Source: an uncultured bacterium (GTDB taxonomy: Bacteria > Hydrogenedentota > Hydrogenedentia > Hydrogenedentales > JAEUWI01). Taken from it: DNA of 41,179 bases. The stretch spans positions 1-41,179 of the forward strand of contig CAXBPH010000025.1 in the NCBI GenBank assembly GCA_963977445.1, given 5' to 3'. The notes under the pieces are model-generated. The model was not told the origin of the DNA and did not search any database. It saw only the letters and a list, made by a program, of their open reading frames with translations. Both the position numbers and the translations under genes were made by a program. This document shows, in pieces, positions 1 to 41,179 of this stretch (positions within the stretch are counted from its first letter, which is position 1; each line of letters starts with the position of its first letter).

Positions 1-717
1 GTAGGCACGGTCCACTACAGCTATGAAATTGTCTGCACCTCCAAGCGTGGTGAGTTGGGCGTGCTCTCTACCCCCGGCACCGCCCCATTGGCAGGCATGG
101 TATCCGCCGATGACGGCCTCTACCCAACGGTTGAAGACGAAATCCGTGCGGCCTTTACACCAGACGGTGGCCGGGTCGCCGTCGGCCCCTATAGCGCCAC
201 GGGCAACAACAGCGTCGGCCCCTTCCTTATACGGACGGACCACGCGCTTTCCCTGTTGTGGGAACGTGATCTCACCGGGCTCGCTTTTGACGAGATTCAT
301 GACGTTCGCGTGGCCCGAAATGGCGACCTTCTCCTCTCGGGCTCAACATCCCTCGGTGGTACGGCAGGAGAGACGCTGATTACGCGTATGGATAGCGAGG
401 GCAATCTTCTCTGGGAACAAGTACTTCCCGGCGTGCCTGCCGCGTCCGTCCACGCCCTTTGTGACGCCGAAGAAGACGGCGTGCAGATTCTTGCGCTCCT
501 ACCCGCATCCGATGGCACCTACACGCCTTCCGTTTACACGCTGGATCGCTTCAGCAACTTCCGCTGGTCGGTCGAATTACCCCGTACGCTGACGAATGAA
601 GGTTGGGGCATCTACCCAGGGGCCGACGATGTATCGATGGTGTATTGCGGTGCGACCGACACCCAGCCTATTCGCTATCGACTCCATGGCGACGGAACGA
701 TTGCCTACAACGACTAA
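1..717 (+). CDS. C-terminal part of a (probably secreted) protein with beta-propeller-like repeats; truncated by the window start
   Basis: Frame is open from position 1. Repeated 'ITRMDSEGNLLWEQ', 'LIRTDHALSLLWER' and 'YTLDRFSNFRWSV' segments resemble propeller blades. Confidence 0.6.
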   Translation, partial: VGTVHYSYEIVCTSKRGELGVLSTPGTAPLAGMVSADDGLYPTVEDEIRAAFTPDGGRVAVGPYSATGNNSVGPFLIRTDHALSLLWERDLTGLAFDEIHDVRVARNGDLLLSGSTSLGGTAGETLITRMDSEGNLLWEQVLPGVPAASVHALCDAEEDGVQILALLPASDGTYTPSVYTLDRFSNFRWSVELPRTLTNEGWGIYPGADDVSMVYCGATDTQPIRYRLHGDGTIAYND

Positions 718-840
718 TTCCTGGTTAGCCCATGGCGCATCGGAGTTTTCCGCCAAACCCGGCGACTTCTCCCCCACACCTGAGCGCACCAGAAAGATTG
801 AACAATTGCATTACCCCAACCGTATCTGGAGTTCTAATTG

Positions 841-2103
841 ATGAATTTTATTTCCCAAGCCCCGTTGTTTCGATGTGCGATCCCGTTGACCTTGCTTCTT
901 CTGAGTCAGGCGGCTCAGGCGGCCATTTCCCCAAACGATTTTCAGGGGTCCGATGTTGAGCGCATCAACCAGGCCATCGCCGCCGGGGCCACTACGGGTG
1001 AAACCGTAGTCATTCCCAGAATAAACCGGGCCGCCGAGGGTGAACGCCCCATCTGGATACTCGACTCGGCTATCCTCGTCCAGAGCAACACCTATCTGGA
1101 GCTGGAAAACTGCCATATCAAACTCTCCGACCGTAGTCGCGACAACATCATTCGCAGCGCAAACTGTGGCATGGGCATCGTAGATATTCAGCCCATGACC
1201 AACATCTCCATCGTGGGCAAAGGGCGGGTCACCCTGGAAGGCGCGGACAATCCCCGCTCCACCGGGGACAGTGCCAAAAAACTCGGTGAGCGCACCTACG
1301 GCACCGATGCCGGGGTTGAAGGAGAAAGCCAGACCGGCGATTGGCGCAATATCGGTATCCTCATGGCTTTTGTAGAAAATTTCCGCCTGGAAAACCTCTT
1401 CCTGAAAGACGCCCATAGCTGGACCATCTCCCTGGAGCGTTGCGCCTTTGGCGTTATCCGCGATATTGAATTTTCTGCCGATGAAGGCAAAGAGGTCAAT
1501 GGGAAGCGGGAAGTCTTCCTCAATCAGGATGGCCTCGACCTCCGTCAGGGTTGTCACGATATCGACATCTCCAATATCACCGGCCACACCGGCGACGATC
1601 TTATCGCCCTCACCAATATCCTCAACGACAAATACGCCGCAGGTAGCCCGGACTACATCATGGTCAGCGCGCCCAACAACCGGGGTAACAGTCAGGATGA
1701 TATCTATAACATCATCATCCGCAATGTGCGTGGTTATACCGCAGGAGGTCACCATATTGTTCGCCTCCTGAACGCCAGCGGCCTGAAAATACACGATGTT
1801 ATCCTGGATGGTCTTATCGATACTTCCACCGGGCGCAATGCGAAAGCCGCCGTCAAAATTGGCGACGCCAATCCCGCGTGGGGTGGCGTCACCCCCTTGG
1901 GCGACACCTATCATATTTTCATCAGCAACGTCATGAGCCGCGCCCAACACACTATCTTCATTGGCGGGTCATTGTCGGAGTCCACCATCACCAACGTGAT
2001 GAAATACGGCGCGGCTGGCGAAGCCATCACCTATGCTTCCGGCGAGGAATATGTGCGCAATCTGACGATCCGCGATGCCAATGCCATGACGTGGGAAAAG
2101 TAA
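841..2103 (+). CDS. Secreted right-handed beta-helix protein (GH28/pectin lyase-like superfamily)
   Basis: N-terminal signal peptide (AQA-A), 'SDVERINQAI', 'NQDGLDLRQGCHDIDISNITGHTGDDLIAL' (GH28-like N-x-DG...GDD motif), and I/N-rich beta-helix repeats. Confidence 0.8.
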   Translation: MNFISQAPLFRCAIPLTLLLLSQAAQAAISPNDFQGSDVERINQAIAAGATTGETVVIPRINRAAEGERPIWILDSAILVQSNTYLELENCHIKLSDRSRDNIIRSANCGMGIVDIQPMTNISIVGKGRVTLEGADNPRSTGDSAKKLGERTYGTDAGVEGESQTGDWRNIGILMAFVENFRLENLFLKDAHSWTISLERCAFGVIRDIEFSADEGKEVNGKREVFLNQDGLDLRQGCHDIDISNITGHTGDDLIALTNILNDKYAAGSPDYIMVSAPNNRGNSQDDIYNIIIRNVRGYTAGGHHIVRLLNASGLKIHDVILDGLIDTSTGRNAKAAVKIGDANPAWGGVTPLGDTYHIFISNVMSRAQHTIFIGGSLSESTITNVMKYGAAGEAITYASGEEYVRNLTIRDANAMTWEK

Positions 2104-2113
2104 CTATGGTCGC

Positions 2114-2159
2114 GCGGGTAGGGTTCCGGTTCAAAGTTGCATCCCCGGTGCCTACCCGC
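2114..2159 (+). terminator. Intergenic stem-loop (possible terminator/REP-like)
   Basis: GCGGGTAGG (2114-2122) pairs with CCTACCCGC (2151-2159), with inner CCGG arms, directly after the stop at 2103. No clear U-tract. Confidence 0.4.
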
Positions 2160-2173
2160 TAGGCTTATCCTTT

Positions 2174-4471
2174 GTGCCGTTTTTCTCCATGACTTCAGAG
2201 AAAGTGAACCTTTTTATGTCTGTTCAACTCATTGCCTTTATCGCCCTCCTGGGGGTAAACCTGCCCATGGGTTCCGCACCGGAACCGGTCCCTTTCCCCC
2301 ATTTCCCCGACACCCTCCATACCTACGTCTGGCGCAATTGGTCGCTGGTTCCCATGGATCGTCTGGCAAAGACGGTGGGTGCCACACCGGAGCAACTTGT
2401 CGCCGTGGGTGCGTCCATGGGTCTCGGTGAAGCTCCTGTCATCGACGCCGAGCAGGAAGCGCGTTCCTATATTTCCGTTATCCGCCGCAATTGGCATCTC
2501 CTCCCCTATGAGCAATTGCTGACTCTGCTGGATTGGGATGCAGAGAAACTCGATTTCGTCTTACGAGAAGACGATTTCCTTTTCATTAAATTTGGCAGCC
2601 TGAAACCCAAATGCCCGCCTATCGCCTACGAAGCGCCGAGCGCTGAGACTGCAGCGGCCGCCGCTCGTATCGCCACGTGGGTAAAGGGTGATTTCCCCGA
2701 TGGTATTGACCACACGAAAGAACCCCTCTTTGGCTTCGTCAAAAACCTGAGTGCGCCCTTCACCGGCACGATCGAAACACCAACGGAACAGCATTTTAAT
2801 CCCCGCTACTGCGCGCCCTATTTTGGACTCTATGGCGATCCCCTGGAGAATTCTGAAATCGACCCCTTTCCCCCTGCGTATCTGGAACGGGTAAAAGCGT
2901 CCGGCGTAAGTGGCATCTGGATGCCCGTGCTCCTCTATCAACTCGCTCCTTTTCCCTGGGAGCCGGAAATGAGCGAGGGTTATGAAGAGCGATTGGCCTA
3001 TCTCAATGAACTCGTGAACCGCGTCAAGGAATCGGGCGTCGACATCTATCTCTATCTCAATGAACCCCGAGGCCTTCCCCACCGATTCTTTGATAAACAC
3101 CCCGAACTCAAGGGAATTTCAAGTGGTGAGGTTTCTGCCCTGTGCAGTTCCGTTCCCGAAGTGCAGGCCTGGTTGCGTGACTCCGTTACGCTCCTTTGCA
3201 AGTCTGTCCCCAACCTGGGGGGAATCTTCACCATCTCCGCATCGGAAAACCTGACCAATTGCTGGTCGAAGGGACCGAGCAACTGCCCACGTTGTAAAGA
3301 GCGCGCACCCGACACCGTCGTCGCCGAAGTCAGCACCCTTATCTGGGATGGCATCCAGGCCGCCGACAGCAGCGCCGAATACATCGCGTGGGACTGGGGC
3401 TGGAGCAATGACTGGGCCCCTGGCGTCATCGAAAAACTCCCCTTGGGCGTCGCGCTTCAGAGTGTAAGCGAGTGGGACATGACGGTCACCCGCGGCGGCA
3501 TCGAAACCCGTGTTGGCGAATACTCCCTCTCCGCCGTGGGACCGGGCCCCCGTGCCACGGCCCATTGGAAGGTCGCCCGAGACCGTGGCATGAAGACGGT
3601 AGCGAAGATCCAGGCCAACAATACCTGGGAGCTTTCCAGTGTGCCCTACATACCGGCGGTAGCCAATGCCGCCCAGCACGCAAAAAACCTTCGGGAAGCC
3701 GGGGTGGAAGGCATTATGCTTGGGTGGACCCTGGGTGGACACCCGTCGCCCAATCTTGAAGTTTTCTCGGCCATGGGCACAAACACCGAGGCCACGCCGG
3801 AAGAGGCAATGCTTCAGGTGGCCACGGCACGTTTCGGCCCGGCGATTGCCCCCCAGGCAGTCGAATTCTGGCAGTCCGTGAGCGCCGCCTTTTCGGAGTA
3901 CCCCTATCATATCGGCGTGATGTACAACGGTCCCCAGCAGGTCGGCCCCGCAAACCTTCTCTGGGAAAAATCTACGGGCTACCGCTCGACCATGGTCTGC
4001 TTCCCCTATGATAGCCTGGACACCTGGCGCGCTCATTTTCCGCCCGTCATTTTCCGGCAGCAGTTTGACCTTATGGCCACCGGTTTCAACAAGGCCGCCG
4101 ATGTGCTCCAAGCCTTGGATTCGTCGGCATTGAATGAGCAACAGAAGGCCAACCTGGAACAGGAGCTTCGCATAACCCGGGCTTGCGCCGTGCATTTTGA
4201 GAGTGTCGCCAATCAGACCGCCTTCATTGTCGCCCGTGATGCCCTCGCCACCGCCGAAGGTGACAGTCGCACCGCCCTGATCGACGAATTGGAGTCCCTG
4301 CTGAAGCGGGAAATCGCATTGGCCCAACAGCTCCATGCCATTCAGTCCATCGATTCCCGTATCGGTTTCGAGGCCTCCAATCACTATTTCTACATCCCCA
4401 ACGATCTCGTTGAAAAAACCATCAATTGCGAATACCTGTTGGCCGAGTGGATCCCCGCCTTGCGCGCATAG
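2174..4471 (+). CDS. Large secreted hypothetical protein, probable glycoside-hydrolase-like TIM-barrel domain (start may be 2189 or 2216)
   Basis: 765-aa ORF with a hydrophobic signal-like N-terminus, 'GVDIYLYLNEP', 'NCPRC' and 'AWDWGW' segments. Confidence 0.65.
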   Translation: MPFFSMTSEKVNLFMSVQLIAFIALLGVNLPMGSAPEPVPFPHFPDTLHTYVWRNWSLVPMDRLAKTVGATPEQLVAVGASMGLGEAPVIDAEQEARSYISVIRRNWHLLPYEQLLTLLDWDAEKLDFVLREDDFLFIKFGSLKPKCPPIAYEAPSAETAAAAARIATWVKGDFPDGIDHTKEPLFGFVKNLSAPFTGTIETPTEQHFNPRYCAPYFGLYGDPLENSEIDPFPPAYLERVKASGVSGIWMPVLLYQLAPFPWEPEMSEGYEERLAYLNELVNRVKESGVDIYLYLNEPRGLPHRFFDKHPELKGISSGEVSALCSSVPEVQAWLRDSVTLLCKSVPNLGGIFTISASENLTNCWSKGPSNCPRCKERAPDTVVAEVSTLIWDGIQAADSSAEYIAWDWGWSNDWAPGVIEKLPLGVALQSVSEWDMTVTRGGIETRVGEYSLSAVGPGPRATAHWKVARDRGMKTVAKIQANNTWELSSVPYIPAVANAAQHAKNLREAGVEGIMLGWTLGGHPSPNLEVFSAMGTNTEATPEEAMLQVATARFGPAIAPQAVEFWQSVSAAFSEYPYHIGVMYNGPQQVGPANLLWEKSTGYRSTMVCFPYDSLDTWRAHFPPVIFRQQFDLMATGFNKAADVLQALDSSALNEQQKANLEQELRITRACAVHFESVANQTAFIVARDALATAEGDSRTALIDELESLLKREIALAQQLHAIQSIDSRIGFEASNHYFYIPNDLVEKTINCEYLLAEWIPALRA

Positions 4472-4507
4472 TTCGGGAAACTCGCCAGGAACTCCTGGTA
4501 CAACACC

Positions 4508-4552
4508 TATAATGTTAATGTTTCACGGGCGGACCCTTCGGGGTCCGTCCGT
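4508..4552 (+). promoter_or_regulatory. TATAAT -10 box followed by a 12-bp hairpin with a cUUCGg tetraloop, upstream of the VOC gene
   Basis: TATAAT at 4508-4513; ACGGGCGGACCC-TTCG-GGGTCCGTCCGT at 4525-4552. Confidence 0.5.
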
Positions 4553-4620
4553 AGCCTATACTGCAGTTTCTGCGCCGCGCTGGCCGATAAACCTATCCGC
4601 AAGGGAAAGGACTATACCCA

Positions 4621-5025
4621 ATGACACGTCTCGACCATGTTGCAATACAGGTCTCAGATATCGATGCATCCATTGCTTTTTATACCGAAGTTCTTGGCTT
4701 GCCCCTTATGTTTAAGACGGAAGATCGGGACCATCTTGAGGTCTTCGCTTATCTGGAACTCGAGGGGGGGAATTTGGAGCTACTCGCACTCACCGACCCA
4801 AAGGGCAACGTCATCCCCCGGGAACTTCCCGAAATAAAAAAGCCCTATTGCCCCCATGTTGCGCTGGGCGTGGATGATCTCGATGTTGTCATCGCGGAAC
4901 TACAGTCCAAGGGCGTTGCCCTCATCGATGGCCCCCTGATTATTCCCGGCAAGGTTCGCTGGCTTTATTTCAGTGACCCCGACAACAACGTCATCGAATA
5001 CGTCCAGTGGCTCGACAAAGCCTAG
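4621..5025 (+). CDS. VOC family (glyoxalase/bleomycin-resistance/epimerase) protein
   Basis: 'LDHVAIQVSDIDASIAFYTEVLG', 'LELL', 'HVALGVDD' and 'YFSDPDNNVIE' match VOC metal-ligand motifs; AAGGA Shine-Dalgarno. Confidence 0.9.
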   Translation: MTRLDHVAIQVSDIDASIAFYTEVLGLPLMFKTEDRDHLEVFAYLELEGGNLELLALTDPKGNVIPRELPEIKKPYCPHVALGVDDLDVVIAELQSKGVALIDGPLIIPGKVRWLYFSDPDNNVIEYVQWLDKA

Positions 5026-5037
5026 GAGTACGCCCCC

Positions 5038-6897
5038 ATGCATTGGCCCGCAAAAGGTCTCGCCCTCTGCCTTGTGGCGCTCGCCGGTATAGCCCATGGG
5101 GCCGATCAGCCCATTGAATCCTCCCCCGGCTGGGCACCTTTTGAACGAATACGGGCCTATTGGAGTCCACCCCTCGATCTGATTGCCCCCCTCCACGACG
5201 CCGGCTTTAACACCATTATCCAGCGTCTGGAAATCGGGACCAAAAGAAACGATCCTGCGTTCAACGACGCCGAGGAACAGACCCGTGCTTCCAGCCGTCT
5301 GGCGAAGCAATTGGGAATGCACTATTTTCACTGTCTCGATCCCGGCGCGATGGGCGCTATCCCCCAGGCCGGATTCGAGGGCAACGACCGACGTTTTCAT
5401 GACGGCAAGCTGCCCTGTCCTTTGGATGAGCTATTCTGGGAGCGGGTGATGACCGGCCGTTTCCTTGATGTGATTGAAATGCTCTCCGGGGAAGACTATC
5501 GCCTCGACGGCCTGATCATCGACCCCGAAATGTATACGTTTAATGGGGCTTTTATCACCATACCCTGCTACTGCGATGATTGTGCCGCTATCTTTCCCCA
5601 ACACCTTATCGATGGGGACGATCTTGTCGGAATGGATTTGGCATCACGGGCCGATTGGCTCTCAGAACATGTCCTTCTCGATGACTATGAGGAATGGCAA
5701 CAGGACACGGTCACGGGACGCCTGGTCGATATGCGTGAGCGCATCCATGCGAAGCGCCCCGATCTCATTCTGGGCTTCCTGATTTTTCGTGACCGCCCCT
5801 GGTTTAAGGCCTTGGCCGCTGGACTCTCGACCCCGGAGCGTCCCGTCCTCATTTGCCCCGAGGGCACCTATTCGGGCGCTTATAATGACGACTACCTCGC
5901 CTATCAGGCGGGGCTGAATGAAATCGTGGAAGTTCCCTACAGCTACTGTCCGGGTATCTGGGTGGGTTATGGGGAAGACGAAACGCTGCCAACCGCCTTT
6001 ATGGAGGTTGTCCCCGGAAACGTCTATCAACGGTCCATTCGCTCGTCGGGCTATTGGGTTTATGCCTCCCACCGTTGGGGCGGCAATGGTGAGAAAGCCA
6101 AACCCTTTACCGACCTTTTTCGACGGATTAACGACGAGCTCGACCGCTATCGTGATGCCGAGGGACGATATGAAAGTGCTCTCGTCGCCCAGCCGCTGCC
6201 CCTTGAGCGCCCCGGCAATCTCCATGAACTGCTACTGGAAGCGCGGGACTGGCAACCGGTAGTGGACGTGCCTTCAACGGTGCCCCGCAGCAATGAGCTA
6301 CTCGCCTTGCGAGGCCAGCATCAGGCCGTCATCAATGCGCGAAAGGGGGATGAGATTACCGTCTCCCTTCGCAATTATCAGTTGGGCTCGTACACCAGCG
6401 CCGGGCGCATTGTGATTTACAATCCCGGCATGGAAGTCATCGCCGATGAAATCTGCGGGGTGAACCAACGAATTGACTATGCCTTCACAGTCACCTGGGA
6501 AGGTCCCTACGTCGTCCTGGCCAGCGCGGGGTCAGGCGTCCCCAATGCCTTCAGCCTGGACATCCAAGGGGCACCCTGGGTCTTGTCGGGCAAGCAGATC
6601 CATTTCAACAAGCGCGGTGGATTCATTTACTTCTGGGTGCCCGAGGCCATGGAGACCATCAACCTCGCCCTCAGCGGTGCCGGAAAAGAGACGGTGACCT
6701 ACAGGCTCTATAGCCCGGATGGCATAGAACACTTGAATCTGGAAGGGGTCGATGTCGTACAAAAGCACCAGCTACGCAGTGATGCTATCCCGGGCATCTG
6801 GGCACTGCAAATCAGCGACATCGTGGACGACGGCCAGTTCTCTATTGAGGGCGTTGACCGATTTGCCCTCAAGCCGGAATTCGTCGTCACGAACTGA
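5038..6897 (+). CDS. Secreted hypothetical protein: GH-like catalytic domain with a CYCxxC motif plus C-terminal beta-sandwich modules
   Basis: Signal peptide (AHG-A), 'DGLIIDPEMY...PCYCDDC', beta-rich C-terminal half; AGGAG Shine-Dalgarno. Confidence 0.6.
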   Translation: MHWPAKGLALCLVALAGIAHGADQPIESSPGWAPFERIRAYWSPPLDLIAPLHDAGFNTIIQRLEIGTKRNDPAFNDAEEQTRASSRLAKQLGMHYFHCLDPGAMGAIPQAGFEGNDRRFHDGKLPCPLDELFWERVMTGRFLDVIEMLSGEDYRLDGLIIDPEMYTFNGAFITIPCYCDDCAAIFPQHLIDGDDLVGMDLASRADWLSEHVLLDDYEEWQQDTVTGRLVDMRERIHAKRPDLILGFLIFRDRPWFKALAAGLSTPERPVLICPEGTYSGAYNDDYLAYQAGLNEIVEVPYSYCPGIWVGYGEDETLPTAFMEVVPGNVYQRSIRSSGYWVYASHRWGGNGEKAKPFTDLFRRINDELDRYRDAEGRYESALVAQPLPLERPGNLHELLLEARDWQPVVDVPSTVPRSNELLALRGQHQAVINARKGDEITVSLRNYQLGSYTSAGRIVIYNPGMEVIADEICGVNQRIDYAFTVTWEGPYVVLASAGSGVPNAFSLDIQGAPWVLSGKQIHFNKRGGFIYFWVPEAMETINLALSGAGKETVTYRLYSPDGIEHLNLEGVDVVQKHQLRSDAIPGIWALQISDIVDDGQFSIEGVDRFALKPEFVVTN

Positions 6898-7083
6898 GAC
6901 GTGACGACTGTCGCAGGAGAAAAAGCATCGTCGCGGTGCTGTTCGATTACGCCACGCGTACGAACCGTCGTACTTCAGGGTCGCGCGGCACGTCTGGCAC
7001 CAGAAATATCGAATCTATCGCTCCCGATACGTGCGCATGAACCTTAGAAATATCCTTGGCACCACCATCGGGAACTTCGAGAC

Positions 7084-8169
7084 TTAGTCTGCGTCCAGCT
7101 CTTCGAAAACGGCTTTCATCAACAAGGGCAACACCACGGTAGCGTCCGCGTAGACCTCGGCATACTTTCCACCGTCTGCGGGGGGAACAAATTTGCCCCA
7201 ACTGACGCCTTCGGAATAGGTACACCCCGAAAGGCCACCCCAGTGGACGGGTTCCGGACAGATGCGGACACCATATTGAAATCGCGGGTTGGGCAATTCA
7301 ATACCGAGCCGTGCAGAGGTAATGTCGAAATAGGGTCCCACTTGCTGGGCCCAATTCCGGGGCACGCCACCGCCAATGGTGATAATGCCCAACTTTTCCG
7401 ACTTTCCGATCAGACGGGCATATTCCTGCATATCCAGAAAGGGATTGAAGGCCGGCACGGCCGTAAAGACTTCATCAGGCGTAAGGGGGCGCCCTTTTTC
7501 CGCCTGCATAGCCGCGACGGAGGCCGCCATGACGTGGGTGGAGAAATCCAGGCCCATTTCACTGTCGGTGAAGGCGGGAATGAAGACAGGCACCCGTTTG
7601 CACCAGGCGCTTCGTAAAATACCGGGCCCCTGATCCAATTGGTCGAGGCGCTCGCCGACGGCGCGGCAAAAACGGGAGGAACACCACACCCCATCATCGG
7701 GAACGGTGTTGGCGAGCACATCGGCCACCAACTCCGCTACGTCATTGAGATTGGATTCCATTTCCAGGGTGTCGTAGATCCGGTTGTAGCCCTTGGCGAA
7801 GAGCTCCGAATCGTCAGCAGCGGGGTCGACCGCATAATGCGTCAGGCCGATACTTTCGGTGACGCCATGGGCCACCAGGGCACCGGTGGCGACCACCGCA
7901 TCCACAAGGCCGCTATCTATCATCTGACAGATAATCTGACCCTGCTTGGCAACGGTCATGGCCCCGGACAGGGTAAGCACCGTCGTGCATCCCTGATCCC
8001 GGGCCATACTCAGAGTGACATCCAGCGCCTTGCCGAGCTGACGCCCGCCAAAGGCTGTACGCCCCATAGCGCGAACTAGCCCGGAGAAAGAGTCCAATTC
8101 GTTGAGATTAAGACTCTTAAGCGGCACGAGCCCGTCGGCCCGCCCATCGTGCATTTCGCGATCTGACAT
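7084..8169 (-). CDS. Deoxyhypusine synthase-like protein (bacterial DHS/homospermidine synthase-like)
   Basis: 'LTLSGAMT', 'VATGAL', 'GYNRIYD', 'PAFTDSEMG', 'IGGGVPRN', 'GGLSGCTYSEGVSWGK' (catalytic Lys retained) and 'EVYADAT'. Confidence 0.92.
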   Translation of the reverse strand: MSDREMHDGRADGLVPLKSLNLNELDSFSGLVRAMGRTAFGGRQLGKALDVTLSMARDQGCTTVLTLSGAMTVAKQGQIICQMIDSGLVDAVVATGALVAHGVTESIGLTHYAVDPAADDSELFAKGYNRIYDTLEMESNLNDVAELVADVLANTVPDDGVWCSSRFCRAVGERLDQLDQGPGILRSAWCKRVPVFIPAFTDSEMGLDFSTHVMAASVAAMQAEKGRPLTPDEVFTAVPAFNPFLDMQEYARLIGKSEKLGIITIGGGVPRNWAQQVGPYFDITSARLGIELPNPRFQYGVRICPEPVHWGGLSGCTYSEGVSWGKFVPPADGGKYAEVYADATVVLPLLMKAVFEELDAD

Positions 8170-8189
8170 ACTACAAACTCCTCCGTCCG

Positions 8190-8591
8190 CTATATGACGG
8201 CAAGTTCCGCCACCGCAGGCACCTGAAGAAAATCGTTTTCTTCCTCGGCAAAGCGGGGCATGGTGCGAATGAAGACATCACCAAGGTCCACCTCTTCACG
8301 AATACACTCCAAGACCTTAAGGGGGTCGGTGGAGCCACACGTAAAGACGTCCATGGCAATGAGGCCGTCATCCGCGTAGGTATGGGCAGAGCAGTGGCTC
8401 TCGTCCAAGAGTACTACGGCGGTAAATCCGGGGGGGGAGTTGTGTCCAAAGTGATAACGCACTTGCGAGATCACCGTCGCTCCGGCACGCTCTGCGCCTC
8501 GGGCCATAGCCCGCAGCACCAGCTTATCATCCAGACATACTTCGCGGGACACATTGTGACAGTCGATTAGTAGATGTTTGCCTCTGTGCAA
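8190..8591 (-). CDS. speD: Pyruvoyl-dependent S-adenosylmethionine decarboxylase family proenzyme (SpeD/SpeH-like); start revised to TTG at 8591 (133 aa)
   Basis: 'GKHLLID', 'GFTAVVLLDESHCSAHTY' (E-S self-cleavage site) and 'DVFTCG'. GAGGAGG at 8607-8601 lies 9 nt upstream of the TTG. Confidence 0.85.
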   Translation of the reverse strand: MHRGKHLLIDCHNVSREVCLDDKLVLRAMARGAERAGATVISQVRYHFGHNSPPGFTAVVLLDESHCSAHTYADDGLIAMDVFTCGSTDPLKVLECIREEVDLGDVFIRTMPRFAEEENDFLQVPAVAELAVI

Positions 8592-8704
8592 TTCATAAAA
8601 CCTCCTCTGAGTATACAAAGCAGTACACACCGCCTTACGCTCGATCTCCTTGCTCAAGGGAGGCTTGGGGACGGTAACCAAACCAAATTTTTTCGTGGAG
8701 ACAA

Positions 8705-8733
8705 ATAATATAGATGATGGGACCAGGAATCAA
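8705..8733 (-). promoter_or_regulatory. Putative sigma70 promoter (proximal) for speD-dhs
   Basis: TTGATT (8733-8728) - 17 nt - TATTAT (8710-8705). Confidence 0.5.
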
Positions 8734-8919
8734 GTACTTTCTGACAGTATTTTTCACACGATTTTGGTGCATGATTATTCTGGTGCCATGGGTAGACACA
8801 CTTTCGGCATAAAACGCTGTCGGAATGCCCATGACGGAAAGAAACTCAACCCGGAACTCCACCCTGCTCCACCGGGACTGGTCAGAAAAAAAAGGGCCTC
8901 TGACCATTCCTGTTCGCTT

Positions 8920-8948
8920 TTTCTACCACACGAACCCCCATGTGTCAA
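8920..8948 (-). promoter_or_regulatory. Putative sigma70 promoter (distal) for speD-dhs
   Basis: TTGACA (8948-8943) - 17 nt - TAGAAA (8925-8920), with a TG extension. Confidence 0.5.
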
Positions 8949-9049
8949 GGATTCTGCAGATAAAAAAATATCGGGAGTGCGGATACCCCCTGCCCTCCGT
9001 CTATGGCGACGTAACGGGGCGAGGTCGAGTGGCGAGATCGACGGGCTGT

Positions 9050-11974
9050 CTACTGCGCTTCGGCGGGTGCGGGTTCGTTTGCGATGAGATCGCGCAACGA
9101 CTGGATGCCCATGGAGAGATTCTGTTCCTTAATGTGGTAGTTGTGACAAATGAGACAACTATCGCCGGCCTTGCCCTGAACGTGGCAACGCGCGCAATCA
9201 CCCTTGGCTACCGGCTCGAAATTACTGACGAAGGCATGTCCGCTGCTGCCGTGATTGGCATTGGAGAAGTTTACACCCAACTCGAGCCCTTCCGTGCTTG
9301 CCTTGAAACTGTCCAGGTACGCCATAGCCGGGGCTGCAGCGGACACTTCGGATTCGGGTGACGCTTCTTCCACCGCCGGGCTTTCTTCGGCTTCGCGCTC
9401 TGTTTCAGGAGCGACAGCGCCGTCGCCAGCCGTCGTCACTGCCTCTTCCTCGGCAGAAGCCGCCTTGGCCACCGTCATACGGGCTTGCACTGCCGGAACC
9501 CAAGGGGCACGGTGGCACTCTGCACAGTTCATCAACTTCAAGTGGGGTGTGTGATTAAACTTGGTGAAGTCCCGAATGGGTTGTTCGCTCTTCCAGTTTA
9601 CCTTTACGACGGGGTCACCGGCGGCATTTTTCTCTGCATCGATACTGTGGCACTTCATACAGGCACCAATGGCCGAGCCGGTCGCACGACCACTGAGTTC
9701 GTCAAATACCATCGCCGCAGCCGGACTCTTGGCATACAGGGAGGCTGAAAAATCGAGCCAGGCGGTTATGAAGGGATCCGCGTGCTTAATGGGTCGATAG
9801 TACATGGAGCGAGGCTCACGGAGGGCCCAGGTCTCTCCTGAGACCGTCGCGGTGCCTTCCAGCCATTTTTTAAAGTCTCTGAAATCGCCAAACCATGCGA
9901 CGAAAGCTTCACCAACTTCGTGTATGGCCGAATCCGGGTCTACCTCAGCAGGGACGGCTTTGTCCGGTGCGGCATCTGCCGCCCCGTCGGAATTCTCTTC
10001 CGGGGTATCCTTCGCCGCGGCCTCATCATCCCCTTCTGCGGGTTCCTCTGCACTTTCTGTAGCGGATGCCGCCGAAGCGCCCACCATTCCGGTAATCAAG
10101 CCCTTCCACTCTTTATTTTTCACGCCCTTGCCGGACGATACGAGAATCCAGTCTTCTCCTTCGACCTTAAACTGCGTGTCGAACCATTCGCGGAAGGCCT
10201 CGTAATCGCTGAAGAGCGACAAAACCTTCTCGTAGGCTCCGGCACCGTCTTCCGCTGCGGCATCACGCAATGCGCGGTAGGGGGCGACAGTATCAATGGC
10301 CGACAACCAGCCCGCCGGGTCGAGTCTAAATTCACTCTCCCGCACGTGCCACCCTGACATTTCGATAATGTCTTTCCGGGAAATGTCTTCCACAACTTTC
10401 TCGACGGTGCTCCCCAATTCGGGATAGCCAAACAAGGCGTCCAGTTCGCCTGATGAGATGGGTCCACCTTTGACCCGCTCAAGCTGTTCCTGAATGACCT
10501 GGCGCAGTCCCCCCTGGTCCTCGTTCATGGCGTCACCCTGCAGAAACTTCAGGCCTTCAAAGAGACGGCCGACAATTTCCGGGTCTTCGTCATAGGCGAT
10601 TCCGGAAAGGTCACCTTCGAACTCTTGCACCATGGCAAAATCTTCGGTGAACTGGGCCTGGCTCTTCGGGTCCTGGGCATTATAGCCCGCGAGGAGCAAC
10701 ATCATGATGGGTGAAATCTTCTTACTGGCCGTCCGGGGAATGGCCGACAACTCGAGCTCGTCTTCCAGAATCTCATAGACATCGGACTCAACGGACGGAA
10801 AACCGAAAACAGGGATCCATTCATCTCGGGCGGAAACAATGCTACCGTTATGACACGCCGAGCACATCTCCTCGAAGGCTTTCAGGCGGGTCGTGAAGGT
10901 CTCCCCCGCAATCTCGTGACAGGAGGTGCAATCGGCGGGTGCATGGGCGCTGAAGCCGTCTTTTTGAAAATAGTTGGTTTCGTGACGCTCGTGATCGAAA
11001 ACGATCCGCGTCCGTCGGCGATAAGGGTAGTCATACCCCGCCTTGGAGGCGAGAGTCGCGAACTCGGGGTGCCCTTGGTTGATACTCTTGAATTGCTTCA
11101 CATGGCATACCTGACAATTCTCGTTTTCCATGCGTTTTATGTCGAAAAAGGCACCGTTGTGCTCATGGTGACAGGTCGCACAGGCGAGTTGGCTACTGTC
11201 GCCCAATTTAACACCCGGTGTAAATGACGCCAACATCAATGACAGGGGTTTCGACGCGCTGAATGGATCCGCCTGGGCCTCTGCGGTGTGGGTCGCCATT
11301 ACATCAGCACTGAGCGCGTGGGGCGAAAGACCACTGTTACCCACGTCGTCCTGGTGGCAAACCAGACACTGAGCGCTCTGTGTAACGGACGAATTGCCCT
11401 TGACCGCGGCACTCAGCAGACCTTCGAGGCCTCCTTCTACACTGGTGTGGCAAATATGACAACTTTCACCCTCAATTCCCGTACTCGCGCTGGAATCCAG
11501 CTTGCCATGGGTCATTTCTTCCAGGGACGCCATCGATGCGCCCTGGTGACTCACAGTGAGGGGGCCTGGGGACAGGAATTGGGTACGCCAGGCACCACCA
11601 AGGGCCGTCAGCGCGCCGCCAACGAGGATTAGGCAGATGACGATACTTACCCGGCCACGAAGATTGCGGAGACTGCGCTGTGGCGAACAGTGTACTTTCT
11701 TACAACATTCACCCACGCCATCGCGTACGGCCGGACCAAAAGCGGGCTCTTCCAGTGCGGGACTGTCGCAGGGGCCGCCGTACTGTTCAGGACGGGTGCA
11801 GACCCAGCGATCATTCAGTTTCGCGGGAACGCACTCATAATGGACCGCGCATTTACCCCGGCGGGAAGGCCCATGGGGGCAGGGCTTGCCTTCGGCCGAT
11901 AGACCACATACCCAGTTTTCATTGGGTCGGTTATACGGGCGCTTGTAAATTTCCTTATCGTGCGAATCAGCCAT
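9050..11974 (-). CDS. Membrane-anchored decaheme cytochrome c (cytochrome c3-like modules) with a Cys-rich N-terminus; 974 aa
   Basis: Ten CxxCH motifs (CHICH, CLVCH, CATCH, CQVCH, CTSCH, CSACH, CMKCH, CAECH, CARCH, CLICH), c3-type FDHERH/FNHTPH distal-His motifs and one TM helix. The ATG at 11974 overlaps the upstream TAA (TAATG). Confidence 0.9.
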   Translation of the reverse strand: MADSHDKEIYKRPYNRPNENWVCGLSAEGKPCPHGPSRRGKCAVHYECVPAKLNDRWVCTRPEQYGGPCDSPALEEPAFGPAVRDGVGECCKKVHCSPQRSLRNLRGRVSIVICLILVGGALTALGGAWRTQFLSPGPLTVSHQGASMASLEEMTHGKLDSSASTGIEGESCHICHTSVEGGLEGLLSAAVKGNSSVTQSAQCLVCHQDDVGNSGLSPHALSADVMATHTAEAQADPFSASKPLSLMLASFTPGVKLGDSSQLACATCHHEHNGAFFDIKRMENENCQVCHVKQFKSINQGHPEFATLASKAGYDYPYRRRTRIVFDHERHETNYFQKDGFSAHAPADCTSCHEIAGETFTTRLKAFEEMCSACHNGSIVSARDEWIPVFGFPSVESDVYEILEDELELSAIPRTASKKISPIMMLLLAGYNAQDPKSQAQFTEDFAMVQEFEGDLSGIAYDEDPEIVGRLFEGLKFLQGDAMNEDQGGLRQVIQEQLERVKGGPISSGELDALFGYPELGSTVEKVVEDISRKDIIEMSGWHVRESEFRLDPAGWLSAIDTVAPYRALRDAAAEDGAGAYEKVLSLFSDYEAFREWFDTQFKVEGEDWILVSSGKGVKNKEWKGLITGMVGASAASATESAEEPAEGDDEAAAKDTPEENSDGAADAAPDKAVPAEVDPDSAIHEVGEAFVAWFGDFRDFKKWLEGTATVSGETWALREPRSMYYRPIKHADPFITAWLDFSASLYAKSPAAAMVFDELSGRATGSAIGACMKCHSIDAEKNAAGDPVVKVNWKSEQPIRDFTKFNHTPHLKLMNCAECHRAPWVPAVQARMTVAKAASAEEEAVTTAGDGAVAPETEREAEESPAVEEASPESEVSAAAPAMAYLDSFKASTEGLELGVNFSNANHGSSGHAFVSNFEPVAKGDCARCHVQGKAGDSCLICHNYHIKEQNLSMGIQSLRDLIANEPAPAEAQ

Positions 11975-12798
11975 TAGAGCACTCTTCCGGAAAATGCATG
12001 GGTCATCCACACGTGAAAGATTATCAAGACGAACAACCCACTGGTAAGCGGAATATGAAGAAAGAGCCAGGTCTTCAGCGCGAACTGCAGGGCATATTGA
12101 TAATCCAGCCCGTTCTTTTTCCGCACATAGACTGCGATTTTCTCCAGGATCTTCTTTTCGTCATCATTGAGATAGCGATATTGGTCTTCGATCTCAACAA
12201 GTATCCGATTCAGCGGCGGTGCCACTTCGAAGATATGATGAAACATATAGCGCGGGCCGTCGAAGAAACTTCGAAGACGTTCTGTGTAAAACGTCGATAT
12301 TGTGGACGACTGGGTCTCCACTATCGATTCTTCCGCCAGGCGGTCGACCGCTTCCCTGATCATCTTACGATGCTCTGGAAGACGTTCGAAGACGACCTCT
12401 TCCCCATTGGCCGTAAGTCGTCGGGGGAACACACGGGTCATCACCAGTCCCACGACGCCGCTTATGAGAACGGCAAAGTAGAACAACGCCAGGAGCTGGT
12501 CGAAAAATCCCGTTGGTACTTTCAGCCCAACGTGAAAAAGATAGGGCACTATGGTAAAGGCACCGCCATAAATGTGCACCTGCAACCAGAGGCGAGAGGG
12601 ACCCAAGGGGGGGACGGGGAATTTCTTACGCACGTTAAAGAGCGCAAGAAAGGTCATCACGGCGAGAAAAATCCACCCCGAGAGCATATGGGGATTGCGC
12701 AGTGTAACGCGAAATCCTTCAATGAAAATGAGGAAAATTATCGTGACTGCGCCAAGTATGACCAGTGCGTTCAGTCGTCTCCGGGTATAGTATCTCAC
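11974..12798 (-). CDS. Integral membrane protein, ferric-reductase/cytochrome b-like (putative di-heme)
   Basis: About 5 TM helices. Two H-x13-H pairs sit in TM helices (WLQVH-IYGGAFTIVPYLF-H; WLFLH-IPLTSGLFVLIIF-H). GTGA overlap with the upstream gene. Confidence 0.75.
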   Translation of the reverse strand: MRYYTRRRLNALVILGAVTIIFLIFIEGFRVTLRNPHMLSGWIFLAVMTFLALFNVRKKFPVPPLGPSRLWLQVHIYGGAFTIVPYLFHVGLKVPTGFFDQLLALFYFAVLISGVVGLVMTRVFPRRLTANGEEVVFERLPEHRKMIREAVDRLAEESIVETQSSTISTFYTERLRSFFDGPRYMFHHIFEVAPPLNRILVEIEDQYRYLNDDEKKILEKIAVYVRKKNGLDYQYALQFALKTWLFLHIPLTSGLFVLIIFHVWMTHAFSGRVL

Positions 12799-14603
12799 CG
12801 TTTAATAAACCTGGCTAGTGAATCCACGTCTTGCATGTTAACGCGCTGAAGGGCATCGTGGGGACAGGCCCGCACGCAGGCAGGACCACCCGTCTGGTCA
12901 ACGCATAGATCACACTTGGTTGCTTTGTAAATGGGTGAACCAGCGGACTCTCCCGAGCTGGCTATCCGAAAGGCCCCGCGACTGTTACGGACAGTAATCA
13001 TCCGTATAGAATCGTAGGGACAATTGCTATAACAGGTTGCACACCCGATACAGGCGTCTTCATTGATAACGACCTGACCTTCAAGGCTTTCCCGTGAAAT
13101 GGCTCCGGTAGGACAGCCAATCATACAAACGGGATCGACGCAATGCATGCAGGCGTTTGCCACCATTACGTTGCCGTGGACGGGCCCGTGGCGCACAAAT
13201 CGCGGATTGCCGTCATGGGCAGACGCGCAACCACGCACGCAGTCATCACATCGCGTGCACCGGTCAAGATTGATCAGCATGGTCTTCGTGCCGTTCAAGA
13301 ATCGGTTTTCGGCGAAGAACTCAAACAGCTCGGCGCCGACATCGTCGCGAAGGGTATTGGCCGTATCGGTCTTACCCGCCTTAATATCTTTACTTCGATA
13401 TCGCGGAAAATTCGGTTGCTCTTTCAAGAGCGTGGGCAAGATATATTTTTCCACCAAGTGGGTGGGAATTGTCAGGATATGGGCATAGCCAATGGCCCGC
13501 AGGCTATGTTGAAAAGGGATAGGGCTGTTGGGGTGCTGCCAGTTATACAGGGCCTCTTTCAGCCCAAAAACCTGGCCACCGCCAAGGTAATTTAATGTCT
13601 GGTGTCCGTGACCATAGCGTTTACTCTCTCGTGCGAAACCCGCGCGAACAACGTGTATGCCATTCGGGTAATCCCCCTCCTCCGCAATCATCTCTTCCTG
13701 ATCAATTACTCGGGTCTTCTCGTCCTGGGACAAACCAATATATTCGGAGGACCATTCGTCATATTTGCCGTAGGTGCTGAATTTTACCTGCGACAACACC
13801 TCTTCCGGCAAGGACTTAAAGAGCGATATGGATTCCAGCGTTCCTTTGAGCGAACGCTTGCGATACATCTCGTCAATATGATGTTCGATACCTTCGTCGG
13901 CTTCCATAAGATCACGGAGGCCTTGCCAACGCAATTCAAGCACACGCGTCGGCTCTGCTGCGACGATAGATATTTCGCGGGGCATGCGGTAGATGGCCCC
14001 AATCTCGCCGAAGAATGATCCGGGCATCATGGGGGCTGTCTGGTACTTATTCGGGTCCAGAATATCGGCCAGTTGTTGCGGGCTAACCCCCGTACCCTTT
14101 TCCTCATCTTTTCGGGACTTGACGTTGGCCGTACGATATTCAGTGGCACGGGGCATGAGCATGTCACGCACGCGGGAAATGAGGGATCCCACAAAACCGA
14201 TGCTGCGCCGCTCACGGTGTCCGAGGAGACCCGAAGGTAATTCTGGTTGAATAACGGCGCGGAGCTCCCCTTCAAGAATAAAGAAGGCGGAGTTTCCGTA
14301 GTCATCTTTGCGAATTACAAAATCACCCGCGTCATAGGAACGAATTCGGGCGTCGTTCATCAGAATGCCGTAGATGGATACAGGCACGCCAAAGGAAACG
14401 AACTGGGGTTTCTTCGCCGCTTCAAGGGTATCGCAGATTGACCGAAAGGGATTCATCTGGAGCACGTCCAGCAGATCCATTTCCGTCATTTTCCCATAGG
14501 GCTTTGCCCAACGGGTTAACCGCTTCTCCCCTTCATCAGCGGTTGCGGATGGTGCACCCAGTGCACCATCCGCGCGCTCTATTTCTTGCTGAACAATAGC
14601 CAA
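12795..14603 (-). CDS. Cyclic-nucleotide-binding domain + 4Fe-4S ferredoxin (DmsB/NrfC-like) fusion protein
   Basis: Two cNMP domains ('GSFFGEIGAIYRMPREISIVA' canonical; second degenerate). The C-terminus carries CTRCDDCVRGC, CMHCVDPVCMIGCP, CIGCATCYSNCP and CDLC...ACVRACP. Confidence 0.9.
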   Translation of the reverse strand: MAIVQQEIERADGALGAPSATADEGEKRLTRWAKPYGKMTEMDLLDVLQMNPFRSICDTLEAAKKPQFVSFGVPVSIYGILMNDARIRSYDAGDFVIRKDDYGNSAFFILEGELRAVIQPELPSGLLGHRERRSIGFVGSLISRVRDMLMPRATEYRTANVKSRKDEEKGTGVSPQQLADILDPNKYQTAPMMPGSFFGEIGAIYRMPREISIVAAEPTRVLELRWQGLRDLMEADEGIEHHIDEMYRKRSLKGTLESISLFKSLPEEVLSQVKFSTYGKYDEWSSEYIGLSQDEKTRVIDQEEMIAEEGDYPNGIHVVRAGFARESKRYGHGHQTLNYLGGGQVFGLKEALYNWQHPNSPIPFQHSLRAIGYAHILTIPTHLVEKYILPTLLKEQPNFPRYRSKDIKAGKTDTANTLRDDVGAELFEFFAENRFLNGTKTMLINLDRCTRCDDCVRGCASAHDGNPRFVRHGPVHGNVMVANACMHCVDPVCMIGCPTGAISRESLEGQVVINEDACIGCATCYSNCPYDSIRMITVRNSRGAFRIASSGESAGSPIYKATKCDLCVDQTGGPACVRACPHDALQRVNMQDVDSLARFIKR

Positions 14604-14619
14604 CGTGATCTTTCAGGGT

Positions 14620-15657
14620 TTATTCGTAAACTTCGCCATGATAAGAAGTAGGCACTTTGGAAGCGGCTGCACTGAGTGCGGTGCCGAATTTACCCTTATC
14701 AGATTCTATGGTCTTGGCTACCTTGCGAATGCCATCGGCCGCGCCGACATATTCGGCTTTGTTACCCGTGGCCACTTTGACTTTACCGCCATCCAAGGGC
14801 ACCTGGGAAAGGACGCTGTCCATACCACCAAGGCCTTTCAGGGCGTCGTAGGCATTCTGCGCGCGTTCGCCCATGGCTGTAAGATAGGTGCCTTCTGTCG
14901 TAGCGGAAGCCAGGCCACGAAGCGCGAACTCCAGGTCCAGGGTCTTGCCGACTACGTAGAAGATTTGCTTCTCCTCTGCGGTGGAGTCGTTATTGGTGCC
15001 CTGCTCGGCGCGGGCTTTGGGATCGTCGTTCAGGAAATTATGGCGTACTTCGCCGTGGCTCCATGCTACGAGCTCAAAATCACTACCGGCGGGATGCTGG
15101 CCCTTGTTGACCAGGTCTTCCTTGGGTACTGTGTGACACTGGAAGCAATTCATGGCCAAGGTGTAGATATCGTCCGTGAGACGCATACCGAGGCTCTCGG
15201 CTTTCGCCAGGCGGGCAGCCCGGTCGGGCATCCCTTCCGTGTCCTGGTGCACGTCGAGCCAATCCACAGCACCGCCATGGCACCGTTGGCAGGAAACGCC
15301 CATAACGGTCTTGGGACGTCCACCGGCTTCTTTGGCAGTCTGGGTGTAGTGGCACTGTACGCATTCGTCGTTCCGGCGAATACTACCCGAGTCACCCAGA
15401 CGCTCAAGAATGGCCTTGGCTTCATCGCGCAGGTGCAATTCGTCGAAGGTCTTCTTGTGTGTCGACTGTTCCCAAGCGAGAACCGCGTTTTCGTGGCACT
15501 GCTCGCACTTTCCTTTTTCGTCTTCAATAATTTTGTGAGGCTCATAGGTCAGAACATCAGCGGCATAGGCCGTTGTTCCATGAAGCGCAACGCTCCCAAG
15601 GCAGACCATTGCACTACCCGTTGCAAGTTGTCGAAAATGCTTCCAATTAACTATCAT
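14620..15657 (-). CDS. Periplasmic tetraheme cytochrome c (c554-like)
   Basis: Four CxxCH motifs (CEQCH, CVQCH, CQRCH, CFQCH); signal peptide (AYA-A); GGGAG Shine-Dalgarno before the ATG at 15657. Confidence 0.88.
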   Translation of the reverse strand: MIVNWKHFRQLATGSAMVCLGSVALHGTTAYAADVLTYEPHKIIEDEKGKCEQCHENAVLAWEQSTHKKTFDELHLRDEAKAILERLGDSGSIRRNDECVQCHYTQTAKEAGGRPKTVMGVSCQRCHGGAVDWLDVHQDTEGMPDRAARLAKAESLGMRLTDDIYTLAMNCFQCHTVPKEDLVNKGQHPAGSDFELVAWSHGEVRHNFLNDDPKARAEQGTNNDSTAEEKQIFYVVGKTLDLEFALRGLASATTEGTYLTAMGERAQNAYDALKGLGGMDSVLSQVPLDGGKVKVATGNKAEYVGAADGIRKVAKTIESDKGKFGTALSAAASKVPTSYHGEVYE

Positions 15658-15703
15658 GATTTCACTCCCGTTAGAACGACACACTGTTCAAAAATACGCG
15701 ACA

Positions 15704-16999
15704 TTACGCGTCCAACTCGATCGCTGACTTTGGTGTGGCAATACAGGGTAGGCAATAGCCCTCCTGCAGGCCAGGAAACGCCGGTTGAACGTCGATGTAC
15801 GCAACCTCACCACTCTTCAGGGCCGTGTGACAACACCCACACTTTCCCTGACCACACGCATACTTAATCTTCTTTTCTTTAAATCGGCTTGTCTTGGCAG
15901 CGGCCCGTATACTTTTTTCGCCCTGCCAATTAATCGTTTTTCCTGAGGCGCCATAGGAGATGGTAAGTGCCTGACCCGTAGCAACTGCCGGTGCGGGTGC
16001 GGCACTCTCTCCGAAGGCTTCCCAGTTAATCTTATCTTTCGGTACGCCCCAAGCCTGCAGATCCCGTTCCAGATTTTTCATCATAATTTCGGGACCACAG
16101 GTGTAGTAGGCGTAATTATTCCCGGGCATAACTGATTTTAACATATCAATGTCTACCCGGCCGGATTTGTAAATAATGCCACTGTCGGCCACCGTGCCAT
16201 CTTCGATTCCCTTGGGCATTTCACCGCTGAAACAGAGGTAGACATGGGCATTCTTCAAATGACTCGCGGCATACTCGAAGTTGGGCACCATGACGAGGTC
16301 ATCTGGATTCCGCACGCCGAAAAATATCCAAACTTCCCGGCTGCTCTTCCGATCAATGAGGCTATTGCACATGGACAAAATAGGCGTTACGCCTACACCA
16401 CCGGCCATGAGTGCTACCGGGCTTTCGTGCGACGGATCGAGGAAGAAATCCCCGCTTGGCGCCTGCACATCAATCAGATCACCTTCCTGAATATGGTCGT
16501 GGAGGAAGTTCGACACAAGGCCCGGCGGCATTTCAGGGTTCTTGGGCGGCGGCGGAACTTTCCGCACGCTGATCCGGTAGTAACGCTGATTGGGGCTGTC
16601 CGATAAAGAATAGCACCGGGTCTCTTCAAGGGTCTCCCCCGGATTTTCTGGATCGGGAAGATCCAAGCGAAACATGAGAAATTGCCCGGGGCTGAAGGAG
16701 GGCAGTTTGCGACGATCATGGGGATAGAAGTAAAAGGAACAAATGTCGCCCGCTTTATTTTCTACAATTTTCTTGCGGACTTCAAACTTACGCCATCCAG
16801 ACCAGGAAAGTTTATTGGAGACGGTTCGCTCCAACTGCGCCTCGGCCGTCTGAATACGGATTTGCCACTCTTTGTAATCCTGTCGACGTTTGAGTTGCTG
16901 CGCCCGTGAACGCTGAAGCGTACCATAGACCAAAACCGGCACCTGAAGCACAAGCGTAGCTACAACGATAAGGCCTAGAGCCAGTGCGACGAGTTCCAC
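15704..16999 (-). CDS. N-terminally membrane-anchored FAD/NAD(P)H-binding oxidoreductase with a C-terminal [2Fe-2S] ferredoxin (FNR family, PaaE/Hcr-like)
   Basis: 'RCYSLS', 'GLVSNFLH', 'AGGVGVTPILSM', 'YTCGPEIMM', 'WEAFG' and 'CGQGKCGCC...CLPC'; AGGAGG Shine-Dalgarno with GTG start. Confidence 0.9.
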   Translation of the reverse strand: MELVALALGLIVVATLVLQVPVLVYGTLQRSRAQQLKRRQDYKEWQIRIQTAEAQLERTVSNKLSWSGWRKFEVRKKIVENKAGDICSFYFYPHDRRKLPSFSPGQFLMFRLDLPDPENPGETLEETRCYSLSDSPNQRYYRISVRKVPPPPKNPEMPPGLVSNFLHDHIQEGDLIDVQAPSGDFFLDPSHESPVALMAGGVGVTPILSMCNSLIDRKSSREVWIFFGVRNPDDLVMVPNFEYAASHLKNAHVYLCFSGEMPKGIEDGTVADSGIIYKSGRVDIDMLKSVMPGNNYAYYTCGPEIMMKNLERDLQAWGVPKDKINWEAFGESAAPAPAVATGQALTISYGASGKTINWQGEKSIRAAAKTSRFKEKKIKYACGQGKCGCCHTALKSGEVAYIDVQPAFPGLQEGYCLPCIATPKSAIELDA

Positions 17000-17044
17000 G
17001 CCAAACCTCCTACATTCCTGGTTTTCCGCTGCGCATCAGCGAGA

Positions 17045-18910
17045 CTAGAATTGGACAACAAACTCGGTGCGAATACCTTTTTTCTCGTCCAGCGCTTCTC
17101 GCTGCACGTAGTAGGCATCAACACTCCAGACGTAGCGGGTCTTAAAAGCCTGCTGATAGCGGGCCATTATACCGAGACGTCCGCGATCGGAACCGTCAAA
17201 GTCGGTACGACCGCCCAATTCGAGAATGACTTGCTTACGCTGCTCATCAAAGAATTTCTGATAGCCAATCGCACCACCGGCACTGTCGTGATCCGTCGTG
17301 TTCTCGATAGGCGAACCAACAAAACCAATTCCCGGTGACGCGAAAAGAATACCAACCCGGCCCAATGGACCGCCAGTGGAAGGATCACGGGCTACCGATT
17401 GATAATGGTCATTGGCAACGAACAAGGTCGAGTAGACCAGATCGTAGCCATAGGGAGGTGTCCAGGATGCTTCCGCAAGGAACACCTGGCCAGAATCGGA
17501 GTGGATGGTATCGGCGCTGCTCGTGCGCTCGGAAATGTTGAAACGAAACGCCGTGTTGATGTGGCCAATTCTCTGAACGAAACTCAAGCCAACGTTGACC
17601 TGGTCACCACCTTCTCTCAGGATGGCGCCGTTGTTCAGATAGCGGGTGGTTACGTCGTCGTTGATGTACGCGAGATCAAGGTCTACCGTGGTCTTCGGAA
17701 AGTCGATGCTGTTGAACAGGGCAAAGAGGTGGGCACTATCACGCTTACGATTGTTCACACCCACACCGCGATGCAATTCGTCCCAACCCCAGACAAAGGT
17801 ACTCCGGATATTGGCAGCTGCACCGATAAGTAGATTGTTGCGCGTGATACCCAAGGCATCCACGTTATCGCTGATCATAATTCCTTCTTGGAAGAAGAAC
17901 GGCTGGCGCCCTACTGAGAAACCGAAATCGACGACGCCCGTGTCATTTTTATCCAATCCTGGAAATAATTCGCCAAAGTCACCTTCAAAGAAAAGCTGAT
18001 CAACGTCTGCATCTCCACGGAGATACCAGTCTTCTTTGTTGACGATATTGGGTGTTTGCCAACGGTAGCCGTTGAAGTTACCGTTGTGGTCGAAGGGACG
18101 GAGACCAAGCACAAGACGCTCGGTTGGCGTCAACGCCAGATTGAAAAAGAGATCCAGTCGGGTGACCAGCTCTTCAACCTTTGCTTCACCACGTTGGATA
18201 GGCGGACCAGCAACATCGGTAATCGGAGGCAAGCGGTTGCCGGTCGCTTCATACTGCCATGCCGTGCGCAAGGTACCAAAGACGAAGAGAGATGGCTGCC
18301 AAACGGCACCGGTGGGGATCTTAAACCCCTCCTGCAAGTTGCCATGATTCAAAAAGTCATCACCAAAAATCCGAAGGGTCCGAGGACGCTTCGGAAAGGG
18401 ACGCACCTGGCTCTCGAGTATTTCATCGGGAAAAGATAGGCGCAGCAGCTCACGATTCCGAGCGGTTGCGTCCACCGGGCCAAGTCCTTCGAGGCCCGAT
18501 TCCAACTCCGCTTTGAGCTCTTCGGGAAGCTCAACGCTGGAAAAGGATGCACTATCGTAGAAGGTGGGGTAGCGAAGTACGGCGTTGAGGCCATTGATCA
18601 TGCGGTATTTGACCACACGCTCAAGCTCGCCACCACCCTCGATGGAAAGAAACTCTTCACGCAAATCCGGACTGAGAAACTGCCAGACGCGCCCGGCCGG
18701 CGACTCGGCATTTTCCGCGCCCGCCTTGAGCTTCATCAACAGGGCTTCGTAGTCCTGGATATCCTCGACGGCGAACAGCGCATAGGCTTCTGTCTGCAAC
18801 GGAATTGGCTTTTGTGAAAGCTTGCTCTCCGATGCCGCGTGGCTGTAAGGGCAAAAGGCTATTGCCGCGCCCATCGCAAGCATAAGTATCTGTATACGAC
18901 ACATGGTCAT
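17045..18910 (-). CDS. Putative outer-membrane beta-barrel protein with an N-terminal helical domain
   Basis: Signal peptide (SHA-A), alternating amphipathic beta-strands in the C-terminal two thirds, and a terminal 'GIRTEFVVQF' BAM-type signature; GAGGGAG Shine-Dalgarno. Confidence 0.75.
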   Translation of the reverse strand: MTMCRIQILMLAMGAAIAFCPYSHAASESKLSQKPIPLQTEAYALFAVEDIQDYEALLMKLKAGAENAESPAGRVWQFLSPDLREEFLSIEGGGELERVVKYRMINGLNAVLRYPTFYDSASFSSVELPEELKAELESGLEGLGPVDATARNRELLRLSFPDEILESQVRPFPKRPRTLRIFGDDFLNHGNLQEGFKIPTGAVWQPSLFVFGTLRTAWQYEATGNRLPPITDVAGPPIQRGEAKVEELVTRLDLFFNLALTPTERLVLGLRPFDHNGNFNGYRWQTPNIVNKEDWYLRGDADVDQLFFEGDFGELFPGLDKNDTGVVDFGFSVGRQPFFFQEGIMISDNVDALGITRNNLLIGAAANIRSTFVWGWDELHRGVGVNNRKRDSAHLFALFNSIDFPKTTVDLDLAYINDDVTTRYLNNGAILREGGDQVNVGLSFVQRIGHINTAFRFNISERTSSADTIHSDSGQVFLAEASWTPPYGYDLVYSTLFVANDHYQSVARDPSTGGPLGRVGILFASPGIGFVGSPIENTTDHDSAGGAIGYQKFFDEQRKQVILELGGRTDFDGSDRGRLGIMARYQQAFKTRYVWSVDAYYVQREALDEKKGIRTEFVVQF

Positions 18911-18997
18911 TGACTCCCTCCGCTGCATTCTGCTGCCACGCGACACCGTTTCCTGGGTTGGGAATAGTTCGCGACCAACAACACAACAGGCTTGGTG

Positions 18998-20971
18998 TTA
19001 CTCCACAACGATCTCAAAGTCCTGCTCCGCAATCAGTGAATGACCACCTGTTACGCCGAACAAATCCTTAAGTTCCTCTTCCCGATGTTCCTCAACCAGA
19101 GTATCCACGTGCTCCCGGGTGAGCCGGTTACCCTCTGCATCTAACACGTCGCCTACGCCAAAACGCACTCCCAATGCGATTTGGTGCGCACTCATGCCGT
19201 AGTCAAAGCCTACATCCTTTATCTCGTCTACAAGATTGATAGGTACCATGCCGGCAATGAGTTTAGCTTTGACGGTATAGATGCCCGGACCCGTCAACTT
19301 CTTTTTACCAATCTTATACTTGGCCCGGCGCGTGTCCAGGGGCGTGATGTTTTTCTTGTGAATCCGCGCGCCAGCAGGGCGACCCGTCAAGGTGGCCGAA
19401 AAACGGGAAGGACGAATGAAGGGCAGTGGGCTCGGCGAGAAATTGATGGCCAAGACCTGTTCGCGGTCGGTCCCGCGATTGTTGCGGGTGATAAAACTCG
19501 ACTGAAGGGTGAAGAGTTGCTGGTCCAGGGAGAGCTCGCGGTTATGCACGAACAGGGAGTGGAGGTCACGAACGTCGAAATTCGGATCCAGGTCACCGGA
19601 GACAAAAACCGTCTCCCCTGCTTCATTCAAAACTTCAACCTGCAGGAACACGACACGTTCCGCGATAAAGCCCGTGGGCACACTGTGTCCGTCGGTCAGA
19701 TTCTTCACGTCGATTTCGAATTCAATGCCTTTTTTGGTGGACGCTTTCGTTATCTCGTATTCGCCGATGCCGTAGCCGGCTTGCAATACGGCCAGGCGCT
19801 CTTGCTGATACTCTTCCAGCAAGGCCAGCTGGTCGGCGATTAAGTCGCGGGCTTCGTAGCGCTCGTCGATGTTTTCCCAACGGGCGGGAAAGGCCGTGCC
19901 CTTACCGGCGTCCTGACGGGCGGGCTCGTCTTCTTCTTCAAATTGATCGGTGCCCCAGCCTGCCTGATAGTCGAAGGTCAACCATTCGCGAATCGTTGCA
20001 AATTCTGCAGCGTCGTCATTGTGGGGGTAAATACCGGGGTGAATAACGGAATGGTCGGGACCAGCGAAACGGTGGTTTGTTTTCTTTCGCTCTTCACCAA
20101 CCCACTTGGCACCAATCTTAGCAATCTGCTTCTTGTCGTAGTTGGTTTCTTTGTCGCCAGAGAAAACACCAGGCGTGTTACCCATGTGACAGTCACTACA
20201 GGTCACCCCGTTGCGGGACGCGGGACTTTGCTTGTACTCACTGAAGGCTTCCTCAAGGCGAAAACCGTTCAGTAGATTCACGTCGTGGCAGACACCGCAG
20301 AATGAAGATTCCTGTAACTGGTAGAAAGGCAGGGTCTCCCCGTGCACTTTCCCTTCGCCAAATTTGTTTGTAATCTCAGCACCGAAGGTCTCGGGGAACT
20401 CAGGGTTTCCCTTCGGCCCATAAATAGGTTGGTCCAACTCACCATCCTGAAGGGCGATACGTCCGCTGATTTTTCCGTATGTCTTGTTGATCCGGTGGCA
20501 AACCACGCAAGTCACGCCTTCACGAGAGGTGGGACTACGGTCAATATTGCTCATGAAAATATCTTCGGAAAGATTCATGCCCACGGGGGTATGACAACGG
20601 ATACAAAAGTCGCCATTGGTCCCGTTGGTAAGCTTCAGTATCTTCGCATGCATCGCGTTAAATACAGGGCTCATTTGTGCATACGCGTGGGGAGAAACAG
20701 ACCACTCGCGATAGTGGTCCGGGTGGCACTGCTTGCACTCGCTGGCGGAAGGATAGTAAGGCTTACCTTCTCCGTCTTTATAGATGGCTACGTGTACGTT
20801 TTCATCCGCGACGGCCTCATCCGCAACTACCTCCTCCGCAGGTGCCTCAGCGGCATCGTCCGCTGCGACGGCAATACCGCCCAGCCAAAATCCGCCCAAT
20901 ACTGTAAGTGCGGCGATGGCTTTGGTACCCGGCAACCACGTGTTGAACTGAAACAAGAAGTGCGTTTTCAT
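18998..20971 (-). CDS. Exported pentaheme cytochrome c with a C-terminal beta-sandwich region
   Basis: Five CxxCH motifs (CKQCH, CIRCH, CVVCH, CGVCH, CSDCH), 'NHRFAG', 'NLTDGHSVPTG'; signal peptide (AVA-A). Confidence 0.88.
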   Translation of the reverse strand: MKTHFLFQFNTWLPGTKAIAALTVLGGFWLGGIAVAADDAAEAPAEEVVADEAVADENVHVAIYKDGEGKPYYPSASECKQCHPDHYREWSVSPHAYAQMSPVFNAMHAKILKLTNGTNGDFCIRCHTPVGMNLSEDIFMSNIDRSPTSREGVTCVVCHRINKTYGKISGRIALQDGELDQPIYGPKGNPEFPETFGAEITNKFGEGKVHGETLPFYQLQESSFCGVCHDVNLLNGFRLEEAFSEYKQSPASRNGVTCSDCHMGNTPGVFSGDKETNYDKKQIAKIGAKWVGEERKKTNHRFAGPDHSVIHPGIYPHNDDAAEFATIREWLTFDYQAGWGTDQFEEEDEPARQDAGKGTAFPARWENIDERYEARDLIADQLALLEEYQQERLAVLQAGYGIGEYEITKASTKKGIEFEIDVKNLTDGHSVPTGFIAERVVFLQVEVLNEAGETVFVSGDLDPNFDVRDLHSLFVHNRELSLDQQLFTLQSSFITRNNRGTDREQVLAINFSPSPLPFIRPSRFSATLTGRPAGARIHKKNITPLDTRRAKYKIGKKKLTGPGIYTVKAKLIAGMVPINLVDEIKDVGFDYGMSAHQIALGVRFGVGDVLDAEGNRLTREHVDTLVEEHREEELKDLFGVTGGHSLIAEQDFEIVVE

Positions 20972-21290
20972 AACTGTCTCCCGAAACTTTCCGAGCACCC
21001 TGGGAACGCTCTTTTTTGGTTCTTTAGAACGCTATACGAACGACCCGACGTTTGTTTTGCGGGCCTTAAACCAGGCCACGTTACGCTCAACCCGCCCACC
21101 GACGACGTGATTTTGCATAGTCCGATTTTTCGAACTGTCCAGCGCATTTACCTGAACTGTTGCAGTCGAAAGCTCGGTCACGCCCTCAGAAAAACTTTTA
21201 TTCCTGACACTTCAGAAATTCGCGTTCCATGAGTTCCACACACACCAGGAACCTGGATCACATCAGGAAACATCCCCTGGTCAGTCTGCA

Positions 21291-21320
21291 GGTTGCCACG
21301 CGCGCTTGCGCGTGGCGACC
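21291..21320 (-). terminator. GC-rich hairpin immediately downstream of the 51-aa ORF
   Basis: GGTTGCCACGCGC-GCTT-GCGCGTGGCGACC, a 13-bp near-perfect inverted repeat 8 nt after the stop. Confidence 0.6.
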
Positions 21321-21328
21321 GCAACAAA

Positions 21329-21484
21329 TCAGGAAATGAAGTTCAGCAAGTTGGTAATAAATGTAAGCAAAGCATTGAGTGATCCGGCCAGATCGCCGAT
21401 GAAATTAACTGCAAGGCGAAAAAAGTTAAAGTCGCTATAAGCCGCTTTGGGGCTTCGTGAGTTGGTCTTAACTACGCTCGTCAT
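21329..21484 (-). CDS. Small protein (51 aa): basic N-terminus plus amphipathic/hydrophobic C-terminal helix
   Basis: MTSVVKTNSRSPKAAYSDFNFFRLAVNFIGDLAGSLNALLTFITNLLNFIS. Strong GGAGG Shine-Dalgarno, upstream promoter and downstream hairpin. Confidence 0.7.
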   Translation of the reverse strand: MTSVVKTNSRSPKAAYSDFNFFRLAVNFIGDLAGSLNALLTFITNLLNFIS

Positions 21485-21629
21485 GATATTCCTCCGCTCC
21501 TGATTTGTTGTTGGCAATTTTGAAGAAGAGTTTGGGCGACAGCCACACCGATGTCTGCCACCATTTAACGCAGTCAGATCCCGCCACTTCCACTCTTGCG
21601 GCACCCAGCCCACGCACTCTTCCCAATAC

Positions 21630-21666
21630 GTAAATAAAGAATAAATTATTTACAAGAAATTTGCAA
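21630..21666 (-). promoter_or_regulatory. Putative sigma70 promoter with an overlapping palindromic operator for the small ORF
   Basis: TTGCAA - 17 nt - TATTCT on the minus strand; inverted repeat GTAAATAA-N8-TTATTTAC at 21630-21653. Confidence 0.5.
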
Positions 21667-21668
21667 GG

Positions 21669-22355
21669 TTATTGACTGGATTGTGCAAGCCAATAAAAAA
21701 CCGCCCCCACCCCTGCCCCAACCACGAGGAGACTGAGGGCAAACACCAACGCCACATTCCCACCCCGATGGCTGAGTAGCTCTTCCTCGGGCAACGCCGT
21801 ATCATCCGCTTCCTTACCAAAATCACCGTGACAGCGGGCGCATCGCTTACTGAAAATGTCGTTATTCTCCCCGCAATTTGGACATACCACGACCGTATCG
21901 TTCCCGTGGCTGCTCATTTCCTGCATGGTGCCGGCCACCATCGTGGAGGCCATGGTTCCCATCGCCATACCCAGCCGTTCGAGCGCCTCGGTAGAGGATT
22001 TGGTGGGCTTAATCTCTGATACACGCGTCCAAGCGTCTATCGCCTTGTCCGTATTACCCGCCCCTTCGTATACCTTCGCAAGCTGTTCCAATAAGGAATA
22101 CTCCTGCGGGTGATCCTTAAGCGCTTTCAGCAATTCGGTCTCCGCCTCGGCATATTTCCCCAGGCGGTAGTAGGTTGCTGCAAGGTAGCGCAATACAGGT
22201 ACCTGATCGGGCCATACGTCGCGAAGCAACAAGAGATGCTCCAAAGCGGAACGATAGTCCCACGCGGTGTAGAGCTTCTTTGCCAGGCGCCAGCGCTGCT
22301 TGTGATCGTCGGGATGCGTATCAACATACGCACGAATTTCTTCTACATCCGCCAT
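21669..22355 (-). CDS. TPR-repeat protein with a zinc ribbon and C-terminal TM anchor
   Basis: TPR-like helices ('LAATYYRLGKYAEAE', 'LAKVYEGAGNTDKAI'), CPNC...CARC, and a C-terminal hydrophobic helix. Confidence 0.8.
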   Translation of the reverse strand: MADVEEIRAYVDTHPDDHKQRWRLAKKLYTAWDYRSALEHLLLLRDVWPDQVPVLRYLAATYYRLGKYAEAETELLKALKDHPQEYSLLEQLAKVYEGAGNTDKAIDAWTRVSEIKPTKSSTEALERLGMAMGTMASTMVAGTMQEMSSHGNDTVVVCPNCGENNDIFSKRCARCHGDFGKEADDTALPEEELLSHRGGNVALVFALSLLVVGAGVGAVFYWLAQSSQ

Positions 22356-22481
22356 AGTGTGTCCAAACGGTGCCTTTGTCGCCCCCAATGTCAATGACTC
22401 GGGGATCTTCCAATAGATGCCAATATCAGCCGGGACACCCCTCCGCAGTTAGCGTCATGGGGTCCAAACGTGCTCAGCGTT

Positions 22482-22510
22482 ATTATAGGTGTGTCAACAT
22501 TGAACGTCAA
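22482..22510 (-). promoter_or_regulatory. Near-consensus sigma70 promoter for the TPR gene
   Basis: TTGACG (22510-22505) - 17 nt - TATAAT (22487-22482). Confidence 0.7.
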
Positions 22511-22661
22511 TAGACGAGGTGTGAATCCTGAAAATAGCCCGGAGCGTATAGTGCCGGAAGAATATCAATACCGTGGCGTTCGCCTTTGTGTATCGTATAG
22601 GATTGGCCTCTATGGGGCGGCATAAACCGGGACGGCGCGCCGAAAACGTGAGGGATGGAAA

Positions 22662-23228
22662 ATGGAAAAGGTATTGGTCGTCGTAGGGGATGGCGCAGAA
22701 GTTATAGACACGATGGTACCCTTTTACCGACTTCAAGAGGACTATCACGTCGATGTTGCGGCCCCCCGGGTGCGGGCGTATCACATGGTGCAACACCATC
22801 ATACGCCCGACTGGGACATTACCATCGAGACGCCGGGCTACGATATTGAATCGAATATTGCCTTCGCTGACGTGAACGCCGAAGACTACATTGGTCTGGT
22901 CTTACCCGGCGGCCGGGCACCCGAATTTTTGCGCTATGACGCCGACCTGATCGCAATCGTCCGTCATTTTTTTGAAACGAAGAAGCCTGTCGCTTCCATC
23001 TGTCATGGCATAGAGATACTGGCCGCCGCCGACGTCATTCGGGGACGAAATGTGACGACCATCCCCCGCTGCCGACTCGATGCCGAAGCGGTCGGGGCGA
23101 TTTACGTCGAAGAAGGCCTGGTCGTGTCGGAAAATCTTTACTGTTGTCGTTTCAAGCGGGAATGTGCCCCATGGATGAAAGCATTCGTAGGGGCACTGGA
23201 GCGACAGACGCAATCACCGCAGAGATAG
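22662..23228 (+). CDS. DJ-1/PfpI family protein
   Basis: 'LVLPGGRAPEFLR' and 'PVASICHG' nucleophile elbow. Confidence 0.9.
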   Translation: MEKVLVVVGDGAEVIDTMVPFYRLQEDYHVDVAAPRVRAYHMVQHHHTPDWDITIETPGYDIESNIAFADVNAEDYIGLVLPGGRAPEFLRYDADLIAIVRHFFETKKPVASICHGIEILAAADVIRGRNVTTIPRCRLDAEAVGAIYVEEGLVVSENLYCCRFKRECAPWMKAFVGALERQTQSPQR

Positions 23229-23256
23229 ACCGCTTGTCTGCCGCCCCGCCAAACCC

Positions 23257-24522
23257 TTAGCTATTGAGGCGATAGGCCACTGTACCTTTAGGATTGTCGT
23301 ACCAACCGGGGTCAGAATAATCGTCGGCACCCAGCTTATCCCGAACCTTTAGAACGGTAAACATTCCGCCCATTTCGAGCGGACCAAAGGGACCCTCACC
23401 CATCATCATGGGCAGGGTATTTTCCGGGAGGGGCATATGTTTGGCGTGCTCCGCATGCTCGGCCATGCCATCTTCACCCATGGCCATGTAGTCGGGCAGT
23501 AGTTTCCATATCTTTTCTTTGATCCCGTCCTGATTTACCCCCATGGTGTTGGGAATTTCGTGTCCCATGGCATTCATCGAATGGTGCGACTTGTGGCAAT
23601 GAAAGGCCCAGTCGCCAGGCACGTTCGCGATAAATTCGATTTCCCGCGTGCTCCCCACTGGAACGGGCACGGTGGTTTGGGGCCACTGACCTGACGTTGG
23701 AATTTTCCCGCCGTCGGTGCCGGTAACCTTGAAGGAATAACCGTGCAGGTGAATGGGATGCTGGTTCATACTCAGATTGCCGAAACGTACCCGCACCCGA
23801 TCCCCTGTCTTGGCGACAAACGGTTTAATCGCCGGAAATATGGTGCTGTTGAAGGTGAACATATTGAAATCCAGCATGACCGATGGGTCAGGTCGATAGG
23901 TACCCGGTTCGATGGCCCATTCGTGCAACATAACGGCATAGTCTCGGTCTATTTGCTCCGGCTCGCCGTCTTTGGGGTGAACAATAAACATGCCCATCAT
24001 CCCCACCGCCATCTGGACCATTTCGTCCGCATGGGGGTGATACATAAAGGTGCCATGTTGCCGCAAGGTAAATTCATAGACGTAGGTCTCCCCTGGCTTG
24101 ATATGGGGCTGACTAAGTCCCCCAACGCCATCCATCCCACTCGGCAGGAACAGGCCGTGCCAATGGATTGTCGTGTGTTCCGGGAGCTTGTTGGTTACGA
24201 GGAAACGGACGCGGTCCCCTTCCACGGCTTCGATGGTCGGCCCGGGGGTTAGGCCGTTGTACCCCCAGCATTTCACTTTCATCCCCGGTGCGAATTCCCG
24301 AACGATGGGTTCGGCGGTCAAATGAAACACTTTGACGCCCTTGTCCATGGTCCACGGGAGAGTCGCCCCGTTGAGGGTTGTCGTTGGAGGGTAGCTCCCC
24401 CCCCGCTTCGCTTCTTTCGCGGGAGCATCCTCCTGCGCAGTGGCGTCGCGAAAGGGCAGCAGGGCCAAACCGCTCGCGCTGAGGGCAGAAAATGATGAAA
24501 GCAGTTGACGTCGTGTAAACAT
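23257..24522 (-). CDS. Tat-exported two-domain multicopper oxidase
   Basis: 'TRRQLL' Tat signal, HWHG, MYHPH, HPIHLHG, HCHKSHHSM and a Met-rich tail; AGGAG Shine-Dalgarno before 24522. Confidence 0.92.
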   Translation of the reverse strand: MFTRRQLLSSFSALSASGLALLPFRDATAQEDAPAKEAKRGGSYPPTTTLNGATLPWTMDKGVKVFHLTAEPIVREFAPGMKVKCWGYNGLTPGPTIEAVEGDRVRFLVTNKLPEHTTIHWHGLFLPSGMDGVGGLSQPHIKPGETYVYEFTLRQHGTFMYHPHADEMVQMAVGMMGMFIVHPKDGEPEQIDRDYAVMLHEWAIEPGTYRPDPSVMLDFNMFTFNSTIFPAIKPFVAKTGDRVRVRFGNLSMNQHPIHLHGYSFKVTGTDGGKIPTSGQWPQTTVPVPVGSTREIEFIANVPGDWAFHCHKSHHSMNAMGHEIPNTMGVNQDGIKEKIWKLLPDYMAMGEDGMAEHAEHAKHMPLPENTLPMMMGEGPFGPLEMGGMFTVLKVRDKLGADDYSDPGWYDNPKGTVAYRLNS

Positions 24523-24532
24523 GAAAGCACTC

Positions 24533-26110
24533 CTAGTGGTGGGTGTGGGCTGTGGGGGAATCGGTTTCCATCGGAAGGGCAGTTTCATCAGCGGGAGGTG
24601 TCATTTCGGACATCCCATCCGATGGTGCTTCCGGGAGGGACTCATCAGGCAACGCCCCACCAACCGCCAATTCCAAACCATTTCGTGCGAGCCAGTATTC
24701 GTGTAAGGCCTCAACATAGTGGCGGGCCGTGTCAATCTGCTTCTGCTTGTCCATCAAGAGGTCATAGACACCGATGAGCATGGCGTTGTAATGGAGACTG
24801 GCCTCATCCACAATCGTTTGGTGGATGGGCAACAGGACCCGCTCATAGTAGGTGACCGACTCCTGGGCCGTCTTGAAACGCTCCCACGCTTCCCGTGTCT
24901 CAGACCGGATATCGATCGCCTGTGCGGATACCCGCTGACTACCCGCGCGCAGTTGAGATTCGGCAATAGCTATCTTAGTTTGTCCCTGATCAAACAGCGG
25001 GAGCTGTAACTCAAGGGCCGGTCCGGTGACATACACGCCGTCTCCATCACGCTCGGTCGATACGGACAGGTCCAGCAGTCCGAGCCAACGCCATCGACGT
25101 GTCGCCTTAACACCAAATACCAACGTTTCGAGTTCCTTTACGGAAGCCGCGAGATCGAAACGATTGGCAATGGCAAAGGACTCCAGACCGGTTGGTGACA
25201 TGTTCATGGCCGGTGGCGCGGCCAGGCGCTCTTCAGCAAGGTGCCATTCCCCGCTCCGTTCCCAGATTCCGAGTATCCGGTTCATTCGTTCCCGGGCAAC
25301 CTTTACCGCAAGTTCCGCCTGGGCGCTATCCAGCAGCGCCTGCGCATGAAATCCGTTCTCCCTGGACATTTCCAAACGATTCAGATTGCCCGCCTCATAC
25401 TGACGTACCGCGAATTCAGCGGCCGCGTCGGTAGCCGTTGTCACGGTCTCCAGCAAGGACGCATTTTGCACTGCGGTCACGTAGTCGTAGTAAACCATCT
25501 TCACGTCGCCGACAAAATGAACAATATCATGGGACAGGGCCAGTTTCGCTTGTTCAAAATGGGCCTCGGCCAATTGTTTTCTCATGGGAAGGGTCATCAA
25601 ATCGAGAAAATTCTGCACCAGTGAAAACTCGATATTGTTCCGAATTGTGGCGCTTTCCGTCGACCGGGACAGGGAGATCCCCCCCCCAGCCTCTCGGGTT
25701 ACTGTCCGACTCTCGCGGCCACTCCGATCGTGGTCTGGAAAACGAACGCTCGCCGTAAAAACGGGATTCTCCAGCAAGCCCGCCTGCACCAAATCGGCCT
25801 GAGCCACTCCGAGGCGTTCGTAGGTCGCCTGCATCTCCGGATTGTTGAGTAAGGCGACCTGAATCGCCCCGGATAGCGTCAGCGGCTGCGCCAACAGATC
25901 GGCAATTTCGACCGCAACGGCTTCGTCTTCCGGGGCACCTTGTATCCAGTGAACTTTTTCCGCGACCCGCGGTGAAATCTTCTGCTGAACATCAGCGAAG
26001 CCGCCATCCTTGGGCACGCTCGCACAACCGGCCATACCGATCAACAATGGAAGCGTTATCAGCCGTATTGGGCGGCTCCCTCTTTGAAACGAATTAGACA
26101 GCCTACTCAT
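24533..26110 (-). CDS. TolC/OEP family outer-membrane lipoprotein (copper-cluster associated)
   Basis: Lipobox MAGC, 'ALLNNP', 'QAGLLENP', 'LQLPLFDQG', long coiled helices and His-containing tail; overlaps the upstream gene end. Confidence 0.88.
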   Translation of the reverse strand: MSRLSNSFQRGSRPIRLITLPLLIGMAGCASVPKDGGFADVQQKISPRVAEKVHWIQGAPEDEAVAVEIADLLAQPLTLSGAIQVALLNNPEMQATYERLGVAQADLVQAGLLENPVFTASVRFPDHDRSGRESRTVTREAGGGISLSRSTESATIRNNIEFSLVQNFLDLMTLPMRKQLAEAHFEQAKLALSHDIVHFVGDVKMVYYDYVTAVQNASLLETVTTATDAAAEFAVRQYEAGNLNRLEMSRENGFHAQALLDSAQAELAVKVARERMNRILGIWERSGEWHLAEERLAAPPAMNMSPTGLESFAIANRFDLAASVKELETLVFGVKATRRWRWLGLLDLSVSTERDGDGVYVTGPALELQLPLFDQGQTKIAIAESQLRAGSQRVSAQAIDIRSETREAWERFKTAQESVTYYERVLLPIHQTIVDEASLHYNAMLIGVYDLLMDKQKQIDTARHYVEALHEYWLARNGLELAVGGALPDESLPEAPSDGMSEMTPPADETALPMETDSPTAHTHH

Positions 26111-26618
26111 CTTTTTTTTCCCCTTTGGTGCTTTCGGGATTCTCTGTCTTCGGAATGAGGCGCATGTCGCATATCGGGCAGCGCCCCGGGGCTTCCTGTA
26201 CAACTTCTGGATGCATGGGACAGGTATACAACGCACCAGGTACGGACGCGCCCTCCTTTGTCGCTACCGGGGGACTTTCCATGGACGGCTCCGTCCCACT
26301 TCCCACCGATGTAGCGTCATGCTTCATCGTCGGCATATCGCCCATCGTACTGTGGTCCATTCCTTTCATCGTCGGCATATCGCCCATCGTACTGTGGTCC
26401 ATTCCTTTCATCGCGGTGGATGATTTTTCCGATTCACCAAGGGGATGATCCGGTTTGGGGAGGGAATAGTCCGTAAGGACGGAGTCACGTCGGGGTTCCG
26501 ACATACTACTGGACTCGGTGCTTGCGGGGTGACCCGATGAGAATTCGACCGGCTCCATCGTCAGACAGCCCGAGAGTACCGGGAGACTGGCTACTAAGAG
26601 TATCGTTGTTCTTAACAT
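26103..26618 (-). CDS. Heavy-metal-binding (HMBD) lipoprotein with Met/His-rich repeats
   Basis: Lipobox LSGC, 'YTCPMHPEV...GRCPICDMRL' and duplicated MKGMDHSTMGDMPT. Confidence 0.85.
   Translation of the reverse strand: MLRTTILLVASLPVLSGCLTMEPVEFSSGHPASTESSSMSEPRRDSVLTDYSLPKPDHPLGESEKSSTAMKGMDHSTMGDMPTMKGMDHSTMGDMPTMKHDATSVGSGTEPSMESPPVATKEGASVPGALYTCPMHPEVVQEAPGRCPICDMRLIPKTENPESTKGEKKDE
26323..26413. repeat. Exact 42-bp tandem duplication (2 copies + 7 bp) inside the HMBD gene
   Basis: TTCATCGTCGGCATATCGCCCATCGTACTGTGGTCCATTCCT at 26323-26364 and 26365-26406. Confidence 0.95.
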
Positions 26619-26629
26619 CTAGATCTCTC

Positions 26630-27385
26630 CTATGGGTTAAAATAATCCACACCAAAAACCAATGCCGCGCCGAAATGCCCCGCGAAAGCCACAAAAAGCG
26701 CCGTTATGAACAGGGATATCTGATAGCGACGTGTCGATGCGATCCCATCTCCAGCGGTAGTTTTCCACGAAAGCCATAAGGTCAAGATGGACAGAATCGC
26801 CGTAATCGTACCGAGCCAGCGATGAATCGTTAAGACGGATACAGACGCAACCGATTCATTGTAGGTTGCCCCGTATGCGCTGGCCCAACCGAGAAGCGCG
26901 GCCACGACTGCACCCAGGGCTCCCAGGGTCAAGCAGTAACGCGCCCCATTTCGAAAGTGGGATTTTCTCGTCAGAAGCGTTAACGCTTCCGCCAGCGCTG
27001 CTGCGAGAATTAAAGCAATTGGAAAGTGTACGACAAGTGGGTGAAATTTACCGATCCAGTCCAGGAAACCATTCTGTCCAATTTGCGACCCATGATCCGT
27101 GGCGTGGTCGTGTGGCTTTTCCCCATGTTCCGCCTCGGATTCATCAGCTTCATGATGAGAGTCCCCATGGGAATGGGGTTCGGTTGCGGACCCGGGCTCT
27201 ACTTCCGGCGGCACGATCGCAGGCGGAGCATCCTGCACCGACGAGGTGGGCCCAGCAAGTCCGTGATCGTGTCCATCGCCGTCATGTTCTTGGGAATGGA
27301 CCGTTTGCGTCAACGTTACAAAAAGCAATATCAGCACGTTTAGCGAAAATGTCAGGGGTGAATAGGTGTAAAAAAAAGATCTCAC
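26630..27385 (-). CDS. DUF2231-like membrane protein with a His/acid-rich N-terminal region
   Basis: 'HPLVVHFPIAL', 'HRWLG' and 'GHFGAALVFG'; His-rich linker after a signal-like segment. Confidence 0.8.
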   Translation of the reverse strand: MRSFFYTYSPLTFSLNVLILLFVTLTQTVHSQEHDGDGHDHGLAGPTSSVQDAPPAIVPPEVEPGSATEPHSHGDSHHEADESEAEHGEKPHDHATDHGSQIGQNGFLDWIGKFHPLVVHFPIALILAAALAEALTLLTRKSHFRNGARYCLTLGALGAVVAALLGWASAYGATYNESVASVSVLTIHRWLGTITAILSILTLWLSWKTTAGDGIASTRRYQISLFITALFVAFAGHFGAALVFGVDYFNP

Positions 27386-27485
27386 GATTTGATTCCTCCG
27401 ATAATCCCTTGCTTCGAAGCTCGGATCACGGGCTTTGAGTAAAGGGGAAATTTGTCATGGAAGGTCGATTAGAGGAGTCGTGAAA

Positions 27486-27965
27486 TCAAATGCGAAAAAC
27501 GCACAATTGTAGATGGAAGTCTCGGTTGGGGAGACGAGAGGAAGAGACACAGGTAGCGCGACGAAATCGCAGCCCCGGTTGCCCCTGTTGCGCAACGACA
27601 AGAACTGACGATGCGACGGTAGGCTTTATGAGACGTTCGTTCGCCCCGCTGTTGTCGGCAACATTGGTCGGTGGAACCAATTCAGGGCACGGACAGGACG
27701 ACTGAATAGACAGGCCGTTCCGCCCACAATCTTTTTCCGTGTCACCGCCCCCACCCTTCTTTGCACGGGTATTGCCCTCCGAATGGCAATGGGAAGTCGT
27801 CGACATGTCGGAACCGAGCACAGGGGCCAGCGCCTCGCTTTTTTCATCGCAGCAGCAACTGGCAAAGCAGGGACTGAAAGGCAGAACAACCATAAAAATG
27901 GCAAGCAGCATGGCGACAATTCGCCGAGGGGCGCTACATATCCGTATATCACGAGTGAATTTCAT
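27486..27965 (-). CDS. Cys-rich exported hypothetical protein leading the metal cluster (start could be 28004)
   Basis: Hydrophobic N-terminus, 'CFASCCCD', 'HCH', 'SCPC' and C-terminal 'LQLCVFRI'. Such proteins often precede metal-efflux operons. Confidence 0.55.
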   Translation of the reverse strand: MKFTRDIRICSAPRRIVAMLLAIFMVVLPFSPCFASCCCDEKSEALAPVLGSDMSTTSHCHSEGNTRAKKGGGGDTEKDCGRNGLSIQSSCPCPELVPPTNVADNSGANERLIKPTVASSVLVVAQQGQPGLRFRRATCVSSSRLPNRDFHLQLCVFRI

Positions 27966-28034
27966 CGGTATCACGATTGGTTCCGCGACGCATAGGACCA
28001 CCATAGTCCAAGTTAACGCCCGAGGGCCAACTCC

Positions 28035-28063
28035 AGTCTACAGAGATCGCCCCGGCTTGTAAA
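28035..28063 (-). promoter_or_regulatory. Putative sigma70 promoter of the copper cluster
   Basis: TTTACA (28063-28058) - 17 nt - TAGACT (28040-28035). Confidence 0.5.
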
Positions 28064-28170
28064 GCACAGGCATCGGACTCTACATTCGCGTGGGTACCAC
28101 GGTGATGTCAGGAGGCCTCAAAGAAACACCGCCCAGCAGGGCCGTTCGCCCGTTGAAATGAGAAACCCTC

Positions 28171-29094
28171 TTAATTCTTCCCGACCTTGTCCCGACGAGC
28201 CTTCAATTCCTTCATGGTGGTTAAAATGATGCCTTCTTCCTCAATGGCCTTTTTGGTGCGGGGGTCTATCAGGGCCTGATAGTCGCCGTAAAGAAAGTCC
28301 CGGTGTCCATTGATTACCCCGATGACGTCGTTGGGCTTGGTGCAATGGATGATCATGTAGGTGATGCCGGGCTTCAGGTTTTTGATGGCATCCACGTAGT
28401 GACCCACCTTTTCATCAATGTCGGTGGTTTTCCAGTTGTAGCTCTCAGAGTGGACGTGGTCCAGCACAGGCAAACCACCTTCCCAGACTTTCTTGGCAAT
28501 CTCTCCAGCCCGGGGCACCATCAGAATGGGGATCTGCTTCTCAATACCTACTTTGGCATAGCGCTCGATGAACTCCGGCTCGAACAGGGTGCCCATGTGC
28601 GAATCCATATGGCTGACGGGCAGTCCCATGGTGAGCGCCCGGTCAAGCTGGGCCCGTATTTCCAATTCCACTTCGTCGGGGGTGGCATTTTTCTTTACCA
28701 ACGTCACATTATCGGGCAGACACCCGTGCTCATCGGTAAGGCCGGGAACCTGATTCTTGCCTGCCAGGGGGCCCCACCGGTAGGCGTCGTATTCGGATGT
28801 CAACGTAAGATGGAGGCCCATATCGGTATCGGGGTGCTCTTTCATGTAGGGCAGCCAACCAGGCACCCAGGGGCAGGGCATCATGACGCTGACGGAGGTA
28901 ACCAGACCGTAATCCAGGGCCTCGGCAGCCCCTTCGTTGTTGGCGAGGGACATACCCACATCGTCGCAATGGATAATGAGCACCCGATCTTCGGGCTTCC
29001 AACCCAAACGCTCGCCGTAGGTGGGTTCCGCTGCCAAGGGGGCCACCAGGGCAATAAATTGAAAGGCAATAAGGAAAAGGCCAGCTCGAATCAT
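28171..29094 (-). CDS. ChbG/YdjC family carbohydrate deacetylase, secreted
   Basis: 'LIIHCDDVGM', 'GLHLTLTSE', 'SHMDSHMG' and 'IIHC'; signal peptide. Start revised to 29094 because a promoter lies inside the longer ORF. Confidence 0.88.
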   Translation of the reverse strand: MIRAGLFLIAFQFIALVAPLAAEPTYGERLGWKPEDRVLIIHCDDVGMSLANNEGAAEALDYGLVTSVSVMMPCPWVPGWLPYMKEHPDTDMGLHLTLTSEYDAYRWGPLAGKNQVPGLTDEHGCLPDNVTLVKKNATPDEVELEIRAQLDRALTMGLPVSHMDSHMGTLFEPEFIERYAKVGIEKQIPILMVPRAGEIAKKVWEGGLPVLDHVHSESYNWKTTDIDEKVGHYVDAIKNLKPGITYMIIHCTKPNDVIGVINGHRDFLYGDYQALIDPRTKKAIEEEGIILTTMKELKARRDKVGKN

Positions 29095-29164
29095 GATGTA
29101 ATCCCTGTGGGTTGTCTGGTTGGAACCGGAGCAATGAAGGACCATGCGTGTAAGGTTTCCCTCT

Positions 29165-29193
29165 ATCCTACGGAAACGCGCTAAAACTGTCAA
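29165..29193 (-). promoter_or_regulatory. Putative sigma70 promoter of the deacetylase gene
   Basis: TTGACA (29193-29188) - 17 nt - TAGGAT (29170-29165). Confidence 0.6.
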
Positions 29194-29315
29194 CGCGTCG
29201 GAAGGGGCACCTTAGCTCCTTATCTGAGACCGTGGTCAATCGATTTCGGTTTTGCCGTTTCTTTCCCCGACCACCACAGCACTACCCCGTGAACGGGACT
29301 GCCCCAACCCCAGGC

Positions 29316-30974
29316 TCATTGGTTGAAGAAATAATCGGCGGCGTAATACTGATTGGTCGCACCCAGATGTTCGCCGTCGGGCACAAATATAAAATCGGGC
29401 CAATTGTTGATATTCCGGCCCTCCGCGCATTCCCGCATCAGCTTTATGAAGTCCAGGGCTACTTTCTTACGACGCCCCAGATCCTCCGTGCCAATAACCA
29501 CCGCGAAGGGGAGTCGCAACGCCTCATCGAAGAAAATTCGCTCCGTGGGCGCCATGAGGGGGTGGGGCTTGAGGCCACTTGGAAAATAATTCGCCGGGTC
29601 TGGATTCGCATAGTGGCCCGCACCACTCGCGACGGCTTTGATGAGGCGATCGGCATGGAGGAGCACAAAGCGCGAAACAAACTGTCCGCCTTTTGAATGG
29701 CCATACAAATAAAACTTCTCGGTATCCAGCGAGAGAACAGACTCCAGGGAAGCTATGATTTCCAGTAATCGCAGATCCGACCGCACACCCGCCAATTCCA
29801 TAAGATCGTAATTTGGAAAATTGGCAACGTCGAAATAGGGTGCCAAAACGATGAACCCGTAGCGTTCTGCATCGCCGCGCCACATTTCCTCATAGGGCGT
29901 TGGACGACCCGCTGTCCCGTGCACAGAAACAAGGAGCGGCCAGGAGCGATCCGGGGTGTAATTGGACGGGACATAAACTTTGTATTGGGTGTCTTTCAGC
30001 ACACCGAAATCAGCGCGCCCATTGGATATGGGCGGCAAACGGGTGCCCTTCATGCTGTAATCCAGCAACCATTCCAACGTACCCCGAACATTGGGATCGG
30101 GTTCCTGATTGCGCGCCCGCTCCAGCATAGGCCCGGCACCCTGGCCGAGGATCTGGTCGAGGGCCCATGCCGCCCGCTCGCGCACGGAGCCCTCCAGGTC
30201 TTCCATCAGGGCCTTGGTCAGGTCAAAGGTTGCCGTATCCGAAGCAATCTGTCCCAAGGCGTAGGCGGCACACCGGCGCACATATAAAGAGCCATCTTCA
30301 TTCAGGGCATGGGTCAAGACGGGTATAGATGTTTCAGAGCCAACCTTACCCAGTATGAGGGCTGCCCGCCACCGCCCACTACTCAGCTGAAGCCCTTCAA
30401 AGCCCCCGTTTAACTCCGCTGCGTCCGTTGCTTTCGCCCGACGAAAAAGCAATCCAAAGGCTTCAACCTGTCGCTCACGATTGTCGAGTTGGGCCATGAG
30501 GTCGGGAACATCGAGTATCTCGTCCTCTGCAGGTCGAGAATCTTCAATAGGGAGGTCCTCGAGGAACCGGTCCACAAGAAACGTGGAAGATTCTGCGGCT
30601 TCGTCAAGCCCCGGAGGCACGAGTAGATGGGATAGAACATTGACCAGAATCGCCACCGTAAGGCCAGCGCCACCCGCGGCCCACCAGAGCTTCTTCCGTG
30701 AACGTTGGGCGACAGGCTTTCTTTGTTTCGCCCCCGCCGTGACGGGTGATACGCCCTCATCCGTTCGGGCATCAATGTCGGCCCCGGCAATAGCGGTGCT
30801 GACCTCGCCCCCGCGCAATCGGCTCAGACATTGGGCATGGGCCGTTCGAATCGTCTGTTCCTGGGGATAGCGGGCTACCAATTCATCCAGGAGTAGCAGG
30901 GCCTCGGCATAGCGCCCCGCCCGAAAGAGTGCCTCTGATTCGTTGTATGCGTGTATCGCCCCGCGCTTGTCCAC
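29316..30974 (-). CDS. TPR + TM + HEAT-repeat + alpha/beta-hydrolase multidomain protein
   Basis: N-terminal TPR, TM helix, HEAT repeats ('VRRCAAYALGQI', 'VRERAAWALDQI'), 'WPLLVSVHG' and GHSKGG nucleophile. Confidence 0.8.
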   Translation of the reverse strand: MDKRGAIHAYNESEALFRAGRYAEALLLLDELVARYPQEQTIRTAHAQCLSRLRGGEVSTAIAGADIDARTDEGVSPVTAGAKQRKPVAQRSRKKLWWAAGGAGLTVAILVNVLSHLLVPPGLDEAAESSTFLVDRFLEDLPIEDSRPAEDEILDVPDLMAQLDNRERQVEAFGLLFRRAKATDAAELNGGFEGLQLSSGRWRAALILGKVGSETSIPVLTHALNEDGSLYVRRCAAYALGQIASDTATFDLTKALMEDLEGSVRERAAWALDQILGQGAGPMLERARNQEPDPNVRGTLEWLLDYSMKGTRLPPISNGRADFGVLKDTQYKVYVPSNYTPDRSWPLLVSVHGTAGRPTPYEEMWRGDAERYGFIVLAPYFDVANFPNYDLMELAGVRSDLRLLEIIASLESVLSLDTEKFYLYGHSKGGQFVSRFVLLHADRLIKAVASGAGHYANPDPANYFPSGLKPHPLMAPTERIFFDEALRLPFAVVIGTEDLGRRKKVALDFIKLMRECAEGRNINNWPDFIFVPDGEHLGATNQYYAADYFFNQ

Positions 30975-31061
30975 CCTGCCGTACCCTCCGGTTGCTGCCC
31001 AATTAATTTTAGCGTTCTAACGCCAGGAAAGGATACAAGATGTGCGACCGACGTTCCACCC

Positions 31062-31892
31062 CTATGGGTGAAAATGTCTCGACAATTCGGTTACCCCAGC
31101 CCAAATTCTTTCCTGCGCCGTCCAGGGTAGAAAATGATTCTCCCCTTCGAGGACCATAATGTCTTGAATCACGCCTTCCGAAAAGTGGGCCTCCATATAG
31201 GCCACATTGGAGAAAGGAACCAGCATATCTTCGGTACCGTGGATGATGACCACCGGGCACGTGATTGCCGCCAGCCGGGGTGCCAGTTTTTCCAGACTGT
31301 GGCGCAAGGGAAGGAGTTCGTGATTGGAATTCCTGAAGCTCCGGGGTAGCACCTGCCGGAAGCCAACGAGGTCGCCCACGTATTGGATAGTAAAGATGCT
31401 CTCGACGCTGGGCGATAACGAGCCGGCCACGATCACAATCCCCCCTACGAGTTCCGGATAGTCAACGGCAACCTGTGCCACAATGGGCCCGCCGAGAGAA
31501 TGGCCGACAAGAATGGGTCTGCGCCCCAGGAAACCCTCCAGCAAGGGCACGAGGGACGCGGCCTGCTCGCCCATATCGGGTAGCCCCTCCGAAGGGATCG
31601 AGCCACCAAATCCGGGACGGTCCACGGCGATGACGCGGAATCCCGGTGCAGGATTGTCCAGAAAGTACGCCCAGTTGTCTGCGGACCCGGGTGTACCGTG
31701 GATGAAAATAACAGGCTGGCCGTCCTCATCGCCCCGCTGATAGGTCATGAGCGTTTGACCATCGCTGATGACGGGTACGGCCCAGTCCTGAGGCAGGTGG
31801 GACACTTCCATCTCAAGGGCAGCGATACGGAGCCACGTGTAGAGTCCGGCAAGGAAAAGCAGGGGCAGCACACGTGCTACACGACGTTTCAT
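31062..31892 (-). CDS. Alpha/beta hydrolase fold protein, N-terminally anchored
   Basis: 'FIHGTPG', 'DRPGFG', GHSLGG, 'HGTEDMLVP' and 'NHFLPW'. Confidence 0.9.
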   Translation of the reverse strand: MKRRVARVLPLLFLAGLYTWLRIAALEMEVSHLPQDWAVPVISDGQTLMTYQRGDEDGQPVIFIHGTPGSADNWAYFLDNPAPGFRVIAVDRPGFGGSIPSEGLPDMGEQAASLVPLLEGFLGRRPILVGHSLGGPIVAQVAVDYPELVGGIVIVAGSLSPSVESIFTIQYVGDLVGFRQVLPRSFRNSNHELLPLRHSLEKLAPRLAAITCPVVIIHGTEDMLVPFSNVAYMEAHFSEGVIQDIMVLEGENHFLPWTAQERIWAGVTELSRHFHP

Positions 31893-31930
31893 CGTCACCC
31901 CCTTGCTGCGCTCCCGGGAAGGCACCTTGT

Positions 31931-33736
31931 TTACTCCACGTCCGCGTCGGGCAGGAGTCCCAGATTCGCCATCAGCTGCAAGGCATTGCTGTGGTCCACC
32001 ACGCCTTTCCGCATGGTGTAGTCGAAGCGCAATTCCCGGCCATCGAGAAGATCAGAAAAATGCACATTGGATGCGGCAGCGCCCATGGCATCGGCCGCCC
32101 GGGTGAGCGCCAGGTCATGGGTGGTAACAAAGCCCACCGCACCCCGCGCCACGAAGGATTTGACCAGGGCCTCCGCGCCAATCTGACGGTCATGGGAATT
32201 GGTACCATGCAAGATTTCATCAAGGAGAAACAGTACGGGCACGTCGCCTTCTATGGCGTCGGACACGGCTTTCAGGCGGCGCAATTCGGCATAAAAACGG
32301 GACACTCCGTCTTGAATGGAATCCTGCACGCGCAATGTCGCCCCAATGCGAAAGGGCGTCAGCCGCAGCAAAGTCGCGCAGACCGGCGCACCCAGTTGAG
32401 CCAACACCACATTGATACCCACGATGCGCAGATAGGTGCTTTTCCCCGACATATTGGAGCCACTGACGATAGTGACCTTCAGTCCGTCACCCAGTCCAAC
32501 ATCGTTGGCCACACAGGCACCCGGCTTCAATAAGGGATGGGAAAGGGCCTGCCCCTGGAGCAGGGAATCACCCGATTCAATTTCAGGATAGGGATAATCG
32601 GGATGCTCATAGGCAAAGCCCGAAAGGGACAGGAGGGCTTCAAACTCTCCCACCGCTTCCAGCCACTGGGGAACGTGTTGTCCCCATTTCATGCGCCACC
32701 CTTCGATTGCGAAGGCAAGGTGCACGCCCCACATGAGCAGAATGGCTATGGGTGTGAAAAGCTGGTTCAGATGGAGATCGTAGAGAAATACCAGCCGCTC
32801 CAGCTGTTTGATGCGAACCGATACGGGTTGCTCTCCTTCCGTCAGACGGGCCTGTATATCTTGTAGCACGGGTTCGTTAAACTTTTCTTCTTCCAATCGC
32901 TCCAGTAACAGGGCCAGGACCCGCAGCTCCCGGGTAGGCTCTTCGACGTCGTGCATCACCTTCAGGATCGGTTGGGCCACGGTGCGTAACAATATCATTT
33001 GGACTGCGAACACGAGCACCAGGGGCAAATAAATACTGGTCATCAGCCCAAACAGCAGGGCCGCCATGGCAAAGCCGGACAAGCCAAGAAACAGGGCACG
33101 TTTCCCACCGCTGGGCAGGGGTGCCTTCATGGCCGCCCACCGTGACAACGCCTTGCCCCGCACCGATTGGCGAACCGCTGTTGCCAGTTGCCCGAGATCT
33201 TCCCGCAGCGCCGTCCGGTCGGTTAATTCACGAACGGCCACCTGACGCGCCCGTATCGCGGTTTCAGATTGGGGATGCTGAAGCCACGCAGCCAGCGTCC
33301 GCTGTCCCCCTTCGGTCTGGGCCTGACACAAAAGCTCAAATAGAGAGGCCTCGCCAAAGAGATCCAGATCGAGCGCATAGCCATGATCTTTCTCAAGCCA
33401 GTTTGCCCCCGTATTCCCTTCTCCAGGCCAGGTCCCTTCAATACGTCGCAGCCCACGCTCGTAATACGATATGGCCGCACTCACCCGTGATTGGGCCCGG
33501 GCGGTCCGCTCATGCCATATAACGAGCCCTACAAAGGCCAGGAGTGGAATGAGGAGCAACCACCAGGATACCCCGTCGGACATCCAGCCCCCGACGGCAA
33601 CCAGTGCGGCAACGGCAAAAACGCCAAGGCGGCCATTGGCGATATGGTCGAAGCGTCGGTTAAACGTAGCTTGTTCCTGTTGGAGCACCGCAAGGCGCGC
33701 GCTGTATATTTTTTCCGGGTTGCCGGTCTCGCTCAT
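31931..33736 (-). CDS. MutS-related ATPase with TM helices (lacks the mismatch-recognition domain)
   Basis: Walker A 'SGSNMSGKSTYLR', 'SRFYAEL', 'LLDEILHGTNS' and 'TTHD'; hydrophobic N-terminal and central segments. Confidence 0.88.
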   Translation of the reverse strand: MSETGNPEKIYSARLAVLQQEQATFNRRFDHIANGRLGVFAVAALVAVGGWMSDGVSWWLLLIPLLAFVGLVIWHERTARAQSRVSAAISYYERGLRRIEGTWPGEGNTGANWLEKDHGYALDLDLFGEASLFELLCQAQTEGGQRTLAAWLQHPQSETAIRARQVAVRELTDRTALREDLGQLATAVRQSVRGKALSRWAAMKAPLPSGGKRALFLGLSGFAMAALLFGLMTSIYLPLVLVFAVQMILLRTVAQPILKVMHDVEEPTRELRVLALLLERLEEEKFNEPVLQDIQARLTEGEQPVSVRIKQLERLVFLYDLHLNQLFTPIAILLMWGVHLAFAIEGWRMKWGQHVPQWLEAVGEFEALLSLSGFAYEHPDYPYPEIESGDSLLQGQALSHPLLKPGACVANDVGLGDGLKVTIVSGSNMSGKSTYLRIVGINVVLAQLGAPVCATLLRLTPFRIGATLRVQDSIQDGVSRFYAELRRLKAVSDAIEGDVPVLFLLDEILHGTNSHDRQIGAEALVKSFVARGAVGFVTTHDLALTRAADAMGAAASNVHFSDLLDGRELRFDYTMRKGVVDHSNALQLMANLGLLPDADVE

Positions 33737-33820
33737 GCGTAATCCTGCCCACTGGGCGCAGCCGGCCATTGGCGACGCGTAGTCCTGTTAAATTCGTCAG
33801 ACGTTAGAATTGTCGTGCCC

Positions 33821-35785
33821 CTACTTAAAAATGAGATGGCCCACACTGAATTTTTCGTCGCCTGATACAGGCACAATATGAATTTCATCAAAGCCGTGTT
33901 TTACGACATCTTCTGGAATGTTCACGGTGTAAATCTCCATCCCACGGGGACGTGCAAAACTCGGTCCCACCTCCGCGGTGTCCAAAAGTTCACCCGCGCT
34001 TAAAAAACGAAAGCGATACACATCATTGAGGTCCAAACTGACCTCAAAGGCACTGCCACGCTCTTCCGTATCGCTCAAATTTACCATAACGCCGCTGAAT
34101 TCCATTTTGGTCATTCCCGGACCATCCCACCGGGCACCCCGCGCCCGGGGCACGGCCAAATTCGCTAAGGTGACATGAACTGCCTTGGGGTAGGTAAAAA
34201 ACTCGCGGTCAATCAACGAATCGTATTGTCTCAGGTTCATACCGACTATCGCCTTGAAACGCTCCCAGGAAAAGAGTGGGCCACGAACAATCTGCGCCAT
34301 GACGTCATAAAACTCGGCGAGTTCCTTATCCTGCAAGTGATTCTCACCGGTCTGCTGGGTTAGCGCATACCCGGCAGGAATACTTCGTTTCAGGTGTCCG
34401 GGACGCTCCGCCGGATAGACCGTGGGCACACGGGCCAGCAAGGGATCACACAGGGCGTGGTAGTCGATCAAATGGAGCTTGGGTCCGCCAAAATAGCCCC
34501 GAAATCCGATGGCACCATAGATTTGCACCGTGGGAACATCCCGCGAGCGAATCCCTTTTCCGTAACGTACCCACGCCTGACGGTCCAATACGTCCGCAGA
34601 CATATTTCGCAGCAGCGACGTATAGGGATAGTAATAGGCCCGCTCTGAACAGACGCCGTTGGTCCAGGGGAAGGCTTCGGTCTTCATACTGTAGTCCGTC
34701 GACGTCCATAGCGCAGGCGTAGGCGTCATTACAAGACCTGCGGCGGCCGCTACACCCGCCCAGGGGTAGACGCCCGCTATGTTGCGCATGGTCTTAACGC
34801 GCTCAACGATTAATACCAATGACACGAGAAAGGGCGCGGTAAGAAAACGACCCGCCATAAAGTCTCCCCCCACCCAAACGATATAAAACGTGTACAACGC
34901 GGCACCAAGGGCCAACAGGCGCGTGCGCGTGGTCCCACCGATCAAGGCACTGAAAACACCCACGGCAATGGTGATCAACGGCAGGGGATCGTAGAGAAAG
35001 GACGCGCCCAGGTAGTTTATCCCCATGGTCAATACGGTATCCTTCGGGATCCCCCCACCCAACTTGGCATAGGCCGTATTGGGTACGGGAAAACCGTAAT
35101 ACACGACGGAAAACACCTCCCAGAGGATGAGGGGAGACAGCCCGATGGCAACGTCGATAATGACCCGCCGGTTAATATGCTTCCAGTCTACACACCAAAG
35201 AAAAGGCGGCAGGGCAATCAGCAGCAGGTCGTGACGGGTGAGAATAAACAGGGACAGAAACAATGTGGGGATACGAAGGCCCCCACCGGGTGCCCGCCGT
35301 CGCAGGTAGAGCACGTAGAGGACGATAAGGAGATGGGTAAGGGGATTCTCCAGGCCCGATGTGGAAAAATCGATGTAGGAATTGCAGAACAACACCGTAG
35401 TTCCCGCTATCAATACCTGGCCGGGACGTTCCGCTACTTTCCACAAGAGCAGCCCCATGGACGTCAGAGAGACCGCGATGGAAACCAGGTGGGTACTCCA
35501 GAAGGCTTCTCCGCTCAGGGCGTGGGGAATAATGAGCAATAGCATCCACAGGGGATGGGTATAGGTTTGTACCCGCTCGGCCACATTCCAACGCAATCCA
35601 TAGCCATGGATAAAGTTGTCGATGGTTCGGAAGGTAATAAAACCATCATCGGATAGCCAAGCGGTACGGAGAAGAATCACCGCATAAAAAACAAGGAGTA
35701 CGATTCGGAGAAATCGCAACTCATCGAGTACCCTGCGACGTCCGATACTATCATCACCTGAGGCGGTCAACGCGCTACACTCCAC
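33821..35785 (-). CDS. GT-C-type membrane glycosyltransferase, arabinofuranosyltransferase (AftB)-like
   Basis: 'WLSDDGFITFR', 'ERVQTYTHPLW', 'STSGLENPL', 'YYGFPVPNTAYAK', 'GGDFMAGRF' and 'RPGH'; many TM helices. Confidence 0.75.
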   Translation of the reverse strand: MECSALTASGDDSIGRRRVLDELRFLRIVLLVFYAVILLRTAWLSDDGFITFRTIDNFIHGYGLRWNVAERVQTYTHPLWMLLLIIPHALSGEAFWSTHLVSIAVSLTSMGLLLWKVAERPGQVLIAGTTVLFCNSYIDFSTSGLENPLTHLLIVLYVLYLRRRAPGGGLRIPTLFLSLFILTRHDLLLIALPPFLWCVDWKHINRRVIIDVAIGLSPLILWEVFSVVYYGFPVPNTAYAKLGGGIPKDTVLTMGINYLGASFLYDPLPLITIAVGVFSALIGGTTRTRLLALGAALYTFYIVWVGGDFMAGRFLTAPFLVSLVLIVERVKTMRNIAGVYPWAGVAAAAGLVMTPTPALWTSTDYSMKTEAFPWTNGVCSERAYYYPYTSLLRNMSADVLDRQAWVRYGKGIRSRDVPTVQIYGAIGFRGYFGGPKLHLIDYHALCDPLLARVPTVYPAERPGHLKRSIPAGYALTQQTGENHLQDKELAEFYDVMAQIVRGPLFSWERFKAIVGMNLRQYDSLIDREFFTYPKAVHVTLANLAVPRARGARWDGPGMTKMEFSGVMVNLSDTEERGSAFEVSLDLNDVYRFRFLSAGELLDTAEVGPSFARPRGMEIYTVNIPEDVVKHGFDEIHIVPVSGDEKFSVGHLIFK

Positions 35786-36021
35786 TAAAAATCATCCTGC
35801 CTGTCCCCATCAATCCGGGACGGTGGCGCCATCCCAATACGACGTAAATCTCCAAAAAAGAACGCCGCATCCGGAGCGTGGCACTATACCTGTTGCAAAT
35901 CGACGACGCAAACAGGGGTGTGTTTCCGTCGTGCACCTGTCTTGAAGTATCATGGGCTTCAGATCAGAGACGCCCCACCCTGAAACGTAGTGGCCAACCC
36001 GCCAGGACATCTGTAACGACA

Positions 36022-38634
36022 ATGATTTCACCTGATATACGCGAATTTTTGAAAGTGCTTGTCGCCGAAGGTGCGCTGGCGTTGCTGATTATATATGGCA
36101 TGCAGATCCGCCATGAGCTCCGCCAGAAGATGTGGATCACCGGGGTAGCCCTCGTGCTTGTCGCGGCGGTAGCCGTCGGTGCCTACTTCGAATTCGGTTG
36201 GAAGCGCTACGGCACCTTCATGAACAACCACGACTTTTATCACTATTACACGGGCACAAAATACGCACCGGAAATCGGCTACTACAATCAGTACGCCGCC
36301 TCGCTGCTGGCCGATCACGAGCAAAACAAGGTTTTCGACACCAAGAGTTCCGTGCGCAATCTCGAAACCCACGGCTACACCCCAACCCGCGAGATTTTCG
36401 CCAACCAGGATGCCATCAAGGGACGCTTCACCCCAGCGCGGTGGGAAGAGTTCAAGAAGGATATCCTGTACTTCCAGAAACGGGTTCCCCAGGCCAAATG
36501 GCAACAAATGCTGCGGGATAAGGGCTACAACGGCACCCCGGTCTGGTCTATGGTAACGGGCACCTTCACCAATTCCATACGCACCAGCAACGACCCGGGC
36601 ATGTCCGCATTAATCGCCGCCGACCCGATTATTCTGGCCATCATGTTTCTATTTATCTGGTGGGCCTTCGGCCCCTGGACGGCGCTCTTTGCCATCGCTT
36701 TTTTCGGCACGAACTTCGTCACCGATTTTGTCCATATAAAGGGCGCGCTGTTTCGCATGGACTGGATCGCGTGCATTGTCATTTCCATGTGCCTGGTCCA
36801 TAAGAAGTGCTTTGGACTCGCCGGTGCTGTCCTGGCCTATGCGGCCGCTGCCCGTATTTTTCCTGCGGTCTTCCTGTTCGGTATGGGTAGCCTCGCGTGT
36901 TGGGATTGCCTGGCAACCCGAAAGATAAACCGGGACTACCTTCGCTTCTTCGCCACCTTTTTCATCACCGCGACCCTTTTGACCGGTCTCTCTTACCTCT
37001 ACTATGGCCCAGCGCTGTGGCATGAATTCATTGTGAAAATTGGGGTTCACAATAAGGACATCTCAACGACACGGGTCGGATTTAAGTACATCTTCCTCTG
37101 GCCCTTCGAAAGTTTCGGGGACAAGGTCCGGGGTTTCGAGGCCCACCAGACGGCATGGTGGTGTTGCCAGGGGGCCATGCTTTTCATCACCTTTTTCGCC
37201 GCCCGGAAATTGAAGCCCTATCAGGCGCTCGGCCTTGGTTTCGTGCCCGCCTTCTTCCTGACCGCACCCACCTTCTACTATTACATCCTGTTAATCGCCC
37301 CATTGCTCGTGTTCCTGCCCGAACCCAAACGCGCGAGCAACGTAGTTGGTGCCTCCCTGTTCTTCATCACCTCCATTGCGGGCTACGGCCTCCATATGGT
37401 CTATGAACTCAATTTCACCTTGTGCTTCCTCTTGTCCTCCATGTATGGCATCATCTGCCTCTATATGGTTGGCGTGAACCTCATGCCCGAAAAACTGATT
37501 GGCTTCGCGAAGGCAAAGCTCCCCCGTCCCTCCGGGATGGTGAAGCATTTTGCGGGAATCGCTTATGTGGCCCTCCTCGTCGGGCTCTTCCTGGCCTATC
37601 GGGGCACACCGGAAAAGAAGGAGGTCCCGACCCCGATACCCACCGAAGCGGCCCCCACGCCCGTCGATCCGGCGGCAAAGACGCGGGCCCTTCGGGAATC
37701 CATGGGGAAAAGCATTGCGGCACCCCGAGACGACGCCCCGTCCATCACCTTGGCACTCGTGGGCGATATCATGCTGTCACGGGGCGTTTCCCGCGATCTG
37801 GAAGCCAGAAAGCTGGACTACACCTACCCCTTCCTCGCCACAGCACCCCTGTTGCAAACCGCAGACATCGCCTTTGGAAATCTGGAGTGTCCCGTGTCAG
37901 GGCGGGGCGAAAAACTGGACAAAAACTACACCTTCAATGCCGCCCCCGAGGCCGTAGAAGGCCTGACCTTCGCCGGTTTCGATGTCTTGTCCCTCGCCAA
38001 CAATCACACGCTGGACTATGGGCTGGTCGCGCTGGATGACACGATTCGCATTCTCTCGGAAAACGAAATCGTCGGTATAGGCATTTCTGAGAAGGATGGT
38101 CCCCAGGAACCCGCCATCCTGGAGCGCAATGGCATTCGGGTGGGATTTCTGGCCTATGTCGATCCCAACTCACCCTTTGGCGATGCGAAAGAGTTTCTAC
38201 CTTTTGAAAAAGGGCCCGTGAAAGCCCTGGAGGCGTCGTTGACCCGGGATATAGCCGCCCTGAATGAAAAAGTAGATATTGTGGTGGTTTCGATTCATTG
38301 GGGCATCGAATATATGGACGACCCCGATGAGGCCCAAATTGCATTGGGCCAGTTTGCCATTGACCAGGGTGCCGATATCGTGGCGGGCCATCACCCCCAT
38401 GTGCAGCAGGAACCCACCTGGTATAAAGATGGACTCATCATTTACAGCATGGGGAATTTTGTGTTTGACCAGCGGTCGCGCCCCAAAACGCTGCTGTCGC
38501 GCCTATACACGGTGACCTTGACGAAATCGGGTCCGACTTTCGCGCAATACCGTCCTCTGGAACTGGTTATAAAGGATTGGCAACCACGGCCAACGGGCCC
38601 CCAATATATCCCGCTACCCAAGCCGGGGAAGTGA
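36022..38634 (+). CDS. Fusion of a multi-TM GT-C/GT87-like domain and a CapA (PGA_cap) metallophosphatase-fold domain
   Basis: Multi-TM N-terminal part ('DFYHYY', 'RIFP'), Pro/Thr linker, then 'VGDIML', 'GNLE', 'LANNHTLDYG', 'HWG', 'GHHPHV' and 'YSMGNFVFD'. Confidence 0.8.
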   Translation: MISPDIREFLKVLVAEGALALLIIYGMQIRHELRQKMWITGVALVLVAAVAVGAYFEFGWKRYGTFMNNHDFYHYYTGTKYAPEIGYYNQYAASLLADHEQNKVFDTKSSVRNLETHGYTPTREIFANQDAIKGRFTPARWEEFKKDILYFQKRVPQAKWQQMLRDKGYNGTPVWSMVTGTFTNSIRTSNDPGMSALIAADPIILAIMFLFIWWAFGPWTALFAIAFFGTNFVTDFVHIKGALFRMDWIACIVISMCLVHKKCFGLAGAVLAYAAAARIFPAVFLFGMGSLACWDCLATRKINRDYLRFFATFFITATLLTGLSYLYYGPALWHEFIVKIGVHNKDISTTRVGFKYIFLWPFESFGDKVRGFEAHQTAWWCCQGAMLFITFFAARKLKPYQALGLGFVPAFFLTAPTFYYYILLIAPLLVFLPEPKRASNVVGASLFFITSIAGYGLHMVYELNFTLCFLLSSMYGIICLYMVGVNLMPEKLIGFAKAKLPRPSGMVKHFAGIAYVALLVGLFLAYRGTPEKKEVPTPIPTEAAPTPVDPAAKTRALRESMGKSIAAPRDDAPSITLALVGDIMLSRGVSRDLEARKLDYTYPFLATAPLLQTADIAFGNLECPVSGRGEKLDKNYTFNAAPEAVEGLTFAGFDVLSLANNHTLDYGLVALDDTIRILSENEIVGIGISEKDGPQEPAILERNGIRVGFLAYVDPNSPFGDAKEFLPFEKGPVKALEASLTRDIAALNEKVDIVVVSIHWGIEYMDDPDEAQIALGQFAIDQGADIVAGHHPHVQQEPTWYKDGLIIYSMGNFVFDQRSRPKTLLSRLYTVTLTKSGPTFAQYRPLELVIKDWQPRPTGPQYIPLPKPGK

Positions 38635-38807
38635 TTAACGGTTAGGGCGGAGGCCAAGACGAGGCAGTCCTCATGGCGACCAGATGCACCGGCCGGGTCC
38701 GTGCTTGCCACGTCATCCGGGAGCACGGCGTCGTCGGGCACGTGGTAGTCACGGGGACTGGCTCGCGTTTGGTTTCTGTGGTAGCATGGGTAACGTAATG
38801 GCGAGAG

Positions 38808-39746
38808 TTGAATGCTGTTCGTAGCGATTACGGCGGTGACACGCGTGCCTGTCCCGGCAGTGTTGGATGGCGTCTTGGCAGCCTTGTCACACCGACATCG
38901 CGACGTACTGCCGGTACAGCCTCGGCGAAGACGTGGCACTCGTTGGGAAACGTGGCGGAGGTAGACCTATCGCTGACTTGCCTGACCCAGCATGGCCCGC
39001 GCCGATGCAGTCCCCAGGACGCCATCGGCTCCACGCGGGGCCTGTGGGACGATTCGGGGGATCGCCTGGGCAAATACGACTATACCCCCTTCGGCGGCAA
39101 GCTCGCCGAGAGCGGCGTGGACATCACCCGGAAGTTCACCGACCACGATTGGGACAGTGAGGCGCGGTTGTACTATACTGCCTATCGGTATTATAGTCCC
39201 GATAGTAACCGCTGGCTCACGCGGGATCCCCTGGGCATGGTCGATGGACCGAATGTGTATGCCTATGTGGTGAATAATCCGGTGAGTAGGTGGGATGCGC
39301 TGGGGCAGTGTGGAGGTGGTGCAAGTATTGCTGATACAGTGTCAGATTGGGTCTTGTCAGGGGTGTTTCTTACTCTTTGTCTGTATACATTGTATAAGCT
39401 CGCCAAAGTGATCCGGGCCGCTGCCAAGGCGATGGGGCGCCAAAACTCTGTCGGCGCGTCCCTAGAGAATTGCGGAATATGTATTCTGGCGGCAGTAGCA
39501 TCATATGTGGCAATGAACTTGGATCCATCTACAGGACTGGGCGAACTCGTGGGCCGTACACTAGCGTTCACGTGCGGGGCATTCTGCGTAGCGTCGTTTC
39601 TTTCCATTGAGGTGCTCACCAACACTCTATGGGCCACGCAGAGCTTCGTGTACAGTCTTGTTCCGGGTTTGGCAGGCCATGCATTGGCCGGAGGACTTGC
39701 TGGGTGGAGTTGCTTCAGTTTTATTAAGAAAGTCATAGAGTTATGA
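38808..39746 (+). pseudogene. Orphan/truncated RHS repeat-associated core with a variable C-terminal toxin-like domain
   Basis: 'QDAIGSTR', 'YDYTPFG', 'KFTDHDWDSEARLYYTAYRYYSP...RWLTRDPLGMVDGPNVYAYVVNNPVSRWDALG'. No upstream YD-repeat body and no convincing start; composition turns AT-richer after DALG. Confidence 0.8.
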
Positions 39747-39907
39747 GTGTATGTTTCGTGGCCCTTGGTTGTGGGTTGAAGGTCCCGTGTCTTTAGGCAA
39801 TATTTTTTTACACGGATATTTGAGAGCTTACCGATGATTGGTTAGGAAATTAACGTGAACGGCTCTTGACAGTCTTGGTTTGCCATCGCATCTAAAGTGG
39901 AACTTTT

Positions 39908-40243
39908 ATGAAAACTTTGTTCATCGTTCTTGGGACACTAATTTTCGCCGTGACAATTTGGTCAACTATAAGTCTGAGGAAGTCTAGAAAAGATAGTGCC
40001 AACATGGCGGACCCTGTCCTTCAAAGGTCACGACGATATGAAGTTTTAATATGTGGATTTGTTTCTGTCTTGTACACCAGCATGTACTTTACAAGAGGTG
40101 ACCTGTTAGACCTTACGTTGTGTGTTTTGGTCGCTACATATATTGGGTATGGAAACTATATATCTATCGAGATGAGAAAGACTGAGAAAGGAATGGACAG
40201 GGACCTAGAAATCTTGCGGGAAAAGCCTTTTGAAAAGCTATAG
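39908..40243 (+). CDS. Small membrane protein, candidate immunity protein
   Basis: 111 aa, about 3 hydrophobic helices, AT-rich, downstream of the RHS tip. Confidence 0.55.
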   Translation: MKTLFIVLGTLIFAVTIWSTISLRKSRKDSANMADPVLQRSRRYEVLICGFVSVLYTSMYFTRGDLLDLTLCVLVATYIGYGNYISIEMRKTEKGMDRDLEILREKPFEKL

Positions 40244-40264
40244 CAAGTGGTGGTCACAGGGGGC

Positions 40265-41116
40265 AGATTCAACCGTCAAGCGCAACAATGGCCTCTTGCA
40301 GGACTTCGTTCGGTGTTCGGTAGTTGAGTGACTTTCTGAATCCTGACTTGGATCATGGGTTTCTCCTTGGGCCGCATGTAGATTACCATCCCCCTACAAC
40401 CGCCCAAAGATGCGAATCAACCGCGATGGGGAAAACTGTGATAAAGCTAGTGGAGAAAGTGGCAGTGGTGAATGACGCTATGATAAATGACGACGAGATT
40501 ATAAAAGTGTATTTTGGCGAAGAAGGCTATGAGTACTTTAACCAACAATTTACCAATGAGAAGACGAAACTTTCGAGGCTCGTTGAGCACCGTAGTCATG
40601 ATATTTTGGATACGTTTTCCTTTTTGCCCAAGAATTTCTCTCAACAGGCGATAGATGCGGAGAATTATAGATGGAGCCTCGGTATGAGTCTGGAAAACTC
40701 GCCTACAAGGCCTCCGCTTGTAGATTTCATTCGTGACTATATTAAAGCGGCCCCCGAGAACGTGTGCGTGATGGAAAACGCGGACTTTAGAAAAGAAGAC
40801 CCTAAGGATTCGAGACTTAAATCTCGAATGTTTTTTCACGAGTCTAATGTGTTTCACATTTCCCTTCCTGGAGATTCACCTGAGCAGATAGACTATGAAT
40901 TACTCGTATCCGGGCGCATAAGGTGTTTCCTAGCGATGTTGACGTCCCCAAACGAGCACTTTGCTGCGCACCCAGAAGGCGGTGTGGACTTTAGCCATCT
41001 AGACGTATTAGTTCAGAACGCCAAGTTTCTCATTACAACGGCATGGGATGAGGAGGGGTACCTGATAGCGCAATTGCGTGATGAATAAACCAGAGGGGAA
41101 CTAGATTCAACCGTCA
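40265..41116 (+). repeat. 14-bp direct repeat AGATTCAACCGTCA at 40265-40278 and 41103-41116
   Basis: Exact copies, each preceded by a G-run and each within about 15-22 nt after a stop codon. Confidence 0.75.
40324..41088 (+). CDS. Hypothetical protein, candidate orphan immunity protein (true start may be 40426 or 40480)
   Basis: AT-rich ORF in the RHS island; C-terminal 'TAWDEEGYLI'. Confidence 0.55.
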   Translation: MSDFLNPDLDHGFLLGPHVDYHPPTTAQRCESTAMGKTVIKLVEKVAVVNDAMINDDEIIKVYFGEEGYEYFNQQFTNEKTKLSRLVEHRSHDILDTFSFLPKNFSQQAIDAENYRWSLGMSLENSPTRPPLVDFIRDYIKAAPENVCVMENADFRKEDPKDSRLKSRMFFHESNVFHISLPGDSPEQIDYELLVSGRIRCFLAMLTSPNEHFAAHPEGGVDFSHLDVLVQNAKFLITTAWDEEGYLIAQLRDE

Positions 41117-41179
41117 TGGAATATAGGGACATCCATGATAGATAAAAATCAAGTAGCAGATTAGGCGTTCTGCCACCGC

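Follow-up and report, generated by a model that had tools for sequence, protein, structure and literature searches.

The seven-gene cluster studied here raises the question of what an uncultured Hydrogenedentota bacterium gains from placing an NAD(P)H-type flavoprotein, 19 c-type heme motifs and an outer-membrane barrel side by side, and in which direction electrons would move along such a chain. ORF calling in the window (the whole 41,179-nt stretch of DNA analysed) recovered seven co-oriented minus-strand ORFs at 9050-20998, in the order A-B-C-D-E-F-G, with five, four and ten CxxCH motifs in PtdA, PtdD and PtdG, the same genes and motif counts reported by a first-pass annotation of this DNA. 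The ORFs, under the names of the published cluster discussed below, and two flanking features are as follows.

18998-20998, minus strand: ptdA, 666 aa, secreted pentaheme cytochrome (5 CxxCH)
17045-18946, minus strand: ptdB, 633 aa, outer-membrane 18-strand beta-barrel, as modelled
15704-16999, minus strand: ptdC, 431 aa, FNR-type FAD/NAD(P)H reductase with a membrane anchor and, at its C-terminus, a plant-type [2Fe-2S] domain
14620-15684, minus strand: ptdD, 354 aa, periplasmic tetraheme cytochrome, c554-like (4 CxxCH)
12795-14603, minus strand: ptdE, 602 aa, cytoplasmic, with three cNMP-binding stretches and a ferredoxin domain (~440-600) for four [4Fe-4S] clusters
11974-12798, minus strand: ptdF, 274 aa, 5-TM inner-membrane protein, predicted di-heme b
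9050-12010 (longest ORF), minus strand: ptdG, 986 aa, inner-membrane-anchored decaheme cytochrome (10 CxxCH)
8973..8990, minus strand: terminator-like hairpin and T-run from a consensus scan, ~60 nt past the ptdG stop
21669..22394, minus strand: TPR-repeat gene (Pfam TPR families), ~670 nt upstream of ptdA

The junctions between the longest ORFs measure -37, -4, 16, 19, 45 and 51 nt and include both overlaps read by the first-pass annotation, a TAATG in which the PtdF stop meets the PtdG ATG at 11974 and a 4-nt GTGA shared by the PtdE stop and the PtdF GTG. The ATG at 11974 is the likely start of ptdG (9050-11974), and that of ptdA is likely the ATG at 20971, codon 10 of its longest frame and the position at which the first-pass annotation ended the cluster. 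The layout is more than a chance arrangement, because ortholog alignments of 24-73 rows show 96-100% conservation at every heme, Fe-S and His position and the gene order recurs in relatives and across many phyla. The hairpin is weak evidence for an operon end, since the region is not poor in sites of this kind (28 observed against 16 +/- 4 expected in the consensus scan). The TPR gene lies upstream of ptdA in 4/4 relatives' loci and in all four Hydrogenedentota loci with flank among the 80 loci analysed below, and is a conserved neighbour in Hydrogenedentota only.

The first-pass annotation did not recognise this composition, which is already in print, as PCC4 (He et al. 2017, Front Microbiol, PMC5566968) and as ptdABCDEFG (2023-24; preprint, bioRxiv 10.1101/2023.11.21.568154). 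Judged from sequence, the seven genes are a Hydrogenedentota copy of ptdABCDEFG / PCC4 subgroup II, matching both the published description and clusters of the same taxa. In the available text of the two sources, gene order and domain content are the same as here: a pentaheme with a C-terminal domain, a porin, an FAD/NAD(P) oxidoreductase, a tetraheme, a cNMP/Fe-S protein, a 5-TM ferric-reductase-like protein and a decaheme. The inner-membrane protein of PCC4, as described in the available text of PMC5566968, has the five TM helices and the motifs of PtdF, namely an SGxxG on TM4 and one Wx3Hx13H each on TM3 and TM5. The subgroup II layout, in which an Fe-S gene (PF13247) immediately precedes ptdF and the tetraheme gene is preceded by one for a flavin oxidoreductase, is likewise present, as is the PCC4 core, in which a porin gene adjoining a pentaheme gene is joined by tetraheme and decaheme genes in one cluster. 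Orthologous seven-gene clusters (36-59% identity per protein) occur in Gammaproteobacteria, Planctomycetota and Nitrospinota MAGs, and a Nitrospirales MAG encodes A-B-C orthologs up to the contig end; all four taxa are among those named for ptd/PCC4 clusters in the available text of the two papers, the comparison being made by taxon rather than with the papers' own accessions. Hydrogenedentota are not among the taxa named there, PtdB here has an extra N-terminal helical domain of ~120 aa relative to that text, and PtdE has four [4Fe-4S] motif sets as opposed to the 'two' described. A match to an already characterised complex, allowed for in the first-pass annotation, was therefore borne out as to description, but the available text of either paper holds no experimental characterisation, and a literature search retrieved no experiment on any Ptd/PCC4 protein, nor did RNA data turn up for this bacterium. 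Relative to the same text, the barrel size, the division into two modules, the replacement of PtdC in Acidobacteriota, the pattern of the PtdG Cys-rich domain and the extra PtdB domain in Hydrogenedentota are additional. We propose that this ptd/PCC4 copy carries electrons outward from NAD(P)H, a reading which, taken whole, is about equally likely to hold or to fail.

On the cytoplasmic side, the anchored FNR-type protein and the cNMP protein with four [4Fe-4S] motif sets claimed by the first-pass annotation were both recovered. PtdC matches FAD_binding_6, NAD_binding_1 and Fer2, as well as an Hmp-like reductase module (E 1.6e-63), and R128-x-Y130-S131, G201-x-G203-x-T205-P206, C301-G-P303 and C382/C387/C390/C419 are 96-100% conserved over 25 rows. 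We take RxYS to bind FAD, GGxGxxP and CGP to bind NAD(P)H, and Cx4Cx2Cx~29C to hold the [2Fe-2S] cluster; an extra CxxCH-type CGCCH falls within this last motif. An N-terminal hydrophobic helix and a basic stretch after this anchor are present in 21/21 orthologs. PtdE matches cNMP_binding in three stretches and Fer4_11/Fer4_7 (Fer4_11, PF13247, E 7.7e-10), and its 16 Cys, arranged in four motifs (449-459, 485-497, 518-528 and 564-580), are 97-100% conserved over 33 rows. This C-terminus fits a four-cluster ferredoxin of the HybA/DmsB/HydN type, with 16 Cys for four [4Fe-4S] clusters. The PtdE N-terminus has no signal or twin-arginine sequence, and its best NCBIfam matches, partial and far below cut-offs, are the N-terminus of the cytoplasmic-type AegA and HydN.

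The paired His claimed for the membrane protein were found in PtdF, for which the AF2 model (pLDDT 89) comprises five TM helices and, separating TM4 from TM5, a helical insert of ~115 aa on the cytoplasmic side. Its motifs W71x3H75x13H89 (TM3), S113GxxG117 (TM4) and W244x3H248x13H262 (TM5) are invariant or at least 90% conserved over 21 rows, and the pairs 75/89 and 248/262 on the third and fifth helices fit the ferric reductase domain (FRD, PF01794), in which two His pairs on TM3 and TM5, 13 residues apart, bind two b-hemes. PtdF has five TM helices, in contrast to six in ferric-reductase-domain proteins, and no Pfam family, Ferric_reduct included, matched it at E <= 0.01. Foldseek returned nothing at E <= 0.001, a VIA-wide structural search gave helical-bundle noise only (CybB 5oc0 at Z 8.0), and TM values of 0.33-0.49 were obtained against Atlas models for the Ferric_reduct, DUF4405 and B561 clusters. 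Since neither Pfam nor structure yielded a convincing match, it is solely the motifs that point to heme binding by PtdF.

PtdG has a TM helix at 121-139, preceded by a ~110-aa cytoplasmic Cys-rich domain with nine Cys, and its ten conserved non-motif His (24 rows) suffice for ten bis-His hemes. The Cys-rich domain occurs in 17/17 ten-heme PtdG proteins of loci with ptdC and ptdE and in 0/17 of those without ptdC, that is, only where PtdC and PtdE are present. This pattern, the signal-less PtdE and the basic stretch after the PtdC anchor suggest that electrons would enter from the cytoplasm. PtdD matches Cytochrome_C554 (E 2.8e-14) and has four invariant non-motif His (76, 146, 197 and 215; 36 rows), sufficient for four bis-His hemes.

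The far end of the chain bears on what is reduced. PtdA has a signal-like helix at 27-45, a heme domain at ~76-310 and a conserved C-terminal domain at ~410-600, reported as a beta-sandwich in the available text of the preprint (bioRxiv 10.1101/2023.11.21.568154). It matches Cytochrome_C554 (E 6e-10) and, by profile, the pentaheme c552 of T. tepidum (5ze8, E 2.7e-15), a further aligned stretch covering the GH..PTG loop; with five CxxCH in an N-terminal cap, a GHxxP[TD]G loop and the 5ze8 match, it shares the features of the 'PHC' pentaheme family as given in the available text of its description (EMBO Rep 2025, PMC11976967). By these profiles PtdA is distantly related to the pentaheme family holding the polysulfide reductase MccSep, which, according to the available text of PMC13510729 (Sci Adv 2026), is the periplasmic pentaheme ExtKL encoded with the porin ExtI in the ext cluster of Geobacter sulfurreducens. 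That cluster and ptdAB both place an outer-membrane porin gene beside a gene for a periplasmic five-heme protein with an Ig-like C-terminal domain, although the ext electron supply is not an NAD(P)H flavoprotein chain. PtdA scores 37.5 bits against NCBIfam ExtKL (cut-off 250), and its profile matches to MccA (0.0028) and MccSep (0.035) are weak. The first-pass annotation had the cluster lacking a terminal catalytic subunit, which may be wrong given this relationship and the 48-59% identity of PtdA across phyla.

PtdA could accordingly be a periplasmic terminal enzyme, in which one open or unusually ligated heme reduces a defined oxyanion or chalcogen (e.g. nitrite, hydroxylamine, NO or polysulfide) and PtdB admits its substrate as a channel reserved for it, the part that ExtI may play for MccSep; we regard this as fairly unlikely. 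The electron supply would be the same as in the outward chain, with PtdA a catalyst rather than an outer-sphere reductase. Such a role is favoured by a conservation of PtdA far above that of PtdG (24-34% identity across phyla), by the c552, MccA and MccSep profile matches, by the substrate-specific channel size of the PtdB barrel and by the placement of PtdA in the NrfA COG in the available text of the preprint (bioRxiv 10.1101/2023.11.21.568154). In a weak alignment with MccSep, the distal Cys239 position is taken by Leu248, flanked by the invariant Arg247 and Glu249, Phe444 lies at the selenocysteine site, and the C-terminal GHxxPTG loop aligns with the loop bearing Sec325; this alignment is, however, not significant alone (domain E 0.71). 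Against an enzyme of this kind, the five invariant non-motif His (104, 219, 309, 438 and 485) are enough for all five hemes to be bis-His, so PtdA need not have an open catalytic heme and may act simply as an outer-sphere reductase or a relay. MccSep, in the available text of PMC13510729, combines a His/Cys-ligated heme 2 with a catalytic selenocysteine, in contrast to PtdA, in which all ten Cys lie inside CxxCH motifs and the ORF contains no in-frame TGA; MccSep-type chemistry was excluded for PtdA on the lack of Cys outside CxxCH.

PtdB ends in VVQF and its AF2 model (pLDDT 81) has 18 long strands, so that the terminal Phe and the beta-barrel expected by the first-pass annotation were both found. 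The barrel spans residues 219-632, and the N-terminal helical domain (~55-175) is Hydrogenedentota-specific. The best Foldseek matches are 18-strand porins, namely MOMP (5ldt, E 3e-13), ChiP, OprD/Occ and AlgE, and no Pfam family at E <= 0.01, MtrB_PioB included, and no NCBIfam family was matched. The modelled barrel is thus of OprD/AlgE rather than MtrB size, MtrB having 26 strands, and a MtrB/PioB-type sheath was rejected on the strand number, the porin matches and the lack of a Pfam family. Eighteen strands and no MtrB_PioB match favour a solute channel with the pentaheme beneath it over a wire across the outer membrane. The Mtr-like final step of the trans-envelope conduit in the first-pass annotation is doubtful. 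A barrel of 18 strands is by itself no bar to electron transfer at the pore; Cyc2, a cytochrome fused to a porin, probably functions with a barrel that is also small. The conserved parts of PtdB are its N-terminal extension, the turns on the periplasmic side and the long loop L7.

Transfer to solids, with PtdA or part of it reaching through PtdB and delivering electrons to minerals of Fe(III)/Mn(IV) or to other cells for respiration or disposal, is improbable on this evidence. Ptd shares with MtrCAB/MtoAB/PioAB a multiheme cytochrome gene next to a barrel gene and a c-heme chain long enough for the periplasm, and all its hemes may be bis-His, as in Mtr proteins. The same adjacency in MtrAB, MtoAB and Pcc clusters appears in the available text of PMC5566968, and that of the preprint (bioRxiv 10.1101/2023.11.21.568154) raises iron reduction in oxygen-deficient zones as a possibility. 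Transfer to solids is the picture drawn in both papers, in the text available, and in the first-pass annotation. However, the barrels of MtrCAB/MtoAB/PioAB have ~26 strands, the 18-strand PtdB resembles OprD, AlgE and MOMP, its outer loops are poorly conserved, the cluster contains no gene for an extracellular (surface) cytochrome, and the input is not a CymA/NapC-type quinol dehydrogenase.

A scan of GTDB species genomes returned 398 relatives of the PtdB barrel, from which 80 loci were kept for neighbourhood analysis; ptdA adjoins ptdB in 79 of them. All seven genes are syntenic in 4/4 relatives examined, and the co-occurrence in other genomes on which the first-pass annotation had staked its reading is widespread. 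Of the 45 loci whose sequence extends 9 kb or more downstream of ptdB and 7 kb or more upstream, 18 encode the full ABCDEFG set. Where ptdAB stands alone, a ptdE-F(-G) block is found elsewhere in the genome (5/5 such genomes); PtdA-PtdB and PtdE-F-G form two modules that go together with or without linkage. The 79/80 adjacency, this unlinked block, the 18 strands and the conservation pattern of PtdB suggest that PtdA and PtdB form an end module. ABDG or ABDFG clusters, mostly from Phycisphaerae/Planctomycetota, have no PtdC or PtdE within 10 kb, so in these the NAD(P)H input is either lacking or encoded at another site. Acidobacteriota-type clusters are without ptdC, and in 16 loci an unrelated flavoprotein of ~766 aa with Pyr_redox_2, two FHA and Fer2 domains is encoded after ptdG and takes the place of PtdC. 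The system thus contains one or the other of two unlike flavoproteins of the pyridine-nucleotide type, both with a [2Fe-2S] domain at their end, which together with the conserved PtdC motifs argues for NAD(P)H as the input.

The single chain of the first-pass annotation, which starts at an NAD(P)H flavoprotein in the cytoplasm and leads over Fe-S clusters and b-hemes to c-hemes and an outer-membrane barrel, is supported as an idea, and in the outward chain that we prefer its steps would run as follows. The inner-membrane-anchored PtdC would pass hydride from NAD(P)H to FAD and single electrons to its [2Fe-2S] cluster, from which they would travel along the four [4Fe-4S] clusters of PtdE, its three cNMP-binding domains gating or tuning the flow. 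The inner membrane would be crossed in PtdF via two stacked b-hemes, held by the pairs His75/His248 and His89/His262. Electrons would then move from the ten hemes of the membrane-anchored PtdG to the four of PtdD and the five of PtdA, which is predicted to sit at the periplasmic mouth of PtdB, a channel too narrow to sheathe a cytochrome. These 19 hemes are about as many as in the MtrCAB chain, which at ~185 Angstrom is close to the width of the periplasm. At the mouth of PtdB, PtdA would reduce a small soluble or ionic acceptor passing the channel, such as a metal, free or chelated, or a small compound of N or S. The genes, their cofactor motifs, topology signals and conservation, the barrel fold and the co-occurrence come directly from the analysis, and each electron-transfer step, the direction, the docking of PtdA on PtdB and the role are inferred.

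An outward direction is favoured because the membrane potential helps outward electrons, while by standard chemiosmotic reasoning electrons led inward from Fe(II)-like donors to NAD(P)+ would have to climb both a redox and an electrical gradient; the cluster encodes no proton-coupled module. He et al. propose the opposite in the available text of PMC5566968, from an extracellular donor to the quinone pool, which counts against an outward chain. Inward uptake, with Fe(II)/Mn(II) oxidised at PtdA/PtdB and electrons led via PtdD, PtdG and PtdF to the quinone pool or NAD(P)+, would suit the small barrel, which recalls the iron oxidase Cyc2, the carriers among Nitrospinota and a Nitrospirales lithotroph MAG, and the four Zetaproteobacteria iron oxidisers and Hyphomicrobium of Fe/Mn filters listed as carriers in that text (PMC5566968), but it is highly improbable given the NAD(P)H-type flavoproteins and low-potential four-cluster ferredoxin on the cytoplasmic side, an uphill path with no proton-coupled module, and the predominance of heterotroph-type MAGs (Hydrogenedentota, Acidobacteriota, Verrucomicrobiota and Phycisphaerae) among the carriers. 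Since this chain would bypass the quinone pool and export electrons, it would cost energy instead of conserving it, and an assimilatory, protective or redox-valve role fits Ptd better than a respiratory one.

In eukaryotic NOX/FRE proteins and in the bacterial MsrQ with the flavin reductase Fre, electrons pass from NAD(P)H to flavin, to two stacked bis-His b-hemes on TM3 and TM5 and on to an acceptor at the outer face. Ptd is predicted to follow the same outward, non-respiratory logic, but with separate proteins and with one [2Fe-2S] and four [4Fe-4S] clusters between the flavin and the b-hemes. Tentatively, Ptd may be the bacterial multi-subunit equivalent of these enzymes, second-messenger-gated and NAD(P)H-fed, bypassing the quinone pool and crossing both the inner membrane and the periplasm, a proposal which, taken whole, has a lesser chance of being right than of being wrong. 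Its end point would be a pentaheme reductase that docks beneath an outer-membrane channel of its own, and its input module would have been swapped at least once (PtdC against Pyr_redox_2-FHA-[2Fe-2S]) with the end module kept fixed. If this is true, many marine and sediment bacteria would use Ptd for reductive metal (iron) acquisition or as a regulated valve for excess reducing power.

Seven long open reading frames (ORFs) are encoded on the minus strand between positions 9050 and 20998 of the window (G+C content of ~55%), with intergenic gaps of -37, -4, 16, 19, 45 and 51 nt when the longest ORFs are taken. ORF calling, Pfam/NCBIfam searches and motif counts agree with the co-oriented genes, domains and heme motifs claimed in the first-pass annotation, and the TAATG and GTGA junction overlaps described there can both be read in the sequence. 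A promoter scan returned nine sites, no excess over the 8.8 expected from shuffles. The seven-gene system is real and conserved, and its parts were correctly identified from the outset.

Products of the seven genes at 9050-20998
ptdA, minus strand, 666 aa: signal-like helix and five CxxCH motifs
ptdB, minus strand, 633 aa: signal peptide, without Cys-rich motifs, C-terminal VVQF
ptdC, minus strand, 431 aa: N-terminal hydrophobic helix; Pfam FAD_binding_6, NAD_binding_1 and Fer2
ptdD, minus strand, 354 aa: four CxxCH motifs
ptdE, minus strand, 602 aa: three cNMP_binding stretches and 4Fe-4S dicluster domains
ptdF, minus strand, 274 aa: polytopic membrane protein with no Pfam or NCBIfam match
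ptdG, minus strand, 986 aa: one transmembrane (TM) helix (121-139) and ten CxxCH motifs

The gene order corresponds exactly to that of an operon named ptdABCDEFG in a preprint (bioRxiv 10.1101/2023.11.21.568154), the available text of which describes a porin (PtdB), an oxidoreductase that binds FAD/NAD(P) (PtdC), a tetraheme cytochrome of the periplasm (PtdD), a cyclic-nucleotide-binding protein with 4Fe-4S clusters (PtdE), a ferric-reductase-like membrane protein (PtdF) and a decaheme cytochrome (PtdG). The operon is reported there from marine Alpha- and Gammaproteobacteria, Nitrospirales and Planctomycetes, with high ptdAB transcription in an oxygen-deficient zone, and its function is called "completely unknown". 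The same kind of cluster was named PCC4 by He et al. 2017 (PMC5566968), whose accessible sections list a porin together with 4-, 5- and 10-heme periplasmic cytochromes and a conserved inner-membrane protein of five helices, TM4 of which carries SGxxG and TM3 and TM5 of which each carry Wx3Hx13H. Subgroup II of PCC4 additionally has a pfam13247 Fe-S gene upstream of the gene for the inner-membrane protein and, upstream of the tetraheme gene, a redox gene (PMC5566968). PtdF of the window carries this motif set (W71x3H75x13H89, S113GVVG117 and W244x3H248x13H262). The composition, which had not been recognised as a characterised system, was thus already in print as PCC4/Ptd, although in the accessible parts of these sources its function is indeed uncharacterised; the cluster is of a known but uncharacterised kind. 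A literature search for functional work on Ptd/PCC4, with subscription journals and preprint supplements outside its reach, found no experiment. A Methylobacter 'porin-cytochrome' paper (PMC13322032), considered as a Ptd example, describes an MtrAB-type cluster instead. Judging from the available portions of the two papers, the copy in the window is the first Hydrogenedentota example that can be pointed to.

The genes were proposed to form one unit, and they do co-occur in other genomes. Full-length PtdB homologues are encoded in seven of the 41 related genomes (G000 counted; G000, G003, G004, G005, G007, G008 and G011), for which the record titles give the lineage as Candidatus Hydrogenedentota; that of G007 is split across two contigs, and in the other genomes matches cover PtdB residues ~55-180 only. 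The seven ptd genes and an upstream TPR gene are syntenic in all four relatives whose neighbourhoods were fetched, with identities of 34-87%. A scan of GTDB, with one genome per species and an alignment of PtdB (A1) as query, gave 476 pattern matches, 398 of which encode relatives of PtdB. The best 80 of these 398 loci, which were retained for locus analysis, bear at least eight phylum-level labels (Hydrogenedentota, Acidobacteriota, Planctomycetota, Verrucomicrobiota/Kiritimatiellae, Omnitrophota, Nitrospinota, Nitrospirales, Gammaproteobacteria, SAR324 and others), and among their carriers are nitrite oxidisers as well as heterotrophs that abound in marine and sediment settings. In 79 of the best 80 loci the barrel gene has the pentaheme gene directly upstream, and in the one other (L045) the sequence begins 50 nt before the barrel gene. 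Identity to the window's protein across phyla is 48-59% for PtdA and 24-34% for PtdG.

A quick tree of PtdA (73 rows, LG+G4, SH-aLRT support only) contains a group of Hydrogenedentota, Omnitrophota and one Nitrospirales sequence (SH-aLRT 98), an Acidobacteriota-type group (96) and a third (96) in which Planctomycetota, Verrucomicrobiota, Gammaproteobacteria, Nitrospinota and SAR324 are mixed. The interleaving of phyla in this third group suggests lateral transfer. In a Kiritimatiellae MAG (L020 8026-9370, plus strand; L100, which is G044:C1), ptdA is divided between two ORFs (157 and 303 aa) and one of two ptdF copies contains an in-frame TGA, both of which could be the result of decay or assembly error.

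Architecture was compared in the 45 loci whose sequence extends 9 kb or more downstream and 7 kb or more upstream of ptdB, classes being called by blastp at E <= 1e-5, so that diverged genes may escape the calls.

Architecture classes among the 45 loci (letters are ptd genes)
ABCDEFG: 18 loci
ABDEFG with Pyr: 10 loci
ABDEF with Pyr: 5 loci
AB: 3 loci
ABDG: 2 loci
Seven other partial patterns: one locus each

Pyr is a ~766-aa protein with a Pyr_redox_2 domain, two FHA domains and a C-terminal Fer2 ([2Fe-2S]) domain. Its gene follows ptdG in 16 loci, nearly all from Acidobacteriota, and PtdC is missing in all 16. One example is found in L041 (18375-20675, plus strand), where an 8-CxxCH protein takes the place of the tetraheme cytochrome; Ser/Thr kinase genes often occur near Pyr-type clusters. 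In 13 loci a separate FHA-domain protein is encoded after ptdG and ahead of the Pyr gene, and together these features suggest phospho-threonine-dependent control of this presumptive electron-input flavoprotein. PtdC and Pyr are not related to each other, but both are pyridine-nucleotide flavoproteins with a C-terminal [2Fe-2S] domain, and their exchange is the strongest indirect argument here for NAD(P)H as the cytoplasmic partner.

The 'AB-only' genomes also retain further components. In all five examined, a PtdF homologue (E 1e-72 to 1e-84) flanked by ptdE is encoded elsewhere, accompanied by ptdG in four (the exception being L096). Action of PtdAB alone was therefore rejected, and the pattern argues for two modules, AB and EF(G), that are kept together in a genome even where they are not linked. 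A gene for a 7TMR-DISM membrane sensor with a fused adenylate/guanylate cyclase domain adjoins the cluster in four loci (L059 5132-7276, plus strand; L042, L047 and L048) from three phylum-level groups, SAR324, Verrucomicrobiota and Planctomycetota. This placement fits the cNMP domains of PtdE, a predicted sensor, for which the cyclase is a possible source of nucleotide.

The genes flanking the cluster in the window are as follows.

Neighbouring genes in the window
7084-8681, minus strand: S-adenosylmethionine decarboxylase and deoxyhypusine-synthase-like genes, directly downstream of ptdG
23257-24588, minus strand: multicopper oxidase (domain annotation)
24533-26236, minus strand: OEP outer-membrane factor (domain annotation)
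26103-26618, minus strand: protein with a heavy-metal-binding HMBD domain (domain annotation)
26630-27385, minus strand: DUF2231 membrane protein (domain annotation)

The two downstream genes are equally placed in the closest relative (L014/L015) and are probably a polyamine (homospermidine-type) pair unrelated to ptd. The upstream genes at 23257-27385 resemble a copper/heavy-metal handling set, and no such set was found linked to ptd genes in the loci of other phyla.

On the cytoplasmic side, the signature motifs of PtdC (RxYS, GGxGxTP, CGP and Cx4Cx2C...C) are kept in 25 rows, and all 21 orthologues compared (21 of 21) have the N-terminal anchor. PtdE retains 16 Cys in four motifs across 33 rows, which indicates, as had been read from the window, four [4Fe-4S] clusters rather than two; a search of its sequence for an export signal found none. 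The motif residues of PtdF are invariant or at least 90% conserved among 21 orthologues. Its model (pLDDT 89) comprises five TM helices and a helical cytoplasmic insert of ~115 residues, with His pairs on helices 3 and 5, one near either face, in the geometry expected for two stacked b-hemes. Foldseek against the PDB gave no match to PtdF at E <= 0.001, and a wide VIA-align search returned generic helical bundles only (best Z 9.9 for sensor domains at rmsd >8 Angstrom; CybB Z 8.0). Weak Atlas leads were the Ferric_reduct, DUF4405 and B561 clusters. PtdD and PtdG retain four and ten non-motif His, respectively, enough for bis-His ligation of each heme. All 17 ten-heme PtdG proteins from loci with ptdC and ptdE carry a cytoplasmic domain with 8-12 Cys before the TM helix and the 17 from loci without ptdC lack it (0-1 Cys), with L039, L067 and L087 ambiguous, mostly as over-extended ORFs. 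In the window this domain (11650-11974, residues 13-120) has nine Cys, arranged as two half-repeats that resemble each other (W-x-C-G ... G-x-P-C ... G-x-C). Its conservation extends from Hydrogenedentota to Gammaproteobacteria, but is restricted to clusters with PtdC and PtdE.

The protein encoded at 17-19 kb (PtdB) had been proposed to be a beta-barrel, and in a model built from a 34-row alignment (mean pLDDT 81) residues 219-632 form a barrel with 18 long strands, preceded by a helical domain that is modelled with confidence (55-175). Foldseek ranks 18-strand porins and channels highest, namely MOMP (5ldt, E 3e-13), chitoporin, OprD/Occ proteins and AlgE, and MtrB is absent among the 50 matches listed. 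When conservation is plotted along the model's strands and loops, outer loops L1, L2, L4, L5, L6, L8 and L9 are poorly conserved (0.18-0.34), whereas the conserved segments are the periplasmic turns T1 (0.65) and T2 (0.57), with an EGDFGE-FP motif, the 40 residues preceding strand 1 (0.56) and L7, a loop of 41 residues (0.54). This pattern would fit a channel in which the periplasmic face and an internal loop are conserved. A barrel at the outer-membrane end is retained, but the Mtr-like transfer pictured there becomes doubtful, as 18 strands favour a solute channel over a sheath of the Mtr type.

The N-terminal helical domain of the Hydrogenedentota PtdB (window 18400-18780, residues ~55-180) is absent in most other phyla, where matches begin at ~residue 160-190; PtdB from Kiritimatiellae and Omnitrophota loci matches from ~residue 37. 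The domain also matches ORFs of ~291-320, ~495 and ~560 aa in order-level relatives, one of which, a 496-aa protein (L008 880-2370, minus strand) that reads as MraY-like in sequence, contains it as an insertion. It is a putative lineage-specific periplasmic module common to the barrel and a candidate cell-wall enzyme.

PtdA has five invariant non-motif His (104, 219, 309, 438 and 485), and every Cys lies within a CxxCH motif. A profile of 26 sequences matches 5ze8, the pentaheme c552 from T. tepidum (E 2.7e-15), as well as MccA (E 0.0028) and MccSep (E 0.035). MccSep, ExtKL of Geobacter, is described as a polysulfide reductase of the periplasm whose cap holds five hemes and whose stem is Ig-like, with His/Cys at heme 2 and Sec located on a DGUP loop (PMC13510729, in its accessible part), and is placed with c552 in a "PHC" family (PMC11976967, likewise). 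In a weak local alignment, Leu248 and Phe444 of PtdA occupy the positions of Cys239 and Sec, so that MccSep-type chemistry is not available to PtdA. With ExtI and MccSep, Geobacter sets a precedent for pairing a porin with a pentaheme enzyme in the periplasm. An Atlas search with PtdA returned only multiheme clusters.

In the preferred reading, NAD(P)H would reduce the FAD of PtdC, and electrons would pass to its [2Fe-2S] cluster and the four [4Fe-4S] clusters of PtdE, cross the inner membrane on the two predicted b-hemes of PtdF and continue over the ten PtdG, four PtdD and five PtdA hemes, with PtdA placed under PtdB; cofactor content and topology are the basis for every step. At 19, the hemes number about as many as in the MtrCAB chain (~185 Angstrom), which would suffice to bridge a periplasm. 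By chemiosmotic principles, the membrane potential assists electrons on their way out and the redox drop is large, which favours this direction. Such a chain would bypass quinones and spend energy, which suggests assimilation, protection or a redox valve as its role; NOX/FRE and MsrQ-Fre are models for a non-respiratory role of this kind. Several points count against the outward NAD(P)H chain: some clusters lack PtdC or PtdE nearby, all PtdA hemes may be bis-His, and in the accessible text of He et al. (PMC5566968) an extracellular donor is hypothesised to feed electrons inward to the quinone pool and the cluster is reported in iron oxidisers. Reverse transfer to NAD(P)+ from donors of the Fe(II) type would be uphill in both redox and electrical terms, and the cluster includes no proton-coupled module.

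The architectures, the Pyr exchange, the AB and EF(G) modules, the PtdG Cys domain, the PtdA tree and the adjacent cyclase are absent from the available portions of the two papers. The main value of the window lies in correct annotation and testable details (the 18-strand channel, the two modules, the swapped flavoprotein and the Cys-rich PtdG domain), and it contributes these details rather than a discovery. The cluster is common, with 398 PtdB relatives across GTDB species genomes in a single scan. If electrons truly reach the outer membrane from NAD(P)H with no use of quinones, the chain would represent a new way for bacteria to spend reducing power outside the cytoplasm, with a bearing on marine iron, nitrogen or sulfur cycling.

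Follow-up and report, generated by a model that had tools for sequence, protein, structure and literature searches.

The closest described counterpart of the locus analysed here is ptdABCDEFG, a widespread but uncharacterised gene cluster that was named, without an assigned function, in one preprint (bioRxiv 10.1101/2023.11.21.568154). According to the preprint, the cluster is found in marine and saline Alpha- and Gammaproteobacteria, Nitrospirales and Planctomycetes, and its transcripts occur in ocean oxygen-deficient zones. As described there, PtdE has an FAD/NAD(P) oxidoreductase and a tetrahaem protein on one side, and a membrane protein and a decahaem protein on the other. The portions of the main text consulted state neither control of Ptd by cyclic nucleotides (cNMPs) nor a Ptd function. 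Literature searches on the architecture of PtdE or the operon name returned nothing beyond this preprint, and searches on domain architectures combining cyclic-nucleotide-binding (CNB) domains with ferredoxins returned unrelated papers only. The Verrucomicrobia porin-cytochrome papers (PMC5615132, PMC6344600) deal with another system, whose cytochrome has eight haems, and cyclic nucleotides go unmentioned in the portions of their text that were available.

The window (the whole 41,179-nucleotide stretch of DNA that was analysed, from a Hydrogenedentota-like genome) contains all seven ptd genes in the order A-B-C-D-E-F-G at 9050-20998 on the minus strand (Table 1). Because this order and the haem counts of the three cytochromes (5/4/10) match those described in the preprint, we identify the open reading frame encoding the CNB-ferredoxin protein as PtdE. 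The earlier note on this DNA had not placed the gene in this cluster. The present copy differs from the preprint's description in having four motifs with 16 invariant cysteines, where two 4Fe-4S clusters were reported, and its Hydrogenedentota-like host adds to the hosts listed there. In a sample of 80 genome loci, from at least eight phyla going by record title, the order E-F-G was constant. The full A-G order also occurs in the loci L042 and L080 from Alphaproteobacteria MAGs, with PtdE identities of 41-43%. No Pfam family was found in PtdB, while PtdC matched FAD_binding_6, NAD_binding_1 and Fer2 and has an N-terminal transmembrane-like segment at residues 6-24. PtdG has 10 CXXCH motifs, a transmembrane-like segment at residues 121-139, and eight N-terminal cysteines that are conserved in 27 of 28 sequences.

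Table 1. Positions of the ptd genes and of the PtdE domains within the window.
Feature	Position	Strand	Description
ptdA	18998..20998	-	Pentahaem cytochrome c; 5 CXXCH; Pfam Cytochrome_C554 40.3 bits; 27/80 loci
ptdB	17045..18946	-	633 aa; homologue in 28/80 loci; porin name taken from the preprint's description
ptdC	15704..16999	-	Membrane-anchored FNR-type NAD(P)H/FAD reductase, C-terminal 2Fe-2S domain; 68/80 loci
ptdD	14620..15684	-	Periplasmic tetrahaem cytochrome c (c554-like); 4 CXXCH; Pfam Cytochrome_C554 54.3 bits; 64/80 loci
ptdE	12795..14603	-	ORF with Pfam cNMP_binding and Fer4 families; carried by 80/80 related loci
CNB-A (residues ~40-258)	13830..14486	-	AF2 secondary structure and pLDDT, Foldseek
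CNB-A phosphate-binding cassette (residues 198-215, FGEIGAIYRMPREISIVA)	13959..14012	-	Conservation, PKG alignment
CNB-B (residues ~262-395), degenerate cassette FGLKE ... LRAIGY	13419..13820	-	Pfam stretch 299-385
Ferredoxin module (residues ~441-590), four Cys motifs for four [4Fe-4S] clusters	12834..13283	-	16 invariant Cys
ptdF	11974..12798	-	274-aa membrane protein, five predicted TM helices, cytoplasmic helical domain; 79/80 loci
ptdG	9050..12010	-	Decahaem cytochrome c, N-terminal 8-Cys domain, one TM helix; 76/80 loci

The ptdE frame is open over 602 amino acids and its stop codon overlaps the start of ptdF as GTGA. The database gene call (P0001) has 561 amino acids, and R28, R31 and W32, which lie upstream of the start of that call, are conserved to at least 90% in 81 sequences; the TTG at 14603 is therefore the likelier start. 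The genome contains no second PtdE, its other three matches being ferredoxin-only. Relatives of PtdE with E <= 1e-30 fall into 495 clusters at 50% identity. Most relatives found here belong to Verrucomicrobiota. Five homologues of ~870-900 amino acids carry an N-terminal extension of about 350 residues, in which no Pfam family was found in three of the five, even at E 0.1.

PtdE combines, in one protein, tandem cNMP-binding domains with a four-motif, 16-Cys [4Fe-4S] ferredoxin module. Pfam cNMP_binding matched it in three stretches (E 4.5e-22, 78.3 bits, cut-off 27.5), and several Fer4 families scored above their cut-offs (e.g. Fer4_11 at 39.3 bits, cut-off 26.2). As the earlier note had read from the letters, there is no signal peptide and no HTH: the hydropathy scan found no hydrophobic, transmembrane-like or signal segment, and the Pfam scan found no HTH family. 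Nor is a twin-arginine motif visible at the N-terminus of the translation. Judged by its sequence, PtdE is a soluble cytoplasmic protein. Of its 17 cysteines, 16 lie within the four motifs (C449/452/455/459, C485/488/493/497, C518/521/524/528 and C564/567/576/580) and are invariant in 81 sequences; the other is C57. The 16 cysteines that the earlier note had counted were thus found, but the module is not most closely related to DmsB/NrfC, as that note had it. NCBIfam places it nearest to the cytoplasmic HycB/HydN/AegA-N type, and its best solved relatives are HycB3 and HycB4 of the hydrogen-dependent CO2 reductase (PDB 7qv7; HycB3 E 4.6e-17). Like PtdE, these ferredoxins have four Cys motifs and are cytoplasmic, and they serve as a wire between catalytic modules. 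PtdE differs from them in its additional 440-residue N-terminal CNB tandem and in its partner, which is a membrane protein where theirs is a hydrogenase or formate dehydrogenase, and its NCBIfam scores fall far below the equivalog cut-offs. The ferredoxin module was modelled by AF2 at low confidence (pLDDT 42-61 for residues 450-580).

The membrane partner, PtdF, matched no Pfam family at E <= 0.01 (Ferric_reduct included) and no NCBIfam family, and its fold (AF2 model, pLDDT 92.4) had no Foldseek match in the PDB at E <= 0.001. Its histidines H75, H89, H248 and H262 are invariant in 75 sequences and are spaced i, i+14 on each of two helices (H75/H89 and H248/H262), which we take to be the spacing found in NOX proteins. 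We infer that these four histidines most likely carry two haems b, stacked across the membrane. In the VIA-wide comparison sensor four-helix bundles came first (TorS Z 9.8, McpS Z 9.6), and di-haem b proteins scored lower (CybB Z 8.3, b561 Z 7.7, STEAP4 Z 7.6 with rmsd 3.6 over 149 aligned residues, FdnI Z 6.9), as did STEAP1 (Z 7.3). All these scores lie within the helical-bundle noise band, below what VIA gives as a meaningful level; as a label for the modelled PtdF, "ferric-reductase-like" is unproven.

When PtdE and PtdF were modelled as a complex, the ipSAE was 0.68 (0.67, 0.68 and 0.70 in three runs), compared with 0.00 for the best of three controls; in the benchmark for the ipSAE mark, 116 of 157 solved complexes and 2 of 215 mismatched pairs reached it. 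The runs had at least 94% of their contacts in common, with a partner pLDDT of at least 80. The modelled interface comprises residues 446-462, 470-480 and 570-584 of PtdE together with the CNB-A insertion helix (137-148), and on PtdF residues 2-4, 58-72, 120-137 and 238-242, i.e. the cytoplasmic ends of the His-bearing helices. On the PtdE side it surrounds the terminal cluster ligated by C449/C452/C455/C580, so that in the model one terminal cluster would dock on the cytoplasmic face of PtdF. The same partners are joined in natural fusions. P0163 is a PtdE-PtdF fusion that aligns to the whole of PtdF (36% identity, E 8e-56), P0179 and P0200/P0287 are further examples, and P0276/P0290 join an FNR/2Fe-2S reductase to PtdE, each fusion being found on at least two contigs. 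Three other candidates (P0156, P0238 and P0282) seem to be incomplete or chimeric gene calls and were left out of the count.

The top Foldseek matches of the PtdE AF2 model were the tandem CNB-A/B domains of PKA R subunits and PKG (E 1.5e-15 to 1e-10, at a sequence identity of 11-16%), and the matches include the nucleoside-binding PKA-R relatives 6hyq, 6hyi and 6h4g. As in the PKA R subunits and the regulatory half of PKG, two CNB domains follow one another in PtdE and are linked by B/C helices. PtdE differs from these proteins in having no kinase partner or inhibitor sequence, in the insertion of about 70 residues (~120-190) in the CNB-A beta-barrel of the model, in its degenerate CNB-B and in the use of an Fe-S module as output. 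The CNB-A cassette (F198-G199-E200 ... P208-R209) aligns residue for residue with Plasmodium PKG cassettes, bearing out the earlier reading that the first domain keeps FGE...PR. In 81 sequences G199, E200, A203 and R206 are invariant and F198, P208, R209 and A215 are at least 90% conserved. The 70 sequences taken from genome loci likewise show an invariant E200, with R209 again conserved to at least 90%; conservation of the Glu/Arg pair in syntenic homologues, which the earlier note had named as a check, was thus found. In the aligned sequences the cassette is conserved family-wide to the same degree as the cluster cysteines and its consensus, FGEIAALSRMPRTATIFA, is canonical. CNB-A most likely binds a cyclic nucleotide that a class III cyclase produces.

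The cassette in the window departs from this consensus. It reads PREISIVA, i.e. E210 and I211 stand where the family has T (or S) and A (PREIS versus PRTAT), and the small or hydroxyl residues that follow the cassette Arg elsewhere (R-[TSA]-A) are absent. In CNB domains these two positions normally contact the phosphate. The Hydrogenedentota subclade has PRE[I/V/L]S and, since the Glu-Ile change after the Arg is kept in about ten close relatives of the window's PtdE, this subclade may bind the ligand differently or no longer at all. The second domain was correctly described before as lacking the Glu/Arg pair: in F346-G347-L348-K349-E350 the canonical Glu position is taken by L348, and the canonical Arg place holds no conserved Arg, its likely position being the variable H366. 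CNB-B instead has a conserved motif of its own, LRAIGY (L368, R369, G372, Y373), and G347, E350, N354, G372 and Y373 are invariant in 81 sequences. CNB-B alone gave only weak matches to PDB sequences (E 0.088) and is probably a relay or interface.

A class III (PF00211) cyclase gene lies less than 8 kb from ptdE in 16 of the 80 loci, all 16 being confirmed by Pfam. Their N-terminal modules (CHASE2 in seven, an unknown module in five, FHA in two, 7TMR-DISM in one and a truncated sequence in one) represent at least four architectures. Among full-length loci 13 of 41 have such a neighbour, where the cyclase counts of the individual genomes would predict 0.87 under random placement, related genomes being counted as independent. 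Class III cyclases are present in 40 of the 41 PtdE-bearing genomes, and in three Planctomycetota genomes (those of the loci L061, L064 and L077) the sole PF00211 match is the one adjacent to ptd. No cyclase was found within 8 kb of ptdE in the other 64 loci, many of which are truncated, nor anywhere in the window, nor near ptd in the three Hydrogenedentota loci. The window's own genome does have a class III cyclase: its single PF00211 match, an FHA-GAF-cyclase, is on another contig and shows 23% identity to the FHA-cyclase beside ptd in L070, for which orthology is not claimed.

We propose a path in which electrons would pass from NAD(P)H to PtdC, through PtdE to the two putative haems b of PtdF, and from there to the periplasmic cytochromes, i.e. 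decahaem PtdG and tetrahaem PtdD and, where PtdA and PtdB are present, onward to the pentahaem/porin pair. The four [4Fe-4S] clusters of PtdE would act as the wire between the NAD(P)H/FAD/2Fe-2S protein PtdC and PtdF, and we regard this wire role as likely. In its logic Ptd would be a NOX-like electron exporter, with NAD(P)H inside and the acceptor outside. The proposed likeness to NOX/FRE/STEAP proteins lies in the passage of electrons from NAD(P)H via a flavin and two haems b, held by two His pairs on two helices, to an outside acceptor; the differences are that the flavin module is a separate protein (PtdC) and that electrons would cross a four-cluster wire bearing a CNB sensor on the way. 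Binding of a cyclic nucleotide to CNB-A could alter the coupling of the PtdE wire to its partners and so gate electron export, for example through the CNB-A insertion helix touching PtdF or through the access of PtdC to the distal cluster.

A PtdE wire with a built-in cNMP sensor, within an electron-export complex, is in our judgement the best overall explanation of Ptd, and we rate its chances as even. That cNMPs gate electron flow across the PtdE family falls slightly short of an even chance, and for the Hydrogenedentota copy gating is rather unlikely because its cassette is altered. The earlier note had proposed that cNMP binding could control electron flow, an idea that is partly supported and that passed all the in-silico tests run, the note's own refuting condition on cassette conservation included; the conserved cassette Glu/Arg and the enrichment of cyclases beside ptd speak for this, whereas the PREIS cassette and the lack of a cyclase in the window speak against it. 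More tentatively, PtdE might be a second-messenger-operated valve, in which the CNB-A ligand couples or uncouples the Fe-S wire from a di-haem PtdF and thereby switches NOX-like export on. The ligand would come from dedicated sensor cyclases (CHASE2-, FHA- or 7TMR-DISM-linked), often encoded beside ptd, and the electrons so exported would come from cytoplasmic NAD(P)H and go to cytochromes of the periplasm and outer membrane.

The alternative that survives best is that PtdE is only a wire, its CNB tandem being a scaffold or docking module or, in this subclade, binding a nucleoside or other small molecule. The position of the CNB-A insertion helix at the modelled PtdF interface fits a docking role, and the loss of Glu and Arg from CNB-B, the Glu-Ile in place of Thr-Ala in CNB-A, the nucleoside-binding PKA-R relatives among the structural matches and the lack of a cyclase near the Hydrogenedentota clusters also speak for this alternative. 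However, the cassette is canonical family-wide and conserved like the cluster ligands, and the enrichment of cyclases beside ptd, in several phyla and with several architectures, is not predicted by a pure scaffold. We consider this alternative rather unlikely. A clearly less probable alternative, to which we give little weight, is that PtdE is mainly a redox sensor, i.e. that the oxidation state of the clusters alters the hold of the CNB domains on a nucleotide or partner and reports the redox state of Ptd, PtdE not being the main carrier of flux. Modulation of signalling by redox state was the second suggestion of the earlier note and gained no support here. The extra signalling domains of some homologues (FHA in 5 of the 16 representatives scanned, besides one form with a Ser/Thr kinase and one with WD40) would suit a sensor, but in all solved relatives found the HycB-type module with its four clusters serves as a wire and not as a sensor, the fusions with an NAD(P)H reductase and with the membrane protein put PtdE in the electron path, and the modelled docking sets the terminal cluster at PtdF.

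It is very improbable that PtdE is exported and serves a periplasmic molybdoenzyme or nitrite-reductase complex as its DmsB/NrfC-type Fe-S subunit. Its four Cys motifs do follow the DmsB/NrfC pattern, in the same four-motif polyferredoxin fold class, but the NCBIfam matches to DmsB (TIGR02951, 58.8 bits) and NrfC (TIGR03149, 41.7 bits) are weak and far under the curated cut-offs of 214.1 and 377.6, and the best relatives are the cytoplasmic HycB/HydN proteins. DmsB and NrfC are exported with or encoded beside periplasmic catalytic subunits, whereas PtdE has no signal, Tat motif or transmembrane segment, and no molybdopterin subunit or NrfD-type gene was found among the 27 window ORFs scanned. 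An exported PtdE is further disfavoured because cNMP-binding domains act on cytoplasmic messengers. We therefore rejected this candidate. A CRP/FNR-type transcription factor with Fe-S clusters, which the combination of a cNMP-binding domain and clusters superficially recalls in the case of FNR, was rejected as having next to no probability, since PtdE has no HTH family, its CNB tandem resembles PKA-R/PKG and not CRP, and its C-terminal module is a four-cluster ferredoxin.

The present analysis adds to the published cluster the conservation of the cassette with its deviation in the Hydrogenedentota subclade, the linkage to cyclases, the natural fusions and the PtdE-PtdF docking model. Together with the partner order C-E-F, the last three turn a cluster without an assigned function into a system that could be reconstituted. 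Electron export across the bacterial envelope is usually viewed as being controlled by gene expression and substrate availability. If our reading of PtdE is true, a cNMP sensor inside an Fe-S wire would let a signalling pathway switch the flow itself within seconds. On the valve reading, transmembrane electron transfer would for the first time be seen to be gated directly and post-translationally by cNMPs, and hundreds of lineages would have such gating, among them Verrucomicrobiota, Planctomycetota, Hydrogenedentota and Proteobacteria.

The ORF analysed here is PtdE of the published ptdABCDEFG cluster, whose function is called completely unknown in the accessible part of the preprint (bioRxiv 10.1101/2023.11.21.568154); a full-text search of the literature found no further paper dealing with the cluster by name. 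The gene is a Hydrogenedentota-type member of the PtdE family, a kind of protein that is published but uncharacterised. It is open over 602 codons and its stop overlaps the start of ptdF as GTGA. A Pfam scan matched cNMP_binding in three stretches (E 4.5e-22, 78.3 bits against a cut-off of 27.5), placed several 4Fe-4S families over their cut-offs and found no HTH family. Of the 17 Cys, 16 make up four motifs spanning residues 449-580, the hydropathy scan found no membrane-like segment, and inspection of the translated N-terminus found no twin-arginine motif. Together these results bear out the earlier note's description of cyclic-nucleotide-binding (CNB) domains joined to a 16-Cys, four-motif ferredoxin without an HTH or a signal peptide. 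Its assignment of the ferredoxin to the DmsB/NrfC-like group was not upheld: the solved structures closest in sequence to the C-terminal module are HycB3 (E 4.6e-17) and HycB4 (E 6.1e-16) in PDB 7qv7, i.e. cytoplasmic four-cluster proteins of the hydrogen-dependent CO2 reductase, and NCBIfam ranked AegA, HydN and DmsB highest, all far under their equivalog cut-offs, so that the module belongs with the cytoplasmic HycB/HydN type. In the public gene annotation, P0001 has 561 aa and begins at M42. Because R28, R31 and W32, each at least 90% conserved in 81 sequences, precede that start, the call probably begins too late, and the TTG at 14603, the only standard start upstream of these residues, is the likelier one.

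Features of the window and of compared loci (coordinates are those of the window unless a locus is named)
Feature	Coordinates	Strand
ptdA, pentahaem cytochrome	18998-20998	-
ptdB, 633-aa protein without family	17045-18946	-
ptdC, membrane-anchored FNR-type reductase with 2Fe-2S domain	15704-16999	-
ptdD, tetrahaem c554-like cytochrome	14620-15684	-
ptdE, the ORF	12795-14603	-
ptdE, probable start region upstream of the P0001 call	14480-14603	-
ptdE, codon of R206	13986-13988	
ptdF, 274-aa membrane protein without family	11974-12798	-
ptdG, decahaem cytochrome	9050-12010	-
ptdG, Cys-rich domain (residues 1-115)	11666-12010	-
S-adenosylmethionine decarboxylase and deoxyhypusine-synthase-family genes	7084-8681	-
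TPR protein with one CXXCH	21669-22394	-
Multicopper oxidase, OEP and DUF2231 genes	23257-27385	-
FHA-cyclase, locus L061	14789-16621	
FHA-cyclase, locus L070	14667-16523	
FHA-domain gene, locus L081	3034-4728	
HbpS-like domain protein, locus L021 (example)	14178-15827	
Extra multihaem cytochrome, locus L020 (example)	13455-14717	

PtdE homologues are widespread. Of 8000 candidates scored in a word-indexed search, 4612 reached E <= 0.001; in an exhaustive search of 50%-identity representatives, 5427 reached that threshold, 1395 reached 1e-10 and 495 reached 1e-30. The nearest relatives, which share up to 85% identity, carry Hydrogenedentota/Hydrogenedentes labels, and the others belong mostly to Verrucomicrobiota and Planctomycetota (41-48% identity); the window's own genome has one copy. 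Among the 80 best genome loci, homologues of PtdF were present in 79, PtdG in 76, PtdC in 68, PtdD in 64, PtdB in 28 and PtdA in 27. E, F and G are consecutive in every locus that has them, C lies directly upstream of E or is separated from it by D, and A and B vary in position or are missing. Each of the window's non-ptd genes has a homologue in at most one of these loci. The S-adenosylmethionine decarboxylase and deoxyhypusine-synthase-family genes directly follow ptdG on the same strand, a pairing found elsewhere only in the closest relative, locus L001, and the TPR protein upstream of ptdA, which has a C-terminal hydrophobic segment, has a homologue at the same position in locus L003. Consecutive genes for a multicopper oxidase, an outer-membrane efflux protein (OEP) and a DUF2231 membrane protein are possibly a copper-handling or metal-oxidation unit adjoining the Ptd cluster. 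Frequent companions in verrucomicrobial ptd loci are a ~550-aa protein with a haem-degrading, HbpS-like domain (PF03928; 15 loci) and an additional multihaem cytochrome that matches no Pfam family (14 loci).

All 16 motif Cys of PtdE are invariant in the 81 sequences, and PtdE should therefore hold four clusters, as against two in the accessible text of the preprint (10.1101/2023.11.21.568154). Natural fusions support the partner order C-E-F. In the homologue P0163 (843 aa) PtdE runs directly into a whole PtdF (36% identity over 273 residues, E 8e-56), further PtdE-PtdF fusions are P0179 and P0200/P0287, and P0276/P0290 (859 aa) have an FNR-type 2Fe-2S/FAD/NAD reductase ahead of PtdE. At least two contigs carry each of these fused forms, and ten carry P0287. 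The CNB and ferredoxin modules also occur together in P0130 and P0133, a Ser/Thr kinase form (1572 aa) and a WD40 form (1192 aa).

PtdF, for which no family was found in Pfam or NCBIfam, gave a confident AF2 model (pLDDT 92.4, pTM 0.84) with five TM helices and a cytoplasmic helical domain. H75, H89, H248 and H262, first noticed in 31 sequences, are invariant in 75, and H75/H89 and H248/H262 each lie on one predicted TM helix at a spacing of i, i+14. By the positive-inside rule, the cytoplasmic parts would be the N-terminus, loop 58-67, the beginning of the last helix and the helical domain (~125-235). Given this topology, H75 and H248 would pair near the cytoplasm and H89 and H262 near the periplasm, the arrangement that two stacked haems b would call for. 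PtdF may be a novel type of di-haem membrane cytochrome.

We modelled the PtdE-PtdF complex from PtdE alignment A1 and PtdF alignment A2 in three runs, with three controls. The ipSAE was 0.68 (runs 0.67, 0.68 and 0.70) and the top control scored 0.00; of 157 solved complexes 116 reached the ipSAE mark, and of 215 mismatched pairs 2 did so. At least 94% of contacts were common to the runs, with a partner pLDDT of at least 80. A score of this kind could reflect memory of a similar complex; this is unlikely here, because a Foldseek search of the PDB gave no match to PtdF at E <= 0.001 and hence no solved structure resembling the pair. The modelling therefore supports binding of PtdE to PtdF. In the predicted contact, PtdE residues 446-462 and 570-584, around the C449/C452/C455/C580 cluster, rest on PtdF 58-72, 120-137 and 238-242, just beneath H75 and H248. 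The PtdE C-terminus (598-602) touches the PtdF N-terminus (2-4), in line with what the E-F fusions require.

PtdG begins with a Cys-rich domain ahead of a single TM helix (121-139); no Pfam family matches this domain, and C35, C44, C54, C60, C71, C81, C102 and C108 are kept in 27 of 28 homologues. In the accessible part of the preprint, PtdG is described simply as periplasmic (bioRxiv 10.1101/2023.11.21.568154). From its topology the Cys-rich domain should be cytoplasmic, and it could therefore be a site for metal or Fe-S and provide PtdE with another point of contact.

The AF2 model of PtdE (mean pLDDT 71.9, pTM 0.72) is confident for the CNB domains and poor for the ferredoxin module. Its top Foldseek matches are the tandem CNB-A/CNB-B domains of PKA regulatory subunits and PKG (best E 1.5e-15, 11-16% identity). 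The phosphate-binding cassette of CNB-A, F198-G199-E200 ... R206-x-P208-R209 ... A215, aligns with PKG cassettes; G199, E200, A203 and R206 are invariant in the 81 sequences, and conservation reaches at least 90% at F198, P208, R209 and A215. The pattern recurs in 70 sequences from genome loci, and 69 of the 80 loci have a near-full-length copy. Loss of the Glu/Arg pair among syntenic homologues, which the earlier note had named as grounds for dropping its proposal, thus does not speak against the proposal, since the pair is conserved. The textbook sequence FGEIAALSRMPRTATIFA is the consensus of the family. The window's copy and about ten close relatives have PRE[I/V/L]S where the family has PRTAT, the canonical form seen for example in the proteins of loci L075 and L062; in one relative, P0017, the cassette Arg is lost. 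In known CNB domains, the two positions after the cassette Arg face the phosphate, and the conserved Glu there may alter the choice of ligand in the window's subclade or make it weaker. The invariant R206, three residues ahead of the cassette Arg, is unusual; no equivalent Arg is a feature of the canonical PKG cassettes aligned. CNB-A also has an insertion of ~70 residues (120-190), whose helix 137-148 contacts PtdF in the complex model. In CNB-B the cassette Glu is replaced (L348) and the canonical Arg is missing, and the domain has a motif of its own (G347, E350, N354, G372 and Y373 invariant; W355, Q365, L368 and R369 at least 90% conserved in the same 81 sequences). Judged by this pattern, CNB-B is evidently selected for a role distinct from canonical cNMP binding.

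To reveal recurring neighbours, we clustered those ORFs of the 80 loci that do not belong to ptd. In 16 loci, ptdE has a class III adenylate/guanylate cyclase gene (PF00211) at a distance of no more than 8 kb, and Pfam confirmed all 16. Seven are CHASE2 cyclases in Verrucomicrobiota; five, in Pirellulales-type loci, carry an N-terminal module of ~330 aa without an assigned family and are divergent from ptdC across a gap of 18-190 bp; two are FHA cyclases, one is truncated, and one is a 7TMR-DISM cyclase directly upstream of ptdA in SAR324. Using the PF00211 count and size of each genome to calculate the chance of a cyclase in a 17.7-kb window, we observed cyclase neighbours in 13 of 41 full-flank loci against 0.87 expected (Poisson-binomial tail 3e-13, a P that is too small because shared ancestry is ignored). 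The several architectures and arrangements nevertheless argue that the association is a repeated one. Class III cyclases are present in 40 of the 41 genomes, and in those of L061, L064 and L077 the cyclase beside ptd is the sole PF00211 match. No cyclase was found in the window; its genome has one class III enzyme, an FHA-GAF-cyclase on another contig (C78), with only 23% identity to the ptd-adjacent FHA-cyclase of L070. Some PtdE homologues carry a fused FHA domain as well (P0143, P0139, P0147, P0144, P0190, P0122 and relatives): of 16 representatives scanned, 5 have such a fusion, as do nine clusters of ~1233 aa. As FHA recurs in PtdE homologues, in ptd-adjacent cyclases and in the cyclase of the window's genome, these sequences hint at a second, Ser/Thr-phosphorylation-dependent input to the Ptd system.

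Alongside the directly observed domain content, conservation, gene order, fusions and cyclase neighbourhood, we propose the following route. NAD(P)H would reduce the FAD and 2Fe-2S of PtdC on the inner face of the membrane, and the electron would then pass through the four PtdE clusters to the inner haem b of PtdF, across the membrane to the outer haem, and on to PtdG and PtdD and, where present, PtdA/PtdB. Outward flow from NAD(P)H is downhill and aided by the membrane potential, at a price in reductant and charge that gives a rationale for a fast switch. The candidate switch is the CNB tandem: ligand at CNB-A would shift the B/C helices and the insertion helix, altering either how PtdE docks on PtdF or how well PtdC can reach the distal cluster. 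PtdE would work as a wire like HycB-type proteins and is proposed to be regulated like PKA-R-type sensors, and Ptd would have a two-haem membrane step like that of NOX, fed by PtdE; PtdE is not in a strict sense a member of any of these families.

We regard the wire role of PtdE as probable, put cNMP gating in the family at slightly short of an even chance, and consider gating of the window's own copy rather unlikely. The earlier proposal of cNMP control over electron flow is partly supported and sharpened: the conserved Glu/Arg pair and the enrichment of cyclases speak for it, whereas the altered cassette of the window's copy and the lack of a cyclase in the window speak against. Such gating of Ptd is not raised in the accessible text of the preprint (bioRxiv 10.1101/2023.11.21.568154), and we found no other paper on it.
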